Assembly (NCBI RefSeq): GCF_000143415.4
Contig: NW_003314296.1
Location: forward strand, 911,645-975,644
DNA: 64,000 bases
DNA from: Selaginella moellendorffii
Lineage: Eukaryota; Plantae; Lycopodiophyta
Direction: 5' to 3'
Shown: in pieces, positions 1 to 64,000 of the stretch
Layout: each line of letters opens with the position of its first letter
Position numbering within the stretch: position 1 is the stretch's first letter
Program-made: the position numbers and the translations under genes
The notes under the pieces: model-generated
Seen by the model: the letters and a program-made list of their open reading frames with translations, nothing else
The model's database searches: none
What the model was told of the DNA's origin: nothing

Positions 1-789
1 CAATTAACATCCGAAACAACGAGCAGTTCCATCCGGACTTCGTTGCCATCAATCCCAACTCCAAAATCCCCGCAATCGTCGATCCAAATGGCCCAGGTTT
101 GCTGCTCTTTTGATCGCTTGTCTTTTCGATCTTTCTAATTTGGATTCGCTATCCAGATGGAAAACCCATGAATGTCTTCGAGAGTGGAGCGATTCTTCTC
201 TATCTGGCGGAGAAGACGGGCAAGTTCATCTCGCAAGATCCCAGGCTAAAGTGGGAGACAATCCAGTGGGTCTTCTTCCAAATGGCAGGCGTTGGCCCAA
301 TGTCCGGCCAGGTTAGAGAAACTTGTGAATTCCTAGATTTCATGGATCATCGTTGTGTTCTTCGTTGATGCATGGGTTTTGTTCTCGTATCTTGGTGTTC
401 TTGGTGTTCTTGGCCTTGTTTATCTTGTTTGGGATTTTGTTCTTCATGTTCTTGAGCTCTCATTTGTTTCTTTCTTTCATTAGTTTGGGCACTTCTACTT
501 CCATGCCAGGGATAAGTGCGATCATCCATACCCCCTGGAGCGTTACTCCACCGAGGTGAAGCGCCTGATGGGAGTGCTGGAGAAGCGGCTTGAAGGGCGA
601 GAGTTTTTGATAGATGGCGGCTACTCCATCGCAGACATGGCCACTTTCCCATGGATCTACTGTATCGAGGTTTCCTACAAGGGGGCGGAGGTCATAGGCC
701 TCGAGAACTTCCCAAACGTCATGGCTTGGAAGGAGCGTTGCATGGAACGCCCGGCCACTGCCAAAGGTATGAAAGTGTGTAAGTTCTAA
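1..789 (+). CDS. Ure2p/Nu-class (YfcG/YghU-like) glutathione transferase, copy 1, 5' end outside window
   Basis: Spliced exons ~1-97, 157-311 and 484-789 give [38 protein letters not shown]...FQMAGVGPMSGQFGHF...YSIADMATFPW; GT-AG introns. Confidence 0.9.
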
Positions 790-1637
790 ATAGTAACTAG
801 AATAATTTGAAGGTGTTCTGTTTAATACTAAGAATTTAATCAATAATTGTCCAATACTAAAGTATGTTAAATAATATTCAGTAAGTACTAACTCCCATAT
901 TGCTAAAACTGATGCAAATCATCATGCCAGCCATTGCCCTACGTGATTTTTAGTTTGCATATGTCTACCATCTTTAATAATGGAGTTGGATAACAGAGGA
1001 AAAGCTCCTGTCGAGATATGTTTTTCTTCCACAAAAAGGAAGAACAATAAATCTGGCCTATCGCAATTGGAGCAAAGGATCTCAAGCAAGCAATAAAAGT
1101 GTTTACTGTGCCACCTCTAAATCAAAAAGGAAATATTAAAAATCTCAACTCAAAGCTAAGGAAGAAAAAGGAAAATCGGGTCCATATGCTGTTTTGATAA
1201 TCTTGTGGTGCCCAATTGGAAGCATGAGATTGATGGATGCAAAAATGTAAGTTGGATTATCATTTTGTATTAGTGGTGTCTTCGTTGTTGCTGCGATTCC
1301 ACTCATTGGCCTTGCCTTCTTCTTTTCCACGGCCATTTGTGTATTTCCTGTCACAACTCCATATATTTCAGGTAATTGGCGAGGGATGAGATTGTCTCCT
1401 TGATTGCAAAGATTATATGTGTTTCATGTCCTGGGAGTGGCTAAATCTAACAGCCTAATTTAACGAAATTTTCTTCCCGCCAATTACAATTAAGCTAGAG
1501 AATTTAATTGTAAAAATTCTTATAATTAAGTTCATTAAGTGTAAGGAGGGTATGTTTTTACCCTTGTATGATCTTCAGGGATCTTCTGCTCTTATCTGGA
1601 AGAGTGATTCGAATTCTCGCGAAAGATTTGAATATCG

Positions 1638-1960
1638 GCTGCGGCGGACGGGAAGATCTATGTTGCGACGAGAACAGGAACGCGCTCAAGAGCTGCAAGA
1701 GACTCGATCCAGCTCGCAACGAGTGGGAGGCTATGGCGGATTTAGGTCAAGAACGCAGGGGAATCGTGATGAATTGCAGCCAGTTTGCGGTTATGAGCGG
1801 ATAGAACGGATTCGCAAGGCGAGTTCAGTTCCAGCTCCGAAAGTTTTGACGGTGATTCCTCATGGCAGATTGGCAAGGGATCTGCAAGCGGGGCAGTGTA
1901 TTGCTTCCCTGTCACTAGGAAGATCATCTCTGCTTGCCTTGGTAGTGAGCGATTGCAGCA
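1638..1960 (+). pseudogene. Kelch-repeat fragment of a KFB/KMD-like F-box-kelch gene
   Basis: Across frameshifts reads DGKIYVA..DENRNALKSCKRLDPARNEWEAMADLGQER..VMSG.RTDSQGEFSSSSESFD, resembling plant KFB kelch repeats. Confidence 0.65.
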
Positions 1961-3545
1961 GGAGATTGTTGCTGTGGTTCAAGATCAAGGCGGGGAGTGT
2001 GTTACAAGCCGGATTGTAAAGATTCCTGAAATCTACTTAACTTGGTTAGGCAATTAGTCCCATTAATCTAATATTTAACTTAATAGTAAGTGAGACTCCT
2101 CATTAGTCAAATCATAACTGTTTCCTAGTTTAAAGCTAACGAGTGATCAGGTAATTTAATGAACGAGTGGGAAGACACTATAAATTAATTAGTTAAATTA
2201 GACTAATGGTGGATAGTTTAGGTCCTAAAGCAGGTTAAGCATTTAAATAATACTGCAAATTAGCATGTTCCTCTTAAAAAATAGAATATGCTAATCGTCA
2301 CTAGGGTTCATCTAGTGATTTGCTCACAGCTAGCATCTTCTTTGAAATTGAGAACCCAGGAAATTGTAAGAGATCCTGCTTGTCTGAACTTAATAATGTG
2401 ATCAAGTTTATTTATACAGTAAAACAACAACTGAGCTGGATTTCCTCCCAGAGTCCCATTGGCGGCTTTGCTGTGCCTGAATGGGAATCTACTGCACAAA
2501 GAGTGTGATTTATTCCTATGATTAATATTGAGCACTACAGATTGAGCGGCGAGGAAGAAGAAACTGAAGATCATGACGATCTTACTAACAATTTCATCCA
2601 TAAATAATTATTGATGATTTTCATGCATTCATCAGAAAAATAAAAAAAGAGGATCGCTTTCACTCCATTTTAGGTATATATATAATTTTATTGGACCCTA
2701 GTGATATCAAAGACTATGTGGCGATGGCTAGTGCAGGTAAGAGTTAGGATCTAATAGATCCTTGCTTAAACAATAACCTTGCTTATCTTTGGAAAGAGGT
2801 GAGATAGGATCATGATGCTCATCACTGGCATGCTCAACCATGTCATCACCATGGGTTGCAGACTTGTTCCCACAGATCTCATGCTGCTACTGATGAAACC
2901 ATCTAGTTTGCATCGCCAAGAGGGCAGTGCCAACTTGGCACGATTATGGGCCCCGACGTGTTATTGCCTGGGTGCGACAAGTGGAGATAATTTTGAAGTA
3001 CAAAAACACCGGCACTCAAGTATGAAACTGGACGATTCCGTTTCTAATTTTCCGAAGAATGTTTTTTTTCGTGGTGGACAATTCGTCCACTCGCAGACTT
3101 TTTTGAGTTAGGCCAGGATCGATTCACACTTCAAACTTAAATCACCAACTTAAAAGCATATACTCACAGCATAGACCATTTCTGATCGATAAACCTAACA
3201 GGTCTTCTTTTAAGTCTTTTTTTATTTGCCCTTGTATTTGCTACCCCTTAACCTTATACATATTGTTTTTTCTTTGTGAATTTGCCCAATGAATAAACGA
3301 ACTGCAGAACTTTGCCGAGTGATGAATTTTGCCGAACTGCAGAACTTCACTGCTGCAGTGCACTATCTAGTCAAATCCTAAGAGTAGGCATCCATTTGGG
3401 AATAGGGGGAGCTGTAATTTCAAGATTTCAAGCTTACGTTTTACAAAATGATTTGTTTTGTGTGCTTTTATATGAGCAGCGCAAGACTATCAAAACAGCA
3501 TACAGATAGATTAAAGCCAAAAAACAAACCAGCACAAACCTTGTA

Positions 3546-4253
3546 TCACGTCTCTTGCACTAGAGGAACTAGTATAAATTCCCCCACTCCATTTCTTCGG
3601 TTGCGGGACTCCTCCCTTCGGAGCTTAAAGTAGAAACTAAAGGCGGGATCAAACAGAGTCCAAAAGGTTCTATCATATCCAATCAGTAATGCACAGCTTG
3701 GGATGCGATCAAGGTCATACATCCCGCCGTAAAGCGGCTGTGGATTATATCCCAGTTTTCGAACCAGGGATGCATCTTCCATCCACACCAAGCTGCGACG
3801 ATCTGTGCATCGAATGCTTGTCACCACCGGATGCTTGGCAACCATTTCCAAAAGCAACGCTTCACTGGCCTTGTGGATCCTCACTATGGATCCCGGCATA
3901 CCTTCCAAAGCTGCCCTTTCCTCATCCAAAACTATTAACTCTGAGCTGGTTGAGGATGATATTTTGGATACGAGCAATCTTTCACCAATCTTGGCCTGAA
4001 TGGCTGCACAGAGCAAGATTGAGTCCAGCCAAGAGACATTGCTCATCTCGACGGCCGAAAAGCAAGTTTGGACGAGGTCGCTCCAGTCGACCCTGCTGCT
4101 TGAAATGAAGTCGCCACCACTAACAATTCTCACCTGATCCATGCGCTTTACCCGCGAGAGAAACTCTTCCTCGTCGCGCCACTTAGAGCCGCGGATATTC
4201 ACCCTCTCCGGGAGTATGACACCCGCTTTTGGCCGTGACGAAAACACTCCCAT
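3546..4253 (-). CDS. Intronless papain (C1A)-fold-like protein with degenerate catalytic residues and predicted N-myristoylation
   Basis: 235-aa ORF starting MGVFSS. Motifs VDW, EALLLEMVAKHPVVTSI, CALLIGYDRTFW and YFKLRR align by eye to papain VDWR, EALMKAVANQPVSVAI, HAVLLVGYG..YW and YFRIxR. Confidence 0.55.
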   Translation of the reverse strand: MGVFSSRPKAGVILPERVNIRGSKWRDEEEFLSRVKRMDQVRIVSGGDFISSSRVDWSDLVQTCFSAVEMSNVSWLDSILLCAAIQAKIGERLLVSKISSSTSSELIVLDEERAALEGMPGSIVRIHKASEALLLEMVAKHPVVTSIRCTDRRSLVWMEDASLVRKLGYNPQPLYGGMYDLDRIPSCALLIGYDRTFWTLFDPAFSFYFKLRREESRNRRNGVGEFILVPLVQET

Positions 4254-4660
4254 ACTGCGCTATTAGGGATTAGGGATTAACCATTTAAAAGCCCTAACCC
4301 TAAATTTGTCCTGCTGCCTCGTCATCGTCGGCCGTGTTTTAGACTAGGAATTGCAGAGCGCGGAGGCGCTCTACGAGTAGCGCCGGCGGCCGCTGATGCA
4401 GATCTTGCGTCGGTAGGCTTGGTAGGCGCCTCGTTAGGCGATGTGGTGGCTGACTCATTAGGTGACGTGGCGCCTGCTCGCCAGGCGACGTAGTTGGGCA
4501 CCAGCATATAGATAGATAAAATAGAATACTTTCCAGATTTTCCTTTTTCTTCTCTTAGCTTGAGATTTCTTATATTTCCTTCTAGGTTTGGAGGTGCCAC
4601 ACTAAACAGTTAAATTCTTATCATAGAACACCTTTAAATTATTCTAGTTATACACACTAT

Positions 4661-5599
4661 TTAGAACTTACACACTTTCATACCTTTGGCAGTGGCCGGG
4701 CGTTCCATGCAACGCTCCTTCCAAGCCATGACGCTTGGGAAGTTCTCGAGGCCTATGACCTCCGCCCCCTTGTAGAAAACCTCGATACAGTAGATCCATG
4801 GGAAGGTGGCCATGTCCGCGATGGAGTAGCCGCCATCTATCAAAAACTCTCGCCCTTCGAGCCGCTTCTCCAGCACTCCCATCAGGCGCTTCACCTCGGT
4901 GGAGTAACGCTCCAGGGGGTATGGATGATCGCACTTATCCTTGGCATAGACGTAGAAGTGCCCAAACTAATGAAAGAAAGAAACAAATGAGAGCTCAAGA
5001 ACATGAAGAACAAAATCCCAAACAAGATAAACAAGGCCAAGAACACCAAGAACACCAAGATACAAGAACAAAACCCATGCATCAACGAAGAACACAACGA
5101 TGATCCATGAAATCTAGGAATTCACAAGTTTCTCTAACCTGGCCGGCCATTGGGCCAACGCCTGCCATTTGGAAGAAGACCCACTGGATTGTCTCCCACT
5201 TGAGCCTGGGATCTTGCGAGATGAACTTGCCCGTCTTCTCCGCCAGATAGAGAAGAATCGCTCCACTCTCGAAGACATTCATGGGTTTTCCATCTGGATA
5301 GCGAATCCAAATTAGAAAGATCGAAAAGACAAGCGATCAAAAGAGCAGCAAACCTGGGCCATTTGGATCGACGATTGCGGGGATTTTGGAGTTGGGATTG
5401 ATGGCAACGAAGTCCGGATGGAACTGCTCGTTGTTTCGGATGTTAAATGTGTGCGGCTCGTAGTCAAGCCCCATTTCTTCGAGCGCAATGCTCACCTGAT
5501 CGTTTAGATCAAACTCCGATCAAACAAGAGAAAATCCTTGGCTGTGATCAATACCTTCATGCCATTTGGAGTGGCAAGGCTGTAGAGCTGGATCGCCAT
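4661..5599 (-). CDS. Ure2p/Nu-class GST, copy 2 (4 exons)
   Basis: ATG at 5599, MAIQLYSLATPNGMK; near-identical to copies 1 and 3; stop at 4661. Confidence 0.9.
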
Positions 5600-5720
5600 A
5601 GCCGCGATGTGGTTCTTCCCCTAGGGTTTATCTTACATCCTTGACTTTTATCCACGTGGCGCGCACCTCACGGTCAAACTGCCACGTGTTAGAGTAAAAG
5701 TTTCACAACGAATCTTTTGA
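5600..5720. promoter_or_regulatory. Putative bidirectional GST/PPR promoter with two G-boxes
   Basis: Divergent ATGs 121 bp apart; CACGTG at 5653 and 5683. Confidence 0.55.
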
Positions 5721-8115
5721 ATGATCTTTGTTCTTGGCTCGAAGAAGAAGAGAAACCCACCGCAACGATTTCCTTCTCTCGGGATCCATCTCTCTTCCAA
5801 GGATCAATCGGTGCCAGATCTCGCAAAGACCCAGCTCCAAAAATCCCTCGACCAGCTCGAGAGCCGCGAGATCCGAGGAGATTTCACCCTCTACAGCTCG
5901 CTCTTAGCTCAATGCAGCGCCGCCAGATGCCTCGCCGCGGCACGGCGGATCCATGCCTTGATCCTACGCGATCGATACAACTCAGAGCTGGTCATCAACA
6001 ATATAGCCGTGAGGATGTTTGGCGCTTGCGGTGGATTGGACGAAGCAAGGAGTCTCTTCGCGAGAATTCGTCCCAGGAACGTTTTCTCGTACAACATCAT
6101 GCTTGGCGCACTTTCCCAAAACGGGCATATTTACGACGCAAGGAATCTCTTTGATCTGATGCCTGGAAGAACAGATGTGTCGTGGACTACCATGATTTCC
6201 TCTTATACATCCACCGGGGAAGTCTCTCAAGCGAAAGAAATCTTCGATGAAATTCCCGAAAAGGATAGGATTTCATGGAACGCGATGATCACAGCATATG
6301 CCCAAGCTGGGTATTGTTACGAGGCCCTTGAGATGCTCAGAAACATGGATTTGGAGGGCCTCCAGCCCGACAACATAACATTCATCAGCAGCATAAATTG
6401 CTGTTCCACTGTCGGCTGCCAGGTGACGGGGCGACAGCTCCATGATGATGTCGTTGATTTGGGCCTCATGGCGCATGTCTCCGTGGCCACTGCCTGCGTT
6501 AGCATGTACGGGAAGTTTGGTCGGGTCGAGAAAGCCACTGAGATCTTTGACAAAATCCCGCAAAGGAATGTCGTGTCGTGGACGACAATGGTTGCAGCAT
6601 ATGCCCAGAATGGGCATCTTGAAGAAGCGAGAGAAATATTCGAGCGGGCGTCTCAACGAAACGATGTTACGTGGAATGCGATGCTGGCGGCTTTTGTGCA
6701 GGGTGGACAGCTCTATAACGCAAGAGTAATGTTTGATTGTATGCCCATGCAGAACGCTTCTACGTGGAACACGCTGATTGCGGCGTTTGGCCAGAGAGGG
6801 GATTTGGAGGAAGCCACGGACTTGTTCCATCGAATGCCGCTGCCGAATCTGATATCTTGGAACACCATCATCTTTGCAAATGCCCATAACGGGCGTGGAG
6901 AGAATTCCATCAAGCTGCTGATGAGACAATGTTTGCGAGGTGCCAGAATCTGGACAGCGCCAAACTTGTGTTTGACAATGCGGATCAACACGATGTCATG
7001 CTATGCAACTCTATGCTCTATGCGTATACTCAAAACGGGCATCTTGAGGCAGCCAAGAGGATGTTCTCACAAATGAAGGAAAAAAATACAGTCTCTTTCA
7101 ACCTGATGATAACCATGAACGTCCAAAACGGGCTCATAGATGACGCCGAGAAGATGCTTTCGACAATGCCAGACCGGGATGTTGTCTCAAACAACACAAT
7201 GATGCTGGGCTATGCCCAGGTTCTCAAGCTGGAGCAAGCAAAGTGTATCTTTGACAAGATGCAAGAGAAGAACATCGTGTCATGGAACACGATGATTCTC
7301 GCATTTGCCCAAAATGGCCACTACAGCGACGCATGGCTGCTTTACAGAACTCTCAACTTGGATGGCTTTCATGCGAATAACTTCACCTTTGTTGGTGCAC
7401 TGGAAGCCCTCTTAGGGATTTCATCGCTGCAAGAGACGAGAGCTCTCCACGCGATGATCCTCGAGAGTGGATTCCTCTCCGACGTGAGCGTCGCCACTGG
7501 GCTTGTGAACGTCTACGGAAAATGTGGCAACATATCCGAGGCTACCAGGATCTTTCATGGCATGCCCTGGTATCCTGGAGCGCCATGGTAACGGCATATG
7601 CCCAGAATGGGCATAACATGTCAGCCTTGACGTGCTTTGGGCTCATGCAGCAGCAGGGTTTCGTACCGGATGCCGTGACGTTTGTGGCCGCCATATCAGC
7701 TTGCAGCCACGCGGGGCTTGTGGAGGCCGCTCGAGGCTACTTTCTCTCGATGCAAGTGGACTTCATGATTGATCCAATCTGCGAGCATTTTGGGTGCTTG
7801 ATTGATCTGCTGGGCCGTTCTGGGAAGCTGGAATCTACGCAGGAGTTGATCAAGTGCATGCCGTTTTTGCCGGATTCTCGCAGCTGGACGGCACTCTTGA
7901 ATGCCTGTTGCATACATGGCGATCTCACTAGAGCCTCGAGCATTGGTGATTTGATAATTGAGATGCCGGGATGTGACGAAGCTGGGCCTTATGTGCTGCT
8001 TTCTAATGTTTACAGCGTCCTAGGAGAGCGAGGGAAAGCTTCAAGAGTCCAAGAGATTCTGTCCAGAAAAATAAATAAAGGTCTAATGATAGTGGATATA
8101 CCTAGAATCTCGTAG
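5721..8115 (+). pseudogene. PLS/E-class PPR gene, frameshifted copy
   Basis: Paralogue of 14602-17142, with a 157-bp deletion near 6926 and a 10-bp deletion near 7567 that split it into three ORFs. Confidence 0.85.
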
Positions 8116-8483
8116 TATATTCAATAAATTGCTATGCGTTGCATGTAGCTACGCTTAGTTTGCTTTAATACTAGTGTTATTATTACTTATTAATCCAATT
8201 GATCAAATCAAGTTTATAATTATAAGCATGTTTGTAATTTATATATACAAGATTAATTTTATTGCATATCAACTGTTAGATGGTAGAATAAAAAAGAATA
8301 TACTAGAAAAGGTTTAAGAAAGTTTATAAATTATAAACATGTTTATAAATTATAAATACAAGATTAATCTAAATGAATAACAACCGTTAGATGGTAAAAT
8401 ATCCTAGAATATTCAAGAATATTCTAAATATATCCACTACCATCCCAGTTCCCTATAAATTTGCTTAAGCAAACCAAAAATAG

Positions 8484-8745
8484 TTAGACAAGTTTTCTTT
8501 TTAGCAAAACTTCCTTCAAACTAAATTCAAACTGAAGAATCGCAATGCGATGCAGCTCCTGCGATGAGCGCCTGCTCACCTCGAGATGATTTCCAGACCT
8601 CTCTGGACGATGGCCTTGACGATGATTTTCCTGTCTGCCAAGCTTGATCTCCCATTCTTTCTCGATCACGCTCCATGCTGCGTCCTTGTCCCGTGCAAAT
8701 TCCACTAGAAGTTTCATGTAAGCCAGTGGCAGTGGGAGCTTAAGG
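8484..8745 (-). pseudogene. C-terminal fragment of the TPR-SET family
   Basis: EFARDKDAAWSVIEKEWEIKLGRQE matches the C-terminus of the 10.4-kb gene (KFARDKDAARSVMERAWESRLGRQE). Confidence 0.65.
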
Positions 8746-10179
8746 TACCAAGACGTTGGCGGTAGTCTATGTATCCATAAAAATTCCCCATAACCACCAT
8801 GGCAACTAGACGTGGCGAGAGACAGGACAAATGCGAAATTCCGAGGATCCCGTCATCACGTATCTCCAGGCTGGGAATCGGTGCTAGAGGAGCTTCTCCA
8901 GCAACTGCCTCGAACAGACAGCTTAAACATTAATAAGGGCGTCCTCCACATCAGAAGTTAAAAAGACAATGAAACACTGAATAGAGGGAGTTGACATTAC
9001 CGGAATTTATGATGGATCCTCGACCATCTGGGACTTTTTATTATAGGATTTAAATCATTATCACATCACGATCTTGTATAAGAGTTTCATCAAGGAAAAC
9101 GATGCAATCAGGGCCTCTTTCCCAAAATATTGCAAGAGAAACACCAAAACGATCATCAAGAACAGTTTCATGAAGAAATTCCATGCAGTCTGGGCTCCTT
9201 TTCCCAACATTTGCAAGAGAAACACTGACACGATCGCCAACAACTTCATCAGCTCCAACAGCAACACAAAGAACACCTTCCGGATTTCCAAGACGGCAAT
9301 TTCCATGAAAACCCTTGAGAGTCAGAGGGTTTATATGCAAGAGAACAACCTTTTCGCCACCTTTTTCCATACAAAAACCTTAATGAATCTTCCTGGACAA
9401 TCCATGTGCATCCAGGTGGCAGTGAAGCTTGAAACCTCAGATCTCACCTAAACGCAAAATCGATCAGTAACCTCCTTGGCAAGAGCCCTTTCAAACGCCT
9501 TCTTGATAACTAATGTGTTTAGCATCATAAAGTTTATTTGCTTCATATAAAAGATAGATAGAATTACTAATTCTGTATGTATCTTGCAATAGTTTCCCTG
9601 ATTGTGAGGCCTAATTACTCCAAATCAAATATTCTGCAACTGACAAGCAACAACGGAGGATCATTTGGATGATGTAAATTAGACCTTATTATTATTTTTG
9701 TGAGGGTCTAGAGCTTTTGTTACAAATGTGTGTTTCTATTTAGGCTAATTATGAATGCAAGACCTTCACTGAGAAGATGTATTTATAACATGGCGCCGCA
9801 CTTCACAATACAGCATCCAGGGAGTGCAATGCTGCGCTTTGAAAACCATAGGTTTAATTGTGCCGTGAAAAATCACTTTGTCTAATGGTGACTGACATGA
9901 AACGAAGTACTTCATGCTTGACTGAGCGCATGAATCTATCCACATGTTTATAGGCCTATCTTATCTTCAGTGACCAACGATGAGGACTTTGGGCAAGCAC
10001 AGTGCGCTCACGTGATCGACCAACGCCAGAGATTACGAGTGAGACTTACAGTCTGGATGTTTAGCCAGGGGTGCAATGGCGCATTTTGAAAGAAAACGAA
10101 ACAAAATATCAATCCCTCGATTTGTATCGTTACCGCCTTGTTCGGATATTCTATGGCATATTTTTTAACCACCCTTGCT

Positions 10180-10300
10180 TTTTAAAGGAAGAGCCCTAAA
10201 GGCACTTTATTCATTTTAGAGGAAGAGCCCTAAAGGCACTTTATTTCCTTTAACATAAGGATTCATTATTTTAAAGGAAGAACCCTAAAGGCGCTTTCCT
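10180..10300. repeat. Three short GGAAGAGCCCTAAAGGCACTTT repeats upstream of the TPR-SET gene
   Basis: Direct repeats visible here and again at ~24600-24715. Confidence 0.7.
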
Positions 10301-10410
10301 TACATTTGTCTCAGGGTTTTGGCTATGGTGCTCCACACCGCGGTGATGCTCCGCCTCGCCCACGTGCCAAGGGCGGCACCGATTCTTTCACACCATTCCT
10401 TCCCTAGGAT

Positions 10411-12334
10411 GTGTTGCGCTCGGATCCGCTGACAATGCTTGCTTCGATGCTCCTCCAGCGGGCACACGGCATTCCCTCCGCGGCGATCTCCACCATAGCT
10501 CCTGTCCGGATTGGAGATCTAGAGCCGGAATCGCGCGCGGTGGGGCGTGTTCTTCATGGATTTCTGGCCGCGGACGCGCTCATGATCGACGGCAGCGTCC
10601 AGGTACTCACAATGCTCGAGGATTCCAGCGGTGAATCGGTGCTGCTCGCGATCAAGCATCCGGTGGTGAGCAATGCCTCGGAGGTGGAGGTCCGGGCGAA
10701 ATTTCCTCGGGGGTCAAGGAGCCGACGCTGGTGCGGCCGCTGGACGATATGGGCGCGATCACGGCGATGGTCTCGGGGTTTCTCGGCGATTCAGGGCTGG
10801 ATCCGAGGTCCTACTGGTCCATCGCGCTTGACAATCCCGCGAACGTCGAGGTGCTCTCTTTCCTTGGCGAGGATTTCCTCCATGGACTTCAAGGTATGGG
10901 CCCCGCGAGGATCAGGATGGAAGGGAACAAGCTCTTCAAAGACGAGAGCTTTGAGGCTGCTGCTCAAGCCTATGGCTAGTGGCGCCGGCCAGGACGATCG
11001 CCAGAATCGGGTTCTAGCTCTCTCCAACCAAGCCGAGTGCTACCTCAAGCTGGGGTGATTTGAGGCTTGCGTCAGTGCTGCCAGTGCCGCTCTTGAGATG
11101 GATCCCAGCCATCTCAAGAGTGTGTATCGCAAGGCGTTGGTTTTGCTCAAGCTTCATCTCTACGACTGGTCGTGCCAGCTCTTGAGAGATTTCGCTGGGA
11201 CAGACCAAACCATCGACCAGCTATTCGAAAAGTCCCAGAAACTTGCCAGGCAAAGCCGGGACAGCAGCAGCGTCGCTCAGGAGATTTCCAACTCTTGTTG
11301 CCCGTGGAGCGATTCCAACAGCGAGACCAAAGCGCCAGAGCTTGCCGATTACGTTGGCCCGGTGTGAAGATGTGTGAAGACCCGGCTTGCGACCGAGACG
11401 CTGCTGCTCGGCTGCTTGAGATGGCCATGAAATCTCCACGGGTATACAAGCAGCTTCTCAGCCTCGTTTGCGAGGTGGCGGGCGACGAGCGAGAAGTCCC
11501 CGGCATGGAAACCTTCCGGCCGAACTGGACAACTGCCGAGGATTGGCCGATTTGCAGCACTGACAGCAGCGGCAGAGAAGCACTAGAAGGCATTGAAGTG
11601 AAGCGAACCTTTGAGATCGTCACCAAGGCATCCTACCATCCGAGCTCCTCGCGCGGCTTCGTCTACCTCGCAACATGGATCCTGCCGACCATTCCTGCGT
11701 TCCAAACGTCTGCAAAACGGACCTTGGAAAGGTGACCTGCTAGGTCGCGGCCCGAGATATCGATGCTGGAGAAGAGCTCGTTCTCTGCTACATCAATGGT
11801 GGCCATCCTTACAGGCGCAAGAGGCTGGGTTTCGCGTGCGACTGCAAGAAGTGCTACCTGGAGACGCTGCTGGACAAGGATCTCGCGGAGGTGAACGGCT
11901 ACTACAGGGACTTCGCCGAGGCAAACTTCGAGTTCAGGCTCAAGGGGGAGGCCGACCCGATCGAGATGGCGAAGACGCTGGAGACAGTTCTCGCGAGCAG
12001 GCTCAAGGACGAGGAGGAGCGACAGTGCTTGCGAGCGATTCACTGGTCGCTCTCCTTCTATTACCAGAGGCTGCAGAGTGGGGAGGCGGTGGTGGTGCCT
12101 GACGTCCCGGCGGCGGAGGTGGTGATGGAGGCCATGGAAAGGTTCACGACGGCCAGCGACGCAAATCTGGCATACATGATTTCTCTGGCGAAGTTTGCAC
12201 GGGACAAGGACGCGGCAAGGAGCGTGATGGAAAGAGCGTGGGAGAGCAGGCTTGGGAGACAGGAGGATCATCGCATTGTCGAGGCTTTTGTCGAGAGAGG
12301 TCTCGAGATTCTTGGAGCTTGGGGGTGGGCTTGA
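10411..12334 (+). pseudogene. TPR + SET-domain methyltransferase-like gene (ATXR1/SDG35-related), copy 1, disrupted
   Basis: TPR (EGNKLFK..LSNQAECYLKLG..KSVYRKA), ELADYVGPV, HSCVPN, post-SET GFACDCKKC; in-frame TGA at 11056 and frameshifts; GRGLFAT segment deleted. Confidence 0.8.
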
Positions 12335-14329
12335 GTTTCCCGTTTCTTCTTTTTCTTAATATGTTTAGGGAGGAGGTGAAAGTTTGGGATTTAAGGGGTT
12401 TTATGATGTTGTACCACAAATTTAAAGGCTTTGTGTGTTTAATTGTTTGGGCATATGGGGATTAAAAGAGAATTTAAGAATTTGTGAAGAGTGAATTTGT
12501 TATAAATAGCTAAACCTAAATAGGATTAAGCAAGAGTTGTATAAAAAATATGCCATCCGAACAAGGCGGTAACGATACAAATCGAGGGATTGATATTTTG
12601 TTTCGTTTTCTTTCAAAATGCGCCATTGCACCCCTGGCTAAACATCCAGACTGTGAAGGACCACCTATTAGACGTGTGCCGTCAAGTGTTCAAGGGGAGC
12701 GTGAGATTCGCAACATACCACACAGGTCTAAATCCACAAGCTAAAGGTCGTTTCTCCAGTGGAGTGGCACTGGATGCTTGAAGCGGCAGCTCTTGAAAGT
12801 ACTACAACTCGGCTGTAAGTCTCACTCGTAATCTCTCGCGTTTTTATCACGTTGGAGCGCACTGTGCTTGCCCAACGTCCTCATCGTCAAGAAAGTAACA
12901 AGGTGGCGAATGGTCGCTGAAGATAAGATAGGCCTATAAACATGTAACTGCTTTGGGATAGATTTATGCGCTCAATCAAGCATGAAGTACTCTGTTTCAT
13001 GTCAGTCACCATTATACAAAGTGATTTTTCACGGCACAATTAAACCTATGGTTTTCAAAGCGTAAGAACGTTGTCAGCATTGCACTCCCTGGATGCTGTA
13101 TTGTGAAGTGCGGCGCCATGTTATAAATACTTCTTCTCAGTGAATCGACAAAGGTCTTGCATCCATAATTAGCCTAAATAGAAACACACATTAACAAAAG
13201 CTCTCCCTCACAAAAATAATAATAAGGTCTAATTTACATCATCCAGATGAACAGCATCCTCCTTTGTTGCTTGTCAGTTACAGAATATTTGATTTGGAGT
13301 AATTAGGCCTCACAATCAGGGAAACTATTGCAAGATACATATAGAATTAGTAATTCTATCCATCTTTTATATGAAGCAAATCAACTTTATAGAAACGCAT
13401 TAGAAGCTCCACATGCTAAACACATTAGTTATCAAGAAGGCGTTTGAAAAGGCTCTTGCCAAGGCGAGAGCGGAGCAACTTGCCAGGGATTGCAAATTCA
13501 TCCAGGTTACTGATCGATTTTGCGTTTAGGTGAGATCTGAGGTTTCAAGCTTCACTGCCACCTGGATGCAGATTGTCCAGGAAGATTCATTAAGGTTTTT
13601 GTATGGAAAATGGTGGCGAAAAGGTTGTTCTCTTGTATATAAACCCTCTGACTCTCAAGGATTTTCAGGGAAATGGGTGCCGTCTTGGAAATCCGGAAGA
13701 TGTTCTTTGTGTTCCTGTTGGAGCTGATGAAGTTGTTGGCGATCGTGTCAGTGTTTCTCTTGCAAATGTTGGGGAAAGGAGCCCGGACTGCATGGAATTT
13801 CTTCATGAAACTGTTCTTGATGATCGTGTTGGTGTTTCTCTTGCAATATTTTGGGAAAGAGGCCCTGATTGCATCGTTTTCCTTGATGAAACTCTTATAC
13901 AAGATCCTGATGTGATAATGATTTAAATCCTATAATAAAAAGTCCTAGAGCAATTCTGCATATTCAAGGGAGTAAGTTATATGTTGGCTCGCCATGTCCA
14001 GATGTGGTCGAGGATCCATCATAAATGTCAACTCACTCTATTCAGTGTTTCATTGTCTTTTTAACTTCTGATGCGGAAATGTTTAAGCTGTCTGGTTGCT
14101 GGAGAAGCTCCTCTAGCACCCGGATCAAGCTCCATTGAAACACCTCTGCAACTTTCAAGCGGATATGACCCTGCAGCTCCGGCATACTGATTCCCAGCCT
14201 GGAGATACGCGATGACGGGATCCTCGGAATTTCGCATTTGTCCTGTCTCTCGCTGTTGGGCATGGTGGTTATGGGGAATTTTTATGGATACATAGACTAC
14301 CGCCAACGTCTTGGTTGCTCTTGACCACC

Positions 14330-14560
14330 TTAAGCTCCCACTGCCACTGGCTTACATGAAACTTCTAGTGGAGTTTGCACGGGACAAGGACGCAGCATGG
14401 AGCGTGATCGAGCAAGAATGGGAGATCAAGCTTGGCAGACAGGAAGATCATCGTCCAGAGAGGTCTGGAAATCATCTCCAGGTGAGCAGGTGCTCATCGC
14501 AGGAGCTGCATCGCATTGCGATTCTTCAGTTTGAATTTAAGTTTTGCCAAAAAGAAAACT
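14330..14560 (+). pseudogene. C-terminal fragment of the TPR-SET family (mirror of the 8.5-kb fragment)
   Basis: LAYMKLLVEFARDKDAAWSVIEQEWEIKLGRQEDHR. Confidence 0.65.
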
Positions 14561-14601
14561 TGTGTAACTATTTTTGACTAATAAAAATATACTACGAAAT
14601 T

Positions 14602-17142
14602 CTACACTATCATTAGACCTTTATTTATTTTTCTGGAGAGAATCTCTTGGACTCTTGCAGCTTTCCCTCGCTCTCCTAGGACGCTGTAAACATTAGAAAG
14701 CAGCACATAAGGCCCAGCTTCGTCACATCCCGGCATCTCAATTATCAAATCACCAATGCTCGAGGCTCTAGTGAGATCGCCATGTATGCAACAGGCATTC
14801 AAGAGTGCCGTCCAGCTGCTAGAATCCGGCAAAAACGGCATGCACTTGATCAACTCCTGCGCAGATTCCAGCTTCCCAGATCGGCCCAGCAGATCGATCA
14901 AGCACCCAAAATGCTCGCAGATTGGATCAATCATGAAGTCCACTTGCATCGAGAGAAAGTAGCCTCGAGCGGCCTCCACAAGCCCCGCGTGGCTGCAAGC
15001 TGATATGGCGGCCACAAACGTCACGGCATCCGGTACGAAACCCTGCTGCTGCATGAGCCCAAAGCACGTCAAGGCTGACATGTTATGCCCATTCTGGGCA
15101 TATGCCGTTATCATGGCGCTCCAGGATACCATGCTCTTTGTGGGCATGCCATGAAAGATCCTGGTAGCCTCGGATATGTTGCCACATTTTCCGTAGACGT
15201 TCACAAGCCCAGTGGCGACGCTCACGTCGGAGAGGAATCCACTCTCGAGGATCATCGCGTGGAGAGCTCTCGTCTCTCGCAGCGATGAAATCCCTAAGAG
15301 GGCTTCCAGTGCACCAACAAAGGTGAAGTTATTCGCATGAAAGCCATCCAAGTTGAGAGTTCTGTAAAGCAGCCATGCGTCGCTGTAGTGGCCATTTTGG
15401 GCAAATGCGAGAATCATCGTGTTCCATGACACGATGTTCTTCTCTTGCATCTTGTCAAAGATACACTTTGCTTGCTCCAGCTTGAGAACCTGGGCATAGC
15501 CCAGCATCATTGTGTTGTTTGAGACAACATCCCGGTCTGGCATTGTCGAAAGCATCTTCTCGGCGTCATCTATGAGCCCGTTTTGGACGTTCATGGTTAT
15601 CATCAGGTTGAAAGAGACTGTATTTTTTTCCTTCATTTGTGAGAACATCCTCTTGGCTGCCTCAAGATGCCCGTTTTGAGTATACGCATAGAGCATAGAG
15701 TTGCATAGCATGACATCGTGTTGATCCGCATTGTCAAACACAAGTTTGGCGCTGTCCAGATTCTGGCACCTCGCAAACATTGCCACTAATGCGGTAGCAA
15801 TCGCAACTTGGTGTGTAAACTCCATTTCCTCGACAATTGAGAGGACCATTCTTCCCAGATCGGTGTTTCCGATGTTAGAACAGGCATCAATGACCGCAAG
15901 AAGTGTCACTCGGTTTGGACGAAGTCCCTCGACATCCATTCTCATCAGCAGCTTGATGGAATTCTCTCCACGCCCGTTTTGGGCATTTGCAAAGATGATG
16001 GTGTTCCAAGATATCAGATTCGGCAGCGGCATTCGATGGAACAAGTCCGTGGCTTCCTCCAAATCCCCTCTCTGGCCAAACGCCGCAATCAGCGTGTTCC
16101 ACGTAGAAGCGTTCTGCATGGGCATATAATCAAACATTACTCTTGCGTTATAGAGCTGTCCACCCTGCACAAAAGCCGCCAGCATCGCATTCCACGTAAC
16201 ATCGTTTCGTTGAGACGCCCGGTCGAATATTTCTCTCGCTTCTTCAAGATGCCCATTCTGGGCATATGCTGCAACCATTGTCGTCCACGACACGACATTC
16301 CTTTGCGGCATTTTGTCAAAGATCTCAGTGGCTTTCTCGAGCCGACCAAACTTCCCGTACATGCTAACGCAGGCAGTGGCCACGGAGACATGCGCCATGA
16401 GGCCCAAATCAACGACATCATCATGGAGCTGTCGCCCCGTCACCTGGCAGCCGACAGTGGAACAGCAATTTATGCTGCTGATGAATGTTATGTTGTCGGG
16501 CTGGAGGCCCTCCAAATCCATGTTTCTGAGCATCTCAAGGGCCTCGTAACAATACCCAGCTTGGGCATATGCTGTGATCATCGCGTTCCATGAAATCCTA
16601 TCCTTTTCGGGAATTTCATCGAAGATTTCTTTCGCTAGCGAGACTTCCCCGGTGGATGCATAAGAGGAAATCATTGCAGTCCACGACACATCTGTTCTTC
16701 CAGGCATCAGATCAAAGAGATTCCTTGCGTCGTAAAGATGCCGGTTTTGGGCAAGTGCGCCAAGCATGATGTTGTACGAGAAAACGTTCCTGGGACGAAT
16801 TCTCGCGAAGAGACTCCTTGCTTCGTCCAATCCACCGCAAGCGCCAAACATCCTCACGACTAGATTGTTGATGACCAGCTCTGAGTTGTATCGATCGCGT
16901 AGGATCAAGGCATGGATCCGCCGTGCCGCGGCGAGGCATCTGGCGGCGCTGCATTGAGCTAGGAGCGAGCTGTAGAGGGTGAAATCTCCTCGGACCTCGC
17001 GGCTCTCGAGCTGGTCGAGGGATTTTTGGAGCTGGGTCTTTGCGAGATCTGGCACCGATTGATCCTTGGAAGAGAGATGGATCCCGAGAGAAGGAAATCG
17101 TTGCTGCGGGTTTCTCTTCTTCGAGCCAAGAACAAGGATCAT
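14602..17142 (-). CDS. PLS/E-class pentatricopeptide repeat protein (846 aa, no DYW)
   Basis: Repeated VVSWNxMIxAYAQNG motifs, ACSHAGLV, E-domain YVLLSNVY; uninterrupted ORF. Confidence 0.93.
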   Translation of the reverse strand: MILVLGSKKRNPQQRFPSLGIHLSSKDQSVPDLAKTQLQKSLDQLESREVRGDFTLYSSLLAQCSAARCLAAARRIHALILRDRYNSELVINNLVVRMFGACGGLDEARSLFARIRPRNVFSYNIMLGALAQNRHLYDARNLFDLMPGRTDVSWTAMISSYASTGEVSLAKEIFDEIPEKDRISWNAMITAYAQAGYCYEALEMLRNMDLEGLQPDNITFISSINCCSTVGCQVTGRQLHDDVVDLGLMAHVSVATACVSMYGKFGRLEKATEIFDKMPQRNVVSWTTMVAAYAQNGHLEEAREIFDRASQRNDVTWNAMLAAFVQGGQLYNARVMFDYMPMQNASTWNTLIAAFGQRGDLEEATDLFHRMPLPNLISWNTIIFANAQNGRGENSIKLLMRMDVEGLRPNRVTLLAVIDACSNIGNTDLGRMVLSIVEEMEFTHQVAIATALVAMFARCQNLDSAKLVFDNADQHDVMLCNSMLYAYTQNGHLEAAKRMFSQMKEKNTVSFNLMITMNVQNGLIDDAEKMLSTMPDRDVVSNNTMMLGYAQVLKLEQAKCIFDKMQEKNIVSWNTMILAFAQNGHYSDAWLLYRTLNLDGFHANNFTFVGALEALLGISSLRETRALHAMILESGFLSDVSVATGLVNVYGKCGNISEATRIFHGMPTKSMVSWSAMITAYAQNGHNMSALTCFGLMQQQGFVPDAVTFVAAISACSHAGLVEAARGYFLSMQVDFMIDPICEHFGCLIDLLGRSGKLESAQELIKCMPFLPDSSSWTALLNACCIHGDLTRASSIGDLIIEMPGCDEAGPYVLLSNVYSVLGERGKAARVQEILSRKINKGLMIV

Positions 17143-17253
17143 TCAAAGGTTCCGTTGAAACTTTGACTCTAACACGTGGCAGTTTGACTGTGAGATGTGG
17201 ACTAAAAATCAAGGATTTAAGATGAACCCTAGCGGAAGAACAACACCGCGACT

Positions 17254-18192
17254 ATGGCGATCCAGCTCTACAGCCTTGCCACTCCAAATGGCATTAAGGT
17301 ATTGATCACAGCCAAGGATTTTCTCTTGTTTGATCGGAGTTTGATCTAAACGATCAGGTGAGCATTGCGCTCGAAGAAATGGGGCTTGACTACGAGCCGC
17401 ACACAATTAACATCCGAAACAACGAGCAGTTCCATCCGGACTTCGTTGCCATCAATCCCAACTCCAAAATCCCCGCAATCGTCGATCCAAATGGCCCAGG
17501 TTTGCTGCTCTTTTGATCGCTTGTCTTTTCGATCTTTCTAATTTGGATTCGCTATCCAGATGGAAAACCCATGAATGTCTTCGAGAGTGGAGCGATTCTT
17601 CTCTATCTGGCGGAGAAGACGGGCAAGTTCATCTCGCAAGATCCCAGGCTCAAGTGGGAGACAATCCAGTGGGTCTTCTTCCAAATGGCAGGCGTTGGCC
17701 CAATGGCCGGCCAGGTTAGAGAAACTTGTGAATTCCTAGATTTCATGGATCATCGTTGTGTTCTTCGTTGATGCATGGGTTTTGTTCTTGGATCTTGGTG
17801 TTCTTGGTGTTCTTGGCCTTGTTTATCTTGTTTGGGATTTTGTTCTTCATGTTCTTGAGCTCTCATTTGTTTCTTTCTTTCGTTAGTTTGGGCACTTCTA
17901 CGTCTATGCCAAGGATAAGTGCGATCATCCATACCCCCTGGAGCGTTACTCCACCGAGGTGAAGCGCCTGATGGGAGTGCTGGAGAAGCGGCTTGATGGG
18001 CGAGAGTTTTTGATAGATGGCGGCTACTCCATCGCGGACATGGCCACTTTCCCATGGATCTACTGTATCGAGGTTTATTACAAGGGGGCGGAGGTCATAG
18101 GCCTCGAGAACTTCCCAAACGTCATGGCTTGGAAGGAGCGTTGCATGGAACGCCCGGCCACTGCCAAAGGTATGAAAGTGTGTAAGTTCTAA
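17254..18192 (+). CDS. Ure2p/Nu-class GST, copy 3 (4 exons)
   Basis: MAIQLYSLATPNGIK|VSIALEEMGLDYEPH...GMKVCKF; three GT-AG introns. Confidence 0.92.
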
Positions 18193-18329
18193 GTAGTGTG
18201 TAAAATATAACTAGAATAATTTAAAGGTGTTCTATGATAAGAATTTAATGACCCAAACCTAAAAGGAAATATAAGAAATCTCAAGCTAAGATCTATATGC
18301 TGTTCAAGCTAAGATTTTATCTATCTATA

Positions 18330-18600
18330 TGCTGTTTTGATAGTCTTGTGGTGCCCAACTGGAAGCATGAGACTAATGGATCGAAAAATGCAAGTTGAAT
18401 TATCATTTTTGCATCAGTGGTGTCCTTGTTGTTGTGGTGATTCTGCTCACTGGCCTTGCCTTCTTCTTTTTTGCGGCCATTCAAGGTCTCTGATTATGGT
18501 TGCCTTATACATGTATTTGCCATCAGAACTCCATGCATTTCAGGTAATTGGCGAGGGATGAGGTTGTCTCCTTGATTGCGAGGTTTATATGTGTTTCCTG
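18330..18600. repeat. Diverged direct repeat of ~1186-1430 (downstream flank of GST copies 1 and 3)
   Basis: Shared gctgttttgata.tcttgtggtgcccaa.tggaagcatgaga...caggtaattggcgagggatgag. Confidence 0.8.
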
Positions 18601-19071
18601 TCCTAGTTGATGTCTGGGGCAAGATTTGCACTTTGAGCCCTTACTTTTTACTGCTCACACCCTATTTAGCATGGAGCTCCACTGCATCAAGGATCCCACA
18701 TTACAAAATAAAGCTGGCTGCCCATAAACAAATGCGAAAAAGAAAAATAAAGTCTAATGGTATTTTGCTTCACACAAAGTAACCCATTTAGCTAAGAGAC
18801 ACAAAAAGGCAAATTACACCTAAAAAATCTATGCAATTTCCCTCTAGTCCCAGCTAAAGTGGTTGCCATTCAAATGTTCTAGCACAATTAAATCTAGTGA
18901 TCTATCTATAGTGCAAAGAGCTTGCAAACCAAATTGATCAAGACCTTTCAACTTGTCTCAGTTTTCAAATAAGATGATCAGACATAAAGCCCTAGATTCG
19001 TGTCCTGTCACATTTTTCTATTTCCCCACATGTCCAATAACAGTTTCAGATTCTCATTAGCAGATTTCTTT

Positions 19072-19076
<5 letters not shown>

Positions 19077-19102
<26 letters not shown>

Positions 19103-19105
19103 AAA
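19077..19105. repeat. (AAAT)n microsatellite
   Basis: Run of aaat repeats. Confidence 0.9.
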
Positions 19106-19164
19106 TATATTATAGAAAATTAAATATAAAATATTAATGGATATTTCTAAACTATTCATAAGCT

Positions 19165-22100
19165 CTATAGGATTGGCCTGCTCGATGTCATGCCGAACCT
19201 CATAAACTTGTGGTCCAACTTGCTGCAACACCCGATACAGTCCTTTCCACTGTGCAATAAGCCCCTTAAATAAACCATGTACCGTAAGATGGGAAAAATA
19301 GACTATCCACTTTATACTCTGTTGGTGGACGATGATAAGAGTTATACCGCCATTGTTGTCCCACTTGTATGCGGCCTAAGTGTTTGGCAAATTCTGCTCG
19401 GACAAGTGGAAGAATGCTCATCAAATACTAATCCCCATGATCTAGCATCCACAACTCGTGGCAATTGCGAAGGTAAACCCAGCTCCGTTGGTAATATTGG
19501 ATCATGACCATATAAGAGTTTATATGGTGAAGGACCAACAGAACTCTGCACCCCTGTGATATATACATACCGAAGAGACGACAAATAACCATCCCAATCC
19601 GAATGCTGAAAGTTCACATACTTCATAATCATCCCCTTGAATGTTTGAACGAGCCGTTTCACCAGACCGTCTGATTATGGATGATAATCACTCGTGAAAG
19701 TGTGGCGTATCCCCAACCGAGACATCAAGACATGAAATGCCTTAGCCATAAATGCGGGATTATTATCCGAAAGAATTCGCTCTGGACAAGAATGCTGAAA
19801 CACCACTCGATTGAGGAGGAAGTATCTAACAGCAGTTGCAGAGGCACTAGCAAGAGCACCAACTTCCACCCAACGAGTCAAGTAGTCAGAAGCAATAATA
19901 ACATACTCATTGCCAGCAGTTGATTGTGGAAAATGTCCCATAAGATCAAACGTCACCAACTCAAATGGACGGGAAACTGCAATTGACTCCAACCGTCCTT
20001 CTGCAGCCTGAGGGGGAGTATTACGAGTTTGGCTCCAAACGCAGCTACGCACATACCGGATAATATCATGTCGCATCTCCGGCCAATAGAAAGACCTGCA
20101 CAACTTCTCGGTTATACGACAATGTCCCATATGCCCATCTAGAATAGGAGAATCATGGTAGGCATGGAGAAACCGTGGAATAAAGATAGAAGGCACCACC
20201 AGCCATAAATGATTATCAGGATCTGTCCACATAAAATAAAGAAAGCCATCTTCAAGGCGATATTGAGAATGTAAATGCCAGAAAGGCAAGTCATTAGCAA
20301 GTGATGCAGGATTCTCAAACCCATTTCGAAGCCTTCGAATCCATGGCTCAATCTTTTGAACCTCGCGAGCCTCATCAAGAGAAGGTAGATCTTGCTCTGC
20401 ACCTTGTGGACACTGAATGTCAAGTACAGCAACCGCCGACAGCACAGAATCCTGGTCTAGAAAATCCACAGAGGCTGGAACAACAAGCTCATCAGAAACA
20501 TGAGAAGAGAATGGAGAAGGAAGAGGAGATTGAGAAAGAGCATCAGCATCAGTCATAGAACTCCCTGGGCGATAAACAACATCAAAATTATATATCTGAA
20601 GCTTCAAAACCCATTGAGCAGTACGACTAACCAAGTTCTTCCACTTCAATAATGAAGTAACAACAACATGATCACCTTCAAGTAACGTTCGAGAACCATG
20701 TAGATATGCATGAAGTTTCTCAAAACCGCAAACTGCTGCTAAACACTCATTCTCTATCGTGGAGTAGTTCATTTCCGTTGGTTGTAATGTACGGTTTATA
20801 TACGCAATGGGATGGCATTGACCAGGCACACTCGAGCTCCCTTGCATCAACACACCTCCAAGGCCAATGTTAGAAGCATCGACGCGCAAAATAAAAGGTC
20901 GAGTGTAGTCAGGATATGCCAAAACCAGAGGAGTCGTCAACAGGTTTTTGAGATCCCCAAACACCCGCTCACAATCCAGAGACTAGATGAAAGATGATGT
21001 TGATGACTTCAGCAATGCTCGCAACGGTGCAGTGCAATTAGAAAGATGATCCACAAAATGACCGAGATACTTCACCTTGCCCAAGAAGCGCTGCACATCA
21101 TTCACACACTTTGGAGTAGGGAACTTTAGAATAGCCACAAGTTTGTTAGGATCAACTTGCAAACCCTCACAAGAAATATGGTATCCAAGATAAGTTGTAT
21201 CCTTAGACCCAAACACGCATTTCGACTACTTCAATTTTAAACCAACGTCGCGTAGTCAATCCAACACTTTACAAACATCACAAACGTGCTCCTCCCACAT
21301 CCCCTCCGAGTGAATCAAAACATCATCAATGAAGTCAGCAGTCACCTCCGGCATATTGCAAAAAACCTTGTCCATCATCCACTGGAAAGTTGCTAGAGCA
21401 TTGTTCAAACCAAACGGCATACTAAGAACTTGTATAAACCAAATGGTGTACGAAAAGCAGTCTTAGGAATATCTTCTTTGGCCATCGGTACTTGCCAGTA
21501 CCCAAAAACAAGATCTAGCTTGGTGAACCAACGACTTCGGCCCAGACGATCTAAGACATCAGCAGTGTGAGGAAGAGGGTACACATCTGGGATCGTCACT
21601 TCGTTTAATGGACGATACTCAATGCAGAAACGAATACTCCCATCAAGCTTCGTCACAAGATGAGGTTCACATGCCCAATGACTCTGTGACTTCTGAATAA
21701 CACCCTTCTCCAACATCTCCTTGGCATTTGCACGTAAAATCTAGATTTCCTTGGGTGACCGACGACGAACAAGAACCTTGATTGGACGAGCATCCCCGGT
21801 TGGAATTGGATGACATGTGGCAATCTTGGCTCCAGACGAGAGGTCAAATTCAAAGAGATCAGAATACTCCTTCATGAGCTGATCCACCATTGCAACACAA
21901 CGATTGTCGAAGGGATCGGAAAAGAGAAGAGCAGAACAAGATGGAAACATAGGAGGAAATAATGGGGGAATAAAAGTAATGGAAGCGGATGTAGAAATAG
22001 AGGGACAAAGAGGTACAGAAGTGAGAGGAATGAATGAAACATAAGGAAGTATGAGACAAAGGGGAGAAGCTTCAAAATCACACTTGGCATGATTACGCTA

Positions 22101-23738
22101 CAACCAATCCATACCAAGAATGAGGTCAAAAGTTTGACTCGGCACCACGTGCAATGATTGCAACTCAAGCTCGAGATCGCCCACATGCACAACCAGGTCC
22201 ACCTCATCCCGTGCACATGCATGTGTACGGCCGTTGCCATAAAAACTGGTTTGAAAACTAGTTTTGCCGCAGGACGCAAGTGTAAACGGCAATGTGTGGC
22301 AACAGGTTGAGCAATAGAAGATAAACTCAAACCTGTATCAACCAAAATGGAGAAAATAATAGGAGACCTCTTGTTATAAAAACAAGCTTGGAAAGTAAAC
22401 ATTGGATGAACTGGTGCCGAGTGAACCCCTTGATGATACTCCCGAAAGAAAGATGGAGGGGTCACTGACTTATTCGCGCAAGGTCCCTCCGTTACTCGCA
22501 CGACTCCTCATTTTTCAAATGTATCTCGGTGTCCAAACCATCCACTGCAGCAGCGCCAACGGGATGTTGCTGACACCAAGGTCGCCACCTAGGAAATGGA
22601 GGTCGCTAATCCGGAAACCGCCGACAACTCCGATAAGTATGACCAACTTCATCACACGCCCAACAGTGAACATCATAGCCATGACCTCATCCTCGACCTT
22701 ATCCTTGGACGCGAGCAGCAGCAGCATCAACCTCCATTGGAACAGGACCATCACCCATAGGAAGGGGAGCTGAAGGACAGGCAGCAAGAAGTGGAAGATG
22801 CGACGTCTCATAACGTTGTGCCAAGCGAAGAGCGTCATCAAGGGTGGCGGGAGCAAGTGCATGCACAAGTTCGACAAGATCTTGACAAAGTGCTGGCCAC
22901 AACATTCCTAGCTTGATCCGTTCTGACATATTTGGCTCCGCACGAAGCAAAAGACTTCGGAAACAAACGCCAAATTGCATCACCGACTCAGACGGCCCTT
23001 GGCGAAGACGATGCAATTGTTGGAAGGCATCATCACAGCCGTCAGCATATCCGAAGGCGTGTTTGAAGATGTCCAAAAGAACACTCCAATCCCCACGAGT
23101 GGCCGTGCTCAGACCATTGTACCATTGCAATGCCATCCCTTGGAGACACGTGGGAAACTCACACAAACATCGAGCATCATCCCAAGAATGATATGTGGCA
23201 ATCACTGTGAAGTGATCGAACCAATGGTACATATCATCCCCAAGATTCCCGCAAAAAAACTCCGGCCGAACGCGAGGATTAGCACCAAGAGCAGGAGGAG
23301 TTGTACCACGTGCTGTGAACGCTGCCATCAACTGAGTTTGGTTGTTCAATTGCAAGCACATAGCATCAAGCAATTGTACCAACTACTGCTCCAAAGTCAA
23401 AGGAGGAGATTGCTGATCTGCCATAAAGACGGATGAAGAAAGAGCAAAAAAAGAGAAATGACAAAAAGTTAGAAGAAAATGGTAGATCTAGACAATGCAA
23501 AAAGTTAAATCTAAACCAAAATCCCAAATCTAAGCACTCCTCAGGGACAATCAAAGGTGCCCCTCACCTCCACTAATGTGAGTGTTTAGAATATGGAAAG
23601 GGAATACAGAAATGTGCATATCAATTAACCCAAACATCCTAGTTTATATACAGGATCGAGTGGTCCAGATTGAAACCAATCCGACGGCTACCAAAATCCC
23701 ATTACAGTAATATTAGTATACGGCATTGTAGCTGTACA
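19165..23738 (-). mobile_element. Degenerate Ty3/gypsy LTR retrotransposon (family A), 3' LTR missing
   Basis: gag 22699-23382 with CWACDEVGHTYRSC zinc knuckle, protease ILVDTG, RT (KTAFRTPFGLY), RNase H (DASNIGLGGVL), integrase (DYLTRWVE, SDN); ~160-bp LTR at 23577-23738 followed by a PBS-like TAGTGGAGGTGAGGGG. Confidence 0.9.
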
Positions 23739-24844
23739 CTTGGCCCTCACACCTTCAAATTGATGGAAATTTAGTTTTATATAATGAAAAGAAAAAGGTA
23801 GTGTGGTCCATTAATAAATATTGTAAGCATTTATATTGTTTACAAATTACATATTTAACTATACAAGATGATTGTGATATTGTTACATACAATGAAAGGG
23901 TACCAAATTATCCTTGGTGGGATTCAAAAATTTATAAACATCCATATTGTATAAATAATTAATAGATTTATTTTAAATTTATAATAATAATAATGATTAT
24001 GATAGGATTTATTAATATTTAATTTTAAGCTTATAGGGAAGAGACTAATAGGGAAAAAGGGAAAAATAATCTTAGTATCCCTATTGCCATATCTTATTAC
24101 CCATTCCTTATATGAGAACCTTAATTGATTATACTATAACTTGTATTCATGCCTCACCTAAAATAAGCAACTTCAAAACTAGTATTGAGGTCAATTAAAC
24201 ATCCTTAGTTGGAATAGGATGATATATTACATTTTTTATGTAATATAAAAAATTGAAATTAAAAAGGTTAATATACTCCTTTCTGAGCTAATTAACAATG
24301 ATGAACTAGAAGAGTTTATCTACATTAAAAAATGATAAGAAATAGAGTTAAAATAAACATGATAGAGTGAGTCTAGGGCATGATGAGGTTATAAATTGTA
24401 ATGTATATAATTATAGAATGAGGTTTGGATATACTATCATTGTTGATGTTTAAAATTTTAGGGGATAAATGAGGATAAAATAACCACTAATAGCTTTCTT
24501 ATTAAATAATTACCCTTTTTCTAATTTACTTTGTTTATTCGACCATATTTATTTTAACTTTAATTAAGTTTCATTACCAAAGTTCACATACCTTGCTTTT
24601 TAAAAGAAGAACCCTAATGGCACTTTATTCATTTTAAAGGAAGAGCCCTAAAGGCACTTTATTTCTTTTAACATAAGGATTCATTATTTTAAAGGAAAAA
24701 CCATAAAGGCGCTTTCCTTACATTTGGCGCGCGACCGCAATGGTGCTCCACACCGCGGTGATGCTCTTCCTCGTCCACGTGCCTAGGGCGATTCCTCTGG
24801 GCCGCGGCGACACCGATTCTTTCACGCCATTCCTTCCCTAGGAC

Positions 24845-26666
24845 GTGTTGCGCTCGGATCCGCTGACAATGCTTGCTTCGATGCTCCTCCAGCGGGCACA
24901 AGGAGATCACGGCATTCCCTCCGCGGCGATCTCCACCCTAGCTCCTGTCCGGATTGGAGATCTAGAGCCGGAATCGCGTGCGACGGGGCGTGTTCTTCAT
25001 GGATTTCTGGCCGCGGACGCGCTCATGATCGACGGCAGCGTCACGGACGATATGGGCGCGATCACGGCGATGGTCTCGGGGTTTCCGGCGATTCAGGGCT
25101 GGATCCCAGGTCCTACTGGTCCATCGCGCTTGACAATCCCGCGAACGTCGAGGTGCTCTCTTTCCTTGGCGAGGATTTCCTCCATGGACTTCAAGGTATG
25201 AGCCCCGCGAGGATCAGGATGGAAGGGAACAAGCTCTTCAAAGACGAGAGCTTTGAGGCTGCTGCTCAAGCCTATGGCTAGTGGCGCCGGCCAGGACGAT
25301 CGCCAGAATCGGGTTCTAGCTCTGTTTGCGTCAACGCTGCCAGTGCCGCTCTTGAAATGGATCCCAGCCTTCTCAAGAGTGTGTATCGCGAGGCGTTGGC
25401 TTTGCTCAAGCTCCATCTCTACGACTGGTCGTGCCAGCTCTTGAGAGATTTCGGGCAGATCAATTCATCGACCAGCTATTCGAGAAGTCCCAGAAACTTG
25501 CCAGGCAAAGCCGGGACAGCAGCAGCGTTGCTCAGGAGATTTCCAACTCTTTTCGCCCTTGGAGCGATTCCAACAGCGAGATCAAAGCGCCAGAGCTTGC
25601 CGATTACGTTGGCCCGGTGGAGGTGAAGATGTGTGAAGACAAGAGCACGAGGCGTGGCCGCGGGCTGTTTGCGACGAGAAAGATCAACCGAGGCGAGGTC
25701 GTGCTCGTGAGCAACGCGATCATCTTCGAGCAGGGTGAAAACAAGTCGGCTTGCGACCGAGACGCTGCTGCTCGGCTGCTTGAGATGGCCATGAAATCTT
25801 CACGGGTATACAAGCAGCTTCTCAGCCTCGTTTGCGAGGTGGCGGGCGACGAGCGAGAAGTCCCCGGCATGGAAACCTTCCGGCTGACCTGGAAAACTCC
25901 CGAGGATTGGCCGATTGACAGCAGCGGCAGAGAAGCACTAGAAGGCATTGAAGTGAAGCGAACCTTTGAGATCGTCACCAAGGCATCCTACCATTCGAGC
26001 TCCTCGCGCGGCTTCGTCTACCTGGATCCTGCGGAGCTTCATCAACCATTCCTGCGTTCCAAACGTCTGCAAAACGGATCTTGGAAAGGTGACCTGGTAC
26101 GTCGCGGCCCGAGATATCGAAGCTGGAGAAGAGCTCGTTCTCTGCTGGCCATCCTTACAGGCGCAAGAGGCTGGGTTTCGCGTGCGACTGCAAGAAGTGC
26201 TACCTGGCGACGCTGCTGGACAAGGATCTCGCGGAGGTGCTACTACAGGGACTTCGCCGAGGCAAACTTCGAGTTCTGGCTCAAGGGGGAGGCCAACCAG
26301 ATCGAGATGGTGAAGACGCTGGAGACAGTTCTCGCGAGCAGGCTCAAGGACGAGGAGGAGCGACAGTGCTTGCGAGCGATTCACTGGTCGCTCTACTCCT
26401 ATTACCAGAGGCTGCAGAGTGGGGAGGCGATGGTGGTGCCTGGCGTCCCGGCGGCGGAGGTGGTGATGGAGGCCATGGAAAGGTTCACGACGGCCAGCGA
26501 CGCAAATCTGGCATACTTGATTTCTCTGGCGGAGTTTGCACGGGACAAGGACGCGGCAAGGAGCGTGATGTGGGATAGCAAGCTTGGGAGACAGGAGGAT
26601 CATCGCATCGTCGAGGCTTTTGTCGAGAGAGATCTGGAGATTCTAGGAGCTTGGGGGTGGGCTTGA
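24845..26666 (+). pseudogene. TPR + SET-domain gene, copy 2, disrupted
   Basis: Direct paralogue of 10411-12334. Retains RGRGLFATRKINRGEVVL and SFINHSCVPN but has its own deletions and frameshifts. Confidence 0.8.
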
Positions 26667-27796
26667 GTTTCCCGTTTCTTCTTTTTCTTGATATGTTTTG
26701 CTTGATATGTTCGTGTGTGTGCGTCTGTTAGCTCGCGTTTTGTCATTGTCTTAGTGAGTCCTTTTTTACTTTCTTTTCATTTTTGTGTTTGTGTGCTTTT
26801 GTCGAGAGATGTCTAACGTTTACTTACAGGCAGAGAAAGTCTTCCAAGCATGTAAGCAAATATTTCTCTTTCGGTTCTTAGAGAACTCTCCTTTCTTTTT
26901 TTTGGTCTCAGGTGCTTGATCCGCCGCCACCTTTCTGATACACTCCATGAAGTGGAAGTGTATGTAGAAGGTCAAACGCATCGTCGTTCTCATGGAGAAG
27001 AATCGCCCCGAGCTCGACTCTATCGCCAGCCGCAACGCCAACAGAATGGCCGTGTCTGCGCTCCGACGTCGGCCGGTTGCCCGTTGTTCCTGGTCATGTC
27101 CTTGGAACTCGCTTGTAGGCGTTGAAAGCTATCTTAGAGAAGCAGTAGTAGCGAGCTCCTCGGCGACCCGAGGTACTCCGTGACGATTTCGTCGATGGCT
27201 TCCATCGACAGCTCGAAGATGTTTGAGATCTTATGGGTGAGAGTTTGGCGGCGATGATCCTGGATGCGTCGCCAACTTTCTGACTTTGCTGCCTCGAGTC
27301 CGGGATGGTGCTGTTTGGCAGCGCGGGATCGCTCCAGACTTCAGTGTTCTCATCGATTGGCTGCTGGTTTTTGCAGTGCAGGAGTTAGAGAAAGATCTTT
27401 GGAGGATTCAAGCTCGACAACATCCAACCGGCTTGATCTCACGTTGAAGATGCGGGCGATGGGCGCATGAGCGAGATCAAACTCTCGGTTAGCTTTCGAA
27501 CTGCGAGGTAATTCGTGTCATTCACGGCTTCGGAGTTCCCAAGTTTGTAATAACTTCCAAGCCATGCACCCAAGCATAGATGTTGAGTCATTTGCCCAAT
27601 ATGTCAAAACTGTAAAATTAATTAATGCTTATTCTTGGCCAGGTTCAGTCTCATCTTGCACACAGGTGAAATGCAGTTTTTCAAAATATTCTCTTCTTTT
27701 TGCTTAATAGGAGTTTAATTAACACTTGTTTTTTATATTAAGTTTTAATAATTATAGAGAATCATTTAAATAAATTAATACAAATTAATTATACTC

Positions 27797-30055
27797 TTAC
27801 CAGTAATCGTTGCAGGAGCAAACACCATCCTCAAAGTGATGGAACCGGTTGCAATCCCTCACCACAATCCTTCTGCCGCAAATCCTCGAGATAAACTTGA
27901 TGGCGGTGTGGCAGTCCGAGCACACTCTCAAGTTCTTCACCACTCGCAGCTCCGTCCCCGGCCGAGTGGTGACGAGCCCCAGCCCAATCGCCAGCTTCTC
28001 GCTGTGGTACGTGAGCAAATTCTCCTTCTCCTCCTCCTCCAGATCGTAGCTCACAAGCCTCGTGTCACGAACGTAGCCAGCTTCCACCATCTTCCTCTGG
28101 ATTTGCATCAGCTCGTAGAGGATGTCCCGGTGTCTGGGATGCGAGACTTCGCCAGCTTTGAATTCGTGAACTCGATCGTGGACTTCGATATAGCTGCACC
28201 CGGCTTGCTTCTTGATCCCACGCTCCTCCATTGCCTTCCTCACGATTCTCATCTCGTTCACCCGCTTGGCCTCTGCGTAGATGCTGGAGAGCAGTGCGTA
28301 AGGAGCTGAAGTATCCGGATCAGTGGCAAGGAAAGACTTTCCTACCCGAGCTCCTCGCTTGAGATCACCTTGCATCTTGCAAGCGGCCAGCAGCGTCAGC
28401 CAGGCAGATCCGTGAGGCTCGTAAGGCATCGTCTCGACGAGTTCTTCAGCGGCACCCAGTCGACCGGAGCGGCAGAGAAGATCCACCAGGCAGACGTAGT
28501 GATCCAGTCCTGGAACCAGGGCGTAGTCTCCAACCATGTCTACCAGATGGCCCCTGGCATCGCGAAGAAGTCCAGCGTGAGCACACACTGAGAGAATGCT
28601 TACGAAAGTTAGCTCGTCGGGAGTTTGGCCGTCGAGGTTCATCGCCAGGAACGTCTCCAGCGCCTCGGTTCCGTGACCATTGTGAGCAAACGCCGAGATC
28701 ATGATCGACCACGAGACCGCGTCCCTCTGGAGCATCTCCTGGAAAGCCGAGCTCGACTCCTCAACGCTGCCGCATCGCCCAAACATGTTGACGATCCCGT
28801 TCTGCAAGACAATGTCCCACTTTAGAGCGCTATTCATGATGCTCGAGTGGAGAACTCGGCCTTCTCGCAGCGCAGAGAGCTTACCGCACGCGTCGACAGC
28901 GCTCATGAAAGTAAATCTCGTCGGCTTGTAGCCCTCCACGTCCATCTTCTTGAAGAGCTCCATGGAAGTCCTGTGCTGGTTGCTCTGCGCGTAAGCTCCC
29001 ACAAGAGTGCTCCACGAGACATCGTCTCGGTCTCTCATCCTGTCGAAGATGGCCTGGACCTGGTGTGGATCGCCGCTTTGGCAGTAGGCCGCCATCAAGA
29101 CGTTCCAAGTCACGGTGCTCGGCCGGGGAGCAACGTCAAAGAGCTTCTGTGCCTCATCGAGAAAGCCATTGTGCGCATAGACCGAGATCATCGTCGTCCA
29201 AGTCACAGTGTTCCTTTGGATGGCGCTGCTGTTGAAAATCTCTCGGGACTTCGCCACCATCCGGCACTTGCCAAAGAAGTTGATGAGCGCCGTCGCCACG
29301 GCCGTGTCGGTCTCGCAGTCGTGCTCCAGCACCTCTTCGTGGATCGCCGAGCCCTCTGGCAGAGCTCCCAGATTCCCAGCCGCGTCCAGAGCGCTCACAA
29401 AGGTCACCTTGTTCGGCTGGAACCCCTGGAGATCCATGGCCTTGAAGAGCTTGAGTGCCTCTTTGGAGAAGGCGTTCTGCGCATACCCGGCAATCATCGA
29501 GTTCCAGGAGACGATGTTCTTCTCTGGAATCGTGTCGAAGAGCTTCCTGGATTCATAGAGGTCGCCGTGCTGAGCGTAGGCCGCGATCATAGAGTTCCAA
29601 GACACCACATTCGTCTCTGGCACTCGCTGGAACACCGATGCCGCCTCGAGCAAATGCCCGTTTTGGGCGTATGCCGCGATCATCACGTTCCCGGAGAAGA
29701 CATTGCGGCTGTCGATGCGATCGAACGCCTTCTTGGCCCGATCGACGTCGCCGCAGCTGCCATACATGGTGATCAGGGTATTTCCCAGGAATGTGTAGCC
29801 ATCGAACCTCCTCCTCGCAATCTCCTCGTGGAGGAGCTGCCCGAGATCCAGAGCCCTGGCGCTCGCGCATTGCCGGAGGAGCGATGCGTAGGTCTCGAGA
29901 TCTGGCTTGCTGCTGGGATCGTCGCCGCTGTTCTTGCAAAGATTGACAATCGGCGCCTTGAGCAAGCCTGGATCGCCTACCTTGTCGGAAAGCTTGAGAA
30001 TCTCTGCTGTCCTGCTTGGAATCCTCCACAGCGAAGCGCTCAATCCCGCGGGCAT
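27797..30055 (-). CDS. PLS-E-DYW PPR protein (organellar C-to-U editing factor)
   Basis: PLS repeats, AGCSYIEV box, HSEKLA...CSDCH...CSCNDYW. First in-frame ATG at 30055; the ORF track starts at an upstream GTG. Confidence 0.95.
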   Translation of the reverse strand: MPAGLSASLWRIPSRTAEILKLSDKVGDPGLLKAPIVNLCKNSGDDPSSKPDLETYASLLRQCASARALDLGQLLHEEIARRRFDGYTFLGNTLITMYGSCGDVDRAKKAFDRIDSRNVFSGNVMIAAYAQNGHLLEAASVFQRVPETNVVSWNSMIAAYAQHGDLYESRKLFDTIPEKNIVSWNSMIAGYAQNAFSKEALKLFKAMDLQGFQPNKVTFVSALDAAGNLGALPEGSAIHEEVLEHDCETDTAVATALINFFGKCRMVAKSREIFNSSAIQRNTVTWTTMISVYAHNGFLDEAQKLFDVAPRPSTVTWNVLMAAYCQSGDPHQVQAIFDRMRDRDDVSWSTLVGAYAQSNQHRTSMELFKKMDVEGYKPTRFTFMSAVDACGKLSALREGRVLHSSIMNSALKWDIVLQNGIVNMFGRCGSVEESSSAFQEMLQRDAVSWSIMISAFAHNGHGTEALETFLAMNLDGQTPDELTFVSILSVCAHAGLLRDARGHLVDMVGDYALVPGLDHYVCLVDLLCRSGRLGAAEELVETMPYEPHGSAWLTLLAACKMQGDLKRGARVGKSFLATDPDTSAPYALLSSIYAEAKRVNEMRIVRKAMEERGIKKQAGCSYIEVHDRVHEFKAGEVSHPRHRDILYELMQIQRKMVEAGYVRDTRLVSYDLEEEEKENLLTYHSEKLAIGLGLVTTRPGTELRVVKNLRVCSDCHTAIKFISRICGRRIVVRDCNRFHHFEDGVCSCNDYW

Positions 30056-30123
30056 GAATGGCACCACATTAGGGTTTATAGCCTAGATAGCGCTATTCTC
30101 TCCTTTCTAGCCATAGATCGATC

Positions 30124-30698
30124 ATGGCGGCCGCGAAGACCACCGGGAGATTCTCCGCGCAGCTCAAGAAGATCTGGAACAGCGAGGTCGGCCCCAAGAC
30201 GACGCATTTCTGGGGTCCCATCGCGAATTGGGGCTTCGTCGCGGCTGTGAGTGGATTTCTTCTCCTAGATTCTCGAGGTTTTTGGGGAATTGCTTCTCAG
30301 GGATTGCGCAATCGCAGGGTCTGGCCGATCTAAGCAAGCCGCCGGAGCTCATGTCTGGAAATATGACCTGCGGTGAGTGAATTTCGATGGATTATCTTTG
30401 CTTTCGATCGATCTCCAGAGGGAATTTCTTGCAGCGATGTGCATCTACTCGGCATTGTTCATGCGATTCTCCATGGCGATCAAGCCCAAGAACTACTTGC
30501 TCTTTGGCTGCCACGCCGCCAATGAGACCGTCCAGCTCTATCATCTCTCGAGAATCTACAAGTACCAGTTAAGCTCTCTCTCTCTCTCGATTCTCTCGCT
30601 CGCGATCTCCTCTCTCACACTGTGTTCTTCCCAGCTCCTCGCGAAAGGAGGAAGAAGAGGCAGCCAAAAGCGTGGAAGAAGAAAAGGTCGTTCGTTAG
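30124..30698 (+). CDS. MPC1: Mitochondrial pyruvate carrier 1
   Basis: WNSEVGPKTTHFWGPIANWGFVAAGLAD..SGNMT..YSALFMRF..PKNYLLFGCHAANETVQL over 4 exons. Confidence 0.9.
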
Positions 30699-31035
30699 CG
30701 TTAAACATGATTTGGTCATAATCACGGATTATTCCTTTAAAAATGTTTTTAGGGCCACGTCATCTACTAGGTTTTACCACGTCACGCATGTCATAGCGTG
30801 CTAGGAAAAACGCGTTCTCCACGATTGGGGCGAGAATACGCTCGTCGCGAAGGAATAGAAATGGTCATTCACGATAAGTCCGAGAGGAGGAGGAGATCGA
30901 GCTGCCGCCGGTCAAGATCCACGCTCAACACCGCGTAATCCTTCTCTCGAGCGCGCCAGGTGAGCGAATCGATCCAATCCAGCTCTAGCGCCGCGCGCTC
31001 GAGAAATCGATCGATCGTTATCAGGTCAGGGGAGA

Positions 31036-33234
<2,199 letters not shown>

Positions 33235-33365
33235 GTACCTGTGAGAAAAACTTGGGTTCGCTTTTATTTTCTTTTTGCCTTGAGCTTTGGATTTTTGCTA
33301 ATCAAAATAAGTCGCAGAGAGAAATTACAGTCATCGTACTTGTTACGATCGATCGATCGATCGAT

Positions 33366-34572
33366 TCAAGGTGCTGCTGCGTCGGCAGGCTTTTCCTCTA
33401 CTGGATTCTTCCTATACTCGGGTTTAAGCTCGTAAGTCCCTTGGTTGGTTCCCCTCTTGTTGTAAGTGCAGAGATCGTTGAGAATCTCCTTCAGGAAGGC
33501 CTGAGAAAGAAGAGCTCGTGAAAACGATATCACAGTAACGAAGAGAAGAGTTTGCTTTTACGTACCACAGGCTGGTCGGTTCTCTGGACGAGCTGCTTCA
33601 AAGCCCAGTTGGCCTGTTGCTCGAAGAGCTTGAAGACATGGTCTTCCAATTCGCCCCTCTCTCTCCTCGTTCTCTTGCCGTCATTGTTCTTGGCATTGAC
33701 AGGCGCTTTTCTCTTGGCAGCATCCTTCAAAATAAAAAGTAAAGAGATTGATTTTCGTATAACTTCTCATAGTTTGTGGGTGGATTACCTTGGATGACTG
33801 CAACATAATCGTCGGTGGAAGAGCTGGTCTCATCAGGTTTCCACGATCGTCTTTCAAGACCTGGATGGATCAAAGAAACACTGTATTGTATCAGTCCCCA
33901 TTGCGAGCTTCACTTACCTGTATCGTTCTCGTTTTCATGTTAAACTTTCGATCCCTCTCTCGGCAGAGCTGCCTGTACTCCTCGCGAGCTTTGCTGTTTG
34001 GTTTGATATCAAACTTTCGCTCGACTTTACCCTCCACGGCAAGCCTCCCTGCCATGGCAGAAAGAAAAAAAACACGGCGTCAATCAGCTCGTTCTCTGCA
34101 GATAATAAAACGCAATGCATTCTAATGCACACGAAGGAACGATCAAACAAAACTAAGAGAGAAAATCCGCGCACCCTGTGTGTCGGAAAAGATGTGCGTT
34201 GGCACGACATCTTTCTGGAGATTGAGGCTATAAGCTTTGATGTCATCTGGCCCCGAAAGTTCCATTGTGAACTTAAAACAGCAAAGAAGAAGAGAAAAAA
34301 TTTCAGCAGGGAGAGCAAATTCTCTACGCCGAGCAAAGGAGCGCAGCGCTCACCTCTAGTGCGGCCTCCGGGTCTGGATTGAGAGGATCGAATGTGCAAG
34401 TGACTTTGGCGAGCGTCGGATCCGCTGGCCCCGCGCCAGCGGCAACGCTCTTGCCGCTGGAATCTTGCGCGTTCCACGCCGTGGCAACGATCGCTGGGAG
34501 CTTGAGCAGCCATACCTGACCCTCGGCCTGCGCGACATCGAGCGGGACGCTCCCATCGTCTGCTCCAGACAT
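33366..34572 (-). CDS. General transcription factor IIF subunit beta (RAP30)
   Basis: VWLLKLP N-terminus; ELEDHVFKLFEQQANWALKQLVQRTDQP; FLKEILNDLCTYNKRGTNQGTYELKPEY. Confidence 0.9.
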
Positions 34573-35756
34573 CTCTCCTTCCTTTTATGCCCTAATATAA
34601 TTTATGCTAATAAAACGATTAGATTAACCTGTTTTATATGGATCCAACTTTGAGTTTATGGGAGCCACAAAAACGGACTTCCACCAAATGTGAGTGTTAA
34701 CATAACGCAAAGCTTGTTGCAGTCCTGAGTCAATCTTTAATACACCGGCACTGAAATTGCGATCCCCACCCCCCCCAAAATAAATTTTAAAATCTTTTAG
34801 AACAATTATATCATTATAAAAGAAGTATTTAAAAATATTCTTTAATCAATGTTTGCTCTAATGGAGAAGCTTCTCCAATCTTCCCACTCTCGATTTTGGC
34901 AAACTTATTATACTTGATCACGTTATTGATAAAGGCATTTTATCCACATATATTCTAGGAAGCTACACTTCATTCAACCTTTGTAGCTCCATAAGTGTTG
35001 AATACTTTCACTATGGAAGAAACTTTTGTGCAATAGAAATTAGTCTTGAGTAAGTTAATCAGCACTTCTCTAGAACCTTTAAATGTTGTTGAGTTATAGT
35101 AGCAATGGAAGCTTGAACTCCATCTCTGACCTCAGCTTTACAAATGGAGTGTATGACATGTATATACTCTTTGGTCTCAGCATGAGCATGGAAGCTAGAA
35201 GTCTTTATGTTAGTTGAATTAGATAAAGCAAAGACTTCTGAATTGCTTGCTGGATGTATAAAGATTTATAAATAGAATTAGAATAAAGTTACCTTTTTCC
35301 TCGTCAAAAACTACCACCATTTCTTTTTCCATTCTGATAACATTTCTTCATCCATCTCATCTTCTCTTCAGTTTAAATCCCCTAGTAGGCTCTCAACCCT
35401 GCCTGCTTGCGTTGCCCTTATCACCTTGCCGAATTGGCAATTTCTCAATGCTTACACATCATGCATATTACCTGTTTTAACTAATCCCAACCCTAAACAT
35501 GAAATTGTCCTACAAAGGCACCTAGGACATAATGGTACATGAAACCAGCTGATACATTATATGTTGGAAAACTCAAACATTCTAAAATTTGATATAGTTT
35601 TGGAGGAAATAAAAGTAGGTTTGCTAAAATATATATTATTGTATTAAACTAAAATTAAACCAGAAATAAATATTTCTATAAACAGAAATGTTAAAAATTT
35701 CAGAATATCAAAGAATATCCTTAAATATATGAATAAGATACCAGTTTGCCCTAAAA

Positions 35757-37631
35757 ATGGGGAAGCTCCTCCCAGTAAAGCGCAATGTCCCCCGGGCCTC
35801 GATTTTGGGCATTCTTGAGAGGTTTGGAGATGGATTTGTCGTCCAGGAGGAGCTGCAAGATCGGGCGGAGGCCCGGCCACTCGAGCAGCGCCTCCAGCTT
35901 CTCAAGGACACGCTTCGGATCAAGAGAACAGTGGCTCTGCTCGAGCGATGGGAGCTTCAAGCGCTGGATCCTCTGCTGTATCGCGCGTTCATGAGGCTGT
36001 GCGCCAGATCAAAGGCGCTGGAGGAGGGCCAGCGGATTCACGCGCATCTAGCTTCTCGCGGCTACTCTGGTCACCGATTCCTGGCCAGCGAGCTCGTGAT
36101 CATGTATGGGAGATGCGAGCGCCTGGACCTTGCCAAGATCGCTTTCGAGAGCATCAAGGATCCCGACACGTGGTCCTACAATTGCTTGCTCGCGGCGCTG
36201 ACGAGCAACGGGCATCTCCACCCGGCGATCGAGCTGTTCGAGCGCATTCCAGATCGGGATATTGTCTCTTGGAACACCATGCTCCAGGCGTTCGTGAGGC
36301 TAGGGTTCTTCCAAGAAGCGCGGGATCTCTTCCTCGAGATGCCGGACCGCAATGCCGTGTCATGGACGATCATGCTCACGGCGTACGCGCGGAACCAGCG
36401 GCTTGACGAAGCCATGGAGTTCCTGGATGCGATGCCGGATAGGAATGCCGTGTCTTGGAATGTGATGATCGCGGCTTTCGGCCACAGCGGCGATGGGAAT
36501 CTCGACATGCCGATTGAGATTTTCAGGATGATGCTGCTCGATGGAGTTCCTCCAGTGATCGGTACGTTCGTCACGATTTTCGGTGTTCTTGGATTGCTGA
36601 TGGATGTGAAGCTTGGCAGCGAGATCCATGGTCTTGTTCTTGAGAGGGGCCTCGGCGCCAACCTCCATGTCATGAACGCGGTGCTTAGAATGTACACGGC
36701 GTGCCAGAGCTTGGAAGATTGCGAGAGAACGCTGGAATCTATGGAAGCCAGGGACACGGTAACTTGGAGCTTGATGATCACTGCTTACTCCCGCGATGGA
36801 GATATTGGCAGAGCTGTGAGAGTGTTCCAGGAGATGGCGTCTAGAGACGAGATTGCAGTGAGCTCCATGGTCGTGGCGTATGCCCAGCACGGGTATCTGG
36901 ATCAAGCCCGGATTCTCTTTGAGGATTTGCCAGAGAAAGAACACCAAGTGAGCGGTGAGTTGATCAGAGCCTATGGTGCTGCTGGTGATCTCGTTGGTGC
37001 TGAGGCCTTGTTTGATTCTTTGCAGCATCGCGACGAGCGCTCCTGGAACTCTATGGTTTTTGCGTATGCTCGGTGCGGGCATGCTGGAGATAGCATCACT
37101 TTCCTCGCCGCGATGGTGCTCGAAGGATTCCAGCCTAGCGACGAAGCTCTCACTGCGATTTTCCGAGCGTGCTCCACCAGCGCGGAAGGATTCTCTCGAG
37201 GTAAACTCGTCTATCGAGAACTTTGCAGAGATTTACTCTCCAGTGCTCCAATCCAGGCAGAAGCTCTCGGGATGTTCTCGGCGCAGGGAAGTCTTGCGGA
37301 GACGTGCTCGGTGTTTTCGGAGATGAGTGCTCGAAGCACTGCTGCCTGGAACATTATCATCGCCAGATACGCTCGCGAAAGGTTGCAAACTTCGATGATC
37401 TTCCATCTCATGAACAGGGAGGGATTTTTACCCGACGATTCAACGTTTCTCAGCGTTCTTCCGCGGAAAAGTCCCGAAGAGTGTGGAAAAATCCTTGCCT
37501 TGATGGTCGAGAGCTTTAACATCGAGCCAAGGCTGGAACACTACGCTTGTCTTGCGGACTCGCTACGATATGCCGGTGATGCCAAAGATGCCCAAGAGGT
37601 GCTACGAAGATACCAGGTACGTCAGCCCTAA
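35757..37631 (+). CDS. PLS-class PPR protein with degenerate or truncated C-terminus
   Basis: 624-aa ORF with DIVSWNTML, NAVSWTIML and LEHYACLAD motifs. Confidence 0.85.
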   Translation: MGKLLPVKRNVPRASILGILERFGDGFVVQEELQDRAEARPLEQRLQLLKDTLRIKRTVALLERWELQALDPLLYRAFMRLCARSKALEEGQRIHAHLASRGYSGHRFLASELVIMYGRCERLDLAKIAFESIKDPDTWSYNCLLAALTSNGHLHPAIELFERIPDRDIVSWNTMLQAFVRLGFFQEARDLFLEMPDRNAVSWTIMLTAYARNQRLDEAMEFLDAMPDRNAVSWNVMIAAFGHSGDGNLDMPIEIFRMMLLDGVPPVIGTFVTIFGVLGLLMDVKLGSEIHGLVLERGLGANLHVMNAVLRMYTACQSLEDCERTLESMEARDTVTWSLMITAYSRDGDIGRAVRVFQEMASRDEIAVSSMVVAYAQHGYLDQARILFEDLPEKEHQVSGELIRAYGAAGDLVGAEALFDSLQHRDERSWNSMVFAYARCGHAGDSITFLAAMVLEGFQPSDEALTAIFRACSTSAEGFSRGKLVYRELCRDLLSSAPIQAEALGMFSAQGSLAETCSVFSEMSARSTAAWNIIIARYARERLQTSMIFHLMNREGFLPDDSTFLSVLPRKSPEECGKILALMVESFNIEPRLEHYACLADSLRYAGDAKDAQEVLRRYQVRQP

Positions 37632-37686
37632 TGCCACGATCTCTTAGGTTTTGCTCTTTCCTTTTCCTTCCTCTTTAGGCGCAACG

Positions 37687-38621
37687 ATGAGTTTTCTCTT
37701 TGGGAAGAAGAAGACGCCAGCAGGTGGGTGATGGTTGTTTGAGTGGAATTTGAGCTCACGATGTGGCGGGGCAGAGCTGCTGCGCGAAAACAAGCGCATG
37801 CTGGATAAATCGATCCGGGAGATCGAGAGGGAGCGGCAGAATCTCCAGACTCAAGAGAAGAAGCTGATTGCCGAGATCAAGAAGACTGCAAAGCAAGGGC
37901 AGATGGTATGTGAATTTGCGAGAGTTTTTTCCTTGGCGGACGCGTTTTCATTCAAAGTTCCTTTTTTTGTTTGCCGCGTTTGTTTCTAGAGTGCTGTGAA
38001 GGTCATGGCGAAGGATTTGATCAGAACCCGGCACCAAATAACAAAGTTTTACGGACTTAAATCGCAGCTTCAAGGCGTGTCTCTCCGAATCCAGGTACTC
38101 GCTAAGTCGCACCGTATGTTTTTCTTCTATAAAGGAGGATTTTTTACAGACACTGAAATCGACGCAAGCTATGGCGGATGCAATGAAAGGCGTGACAAAG
38201 GCGATGTCACAGATGAACAAGCAGCTGAATCTACCGGCTCTCCAGAAGATCATGCGTGAATTCGAGCTCCAGAACGAGAAGATGGAGTTCACTTCGGAGC
38301 TCATTGACGACGCGTTCGAGGAGGCGTTTGAAGGGGACGAGGAGGAGGAAGAAACCGAAGAGCTGGTGAGCCAGGTCCTGGACGAGATTGGCATCGATCT
38401 GGATCAACAGGTACCTTACTCACCTCTCGCAGCTCAGAGCAAGTCTCTCATCTCTGGATGAAATTTTCTCGCAGCTTGTTCGTGCTCCTGCGAATTCCAC
38501 CGCTGCTCCAGTGGAAACTTCGGCTCCAGGAAGAGTAGCCCAGCCCACTGGAGCGTCCGGAGACGATGCTGGAATCGACAGTGATCTCCAAGCTCGCCTG
38601 GATAATCTGCGAAGGCTATAA
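37687..38621 (+). CDS. VPS2: ESCRT-III subunit VPS2 (CHMP2A)
   Basis: MSFLFGKKKTPAELLRENKRMLDKSIREIERER...DSDLQARLDNLRRL over 5 exons. Confidence 0.93.
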
Positions 38622-38836
38622 GATCACCTTATATTCTTTGGTGTACATACATATACTTTTACTACGACAATAAAATTTTGGTACGGACAAGGTGCGAAGT
38701 AGTACGGATCCCGCCACTAGGGTTTCTAGGGTTCTTGTTTGCCCATGGCGCTGGCGAATGCTAGCGCCAGAGGACCGCCGCGGCGCGCTGGGGGTGGATT
38801 GGCGATCGCCTGAGCTGCATTGCTACCGTCGTCGAC

Positions 38837-41800
38837 ATGGTGATCGCCTTCAAGCTCAACAAGAATGGATCGCGCTACATGCCCAAGCTGGAGAGGAAGG
38901 ATCCGGCGGCAGCGTCGGCAATTTCGAGAGGCGGAGGCGATGGAGGCAGCAGCAACAATGGAACGAAGCTCAAGCGGGACGAGGTGAGGATTTTGCTTGG
39001 AATTTCCCCCCTTTGGTGCCAAGAGCCGGGTCTGATTATGGTAGATGTTGCGTGGGAAAAACCAGGGAAGCACGACGACTTCCGAGGGAGAGGATTCCCA
39101 TTGTGGTAAGGAAATTTCTCTTTCTCTCTGACTCACTTCTCATTGTGCTGTTGCTTAGATAATTTTGATCCATCGTTTTCTGTGAATTTATTTCCTGATG
39201 GATTCTCGATTGGAAAGCCCACTGAGGACGGAAAGCCTCCTCCATTTGGATACGAGCTTCCAGAGCTTGTCTATCCATATGATCGCACAAGTGATAGCTT
39301 CCTAAGGGTATTGCCGATTTATTTATTTTTCTCTCAAGAGCTTTTCATGGAATTTTTTTGTGTACCAGGCAATTGATTGTGGATGGCTTCCCAGTGAAAT
39401 GCTGGAAGACATTCCCTGCACATATATGGATGGCTGCGTTGCTTGCGAGGTCAGTCAGCCATCTTGGATTGGTTTTGGTGTTCTACTAACAAAACATTTT
39501 CCAGTTAAGGGATTATCGGGACAGTGTACCCTCGACTTTTGCAAGGCAGGAACTGATAAACTGGAAGCCAAAAGTGCATAAAGTCTTACTTCGTCCATCT
39601 ACGGAGACAATTGTCAAGGACGTCGTCGCCATGAGCGATGAAACATGGTCTTACAGGGATCTTCTGGTACGCATTTGGTTGTTTGGAACATGATGATCAC
39701 TTTGATGGTGCAGGAAGTGGAATCAAAAGTACTGAAAGCAGTGAAGCCATCTCTTTGTCTTGATCCTTCACCAGCGGTTGCTGCCAGAGCTCATGTTCAT
39801 ACATACAATCGGGTAGAGTTTTTGTTTCAAAATTGTCCTAGCATCCTCTTTACAAGTTTTGTCATTTTCTTGCAGCTGAAATTCAACATCGGCCTTGGAT
39901 CTCGCCGTTATAGGACTTCTAAAACTGCACTGATGGATAGGCGTGTTCGTTTGGCCGCTACAAGGTCTTTGCTAAGACACGAAAGCTTTAAAAGCCCCGA
40001 CAAAGTAGACACGCCTGCAGGGGAGACAAAGTCGGACCACTCTGTGGAAATCATTCAGGATCTGGCCGCCGGTGGCGTGCAATCGAAAATTACAAACGCT
40101 TCTCAGCCACCAGCGCCTCCACCTCTATTATACGACGTTCTTGGGAAGAGAGAAAGGGAGCCGGTCGTGAAGCTGGAAGCAAATAAGAAACCGAAACCTG
40201 CAGCCTTTGATTTCAAGAATGCCAGGAAAGATGACATGTTCAAGTGGAAGAGTGCAGCCTATCAGAACAAAGCAGCTGCGTCAAAAGCTACTGGAAACAT
40301 GGCTTCGCCAAATGTGAACAGCCCGAGCACTCCAGTGAAAAGTCCAGGACCCGTCAAAATTGAGCAGCCTCATGTTTATCAGCCACAGCCACCTCAGGTT
40401 CCTCCAGTTCCGGCATCTGTTCCAGTTTCAGTTCCACTTTCGGCTCCTGTCGCTGCTCCAACTCCGGAAAGGGAGGCTTTGGATAGGCTTTCTCTTTTGG
40501 TTTCGTCCATTCAAAGGTGCCTTGCTTTTCCTTGTTTACTTAGTGGCACTAAGCCTGTTTTGCAGACACGGTTTGCATAAGAGGGAAAAGAAGGTTGATC
40601 AGCCTCCACAGCCATCGACGAAGACGCCTTCTTGGCAGTTGCTGTCTGTGGCACTGGCGGACACATCGGATGACTACCAAGAGCCTAAAGGGAAGAAAAG
40701 TCTGGCTAATTCTCTGGTGGCTGGTAATGTCAACGGAAAGAAAACTCGTTGTCTAATGTTTGAGCGGACGGAACGTTTTTACCAAAGTAAGTACCAAAGT
40801 AAGTTCATTTCCAGGTTTATGATCACCTGCTGATATAGTTTGTGGAGCAGTGCTGGGAGGTCAAACGTATCCAGTCATTGTACACACTACAAAGCTGAGG
40901 CTTCTACTTTGCGGGCGTGCCAAGGACCCCATGGTCGAAGCTGTTGTACAGATAGATGACGGCCAAGAAGATGACGTAAATAATGCCCAACTTCCATATA
41001 CTGTTCTTCCAACAATACCTAACGCGGTAAGTTGCTATGGTTTCTTGAAATGAGACTGACCTCTACTTTTGTTTACAATGCAGGACATGGCAGACCTTTT
41101 TGCCAAGCAATACATAGATACGGTAACTATTTGTTTTCATTTTGGAGCCAAGTTCTGACTGTTAGATTGAAATATTAGCTCGAAAAGGAAGGTTTTGTAC
41201 TGATGGACGACAATATACAAGCTCCGTCGGGTCCCCGTGGTTCCGCAACAATGACCGCAGCTATGGCTCGGCCCATGCCCGCTGGAGCGTCAACCTTTGG
41301 TCAGCAGCAGCTAGCTTCTCCACGGATGATGATGAGCCAGCAGATGGCTCAGATGCAGCAGCAGATGTCCGCAGGCGGAGCCATGGCAGCAGCTGCGAGA
41401 ATGCCACCTCCAAACATGGCGGGCAACCGACTTGCATACAACTTGCCTCAGTCAACAGCCGCTAAACCACTGCAGCAAATCGACTCGCAGCTTGTAGCTC
41501 AGCAACAGCAGCAAATGCATTTGCAGCAACAGCAACAGTTCCAGCAGAGGCCGCAACTTATGAACCAGATCACGTCGCAGCTGCCAGGATCAATGATGCC
41601 GTACCAGCTCATTCGCAACAATCCCGCTCTACAACGGAAAGTTATGCTCCAGAACAGCATGGGGAGTATCGGGCCTGGACAAGCCAACCTCAACATGGTG
41701 GGGATGAATCCCATGAACAACGTGCCTGGCATGGGTGGGATTGGCAACATTGGCGCGGCTGGAATATCGGGACTGGGCATGGGACAGGTTCCAAACTTAA

Positions 41801-42237
41801 TGAACCAGCAGCTCCGTCCGGGCAACATGACTCACGCTCAAGCACAGTATATGCAGCAAAAGCGCTTCGCGGCCGCGGGGAGAGCTCCTCGGCTCATGGG
41901 GAACAGCATGACCGCGGGCCTCGGTACGACGGGGGGATTGAATATGCTGGCATCACAGCGGGGGAACTTGGGTGTTATGCGAGGCGCTGTGCCGAGTCCG
42001 GGCATGGGACCTCCGAAAACGCCAGCTTCCAACATGGCTGCGCAGTATTATATGAACCAGCAGCTCCTACAACACCAGCAGCAGCAGCAACAGCAACAAC
42101 AAGCCGCCGCACAACAGCAGCAGTTTAATCAGCAGCAGCAGCAGCTCCAACAGCAGACGCCACAACAGCAGCAGCAGCAGCAGCACTTGAATGCTCAGCA
42201 ACTAAACACGCAGCAGCCACAGCAGCAGCAACAACAA

Positions 42238-42269
<32 letters not shown>

Positions 42270-42804
42270 GCAATTGACACAGATGACTTCCCAGCAACAG
42301 ATGGCAGTGAATTCTCTACAACCAGTCGGACAGCCGCTAAACCATCCCAGTCCACAGCAGCAGCTGGCACAAGCGCAGCTCACGAGCGTTCCACAAGTAA
42401 CAGGCCTTTCTCAACAGCATCTCATCAACCAGCAGCAGCAGCAGCTCCAGCAGCAGCTAACTCCCCAGCAGCAACAGCAACATTCCCAGCAGCAGCAGCA
42501 GCAGCAACTAAGTTCTCAAGCACAACTTAGCTCTCAAGCACAGGTTCTCAACGCCCTACTCTCCTCGCAAGTTGGGACGAACAGTGGTGGAGGAGGGGCC
42601 GCGTTCTCGGTTGGAACTCCACTGGCTGGAACTCCAGGGATGGTGGGAACTCCAGGCATGGTTGGAACTCCGACTCCTTCGAGCCCGCAAGTGAGCTCAC
42701 AGACGATTGGATCCGCGGCTGGTGCTAGTGCTACGATCCCGAGCTCGCCGATGGAGATCAACCAAGTTCGAGCTTCTCCATCACCAGCGCAAACGTCGTC
42801 CTAG
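38837..42804 (+). CDS. PHL: Spt20-domain protein, PHYTOCHROME-DEPENDENT LATE-FLOWERING-like
   Basis: MVIAFKLNKNGSRYMPK; SFSVNLFPDGFSIGKP; YPYDRTS..IDCGWLP..LEDIPCTYMDGCVACE; Q/M/G-rich C-terminus. Confidence 0.8.
42075..42510 (+). repeat. CAG/CAA polyglutamine tracts within PHL
   Basis: Multiple (CAG)n runs, up to ~19 consecutive Q. Confidence 0.9.
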
Positions 42805-42907
42805 ACAAGGAATTTTTTCTCTAACAGTGTTTCTCTACAGATAAACGTTTCCAACGATAGAAATAGACACGTTAAGTAACCCTTTTTTAGGGGCTTAGGG
42901 CTTGGCT

Positions 42908-44635
42908 ATGGCGGACGATCGCGCGCTCTTGTGCTGCTCCTTCAACCAAGATCGCAGGTAGGGGGACTCTTGCGGGCGGATTTTCTCGGGATTTAGCTCT
43001 TGTCTTGCTTGGCAGCTGCTTCTCTGTTGGAACCAGCGAAGGATACAAGATTTTCAATTGCGACACTTGTAGTTGCGTCTACGAGAAACGTGAGGGAATG
43101 TTTTCTCTTTCGTTTATCTCCTGCTTGATTCTCGCTTGTTCTTCCAGTCGATGGAGCTGTGAATCTCATCGAGATGTTTTTCACGACGAGTCTCTTGGCT
43201 TTGGTTGGAGCTGGCAAACAGGCACTGGAAAAAAAAAAATTCCTTCTAATTTCTGGCATTAGCATGCGGTGATATTTGTTTCTTCTTTCTTGCAGCCTGA
43301 GCTATCGCCTCGAAGGCTCTTTATTTTAAACACAGCAACGCAAGTGAAGCGTGCAGTGGATTTCGTTTCATCGGTTCTGGCCGTGCGTTGGAACAAGAAA
43401 CGGTGAGCAAAAGCATTTGTTCTGTCAAGATCTTCACAGTCCTTGCGCAGGATAGTTATTGTTTTGGATAGGAAGGTCCACATTAACGAGCTTCCTCACT
43501 TGAATTGCCTCCAGATCCTTGACACTGCTGAAAACAGGAAAGGTAGTTCCTTGTTCTCTTTTCTCATACTTGTTTTGACTAGTGCCATGAAAAGCTTGTT
43601 GCAGGCGTCTGTGCGTTTTCTTCCAACACAGAGAATTGCTACCTTGCATTACCAGCGAGCTCTACAACAGGGACGGTGTTTGTGTATGACACTCTACACT
43701 TGAACGCATTGGGCGAAGTTAGTGGCTTTCTGTGCATTGTTTTTGTTTGTTATTCTCATGAGAAACATCTCATTTCTGATCAGTTTCAAGCTCACAAATC
43801 GCCCCTGGCTGCCATGGCATTCACCCCAGACGGTTTGCTCCTCGCAACAGCATCAGATCATGGGACAGTAATTCGTGTCCATGTTATTCCGCAAGCAAGC
43901 AAGGTTTAGTTTTAGTTATCTCGTTTCTTACTTTCCTTAGTTTTCTCAAAACAGGCATTTACCTTTCGAAGAGGGAGCTACGCAGCTACGATATATTCAT
44001 TGTCGTTTGGGCCGCAGTCTCTGTCTCCCCAGTTGCTGGCTGCCACGAGCTCATCAGGAACGCTACATGTTTTCAGGCTTTGCTCGCCTCCTGCAAGACA
44101 AGGGTAATTATGGTAGGCTTACAGAATCGAGCATTTCCTTCACTTTTGTGTTACTCACCCTTTTGTTTTTCTACTTTTGCTAGAACGAATAAGAGGGTCT
44201 CGGATCTTCTGGCGGCAGTGATCCCAGAAACTGTAAGCGACATTGTGGAACCGGATCTTCATTTTGCCACTGTGAGGCACGGCTTCAGTCCAGGAGTTAA
44301 AAGGTAAACGTTACCAACACTTTGTCATAATACATCACTAAGTTCGTGCTTTTCTTTCGTTTTTTACTTGATACAGTATTTGTGCAATAGCAGCACCACT
44401 AGAGGAAGAGTTACCATCTTCTTCATCAGCAGACAGGTATCAATTTAGAACTTATGGATGTTTAAGCTTTTATGATATTTAATTTTGCAGGGCACGAATC
44501 TTTGTGGTTACTTTGAATGGGTTTTTCAATGAATATCAGGTGAGTAGCACTCCAAATGGAGGAGTGTGTTCCTTGGAGCGTGAGTGTAGCCTCATGACAA
44601 CTGGCTCTGATCAGATATCTGCACGCTTTGTCTGA
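42908..44635 (+). CDS. ATG18: Autophagy-related protein 18 (ATG18b-like PROPPIN)
   Basis: SFNQD..LSPRRL..AHKSPLAAMAF..LATASDHGTVIRV..FRRG; many short introns; stop at 44635. Confidence 0.9.
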
Positions 44636-46402
44636 ATGTGAGAATGTTCTATTCTTTACACATGTACAATGTTATGCTCATTAAATTAAAAATTGTTAAT
44701 TGCTTTACTATTTAAACTCTCAGAAAACTGAATTTAAACACTTCTCTGCATCAAATATAGAAAGAGTACATGGAATATAAAAATGGAATACAAAAATGTG
44801 CATATCAATTAGTTTAAAACTTTAGTTTATATTATACATAAGGATAAATGGTCCAAATTGATACCAATCTAATGGTTATTAAAATCCCACTATATTAATA
44901 TTAATGTACGATCATTATACACTTCCCCTCCTTTGGGAAGGATGGAAGGTAATCAGGGTTTTTTAATTGACGGGCCAGGATCTTGAGAAGCATTAGGGGG
45001 AGGTATCAGTGGATTTATAAGTGGTACTAATTGTTTTTTATCCTTTTGTACGAAAAGTTTATTGCATATATATTGCATATATATAATTTTTAAAAGATCA
45101 GCTTATTGAACATCATATTGAACTTCATAAACTTTCACTCTAACTTCCCTTCCACTAGGCAAGAAGCCCTTTAAACAAATCACATACCATAAGATTAGGA
45201 AAATAGACTAACACTATATCATCCACTTTGTATTTTACAGGTAGATGATGATAGAATTTATAACATTGTTATTGTCCCATTTATTTGTGGCTCAAGTGTT
45301 CAATGTACTCTACTCGAATAAGTGGAAGAATGTTTATTAAATACTGATCCCAAAACTTAATATTGCTAGCTCGTGACAATCATGAAGGTAAACTTAACTC
45401 CATTAGTAATATTGGATCATATAACTATATAAGAGTTTATATGGTGAAGCACTAACAAAACTCTATACCCCTATGACATATATATATCAAAGAGATGGCA
45501 AATAACCATCTTAATCCGAATACTGAAAGTTCACATACTTCATGATTATCTTTTTTAAAGTTCAAATAAGTTATTCCATGAAACCATTTATCAATAGATG
45601 ATAAGTATAGCCATAAATGCGAGACTGTTATCCGAAAGAATCCACTCCAAATAGAAATGCTGGAACACCACTCGATTAAGGAGAAAGTATCTAACAACAG
45701 TTGCAGACACACTAACAAAAGCATTGATATCCACCTAGCGAATCAAGTAGTCAAAAGCTAGCTACCCATAAAAAAGTCCCCATCAGATCAAATGCCACCA
45801 ACTCAAACAAACACATTTGACTCCAACCATCCTTTTGCAACACAAGAGGGAGTATTACGAACTTAGCATTAAATGTATTACACACATGCTAAAGAGCATT
45901 TTGTCCCATCTCCAACCAATGGAAAGACATATGCAACTTTTTAGTCACATTATCTCATATACCTGCCTAAAATAGGATAATCATAGTAAGTATGGAGAAA
46001 ATGTAGAATAAGGATCAAAGGCACCACCAACTGTAAATGATCATTAGGATCCATCCTCACAAAAAAAAAAAAGGTCATCCTTAAGATGATATTGAGAATA
46101 TAAATGCCGAAATGGCAAGTTATCAGCAAGTGATGCAAAATTCTTAAACCCATCACCAAGCCTTTGGATCCATGGCTTAATTTTTTGAGCCTCATGAACT
46201 TCGTCAAAAGAAGGTAAATTTTGTTCTAGACATTGTGGATATCGAACATCAAGTATAGCAACTACTGATGGCATGCAATCCTCATCTAGAAAATTCAAAA
46301 ATATTAGAATAATAGGCTTCTTAGAAACATGATAAAAAAGCAAAGAAGGAAGAGGAGTTCAAGAAAAGATGTCAACATCAATTATAGAATTTCTCAGATA
46401 AT

Positions 46403-49400
46403 TGTAGCATACGTGGTTTTTACCCTTTATCCTATGGTGAATTACCATAGGATAACACCATGAAGTGGAACCTAAACACTCCATGTGCCACATGTTATAT
46501 GCCATGTGTCACATGCCACGTGTCCATAGGATAGTGGTGTGGAACCCGAGGTTTAGGGCCTTGGGCAACTGAACGAAGGAATGGTGCCAAACTCCCAAGC
46601 ATAGAGCCAAGGGGTGACAAAACCAGACCATGGAACAACTCCCAAGCATACAACCCAAGGAGCAAAGGGACAAGAGCCCGGAGCGATTTGGAACAGTCCT
46701 GGAGCAACCAACATCCCAATGCTAGGATCAGCATACAAAACGGAGCCAAATGGAGTCTGACGCTATTTCGGCATATCGGTGGCTTAACGCAAGGACATGG
46801 GTATTCCACCAGCTAGCATGGTGTGGAACTTAGGCTTAAACCCAAGCCGGATGCAGAACAATGACATGCACGCAAGCGGGAGCTAGACTATGCCTCAAGT
46901 TGGTTGGCCATGCCCAACCTACCCACTATCCCTACTATACATTGGAACCCCCCATATCCCCCCCCCCTGAGGAACACACACTTTGGGCTTTCACCCCAAG
47001 CCTCCCTTAGTATTAGGAGTTAGTCTTTGGGAGAAGTTTGAAACATACTAAATATGGAATGTCTTTAGATTACGAATTTGGACATGGGACGAACACCATT
47101 GTGTTTAGGACAATCTCTACTTTTACTGCCACGACAACAGGAGGTCGGTATTGTTGGACTTGTTATCAGTCTCTACCTAAGCTAGTTGAAAAACTGGTCT
47201 TTGCATGTGCACTTGACCAAATGAGCATAAGGAAGGAATTCCTAAGTGTTTATTAGTCAAGCATACTTGACCTGGTTAGAAAAATTCATTTATTGACTTG
47301 CACTTACTAGTGTTAGGAACCCCTGCGATATTGAGATTGGTCCCTCAATGCTAGATGATAACTTACCATGTCTGCCAAACACCCTCGCTATCATGCCTTT
47401 TGTGTTAGTTTCATTTTGGTCCCAAATGCTATTTATGAAAAGTGTCCAAATTTGCTCATTTAGCATATCTACAAAAGAAAGAGTGTTTGTAAGGATTGGT
47501 CAACAAGTAACTTTTGATACTTGAAATTCATGACACTCTCCCCCCCTAAGGAAGATCGACGTCCTCATTGATGCATACTCGAGTTTAGAATACTGCCAAA
47601 GTGTAGCGCATGTGATCATGGGATGAGATTTGGATATACTGTCACCGTGGATCCTTGGAACCTTGGGGGATAAATGGGGATAAAATAGCCACTAAGGGCT
47701 CTCTCATCAAGCAATTGCCCCTTTTCCAGTTGGCTTAAGGGGAGAGAGATAAGGTGCGCTACAGTTGGTATCAGAGAAAATGGCACGGGTTCGATTCCCA
47801 TTGATTAGTGGCTACCTAAAATATAATATACCCTTGAGCAAGGTATATTCCTACCCCTAAATTTGAAAAATCGTATGTATTGGGCATCCATGCGTATGTC
47901 CTTCCTCTTGTGTGGAGTATCCACAGACGAAGGTATCCACCGTGGGACTGCAGTACGGGTGGATGACTAGTTGCCTCACATGGAATAGCTAATCTACACA
48001 ATGGAAGAATTGGTAGATTGAGTGCGGAAATGGAGGTGCTGGTTCCCCTTGGCTCAGTAGGGGTTGCTAGTCAATAGTCAATGAGGACATTGACATCTCT
48101 GAAGGGGGGGTGAGTGTAGCGCATGTGATCATGGGATGAGATTTGGATATACTGTCACCGTGGATCCTTGGAACCTTGGGGGATAAATGGGGATAAAATA
48201 GCCACTAAGGGCTCTCTCATCAAGCAATTGCCCCTTTTCCAGTTGGCTTAAGGGGAGAGAGATAAGGTGCGCTACACAAAGAAACAACTCCAGAAAAAGT
48301 TCATGGTATTCACACTATGTGATAAATGCACCAACTTAAATAAGTTAGGAGGCAACCTCTTTGTCTAACGCAGATGCGCTATCAACTCAGACACCTTCCA
48401 GCCATCGCCAACAAGGAAATGACCAACAGAGGTAGCCACCCTTGCTGCTCTGGGTGTCACCCAGCTTACCAAAGTGTGATACGCCTTTGCCCGCAAGGAC
48501 ATAGAGAGAAAAGCCAGAAGCCCCAACCCTCCTGAGCAAATAAACCAAACCCGTCGGTAAGGTTTAGATAAACTACTGTAAATAGGCAGTTAGAGTTGTT
48601 TACAAGGTCACACCCTTTTAACGGAATAAGGAACATCGACAAAGAGGCGGGTGATGTGACCAGTTGACAGTAGCTACCCCATGACTAAAAATTTCACCAT
48701 GCACATGAAGTGTTGAAGCTAGTCTGCCTATACTAGCCCAAACTTAAAGATCAATAGATGGACAATATCAAAGTCATAGACAACGATATCTTAGAGTCTT
48801 AATTATCAGTGAATAAATCTTAGATCAGAACACAAAAGTATTCCAAGTAAGTTATCATCCGATAAACCAGTATGATAATATAGGAACCATCAAGATCATC
48901 ATTTTTGGAAACATAGGATTCACCATCTAACAAAATTCAATAGCTAGTGTATTATTAAGGACACTCAATGACAAAACTTAACTATCAAAGATTGCAGATA
49001 AAATGTCAACAACTTACAAAAGATAACTTAAAGAACACAAGGTAACATTGACTGGCAAGCAAAATGCTCGCGAATGTATCACCCAAAAGAAATAACATTT
49101 AAATCTATTAGAACCAACTTGAGCAACAATCAATAGAACAGAATGAATGTGGTAAGACCAACAAACACTCGTTTATGCCAATTATTACACTAACCAATCT
49201 GAATAAATTCCGGTCAATAATACCAAGGAACTAGAGTTGCTCAAGCAAGCGTTAGCAACATCCTACCGATGTTTTAAACCCAAAAGACTAATCCAAAATA
49301 AACCACAAAGAACATATGGTATGCAAAAAGCCATAAGCCATAAAAAAAAACAATTAATTATCATAAAAGAACATCAATCATCCCACCAATGAAGAGATAC

Positions 49401-52400
49401 ATAATCATCATCGAAGAAAGAATTTACCATCCTGAAAAACGGCAAATCATTTTATACCAACAATAATTAAGCAAAACCTTTGACAAGGATAATCAACCAT
49501 TCTAGATGATAGTCAATCATTATCAATGATTGCTAGATGCAAAAACTAATTTCAACATCGAAGCTAATAAGCCAAAATGTCTTTCCCAACAACTCTTAGC
49601 AAATGAAATAATAAGTATAAAACTCAAAGAACCAAAAACTTGAAGAAGTCTATAGCCAAGTCGTGCTTAGCAATAATCATAAGTCTCACATGAACTAACT
49701 TCAATGCTAAAGAAGAAAATCATGGTATAACCCACAATATCCTTCTTAACATATCTATAAGCTAAACTTCATAATGCAAAGCTAATGAAAAACATATATA
49801 CATCAACTCAAAAGCCAAACACAACGAAGTTATACTCAAAAAGTGATCATCAAACCAATCCTTCATAAATCCATCTATAGCAAGACGTAACTCACTTGAT
49901 AACAAGCACAAGAAGAACCATCAATGATTAATATATTTCAACTCAAATCCAATAAAGATTTAAACATTCAAATATTGATCACTAACTCTTCTTCCTATAA
50001 AGCTAGTATAGTTCATGATTGAATCACTTTTCATGGAAAAGCCAAAGCTCAACCATGACTAAGCACTCTCATCTAGAACACAACTAACTCAACTTGCCAC
50101 TTAGTTCATTTGAATATCATAGTTGCTAACTAATAAATGCACAAATGCTAAGAACATAAAGTTATAACCAAATCATCAACACTATCTCCATCAAGACTAA
50201 TGAAACTTAATATCAATCCTATAGAGAGACATCTTATTTCACTTGAATCTCAATATCAACAATGTCAACGACAAGACATTACTTCAATGCCATCAACGCT
50301 AAAACAAAGGTAGAAGAAAGCAAGAGTGAATCACCACTCAAAACTCATTAACAACCAAGCTAACCAAAGTCAAAGATATTTTAATCAATATCCAAGACCA
50401 ATCCTTCAACAAAACTCAATTATAAATTACACATCATCAAAAAGTGATTCACCACATCCAAAACTCAATGAAATCCAACACTAGACTAAATGCATCTAAA
50501 TGATATTGACAGACGTAGAGTCAACATACTAACATGGAAAACTCATGTAAGTCTAATGACATGATCCTCCTCAACAATATTCGGTAAAGTAAGTTTATCA
50601 CTACTAAATCCTCATTGAGTGAAGCAAGTGTCAACAGTTCTCAATGAAGTCTACAAGTAATCACTAATCATAAAGCAACTAACAATCACCTTTCAACTTA
50701 CCTTCACAAAATCTGAATACTAAACTTGTGTCATCGAGTTATATATTTGTCCAACATGAACGTAATACCCTAGGCACGAGATAAAGGTTCATGGATAAGC
50801 ATAAATTACATGACCACTCGAATACAACTCAACCACGATAAACTCATTAATACATTTAGCCACTAGTTTTGAGCATGCCTTGAAAAGGTTAGCTATGCAT
50901 GACCAACATTTAGTCAAAACTAAAGTGAAGACCATGAAATGGACTCACATCGGTACACAACTTCCTCATAGACAAAACTATAGTACGGGTATCAACATCT
51001 CAACCTCAAATAACTAAGTTGGACATCACCATCTTTAGCCAAGGCGCAGAGCCACCAAGACCAAATCAAGATCAGTGAGAGCTTACTACTCTCATAGAGT
51101 TTAACGAAATGCAAGGTGTAACCTGCCACCAAGCACAACGCTACAAAAGAAAGGCACAAAGGTCACCTTTCTAAAAAAGCACAACAGCCACTTTTCTATA
51201 CCAACTCTAGATTCTATTCAACTCAATTTCCTTAGCCCCAAAAGTCAGCATCCCTTTCCAAGCTACATCATACAAACTACCTACCAAGGTTTAATCTAAC
51301 CAAAGTCAAATCCAACCCCTTCACTAGTTTGTATTGGCTTTTGAAAATGGAATGGTTTTCGAGCAAAGTGATTAACAAATCAGCTATTGGAAAAGTCTAA
51401 GAAAATTTGTGGAAAATTTTCCATCCTAAAGAAAGAATGACTCTCAGAATGTAAAGTTTCAAGACTCAACCAACTTCCTCCAACTCGCAACTTCACATAG
51501 GTTCACCTTAACATAAATTCTCGAGACACATAGTATGCTTAGGTATTGAACATCATGCCCATATTTTTAATATCCAACACCAATATTTGCAAAATGCAAA
51601 ATGAATATCTAAGTTTAATCACAAAGACCATATCTTCAAATATCCACATTGCACTAACACTCTTCTTCAATCACGTTCAAAATCCAATGTAAAGCCAAAA
51701 CATTAACAAGAAAAAAAATGACATGGAAAATCAAGCAACCAAACTCAAAACTAATCCAACACCAAGCTACTAATAAAGCAATAGCAAGGTTCCCTAGAAA
51801 AGAATTGAGCATTGCAACTTAAGTTTTCCAATAACAAGCTTAAATAAAATGGTTTAGCGTTCACCGCTATCCATCCCACGACTCACCACTTGCAAAACCA
51901 TCATTTTCAACATGTATCAAGGTAGGGACTTTTGATTGCATAATGTGAATACAAGCAATGAGTTAACACCTCGTTGAAAATCATCTCTCCAAGAAGAAAA
52001 AATAATTTACGTATTTGATCCTTCATTCCTGATGACTCTTTTTTCAGTCTCATCTTTGACTAAACCTCAAGCTTGCTTTCATACTGCCTTCAGTTCAATC
52101 CAAGAAAAGTTTATGAAAGAGCACGGCAATAATTCCTTGAATCAATAGACTCATCCCTATAATCTTGATTGATCCACTTATAATCATGCCTAGGAAGGAT
52201 TCACTAGTGCCATGCTAAACAACTATGGATCAGCCTATTTGCCACTCATAGCAAACCTAGGGAAGGTTTACTTTCACCCATGGTACATGGAACAACTCAT
52301 GGAACCACTGATATGGTAACATTAATCTTGCTAACTCAAAGTGTAACCTCGAGTTGCTAATGTGCCTTACTCATGAGCCCAAGTGAAAACTCATGCAAAT

Positions 52401-53736
52401 GGAATGTTTCACATCCATCTTATAAGCCCAAGAGCAAGCTCGCACATTACGGTACAAAAAGGTAACCAAACTCCATACCCAAGGAACAATTGCGAAGTTT
52501 TTGCACCCAAACGTGTACCCACTCGGATCATCATTTTCATCTCTGCGTATGTAATAAGACTAGTTGTCTAATCTCATTGGATAGCGCTCGCTGAGATGTA
52601 TCCTCTAATACCAAATGTAGCGCATGTGGTTTTTACCCTTTATTCTATAATGAATTACCATCATATAACACCACGAAGCGGAATCTAAACCCTCCATGTG
52701 CCACGTGTTATATGCCATGTGTCATATGCCATGTGTCCATAGGATAGTGGTGTGGAACCCGAGGTTCAGGACCTTGGGCCACTAAACAAAGGAATGGTGC
52801 CAAACTCCCAAGCATAGAGCCAAGGAGTGACGGAACCGGACCATGGAGCAACTCCCGAGCATACAGCCCAAAGAGCGAAGGGACAAAAGCCCAGAACGAT
52901 TTGGAACAGTCCTGGAGCAACCAACATCCCAATGCCAGGACCAGCATATAAAATGGAGCCAAACGGAGTCTGACGCTATTTCGGCATATCGATGGCTTAA
53001 TGCAAGGACATGGGTACTTCACTAGCTAGCATAGTGTAGAATTTGGGCTTAGACCCAAGTCAGACGCAGAACAAAGACAGGCACACTTAGACTATGCCTC
53101 AAGTTAGTTGGCTATGCTCGACCTACCCACTATCTCTACTATACATTTGGAACCCCCCATAGTCCCCCCTTGAGGAACACACACTTTGGGCTTTCACCCC
53201 AAACCTCCCTTAGTATCAGGAGTTAATCTTTGGGACAAGCTTGAAACTTACTAAATATGGAATGTCCTTAGATTGCGAATTTGGACACAGGACAAGCACT
53301 ATTGTGTTCAAGACAATCTCTACTTTCCGTAGATATGCTAAATGAGCAAATCTGGACACTTTTCATATATAGCATTTGGGACCAAAGTGAGACTAACATA
53401 AAGGGCATGATAGTGAGGGTGTTTGGCAAACACGGTAAATTATCATCTAACGAATATTGAAGGACCAATCTTAATATTGTAAGAGTTCCCAACACTAGCA
53501 AGTGCAAGTCAACGAATAAGTTTCTCTAACCAGGTCAAGTATGTTTGACTAAATAGACATTTAGAAATTCCTTCCTTATGCTCATCTGGTCAAGTACACA
53601 CGCGAAGACCAACTTAGGCGGAGATTGATAACGAGTCCAGCAATATCGACCTCCTGCTATCGTGGCAGTAAGGAAAGAGTGTCCATAAGGACTGGCTGAC
53701 AGGTAACTTTTGATACCTGAAGTCACATTCACGACA
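46403..53736 (-). mobile_element. Long-LTR retrotransposon (family B, gypsy/chromovirus-like or LARD), decayed interior
   Basis: LTRs 46403-47535 and 52616-53736 (TG...CA), TSD ATAAT on both sides, degenerate tRNA-Met PBS (TGGTATTAGAG) beside 52616, PPT beside 47535. Confidence 0.9.
47602..48276 (+). mobile_element. TRIM (675 bp) with apparently identical 162-bp LTRs
   Basis: LTRs 47602-47763 and 48115-48276, termini TGTAGCGCA/TGCGCTACA, PBS TGGTATCAGAG, PPT GAAGGGGGGGTGAG, TSD CAAAG. Confidence 0.95.
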
Positions 53737-54999
53737 ATAATAAACAATCTTAAAATCATATATTTGAAGTTTCAAAACCCATCAAGAAAAATGAACAACC
53801 AAATTATTTTGCTTTAATAATAAAGTAAATGCAGCATGATCACCTTCTAGTTTATTTAGTGAATTAATGACTTCTCTCTAGACAATCCAGAAAATCAACA
53901 GTATAAGGAAGAGGGTACACATCTAGGATAATCATTTTATTACAAACGATAGTTGATGCAGAAACGAATACTCCCATTAAACTTTGTGATAAGATGAGGT
54001 TCACACACCCAAGGACTCTGTAACTTTTGAATAACACCTTTTTTAACATTTTCTTGACGTTTACACATAAAATCTTGATCTCCTTTGGTGACTAACAATG
54101 TATAGAAACCTTGATTGAACAAGCATCCCCAATTGGAATAGAATGCAGTGTTGCAATCTTAGCCCCAAACAACAAATCAAATTTGAAGAGATCAACATAC
54201 TCCTTCATAAACTAGTCAACCACTACAACATAAAGATTGTTAAGGGAACTAAAGAGGGAATAGAGGAACAAGATGAAAACATAAGAGCAAATAATGGGGA
54301 GACAAAAGTGATGGAAGCAGATGTAAAAGAAAAGGAATGAAGAGAAATAAAAATGAGAGGAATAGAAGAAATATAAAAAAGTATAAAACAAATAGGAGAA
54401 GCATTAAAATCACACTTGGCATGATTATACCACAACCAATTTATATTAAGGATGAAGTCAAATGCTTGATTCAGCACTACTCGCAATAATTGAAACTCAA
54501 GCTCAATATCACTTACATACACAACTAGGTTTGCCTCATCCTATGCATATGTATATGTATGCCATTGCTATAAATAATGAAAACTAACTTTGCTACATGA
54601 CACAAATGTAGATGGCAATATGTGGCAACTGGTTGAATAATAGAAGATAAACTTGAGTCTATATCAACTAACATGGAGAGAGTAATAAAAAACCTCTTGT
54701 TATAAAAACAAACTTAGAAGTAAACACTATAGGAATTGGTGCTGAGAGAACCCTTTTATGATACTCTTGAAAGAATAATGAAAAAGTCATTGACTTATTC
54801 GCACAAAGACCATTCACTACTCATATGACTTTTTTATTTTCCAAAAGAATCTCTATATCAAGATCTTCCACTGCAATAACACTAATAAGATGTTGATGCT
54901 AATGCCTACACCCAGGAAATGAAGGATACCAATTTGGAAAATGCTAAGAATGCATATATATGTGACCAACCTCATCACACACCCAGTAGTGGACATCAC

Positions 55000-55080
55000 T
55001 GTCATAAATGTGATTGTGGGTATCAAAAGTTACTTGTCAACAAGTCCTTTTGGATATCCTTTCCTTATTATCACGACAAT
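55000..55080 (+). mobile_element. Truncated 5' end of a third family-B LTR
   Basis: tgtcataaatgtga..gtatcaaaagttac..tttccttattatcacga matches the reverse complement of 53660-53736. Confidence 0.75.
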
Positions 55081-55562
55081 TTATACCAAAATGCTACTTG
55101 TGGTGATAAGTTGAAAGTGCATAATGCCATGGTAAGGCTTATTTCTCTCTATATTCTATAGCTTGCTAGATTCAGACTCATGACTAATCACGTGGTGACT
55201 TTATAGCAAAGTGCTATGATAAGTGGATTAATATCGCAATAACATTATAGCAAAATGCTACTTGTGATGTGTGATGATGAGCTGATCTCTTTTTTCCACA
55301 GCATGTTGGATTCAGACTCTGGACTAATCACTTAGTTACATTATAGCAATATACTGTTTATGGTGATGAGCTGGAAGTGCACAAGGCCATGGTAAGGCTT
55401 GCTCCTCTTTATTTTCTACAACTTACTGTACTTAAACTTGAGATTAGTCACTCATCCACTTTATAGCAAAATGTTACTTGTCATGATGAGTAGAGTAATC
55501 ATATGACGAATTTACAGCAAAATGCTACTTATGGTGATAAATTGGAAGTGCATAAAGCCATA

Positions 55563-56176
55563 TGTAAGTAATTAAAGAAAATGACTTAAGAAACAATTCA
55601 TAAAGGTTTAAATATAAAAGGAAAGGGCTCATAAATAGGAGTGCACCCCCTTTTCCAATCAGTTAAAGGTTTTGGGATATTTAAGGTTAAGTGTCTTTGG
55701 GTTTGAATAGTATTGGGCAGGGTTAAACATCTTTAAGCTTGAATAATATTGAGCTGGATAATCTTTTAAAAATTCCAAATTCAAGAGTTTACATTTGGTA
55801 TTAAAGGGGTCTTAAGTCTGACTCTGTTAGTTAGCTAAAGGAATCACTGTTAGTTAGTTAGGGGAATCACACCACATATTGATATTGATATCTAGCAAAT
55901 CCAATTTACCTAATCCGAGAGGTAAAGTGTCAAGAGAGTGGGGCTCTTGGGAGAGCTGTGGCTCTTAACTTTTGTTTAGGGAAGCATAGTGGATTCTAGA
56001 TAACCAATGAGAATAATTTGAGACACAATCCCTAAAGGTTTAAATATAAAGGGAAAAGGCCCATAAATAAGAATACACCGGTTAAGGGTCTTAAGATATT
56101 TAGGGTTAAGTGTCTTTATATTTGAATAATATTAGGCTAGATGTCCTTTTGGGAAGTCCAAATTCAAAAGTTTACA
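55563..56176 (+). mobile_element. Old TRIM-like element inserted in the array
   Basis: LTR1 55563-55793, PBS-like TGGTATTAAAG, LTR2 ending TTTACA at 56176; decayed TSD CCATA/TCATG derived from the array's CCATG. Confidence 0.75.
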
Positions 56177-57159
56177 TCATGGTAAAGCTTGCTCCTCTAT
56201 TTTTTTCCAACTCGCTAGATTCAATCTCAAGACTAATCATTTAGTGATATTACAATAATATGCTAATTATAGTGATGAGTTGCAAGTGCATAAGACCATG
56301 GTATGGCTTGCTCCTCTATATTTACTGCATTCAAACTAAGGATTAATCACTCATTCACTTTATAGCAAAATGCTACTTGTGGTGATAAATTGGAAGTGCA
56401 CAAGGCCATGTTAAGGCTTGATCCTTCCTATTTTTTGCAGCTTGTTAGATTTAGACTCATGAGTAATCACTCAGTGATGTTACAATAAAATGCTACTTAT
56501 GGTGATGAGTTGGAAGTGCATAAGGCCATGGTATGGATTATTGCTCCCTATTTTTTGCAGTTTCCTAGATTCAAACTCTAAAGTTAGTAGTTAGTGGCAT
56601 TACAGCAAGATATTGCTTATGGTGAAAAGCTAGAAGTGCAAAAAGCCATGGTACGGTTTGCTTCTCTATACTTTCTGTTGCTAGCTGGATATAGATTTAG
56701 GACTAATGGCTAGGTGATGTTATCGCAAAATGTTGCTTGTGGAGAGGAGTTGGAAGTACACAAGGCTATGGTAAGGTTTGCTCCTCTTTTTTTTTGCTCA
56801 CTACAAACAGCATTTTGCTATAACATCACTAAGTGATTAGTCTCAAGTTGGAATTCAATGAGCTTGAGCTGGAAGTGCACGAGGCCATGGTAAAGCTTAC
56901 TCCTCTCTATTTTCTGCAGCTTGTTGGACTCAAACTCATGACCAATCACTCATTCTCTTTATAGCAAAATATTACTTATCATGACGTAGGGATTAATCAC
57001 GTAGTGACTTTATAGCAAAATGTTGCTTGTGGTGACAAGCTGAAAGTGCATGATGCCATGGTAAAACTTTCTTCTCACTATTTTCTATAGCTTGCTGTAT
57101 TTAGACTTAGAACTAATCAAGTGGTTACTCTATAAGACAATGCTGCTTATTATAACAAG

Positions 57160-57305
57160 CTACTATACTCAAATTCAATGACATTTAACCCTAAATATCC
57201 CAATACCCTTAACTGATTAGGAAAAAGAGTGCATTTTTTTTCATAGACTTTCTATTTTTGAACCTTTATAAATTGTATCCTGAATTTTATGTTTATTTGC
57301 TTGCA
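57160..57305 (-). mobile_element. Reverse-oriented LTR fragment of the same old TRIM
   Basis: ttaaccctaaatatcccaatacccttaactgattaggaaaaagagtgca is the reverse complement of the 55640-55690 LTR core. Confidence 0.65.
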
Positions 57306-59445
57306 ATAAGCTAAAATTGTATGAGACCATGGTAAGGCTTGCTCCTCTCTATTCTTTGGATTCAAACTCTAAATTAATCATTTAATGACTTTACAGCAAA
57401 ATATTGCTTATGTTGACGAACTAGAAATGCATAATATATGGTAAAGCTTTTTACTCTCTTTTTCTGTAGCTCTCTAAATTTAGAGTTGGGATTAATCAAG
57501 TGGTGACTTTACAACAAAATACTACTTGTGGTGATGAGTTGAAAGTGCATGAGGCTGCAACTCTCTAGATTCAAACTCGGAACTAATCACTTGGTAATAT
57601 TATAGCAAAATGTATAAGTGCACATGGCTATGGTAAAGCTTGCTCCTCTATTTTTTCTACAACTCATTAGATTCAGACTCAAGACTAATCATATTGTGCC
57701 TTTAAAGTTTAATTACTATTTATGGTGACGAGCTGAAAGTGCATGATGTCATGATAAGGTTTGCTTCTCTTTATTTTCTATAGCTCACTTGTTACTGGTG
57801 ATTTTACAACAAAATGCTACTTGTTATAATGAGTGAACTAATTTAATAGTGATATTACAGCAAAATGATGGTTGTGGTGATGAATTGAAAGTGCATAATC
57901 TCATGGTAAGGCTTGTTGCTCTCTATTTTTTACAGCTCTCTAAATTCAGACTTAAAACTAATTATGTATTGAATTTATAGCAAAATCTTGCTTCTTGTGA
58001 TCAGCAGACGAAACATACAATGATTTTTCAACAAAATACTATTTATTGTGACTAGCTAAAAGTGCATAAACCCAATATAAAGTTTATTTTTCACTATTTT
58101 CTGCAACTCATTAAATTCAAACTTGGGACTAATCACATAATGACTTTATAATATAATATTGTTTGTGGTGATGAGTTAGAAGTGCATAAAGCCATGGTAA
58201 AGTTTACTCCTTTCTATATTTTACAGCTTGTTGTACTCATGCTCAAAATTAATCATTCATTCACTTTAGAATAAAATGTTACTTGTGGTGACAAACTACA
58301 AATGCACAAAGCTATGGTAATGTTTGCTTTTTTCTATTTTCTGCAACTCATTGGATTTAGATTTGGGATTAATCACTTGATGACATTATAGCAAAAAATT
58401 GCTTGTGGTAATGAGCTGGTATTGCACGAGGCCATAGAAGGCTTACTCCTCACTATTTTTTGCAACTTGCTAGATTCAAACTTGGAACTAATTACTTGTT
58501 AACTTTATAGCAAAATGTTAATTGTCGTGATAAGTGGACTAATCACACAGTGACTCTACAGAAAAATACTACTTATGGTGATGAGCTGAAAGTGCATGAC
58601 GCCATGGTAAAACTTGCTTCTTACTATTTTCTATAGCTTGCTGGATTTAGACTTAGAACTAATCACATGGTGAATTTACAAAAAATTGTTACTTGTTATG
58701 ATGAGTAGACTAATATGGCATTAACATTATAGCAAAATGCTACTTATGGTGATAAGCTGAAAGTGCACGAAGCCATGGTAAGGCTTCCTCTCTATTTTTT
58801 TTCAGCTTGCTGGATTCAGACTTAGGAATAATTACTCATTTGACTTTATAACAAAATACTCCTTGTCATAATGAGTGGACTAATTTGGTAGTGACATGAC
58901 AGTAAAATGATGCTTGTGGTGACAAGCTAAAAATGCACAAAGCCATAGTAAAGTTTGTTTTTCTATTTTTGGATTGAGACTCGGAACTAATCACTTACTT
59001 GTGATGATAGCTGAAGCCATAATAAGGTTTGCTCCTCTCTATTTTTCTGCAACTTGCAAAATTCAAATTTTAGACTAATCATATGCTGACTTTACACCAA
59101 AATGCTACTTAAAGTGATGAGCTGAAAGTACACAAGGCCATGGTAAAACATACTCCTCTCTATTTTTTTCAGCTCATTAGATTTAGACTCAAGACTAATC
59201 ACTCTGTGATGTTATAGCAAAATACTATTTGTAAGCCATGGTAAGACTTATTCCTCCCTATTTTCTTCAACTCACTGGATTCAAACTCAAAATTAATTAC
59301 TTGGTGATGTTACAACAAAATGCTGTTTATTGTGAAAGTGCACGGCCATGGTAAGTCCTACTCTCTATTTTTTTGAGCTCACTAAATTCAGACTCAAGAT
59401 TAATCACTTCAAGTGACTATTTGTGGTGACAAGCCAGAAGTGCAT

Positions 59446-61190
59446 CAACCCCGACCCAGACACCAATGGCTCCAGCCTTTGGAGTTTCGATGCAGGCATT
59501 TGGTAGCAGCACTCCAGTTTTTGGAAGTCTTGCATTTCCAGCTTTTGGTAGCACGACTCCATCAGCTGCTGTGGAGGCTGACCAAAGACAGGAGTTTGGC
59601 CAAACTGCAGAGCTGGAGTTCCAAACATGGACAAAGAAAGCTGTGCTTGGCCGAACAAGGGACTTCTTTGAGTTTGTCCAACAGTGACGAGGAGCCTGAA
59701 GAGTCCAAACTGTGAACAAAGAGAAGGAGGAAGAAAAACATACATACTTGGTGTGCCGAACAAGGACGTGCTTCCAAATGCTGGTGTGCTGCTCAAACCA
59801 AACGCTGGAGTGGGCCAGTTGACAGCACCTTTGGCAGTACCCCTTCCGGAGAGGGAAGGATTAGACTTTGTTTAGCTACTTTCTTACTCTGACTAGTGCT
59901 TGCTGGTTCTACAGGCAATTTGTGATGCCTATGCTAATTTTCGTTATGCATTCAAGGTAAGAGAAGTGTATTATGCTGTGAGACTCACCACCATTTTGTA
60001 TGCAACATCTTTTGCTTAGTGTCATGGCGCCTTCTCAGCAATTCAAACCTCCAGGCGTTTCTGATGTAAACATGAATCATGATTTAGAGTATATGTGTAA
60101 CTTTTTGCTTCTCTTTTTTCCTAGACCATGTGGGCCGAAGTGATGAGCAAGCTTGAGAAGATGGGAACCGAAGATAGGGAGTGGCTATACCCAGAGCTGC
60201 TGTTGGGATTCAAAGACCTTTCAAAGCGACTTCAGGTGAGGTTTCCCTTGAGTTGAACTTTCTGTTACAATCGTTTTTAGGCTGACATGTGTCATGAGGC
60301 AGCTGCAAGACGAGGCAATCTCTTCAGATACGAACAGGCTGCAGGCTACTGAAAGCAACATGAAGCTGGTGAGCTTTGGATGCCACTGTGCCTTGTATCT
60401 TAGCTCTCCCGTTTTTTTGCAGTTGCAAAGACATTTCCAGGTCATCATATTACCTTGGCTCCAACGGTTCAGACTCAAGGAGCAGCAGCTGCAACGGAAG
60501 CTGTTAAAGGTCTGTTTCTTTTTCCAAGAGCGTGGTGGTTTTCTAGCTTGTTTTCTTTTTCACAGCTTACGAGAATAATCGAAAGGCTTGAAGCGAAGGG
60601 CTTATGGATGCCTTTGACAAGGTCTGAAACACTTCTGGAAGAAAAGTTACGAACGCTGGCACGACAAGTAAGTCTTTCTTTGATACAACATAGGAACTTA
60701 AGCGTACCCTTACTTTCTCAACGACAGAGCTTCCAAGGAAAGTGGACTCGGTCTTGTCGATTTCACGCCTGTGCGCAGGTGTAGGAAATGCATCGTTTCT
60801 ACCAGGCCAACTCGATGAGCAAAGCTTGACTGACATTCAAGAGGTGCAGTCTTTTGTTTCCAATGGTAGCTCTCCATTCTTATCAGAGCGTGTTTGTATC
60901 TCAACGACAGAACTTCCAAGCAAAGTGAACTCGGTCTTGTCGATTTCACGCCTGTGTGCAGGTGTAGGAAATGCATCGTTTCTACCAGGCCAACTCGATG
61001 AGCAAAGCTTGACTGACATTCAAGAGGTGCAGTCTTTTGTTTCCAATGGTAGCTCTCCATTCTTATCAGGACGTGTTTGTATTCCAGGTTCTACGCAAGC
61101 AAACTGAAGCTATATCACGTCTTGCTGGTGTGCTCAATGAGAGACATCGAGATTATAACTGAGGACGAAGGTCGCCTAATGGGCACCGAC
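59446..61190 (+). pseudogene. NUP54: Nucleoporin NUP54 pseudogene (internal inversion and duplicated exon)
   Basis: FG repeats; YAFK.HLLLSV..KPPGVSD.MWAEVMSKLE..GFKDLSKRLQLQDE..LQRHFQ..LPWLQRFRLKEQQLQRKLL..DEQSLTDIQEVLRKQTEAISRLAGVL; damaged splice sites. Confidence 0.85.
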
Positions 61191-61360
61191 TTAAGCAGAG
61201 CCAAGGCCTGAGCAGCCGTGGGCTTTGCTTCCTCCAATAGGTATTTTTGAGAGCTTGTACCGTAATTTCTGGATCCCGAGCCCGGGTATTTTTGTAGATC
61301 AATCTTGCACGATATCTTTCGCTCTTTGTGTTAGCTAAATGAAAATCTAACAACTAATTA

Positions 61361-61433
61361 ACGTGTAAAGCGCAGTGGATAGAGCGTCTGTTTTCGGAGC
61401 AGAAAGTCACAGGTTCGAACCCTGTCCATCGCG
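61361..61433 (+). pseudogene. tRNA-Arg(TCG)-derived pseudogene or SINE head
   Basis: D arm, anticodon arm TCTGT-TTTCGGA-GCAGA and T arm ACAGG-TTCGAAC-CCTGT intact; acceptor stem pairs only 2 of 7. Confidence 0.7.
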
Positions 61434-61650
61434 CTCGCTCATATTAGCTCAACTAGTGCTAATACCAGGTCATGGGCCAAATATTTTTCTTGCAATTTAA
61501 AATTTCAGTTGTATTGGTAGTTTTTTCAAGAAAACATTTTTATTTTTTAATTACAAGAAAAATAAAATAAAATTGATCAGCTAAAAAAATCAGATAAAAT
61601 GAAAGCTGGGCATTTTGCTCGCAATTTAAAATTAACTGTTGTTTGTAAAC

Positions 61651-61770
61651 ATTGGTAGTTAACAAGCCTTTTCAAGAAAAAGGGAGAGAAAGAGTTATTA
61701 ATGTATCACCATTGGTAGTTAACAAGCCTTTTCAAGAAAAAGGGAGAGAAATAGCTATTAATGTATCACA
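61651..61770. repeat. 60-bp tandem duplication
   Basis: attggtagttaacaagccttttcaagaaaaagggagagaa at 61651 and ~61710. Confidence 0.9.
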
Positions 61771-62494
61771 CTTTAATCTCACTATATTTCACAATTTCAC
61801 AATCGCTGGTCGACTTACCAGACCTTTCTGCATGGAACCACTGGATCTTCCGCCCCTCGAGTTGGCGCCCTCTCCTGGCGAGCCCGTCCGCTACATTATT
61901 CTCATATACCTTGTCGTGCGCCTTGACTTTGCACAGCCGGATCTCCATCCCGCTCTTTGCTGCCGCACCAACGATGCACTGCAGGAGTGGCTTGAGCTGG
62001 ATACAGTCGGGGTGCTCAGGCCGGCACTGCGCAAACTGCAACAGCTTCAGCGACTGCAAACTGTCCGTGTAGATATTCAGCTTGTTGGACTGCCAGTAAC
62101 CTCGAGCCCTGTACAGCTGCACCGCCGCGATGGAGTCGTGTATTGCAAGAAGCTCCATGTTGAGCGAAGACACGATGAGGCTGTCGACGATAGGGTTGCA
62201 CCAGCCGTTCTCCTGCGGGACTTGCACCGCCATGCCCGTCCCTTTGTGGGACTCCTCTGCCGACAGGAAGTAGACGCCGTACCCTGCCGAGAGCGACTCT
62301 TTATCGAAGGATCCATCAGTGAATACATTCCAAGGAGAAGATGCTTTTATTTCATCAAGTCCTCGCTCACGAGTACAAATGGTAATGGCCCATTTCTGCC
62401 ATGGCTTTCCTAATCTGACTCCTACACCACCAAACACCTTCTTGTTTGCGATGGACACTTCATCCTCGCCAGCTTTGCACTTGAGAGCCATCAT
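61766..62494 (-). CDS. Stand-alone RNase HI-like domain ORF (242 aa)
   Basis: VFTDGS, NMELLAI, IYTDS, KVKAH and NNVADGLAR give a complete D-E-D-H-D set. Confidence 0.75.
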   Translation of the reverse strand: MMALKCKAGEDEVSIANKKVFGGVGVRLGKPWQKWAITICTRERGLDEIKASSPWNVFTDGSFDKESLSAGYGVYFLSAEESHKGTGMAVQVPQENGWCNPIVDSLIVSSLNMELLAIHDSIAAVQLYRARGYWQSNKLNIYTDSLQSLKLLQFAQCRPEHPDCIQLKPLLQCIVGAAAKSGMEIRLCKVKAHDKVYENNVADGLARRGRQLEGRKIQWFHAERSGKSTSDCEIVKYSEIKV

Positions 62495-63159
62495 CTTGTG
62501 CGTCTCGGAAGATTACCCTAAGTTTCGAGGCCTCAATTTCCAAATGTATAGATGGCTTTGGTCGTACGAAAACATTTTCGTACTAGGTAGATGCGAACTC
62601 GCCACCCTGGAGAAACAGATAAAAGAAAAGCATGCAATTGTCCAGCAAGATGAATTGATCGACTAGCCAACTATGACTGCAACAGCAATGAAAAAGTGAA
62701 AGAGGCATTTTCTTCACTGGATGAAAGCCTTCCACTGTAGTGTCCCTTTCCGCAGCCTCTCGGGAACAGCCTGAGACCACTGTATGAGATTGGGGAGGGG
62801 ACCTGTGAAAGCCATCTTGTTACGAAATGATCTATAGATGAGAGAGATTGCTCACCTGTTTGATCCAGCAGCTGCACTCTAGCTCCCGTGAATCAACTGG
62901 GTGAATCCCTGGGCACCTCGAGAATCGCAATGGCATTGTAGAAGCTCATCAGCCTCCAAATCCCATTGCTCCACCGAGAAATCTCTCTCCCTTTTCGACG
63001 AGGACGCGAGGACGCAACATGGGCTGCTATCGCAATACAAGTGGATTAGACCTAACGAGAAGATATAATTCCAACCAATGGATAGTCACTTAAAGTTTAA
63101 GGCTTCGTCTTGTTTTGCTTCGAGATGTTGGCTGGGCTGCGCGTTTGCCTCACCTTTTT

Positions 63160-63480
63160 GTTTCCTGACAGTTTCATGTGTGGAGCTACCTGACGAGTGT
63201 GTCTGCTGGATCTTGGTGTGGCTCCCCATTCCAGACCTTGTCTACTGCAAGGTTGTATGCAAGTGCTGGAAGTCACTCATTGAGGATGCCACTCACTGGA
63301 GAAGCTTGCCCCAGTTGCATGAGTTTGGAAGCTACTCACCAAACAAAATCTGTTGCGTAAGTGTGGCCCTAACGGCTTGGTCAGCTGGCATGTCCTGTGT
63401 CCTGAGATGTTGGACTACCAGGGTGCCACCTTCAACCAACTCATGCACATAGTGAAGTTGGACTTAACGTGCTTGAGTGA
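63160..63480 (+). pseudogene. F-box gene fragment
   Basis: ELPDECVCWILVWLPIPDLVYCKVVCKCWKSLI; frameshifts downstream. Confidence 0.65.
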
Positions 63481-64000
63481 GCATGGTGGACGGGGTTCTT
63501 GGACATGGCAATGCTGCTTCAGTTATTGCACCAAGAAGTAGTGGGGCCAGCTTGTGCACATCCCAGCTCAACAAGTAACCCCCAGGCCCAGACCACATCC
63601 CTGCTACCAGTAGTGAGTGTGACGTACTCTACTTCTGCACTAGAAAGTGCCACCACAGATTGTTGTTTGGAGGCCCATGTGATGGGCACCTCCTGAGAAG
63701 GAAAAGCAAATGCCAGAAGTCGAGTGATGGCCTTTGTTGTTGGCAAAGCTAGCATCTGTGTAGCATGTCAATAATGCATTATCCCCTGAATAAGCAATGC
63801 TGCACTTCATAGTGCCCCGGAGGTATCTGACAATACACTTGGTAGCTTGCCAATGTATGGTGGTTGGCAATGTGTTGTAGTGACTCAAGGCAATAGTCAC
63901 ATATGTGATAAGTCATCAGGGCCAAATATATGGGACTCCCTATTGGCATCTCATTAGTTGCCTCAGGCTCACTAGACTGCTCAACTGTGAGATTGATAGC
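63480..64000 (-). mobile_element. Ty1/copia RT-RNase H fragment
   Basis: HWQATKCIVRYLRGT, YTDAS, ITWASKQQSVVALSSAEVEYV. Confidence 0.9.

Follow-up and report, generated by a model that had tools for sequence, protein, structure and literature searches.

Features of the locus

A degenerate tandem repeat lies immediately upstream of a NUP54 gene in Selaginella moellendorffii. Within the window, that is, the whole 64,000-nt stretch of DNA that was analysed, it occupies positions 55079-59448 on the forward strand and is composed of head-to-tail units of two lengths, 120 nt (about 30 copies) and 51 nt (8 copies). The array has Ty3/gypsy debris on its left and the NUP54 start codon on its right; the island in which it is found is AT-rich and depleted of CpG, and the array sits in an 11-kb island of transposon debris. 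The features of the region are as follows, with no strand assigned to the two insertions.

53660-55078, reverse strand: rearranged Ty3/gypsy debris, extending from the zinc knuckle of gag and the protease region as far as RNase H (tblastn; blastn; Pfam on reference ORFs; zinc knuckle read from the sequence)
55079-55568, forward strand: array block A, with 120-nt and 51-nt units (nhmmer hits at 55088-55561; left edge from the end of gypsy homology)
55569-56178: transposon-like insertion, 610 bp long, within which about 420 nt are directly duplicated (gap in monomer hits; direct repeats; blastn; junctions)
56179-57162, forward strand: array block B, in which 56798-56864 is a 65-nt piece of a unit in inverted orientation (nhmmer; inverted repeats)
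57163-57305: second, partial insertion of the same family as the 610-bp element, in the opposite orientation (inverted repeats; blastn, 76-83% identity; junctions)
57306-59448, forward strand: array block C, with the clearest example of the 171-nt higher-order repeat at 58392-58903 (TRF period 171; 120/51 spacing; nhmmer)
59466-61160, forward strand: NUP54 gene, FG repeats and then a helical domain (matches of exon pieces to PDB; Pfam)

An earlier note on this DNA had reported a degenerate tandem array here, and the array is confirmed. TRF gives periods of 120, 171 and 98 across it; repeat families of 13-23 copies are spaced by 120, 171, 239 and 290 nt; and a unit profile gives 31 nhmmer hits, which cover 3004 nt between 55088 and 59448. 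The left edge lies at about 55079, where 7-8 nt of unit tail follow the end of gypsy homology, and the right edge is at 59448. In the rest of the window, neither the consensus nor the profile found a significant match with nhmmer. About 14 of the long units are near full length, and pairwise identity among these averages 72%. The 51-nt unit is a deletion derivative, corresponding to the 120-nt unit minus positions 26-94, and both lengths are divisible by three. These 8 short units were missing from the description in the earlier note. A diagnostic C at position 16 is common to the short units and absent from the long ones, indicating a single origin of the short form followed by amplification. 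One long and one short unit make up a 171-nt higher-order repeat (120 + 51), of which three follow each other in the clearest run. Thus, a monomer repeated head-to-tail in many copies (the 31 profile hits and the 8 short units, over 4.4 kb), a higher-order structure and variants spread by amplification, as characterize satellites, are all present. The proposal of tandem amplification of a 120-nt unit bearing splice-like signals was correct.

The array is interrupted twice. The 610-bp element breaks a unit at its GTAAG, with 8-9 bp of duplicated array sequence on both sides, and the insertion at 57163-57305 is bordered by a 9-bp duplicate (AAYAAGCTA). On the left, the debris matches the pol and gag ORFs of the window's own gypsy element (tblastn E of 6e-31 and 6e-8, respectively), and 54995-55076 is an inverted duplicate of 53660-53741. 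Since the cut lies within gag and an inverted scrap of that gypsy element comes next, the junction between the array and the gypsy debris is a rearrangement. An ORF of 80 codons at 54919-55161 runs in frame from this flank into the first unit; it was dismissed as accidental because the flank consists of opposite-sense gypsy sequence and the inverted scrap.

On the right, the NUP54 ATG and FG-coding sequence begin 18 nt past the end of the array. With exons searched singly, two exon pieces match residues 47-84 and 133-169 of NUP54 in PDB entry 9sob_H (E of 2.1e-9 and 3.4e-4), and Pfam Nup54 hits in the gene are collinear and sub-threshold. The FG-coding neighbour had been named correctly as NUP54 in the earlier note. 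Fusion of the array in frame with the FG exon was considered and rejected, as the frame of the unit differs from the FG reading frame. NUP54 itself carries a young tandem duplication (2 x 183 bp) of an exon and its intron, 1.3 kb from the array. Its FG exon also has an apparent inversion of 300 bp, within 59.4-59.9 kb. For the ORF at 61766-62494 in the window, no homologue was found.

Splice-like signals and decay of the units

The consensus quoted in the earlier note, a 45-nt exon followed by a 75-nt intron, is correct as a version in which C and G have been restored, except that position 114 is not G (T in 19 copies, A in 9 and G in 4). This restored consensus has GTAAG at 46-50, CTAAT at 98-102 and YAG at 118-120, and many of its restored C/G positions are minority states among the actual copies. 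Its 40-codon frame is open solely in forward frame 0, one of six frames. Of the dinucleotide shuffles of the unit, 0.18% combine GTAAG, CTAAY and YAG motifs with in-frame lengths and an open exon, and 0.5% contain a pyrimidine tract together with YAG. The founder unit thus resembles a gene more than a random satellite unit would, and because a single monomer would seldom carry all these signals by chance, a gene-derived founder, with the satellite born from gene structure, is possible. A stronger acceptor, a pyrimidine tract with CAG at 56-75, comes only 30 nt after the donor, so that a 90-nt exon with a 30-nt hybrid intron fits equally well and the assignment of exon and intron is ambiguous. 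The short 51-nt unit has no donor and was amplified nevertheless.

The copies have decayed in a strongly biased manner. Among 758 changes relative to the restored consensus, 518 (68%) are C>T or G>A and 35 are A>G or T>C. Plant DNA methylation occurs at CG, CHG and CHH (PMC9256654), and base retention in the array follows these contexts: 0.40 at CG, 0.58 at CHG, 0.72 at CHH and 0.94 at A/T. The observed/expected ratio of CpG falls from 0.92 in genic DNA to 0.41 in the flanking island at 44-55 kb and 0.13 in the array itself, and GC content is 35% in the array against about 52% in the restored consensus. Methylation is therefore the probable cause of the decay. Repeat-induced point mutation of a fungal genome, which the transition bias and short introns might suggest, and which would concentrate C>T at CpA, was rejected. 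The host is a lycophyte, as shown by the PPR-DYW genes in the window and by protein matches that are best to S. moellendorffii, and decay follows the order CG > CHG > CHH.

Against this background the splice signals do not stand out. The earlier note had asked whether GT, CTAAY and YAG were kept better than other positions; instead, they decay at the background rate of their context class, with z values from -2.1 to +0.9, where the retention statistics are approximate because the copies share ancestry within the array and are non-independent. Retention is 0.85 at donor G45 and G46 (z +0.9, CHH class) and 0.66 at acceptor G120 (z +0.8, CHG class). It is 0.56 at branch C98 (z -1.2 within its context class) and 0.38 at acceptor C118 (z -2.1 within its context class), the latter decaying faster. 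The putative exon and intron do not differ in retention in any context class (Mann-Whitney p 0.32-1.0), and codon position has no effect on retention of C/G (0.68/0.68/0.65). Stops are present in the 40-codon frame of 13 of 15 long units and in the 15-codon exon part of 3 of the 15, and no ORF of at least 50 aa is found between 55162 and 59403. Thus, neither the splice signals are kept above comparable positions, nor is the frame kept with the exon more constrained than the intron.

The search for relatives was likewise negative. Pfam gave no match for stop-free units. A profile built from 13 translated unit pieces, a decayed one of 39 positions and low power, matched none of 1.84 billion protein representatives at E<=0.001, so that a related protein or source gene is lacking within the reach of that search. 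The unit has no match in the allelic locus L001; the allelic scaffold GL377606.1 is collinear and 97-99% identical, and its matched region is 37 kb from the array, whose allelic counterpart is predicted near 314-319 kb of that scaffold. A 21-nt probe, which matches 4 copies in the window, retrieved 3 contigs from the JGI metagenome collection, but these were rejected as relatives: they represent one common unrelated sequence, which is not tandemly repeated and matches by chance over about 35 nt. A literature search gave no description of the 120-nt repeat.

Origin and nature of the array

The array is probably an ordinary decaying satellite, amplified at the DNA level and non-coding, whose splice-like signals are not under selection. 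Its anatomy, its mutation spectrum and the absence of constraint are direct observations, to which the following account adds a likely mechanism. A 120-nt unit would have been tandemly amplified at the DNA level by unequal crossing-over or slippage. Loss of positions 26-94 in one unit would then have produced the 51-nt derivative, which may have been amplified together with long units, in higher-order repeats of 171 and 291 nt. Lying in a silenced, transposon-rich island, the array was presumably eroded for the most part through deamination of its methylated cytosines, and it would have been a passive target of the two transposon insertions. The splice-like signals are best regarded as frozen features of the founder unit, which may have been cut from the exon-intron region of a short-intron gene or may have acquired them by chance.

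The former origin would require that the founder was cut from such a gene by tandem segmental duplication and then amplified as non-functional DNA. Breakpoints in two introns or in two exons would yield either a 45-nt exon with a 75-nt hybrid intron or a 90-nt exon with a 30-nt one. We regard this as possible, if somewhat doubtful. The rarity of the signals in both sets of shuffles argues for it, as does the one open frame in six of the restored unit, and the 183-bp duplication in NUP54 indicates that such a process operates here. However, about half of random units would be expected to have one of their six frames open over 40 codons, restoration of C and G removes stops by construction, and the case was picked after the fact out of a very large scan. 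Moreover, neither the window nor the allelic locus holds a source, there is no protein relative, and the metagenome matches are due to chance. This reading concerns origin alone and is compatible with an ordinary satellite.

The earlier note had drawn two inferences from the gene-like structure, and only that of a satellite born from gene structure keeps some probability. The other, a relic of a modular repeat-protein gene in which symmetric 45-nt micro-exons with their own introns were once spliced with combinatorial exon skipping, is very improbable, since decay proceeds at the background rate, stops occur and no source gene or related protein was found. The restored unit does have donor, branch-like and acceptor motifs; its 45-nt exon preserves the frame, and its intron size is within the range of the adjacent NUP54 introns. 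Against these resemblances, splice sites, exon relative to intron, and codon positions all lack excess conservation, 3 of 15 exon parts contain stops with no surviving ORF, and donor-less short units were amplified. Neither the 15-residue nor the 40-residue module was found in the proteins searched. Promoter-side and terminal exons are missing from the array, which lies directly between the truncated gypsy debris and the start of NUP54, and the second acceptor 30 nt past the donor makes the exon-intron assignment ambiguous. Equally hard to credit is the wider version, in which the array is an eroded, once-spliced gene of dozens of micro-exon and intron cassettes, or in which the best-kept units upstream of NUP54 give spliced non-coding transcripts. 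Also unlikely is an origin of the array as a tandem repeat inside a transposable element, such as one in the untranslated region of an LTR retrotransposon. Plant satellites arising in this way are documented (Vondrak et al., 2020, PMC7004042), and the array abuts a truncated Ty3/gypsy fragment within the debris island. However, a more complete gypsy copy of this family, at 19.6-23.4 kb, is devoid of the unit, the flank is cut inside gag rather than in an untranslated region or LTR, and the array has no LTR or terminal repeat around it, its right edge being unique NUP54 sequence. A match of the monomer to the internal repeat of a known transposon, which the earlier note had named as a refutation of its proposal, is thus not supported.

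Comparison with known systems and implications

In its head-to-tail units, its deletion-derived subrepeats within higher-order repeats, its transposon insertions, its strong C>T and G>A decay, its CpG depletion and its lack of coding capacity, the array resembles the satellites and minisatellites of methylated heterochromatic islands in plants. It differs from plant satellites in that a single array of 4.4 kb is known, which is neither centromeric nor subtelomeric but lies 18 nt away from a housekeeping gene's start codon, and in that its unit has an unusually complete set of splice-like signals. As a short array beside Ty3/gypsy in a plant genome, it is also similar to satellites derived from LTR retrotransposons (PMC7004042), but the related gypsy in the window is without the unit and the junction is rearranged inside gag. 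A third comparison is tandem exon duplication, such as that in NUP54. The unit has the size of one short exon plus one short intron, its length is divisible by three, and when restored it has a donor, a pyrimidine tract and an acceptor; however, the array is without a host gene, a kept frame, a related protein or selected splice sites, and its roughly 38 units go far past known series of exon duplications.

As it stands, the array is ordinary repeat biology and matters little, other than as a clean example of how gene-like a methylated plant repeat can look once its consensus is restored. If the founder was a gene fragment, the array and the 183-bp duplication in NUP54 would suggest that short-intron genomes such as that of Selaginella often seed arrays of exon-intron size, which would be of modest interest for the origins of satellites. 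If instead a once-spliced cassette gene had existed, the array would be a record of tandem exon-intron duplication building repeat proteins or collapsing into satellite DNA. With 18 nt between the end of the array and the NUP54 start codon, the promoter of that gene must be contained in the array or displaced by it, and this bears on whether this NUP54 allele is expressed.

Anatomy of the array

The array (55079-59448, + strand) consists of degenerate units in head-to-tail order. Tandem Repeats Finder gave overlapping calls with periods of 120, 171 and 98 (66-79% matches), and a repeat finder delimited families of 13-23 copies whose starts are 120, 171, 239 and 290 nt apart. An nhmmer profile built from the consensus of an earlier note gave 31 hits, which total 3004 nt and lie between 55088 and 59448, with no significant match in the other 60 kb of the window. 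The period of 120 and these 31 matches bear out the tandem amplification of a 120-bp monomer that the note had placed here. Pairwise identity among the 14 near-full-length long units is 72% on average. Eight short units of 51 nt each, which had been missed, consist of long-unit positions 1-25 joined to 95-120, and they alternate with long units to form a 171-nt higher-order repeat, most clearly at 58392-58903. Position 16 is C in the short units but G in the long ones, which points to a single deletion event, whose product would then have been amplified further. The array is broken at three sites, by two element insertions and one inverted unit fragment.

Interruptions of the array
55569-56178: foreign element of 610 bp inside the array; ~420 nt of this longer copy are directly duplicated within it
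57163-57305: partial copy from that element family, 143 bp, inverted relative to the copy at 55569-56178
56798-56864: inverted unit fragment of 65 nt (repeat finder)

At both element insertions, 8-9 bp of array sequence are repeated on the two sides, resembling a target-site duplication. Their family is unclassified, and terminal inverted repeats were identified for neither insertion.

Flanks and genomic setting

An AT-rich island, with a GC content of 35-38% against ~50% in the genic part, ends on the right with the array. The observed/expected ratio of CpG falls from 0.92 at 24-44 kb to 0.41 at 44-55 kb and 0.13 in the array itself. To the left, the array is bordered by minus-strand debris of a Ty3/gypsy element, which extends backwards from RNase H as far as the zinc knuckle of gag and breaks off within gag; next comes an inverted piece of this element, 77-82 nt long, whose end lies at ~55078. 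On the right, the neighbourhood of NUP54 claimed in the earlier note holds: its ATG lies at 59466, 18 nt beyond the array end, and two exon pieces match the solved chain 9sob_H (E 2.1e-9 and 3.4e-4). Two consecutive pieces gave collinear, sub-threshold matches to Pfam Nup54, the exons having been searched singly.

The FG region of NUP54 (59466-59870) is apparently inverted internally: the + strand encodes 5 FG in 32 residues at 59466-59560, whereas from 59561 to 59870 it is the minus strand that encodes them, 8 FG in 155 residues whose N-to-C order is as expected for NUP54. With the strand switch, the + frame meets TGA at 59685, which suggests a possibly broken allele or else an assembly that may be inverted at this point. 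At 60716-61082, one NUP54 exon (ending ..LDEQSLTDIQE) and its intron also form a recent tandem duplication of 2 x 183 bp (96-97% identity), a fresh exon-intron duplication beside the old array. The exon was counted at 65 nt, so that inclusion of both copies would shift the frame. Further right, a partial tRNA-like match at 61369-61425 (Rfam, 36 bits, model positions 9-63 of 71), where ARAGORN found no tRNA, may be a tRNA-derived SINE or pseudogene. Beyond it, at 61766-62494 on the minus strand, an ORF of 242 residues carries an RNase H domain (Pfam E 1.6e-9); no identical product is on record for this ORF, and a word-based protein search gave no homologue at E<=1e-20.

The window holds several PPR and PPR-DYW genes, including an 846-residue PPR ORF with its best matches in Selaginella moellendorffii. 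On scaffold GL377606.1 (GCA_000143415.2), window 8.9-18.5 kb has a collinear counterpart locus of 97-99% identity, which is thus the other haplotype or another assembly. Window 1-18500 and GL377606.1:355275-377836 share a duplicated block of PPR and GST genes in inverted arrangement, and several window segments align to this allelic locus in both orientations (94-99% identity).

Gene-like features and possible sources of the unit

The earlier note read the unit as a 45-nt exon with a 75-nt intron. Its consensus had C and G restored at decayed positions, and many of the restored bases are minority states among the real copies. In this restored form, the splice-like motifs (GTAAG at 46-50, CTAAT at 98-102, YAG at 118-120) and the open 40-codon frame stand, the latter in + frame 0 only of the six; the G given for position 114 does not (T in 19 copies, A in 9, G in 4). 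Among the actual long units, a stop is present in the 40-codon frame in 13 of 15 and in the 15-codon exon part in 3 of 15, and no ORF of at least 50 residues lies between 55162 and 59403 on either strand.

For a single monomer, the gene-like look exceeds chance. The full signal set (GTAAG, YAG 60-100 nt downstream, CTAAY 10-40 nt before YAG, in-frame intron length and open exon) appeared in 0.18% of 5000 dinucleotide shuffles, and a 15-of-17 pyrimidine tract followed by YAG in 0.5%, rarities that concern an array chosen out of a very large scan. They speak for a founder unit derived from a gene fragment, a possible but unproven origin to which we give about one chance in three, because that selection and several other points weigh against it. 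The exon-intron assignment of the signals is ambiguous: the donor is followed, at a distance of only 30 nt, by a pyrimidine tract with CAG (56-75), so that a 90-nt exon (76-120 plus 1-45, frame unchanged) with a 30-nt hybrid intron fits equally well as 45 + 75. Over 40 codons, one open frame of six is no rarity, and stops vanish by construction since C and G were restored.

No source gene emerged from the window, the allelic locus, Pfam or protein databases. Further unit copies are absent from the rest of the window and from the allelic locus; stop-free units have no Pfam match; and among 1.84 billion representatives, no protein reached E<=0.001 against a profile built from 13 translated unit pieces, a search of limited power with a decayed 39-position profile. 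A 21-nt probe matching four window copies yielded one unrelated metagenome sequence, in three contigs. The array was also considered as a tandem repeat internal to a transposon (PMC7004042), a possibility raised in the earlier note itself; however, the unit is missing from a related gypsy copy at 19.6-23.4 kb, and array and gypsy debris meet inside gag.

Decay of the units and the probable role of methylation

The transition damage noted earlier is evident: 518 of 758 differences from the restored consensus are C>T or G>A, against only 35 reverse transitions. Consensus-base retention is 0.40 in CG, 0.58 in CHG and 0.72 in CHH context, and 0.94 at A/T. All three cytosine contexts are described as methylated in plants (PMC9256654), and this ranking is the one expected from deamination of methylated cytosine in a plant. 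Retention at the splice positions was scored as z within each position's own methylation-context class.

Retention at splice positions
Donor G45 and G46: retention 0.85, z +0.9
G50: retention 0.59, z -0.9
Branch C98: retention 0.56, z -1.2
Acceptor C118: retention 0.38, z -2.1
Acceptor G120: retention 0.66, z +0.8

The splice positions are unremarkable within their classes, and the A and T bases within the motifs, retained at 0.88-1.0, behave like the remaining A/T positions. Preferential conservation of the motifs is thus contradicted by decay at the background rate, an outcome that the earlier note had itself named as refuting. In no class does retention differ between exon part (1-45) and intron part (46-120) (Mann-Whitney p 0.32-1.0); by codon position, C/G retention is 0.68, 0.68 and 0.65 for positions 1, 2 and 3; and the short units were amplified although they lack the donor. 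With no extra retention at splice sites, exon or codon positions, with stops and with no longer ORF, a spliced repeat gene is not supported.

The array is best explained as an ordinary local satellite-like array. Its unit would have been amplified at the DNA level, and the array remodelled by the deletion-derived subunit and higher-order repeats, invaded by two transposons, and brought by rearrangement to its place between the gypsy debris and the start of NUP54; methylation-driven transitions would be eroding it still. The inverted unit fragment and a direct unit, 53 nt apart within 56798-56970, provide arms of 53 nt with 72% complementarity. If transcribed, these arms could fold into a hairpin and feed small-RNA-directed methylation of the array.
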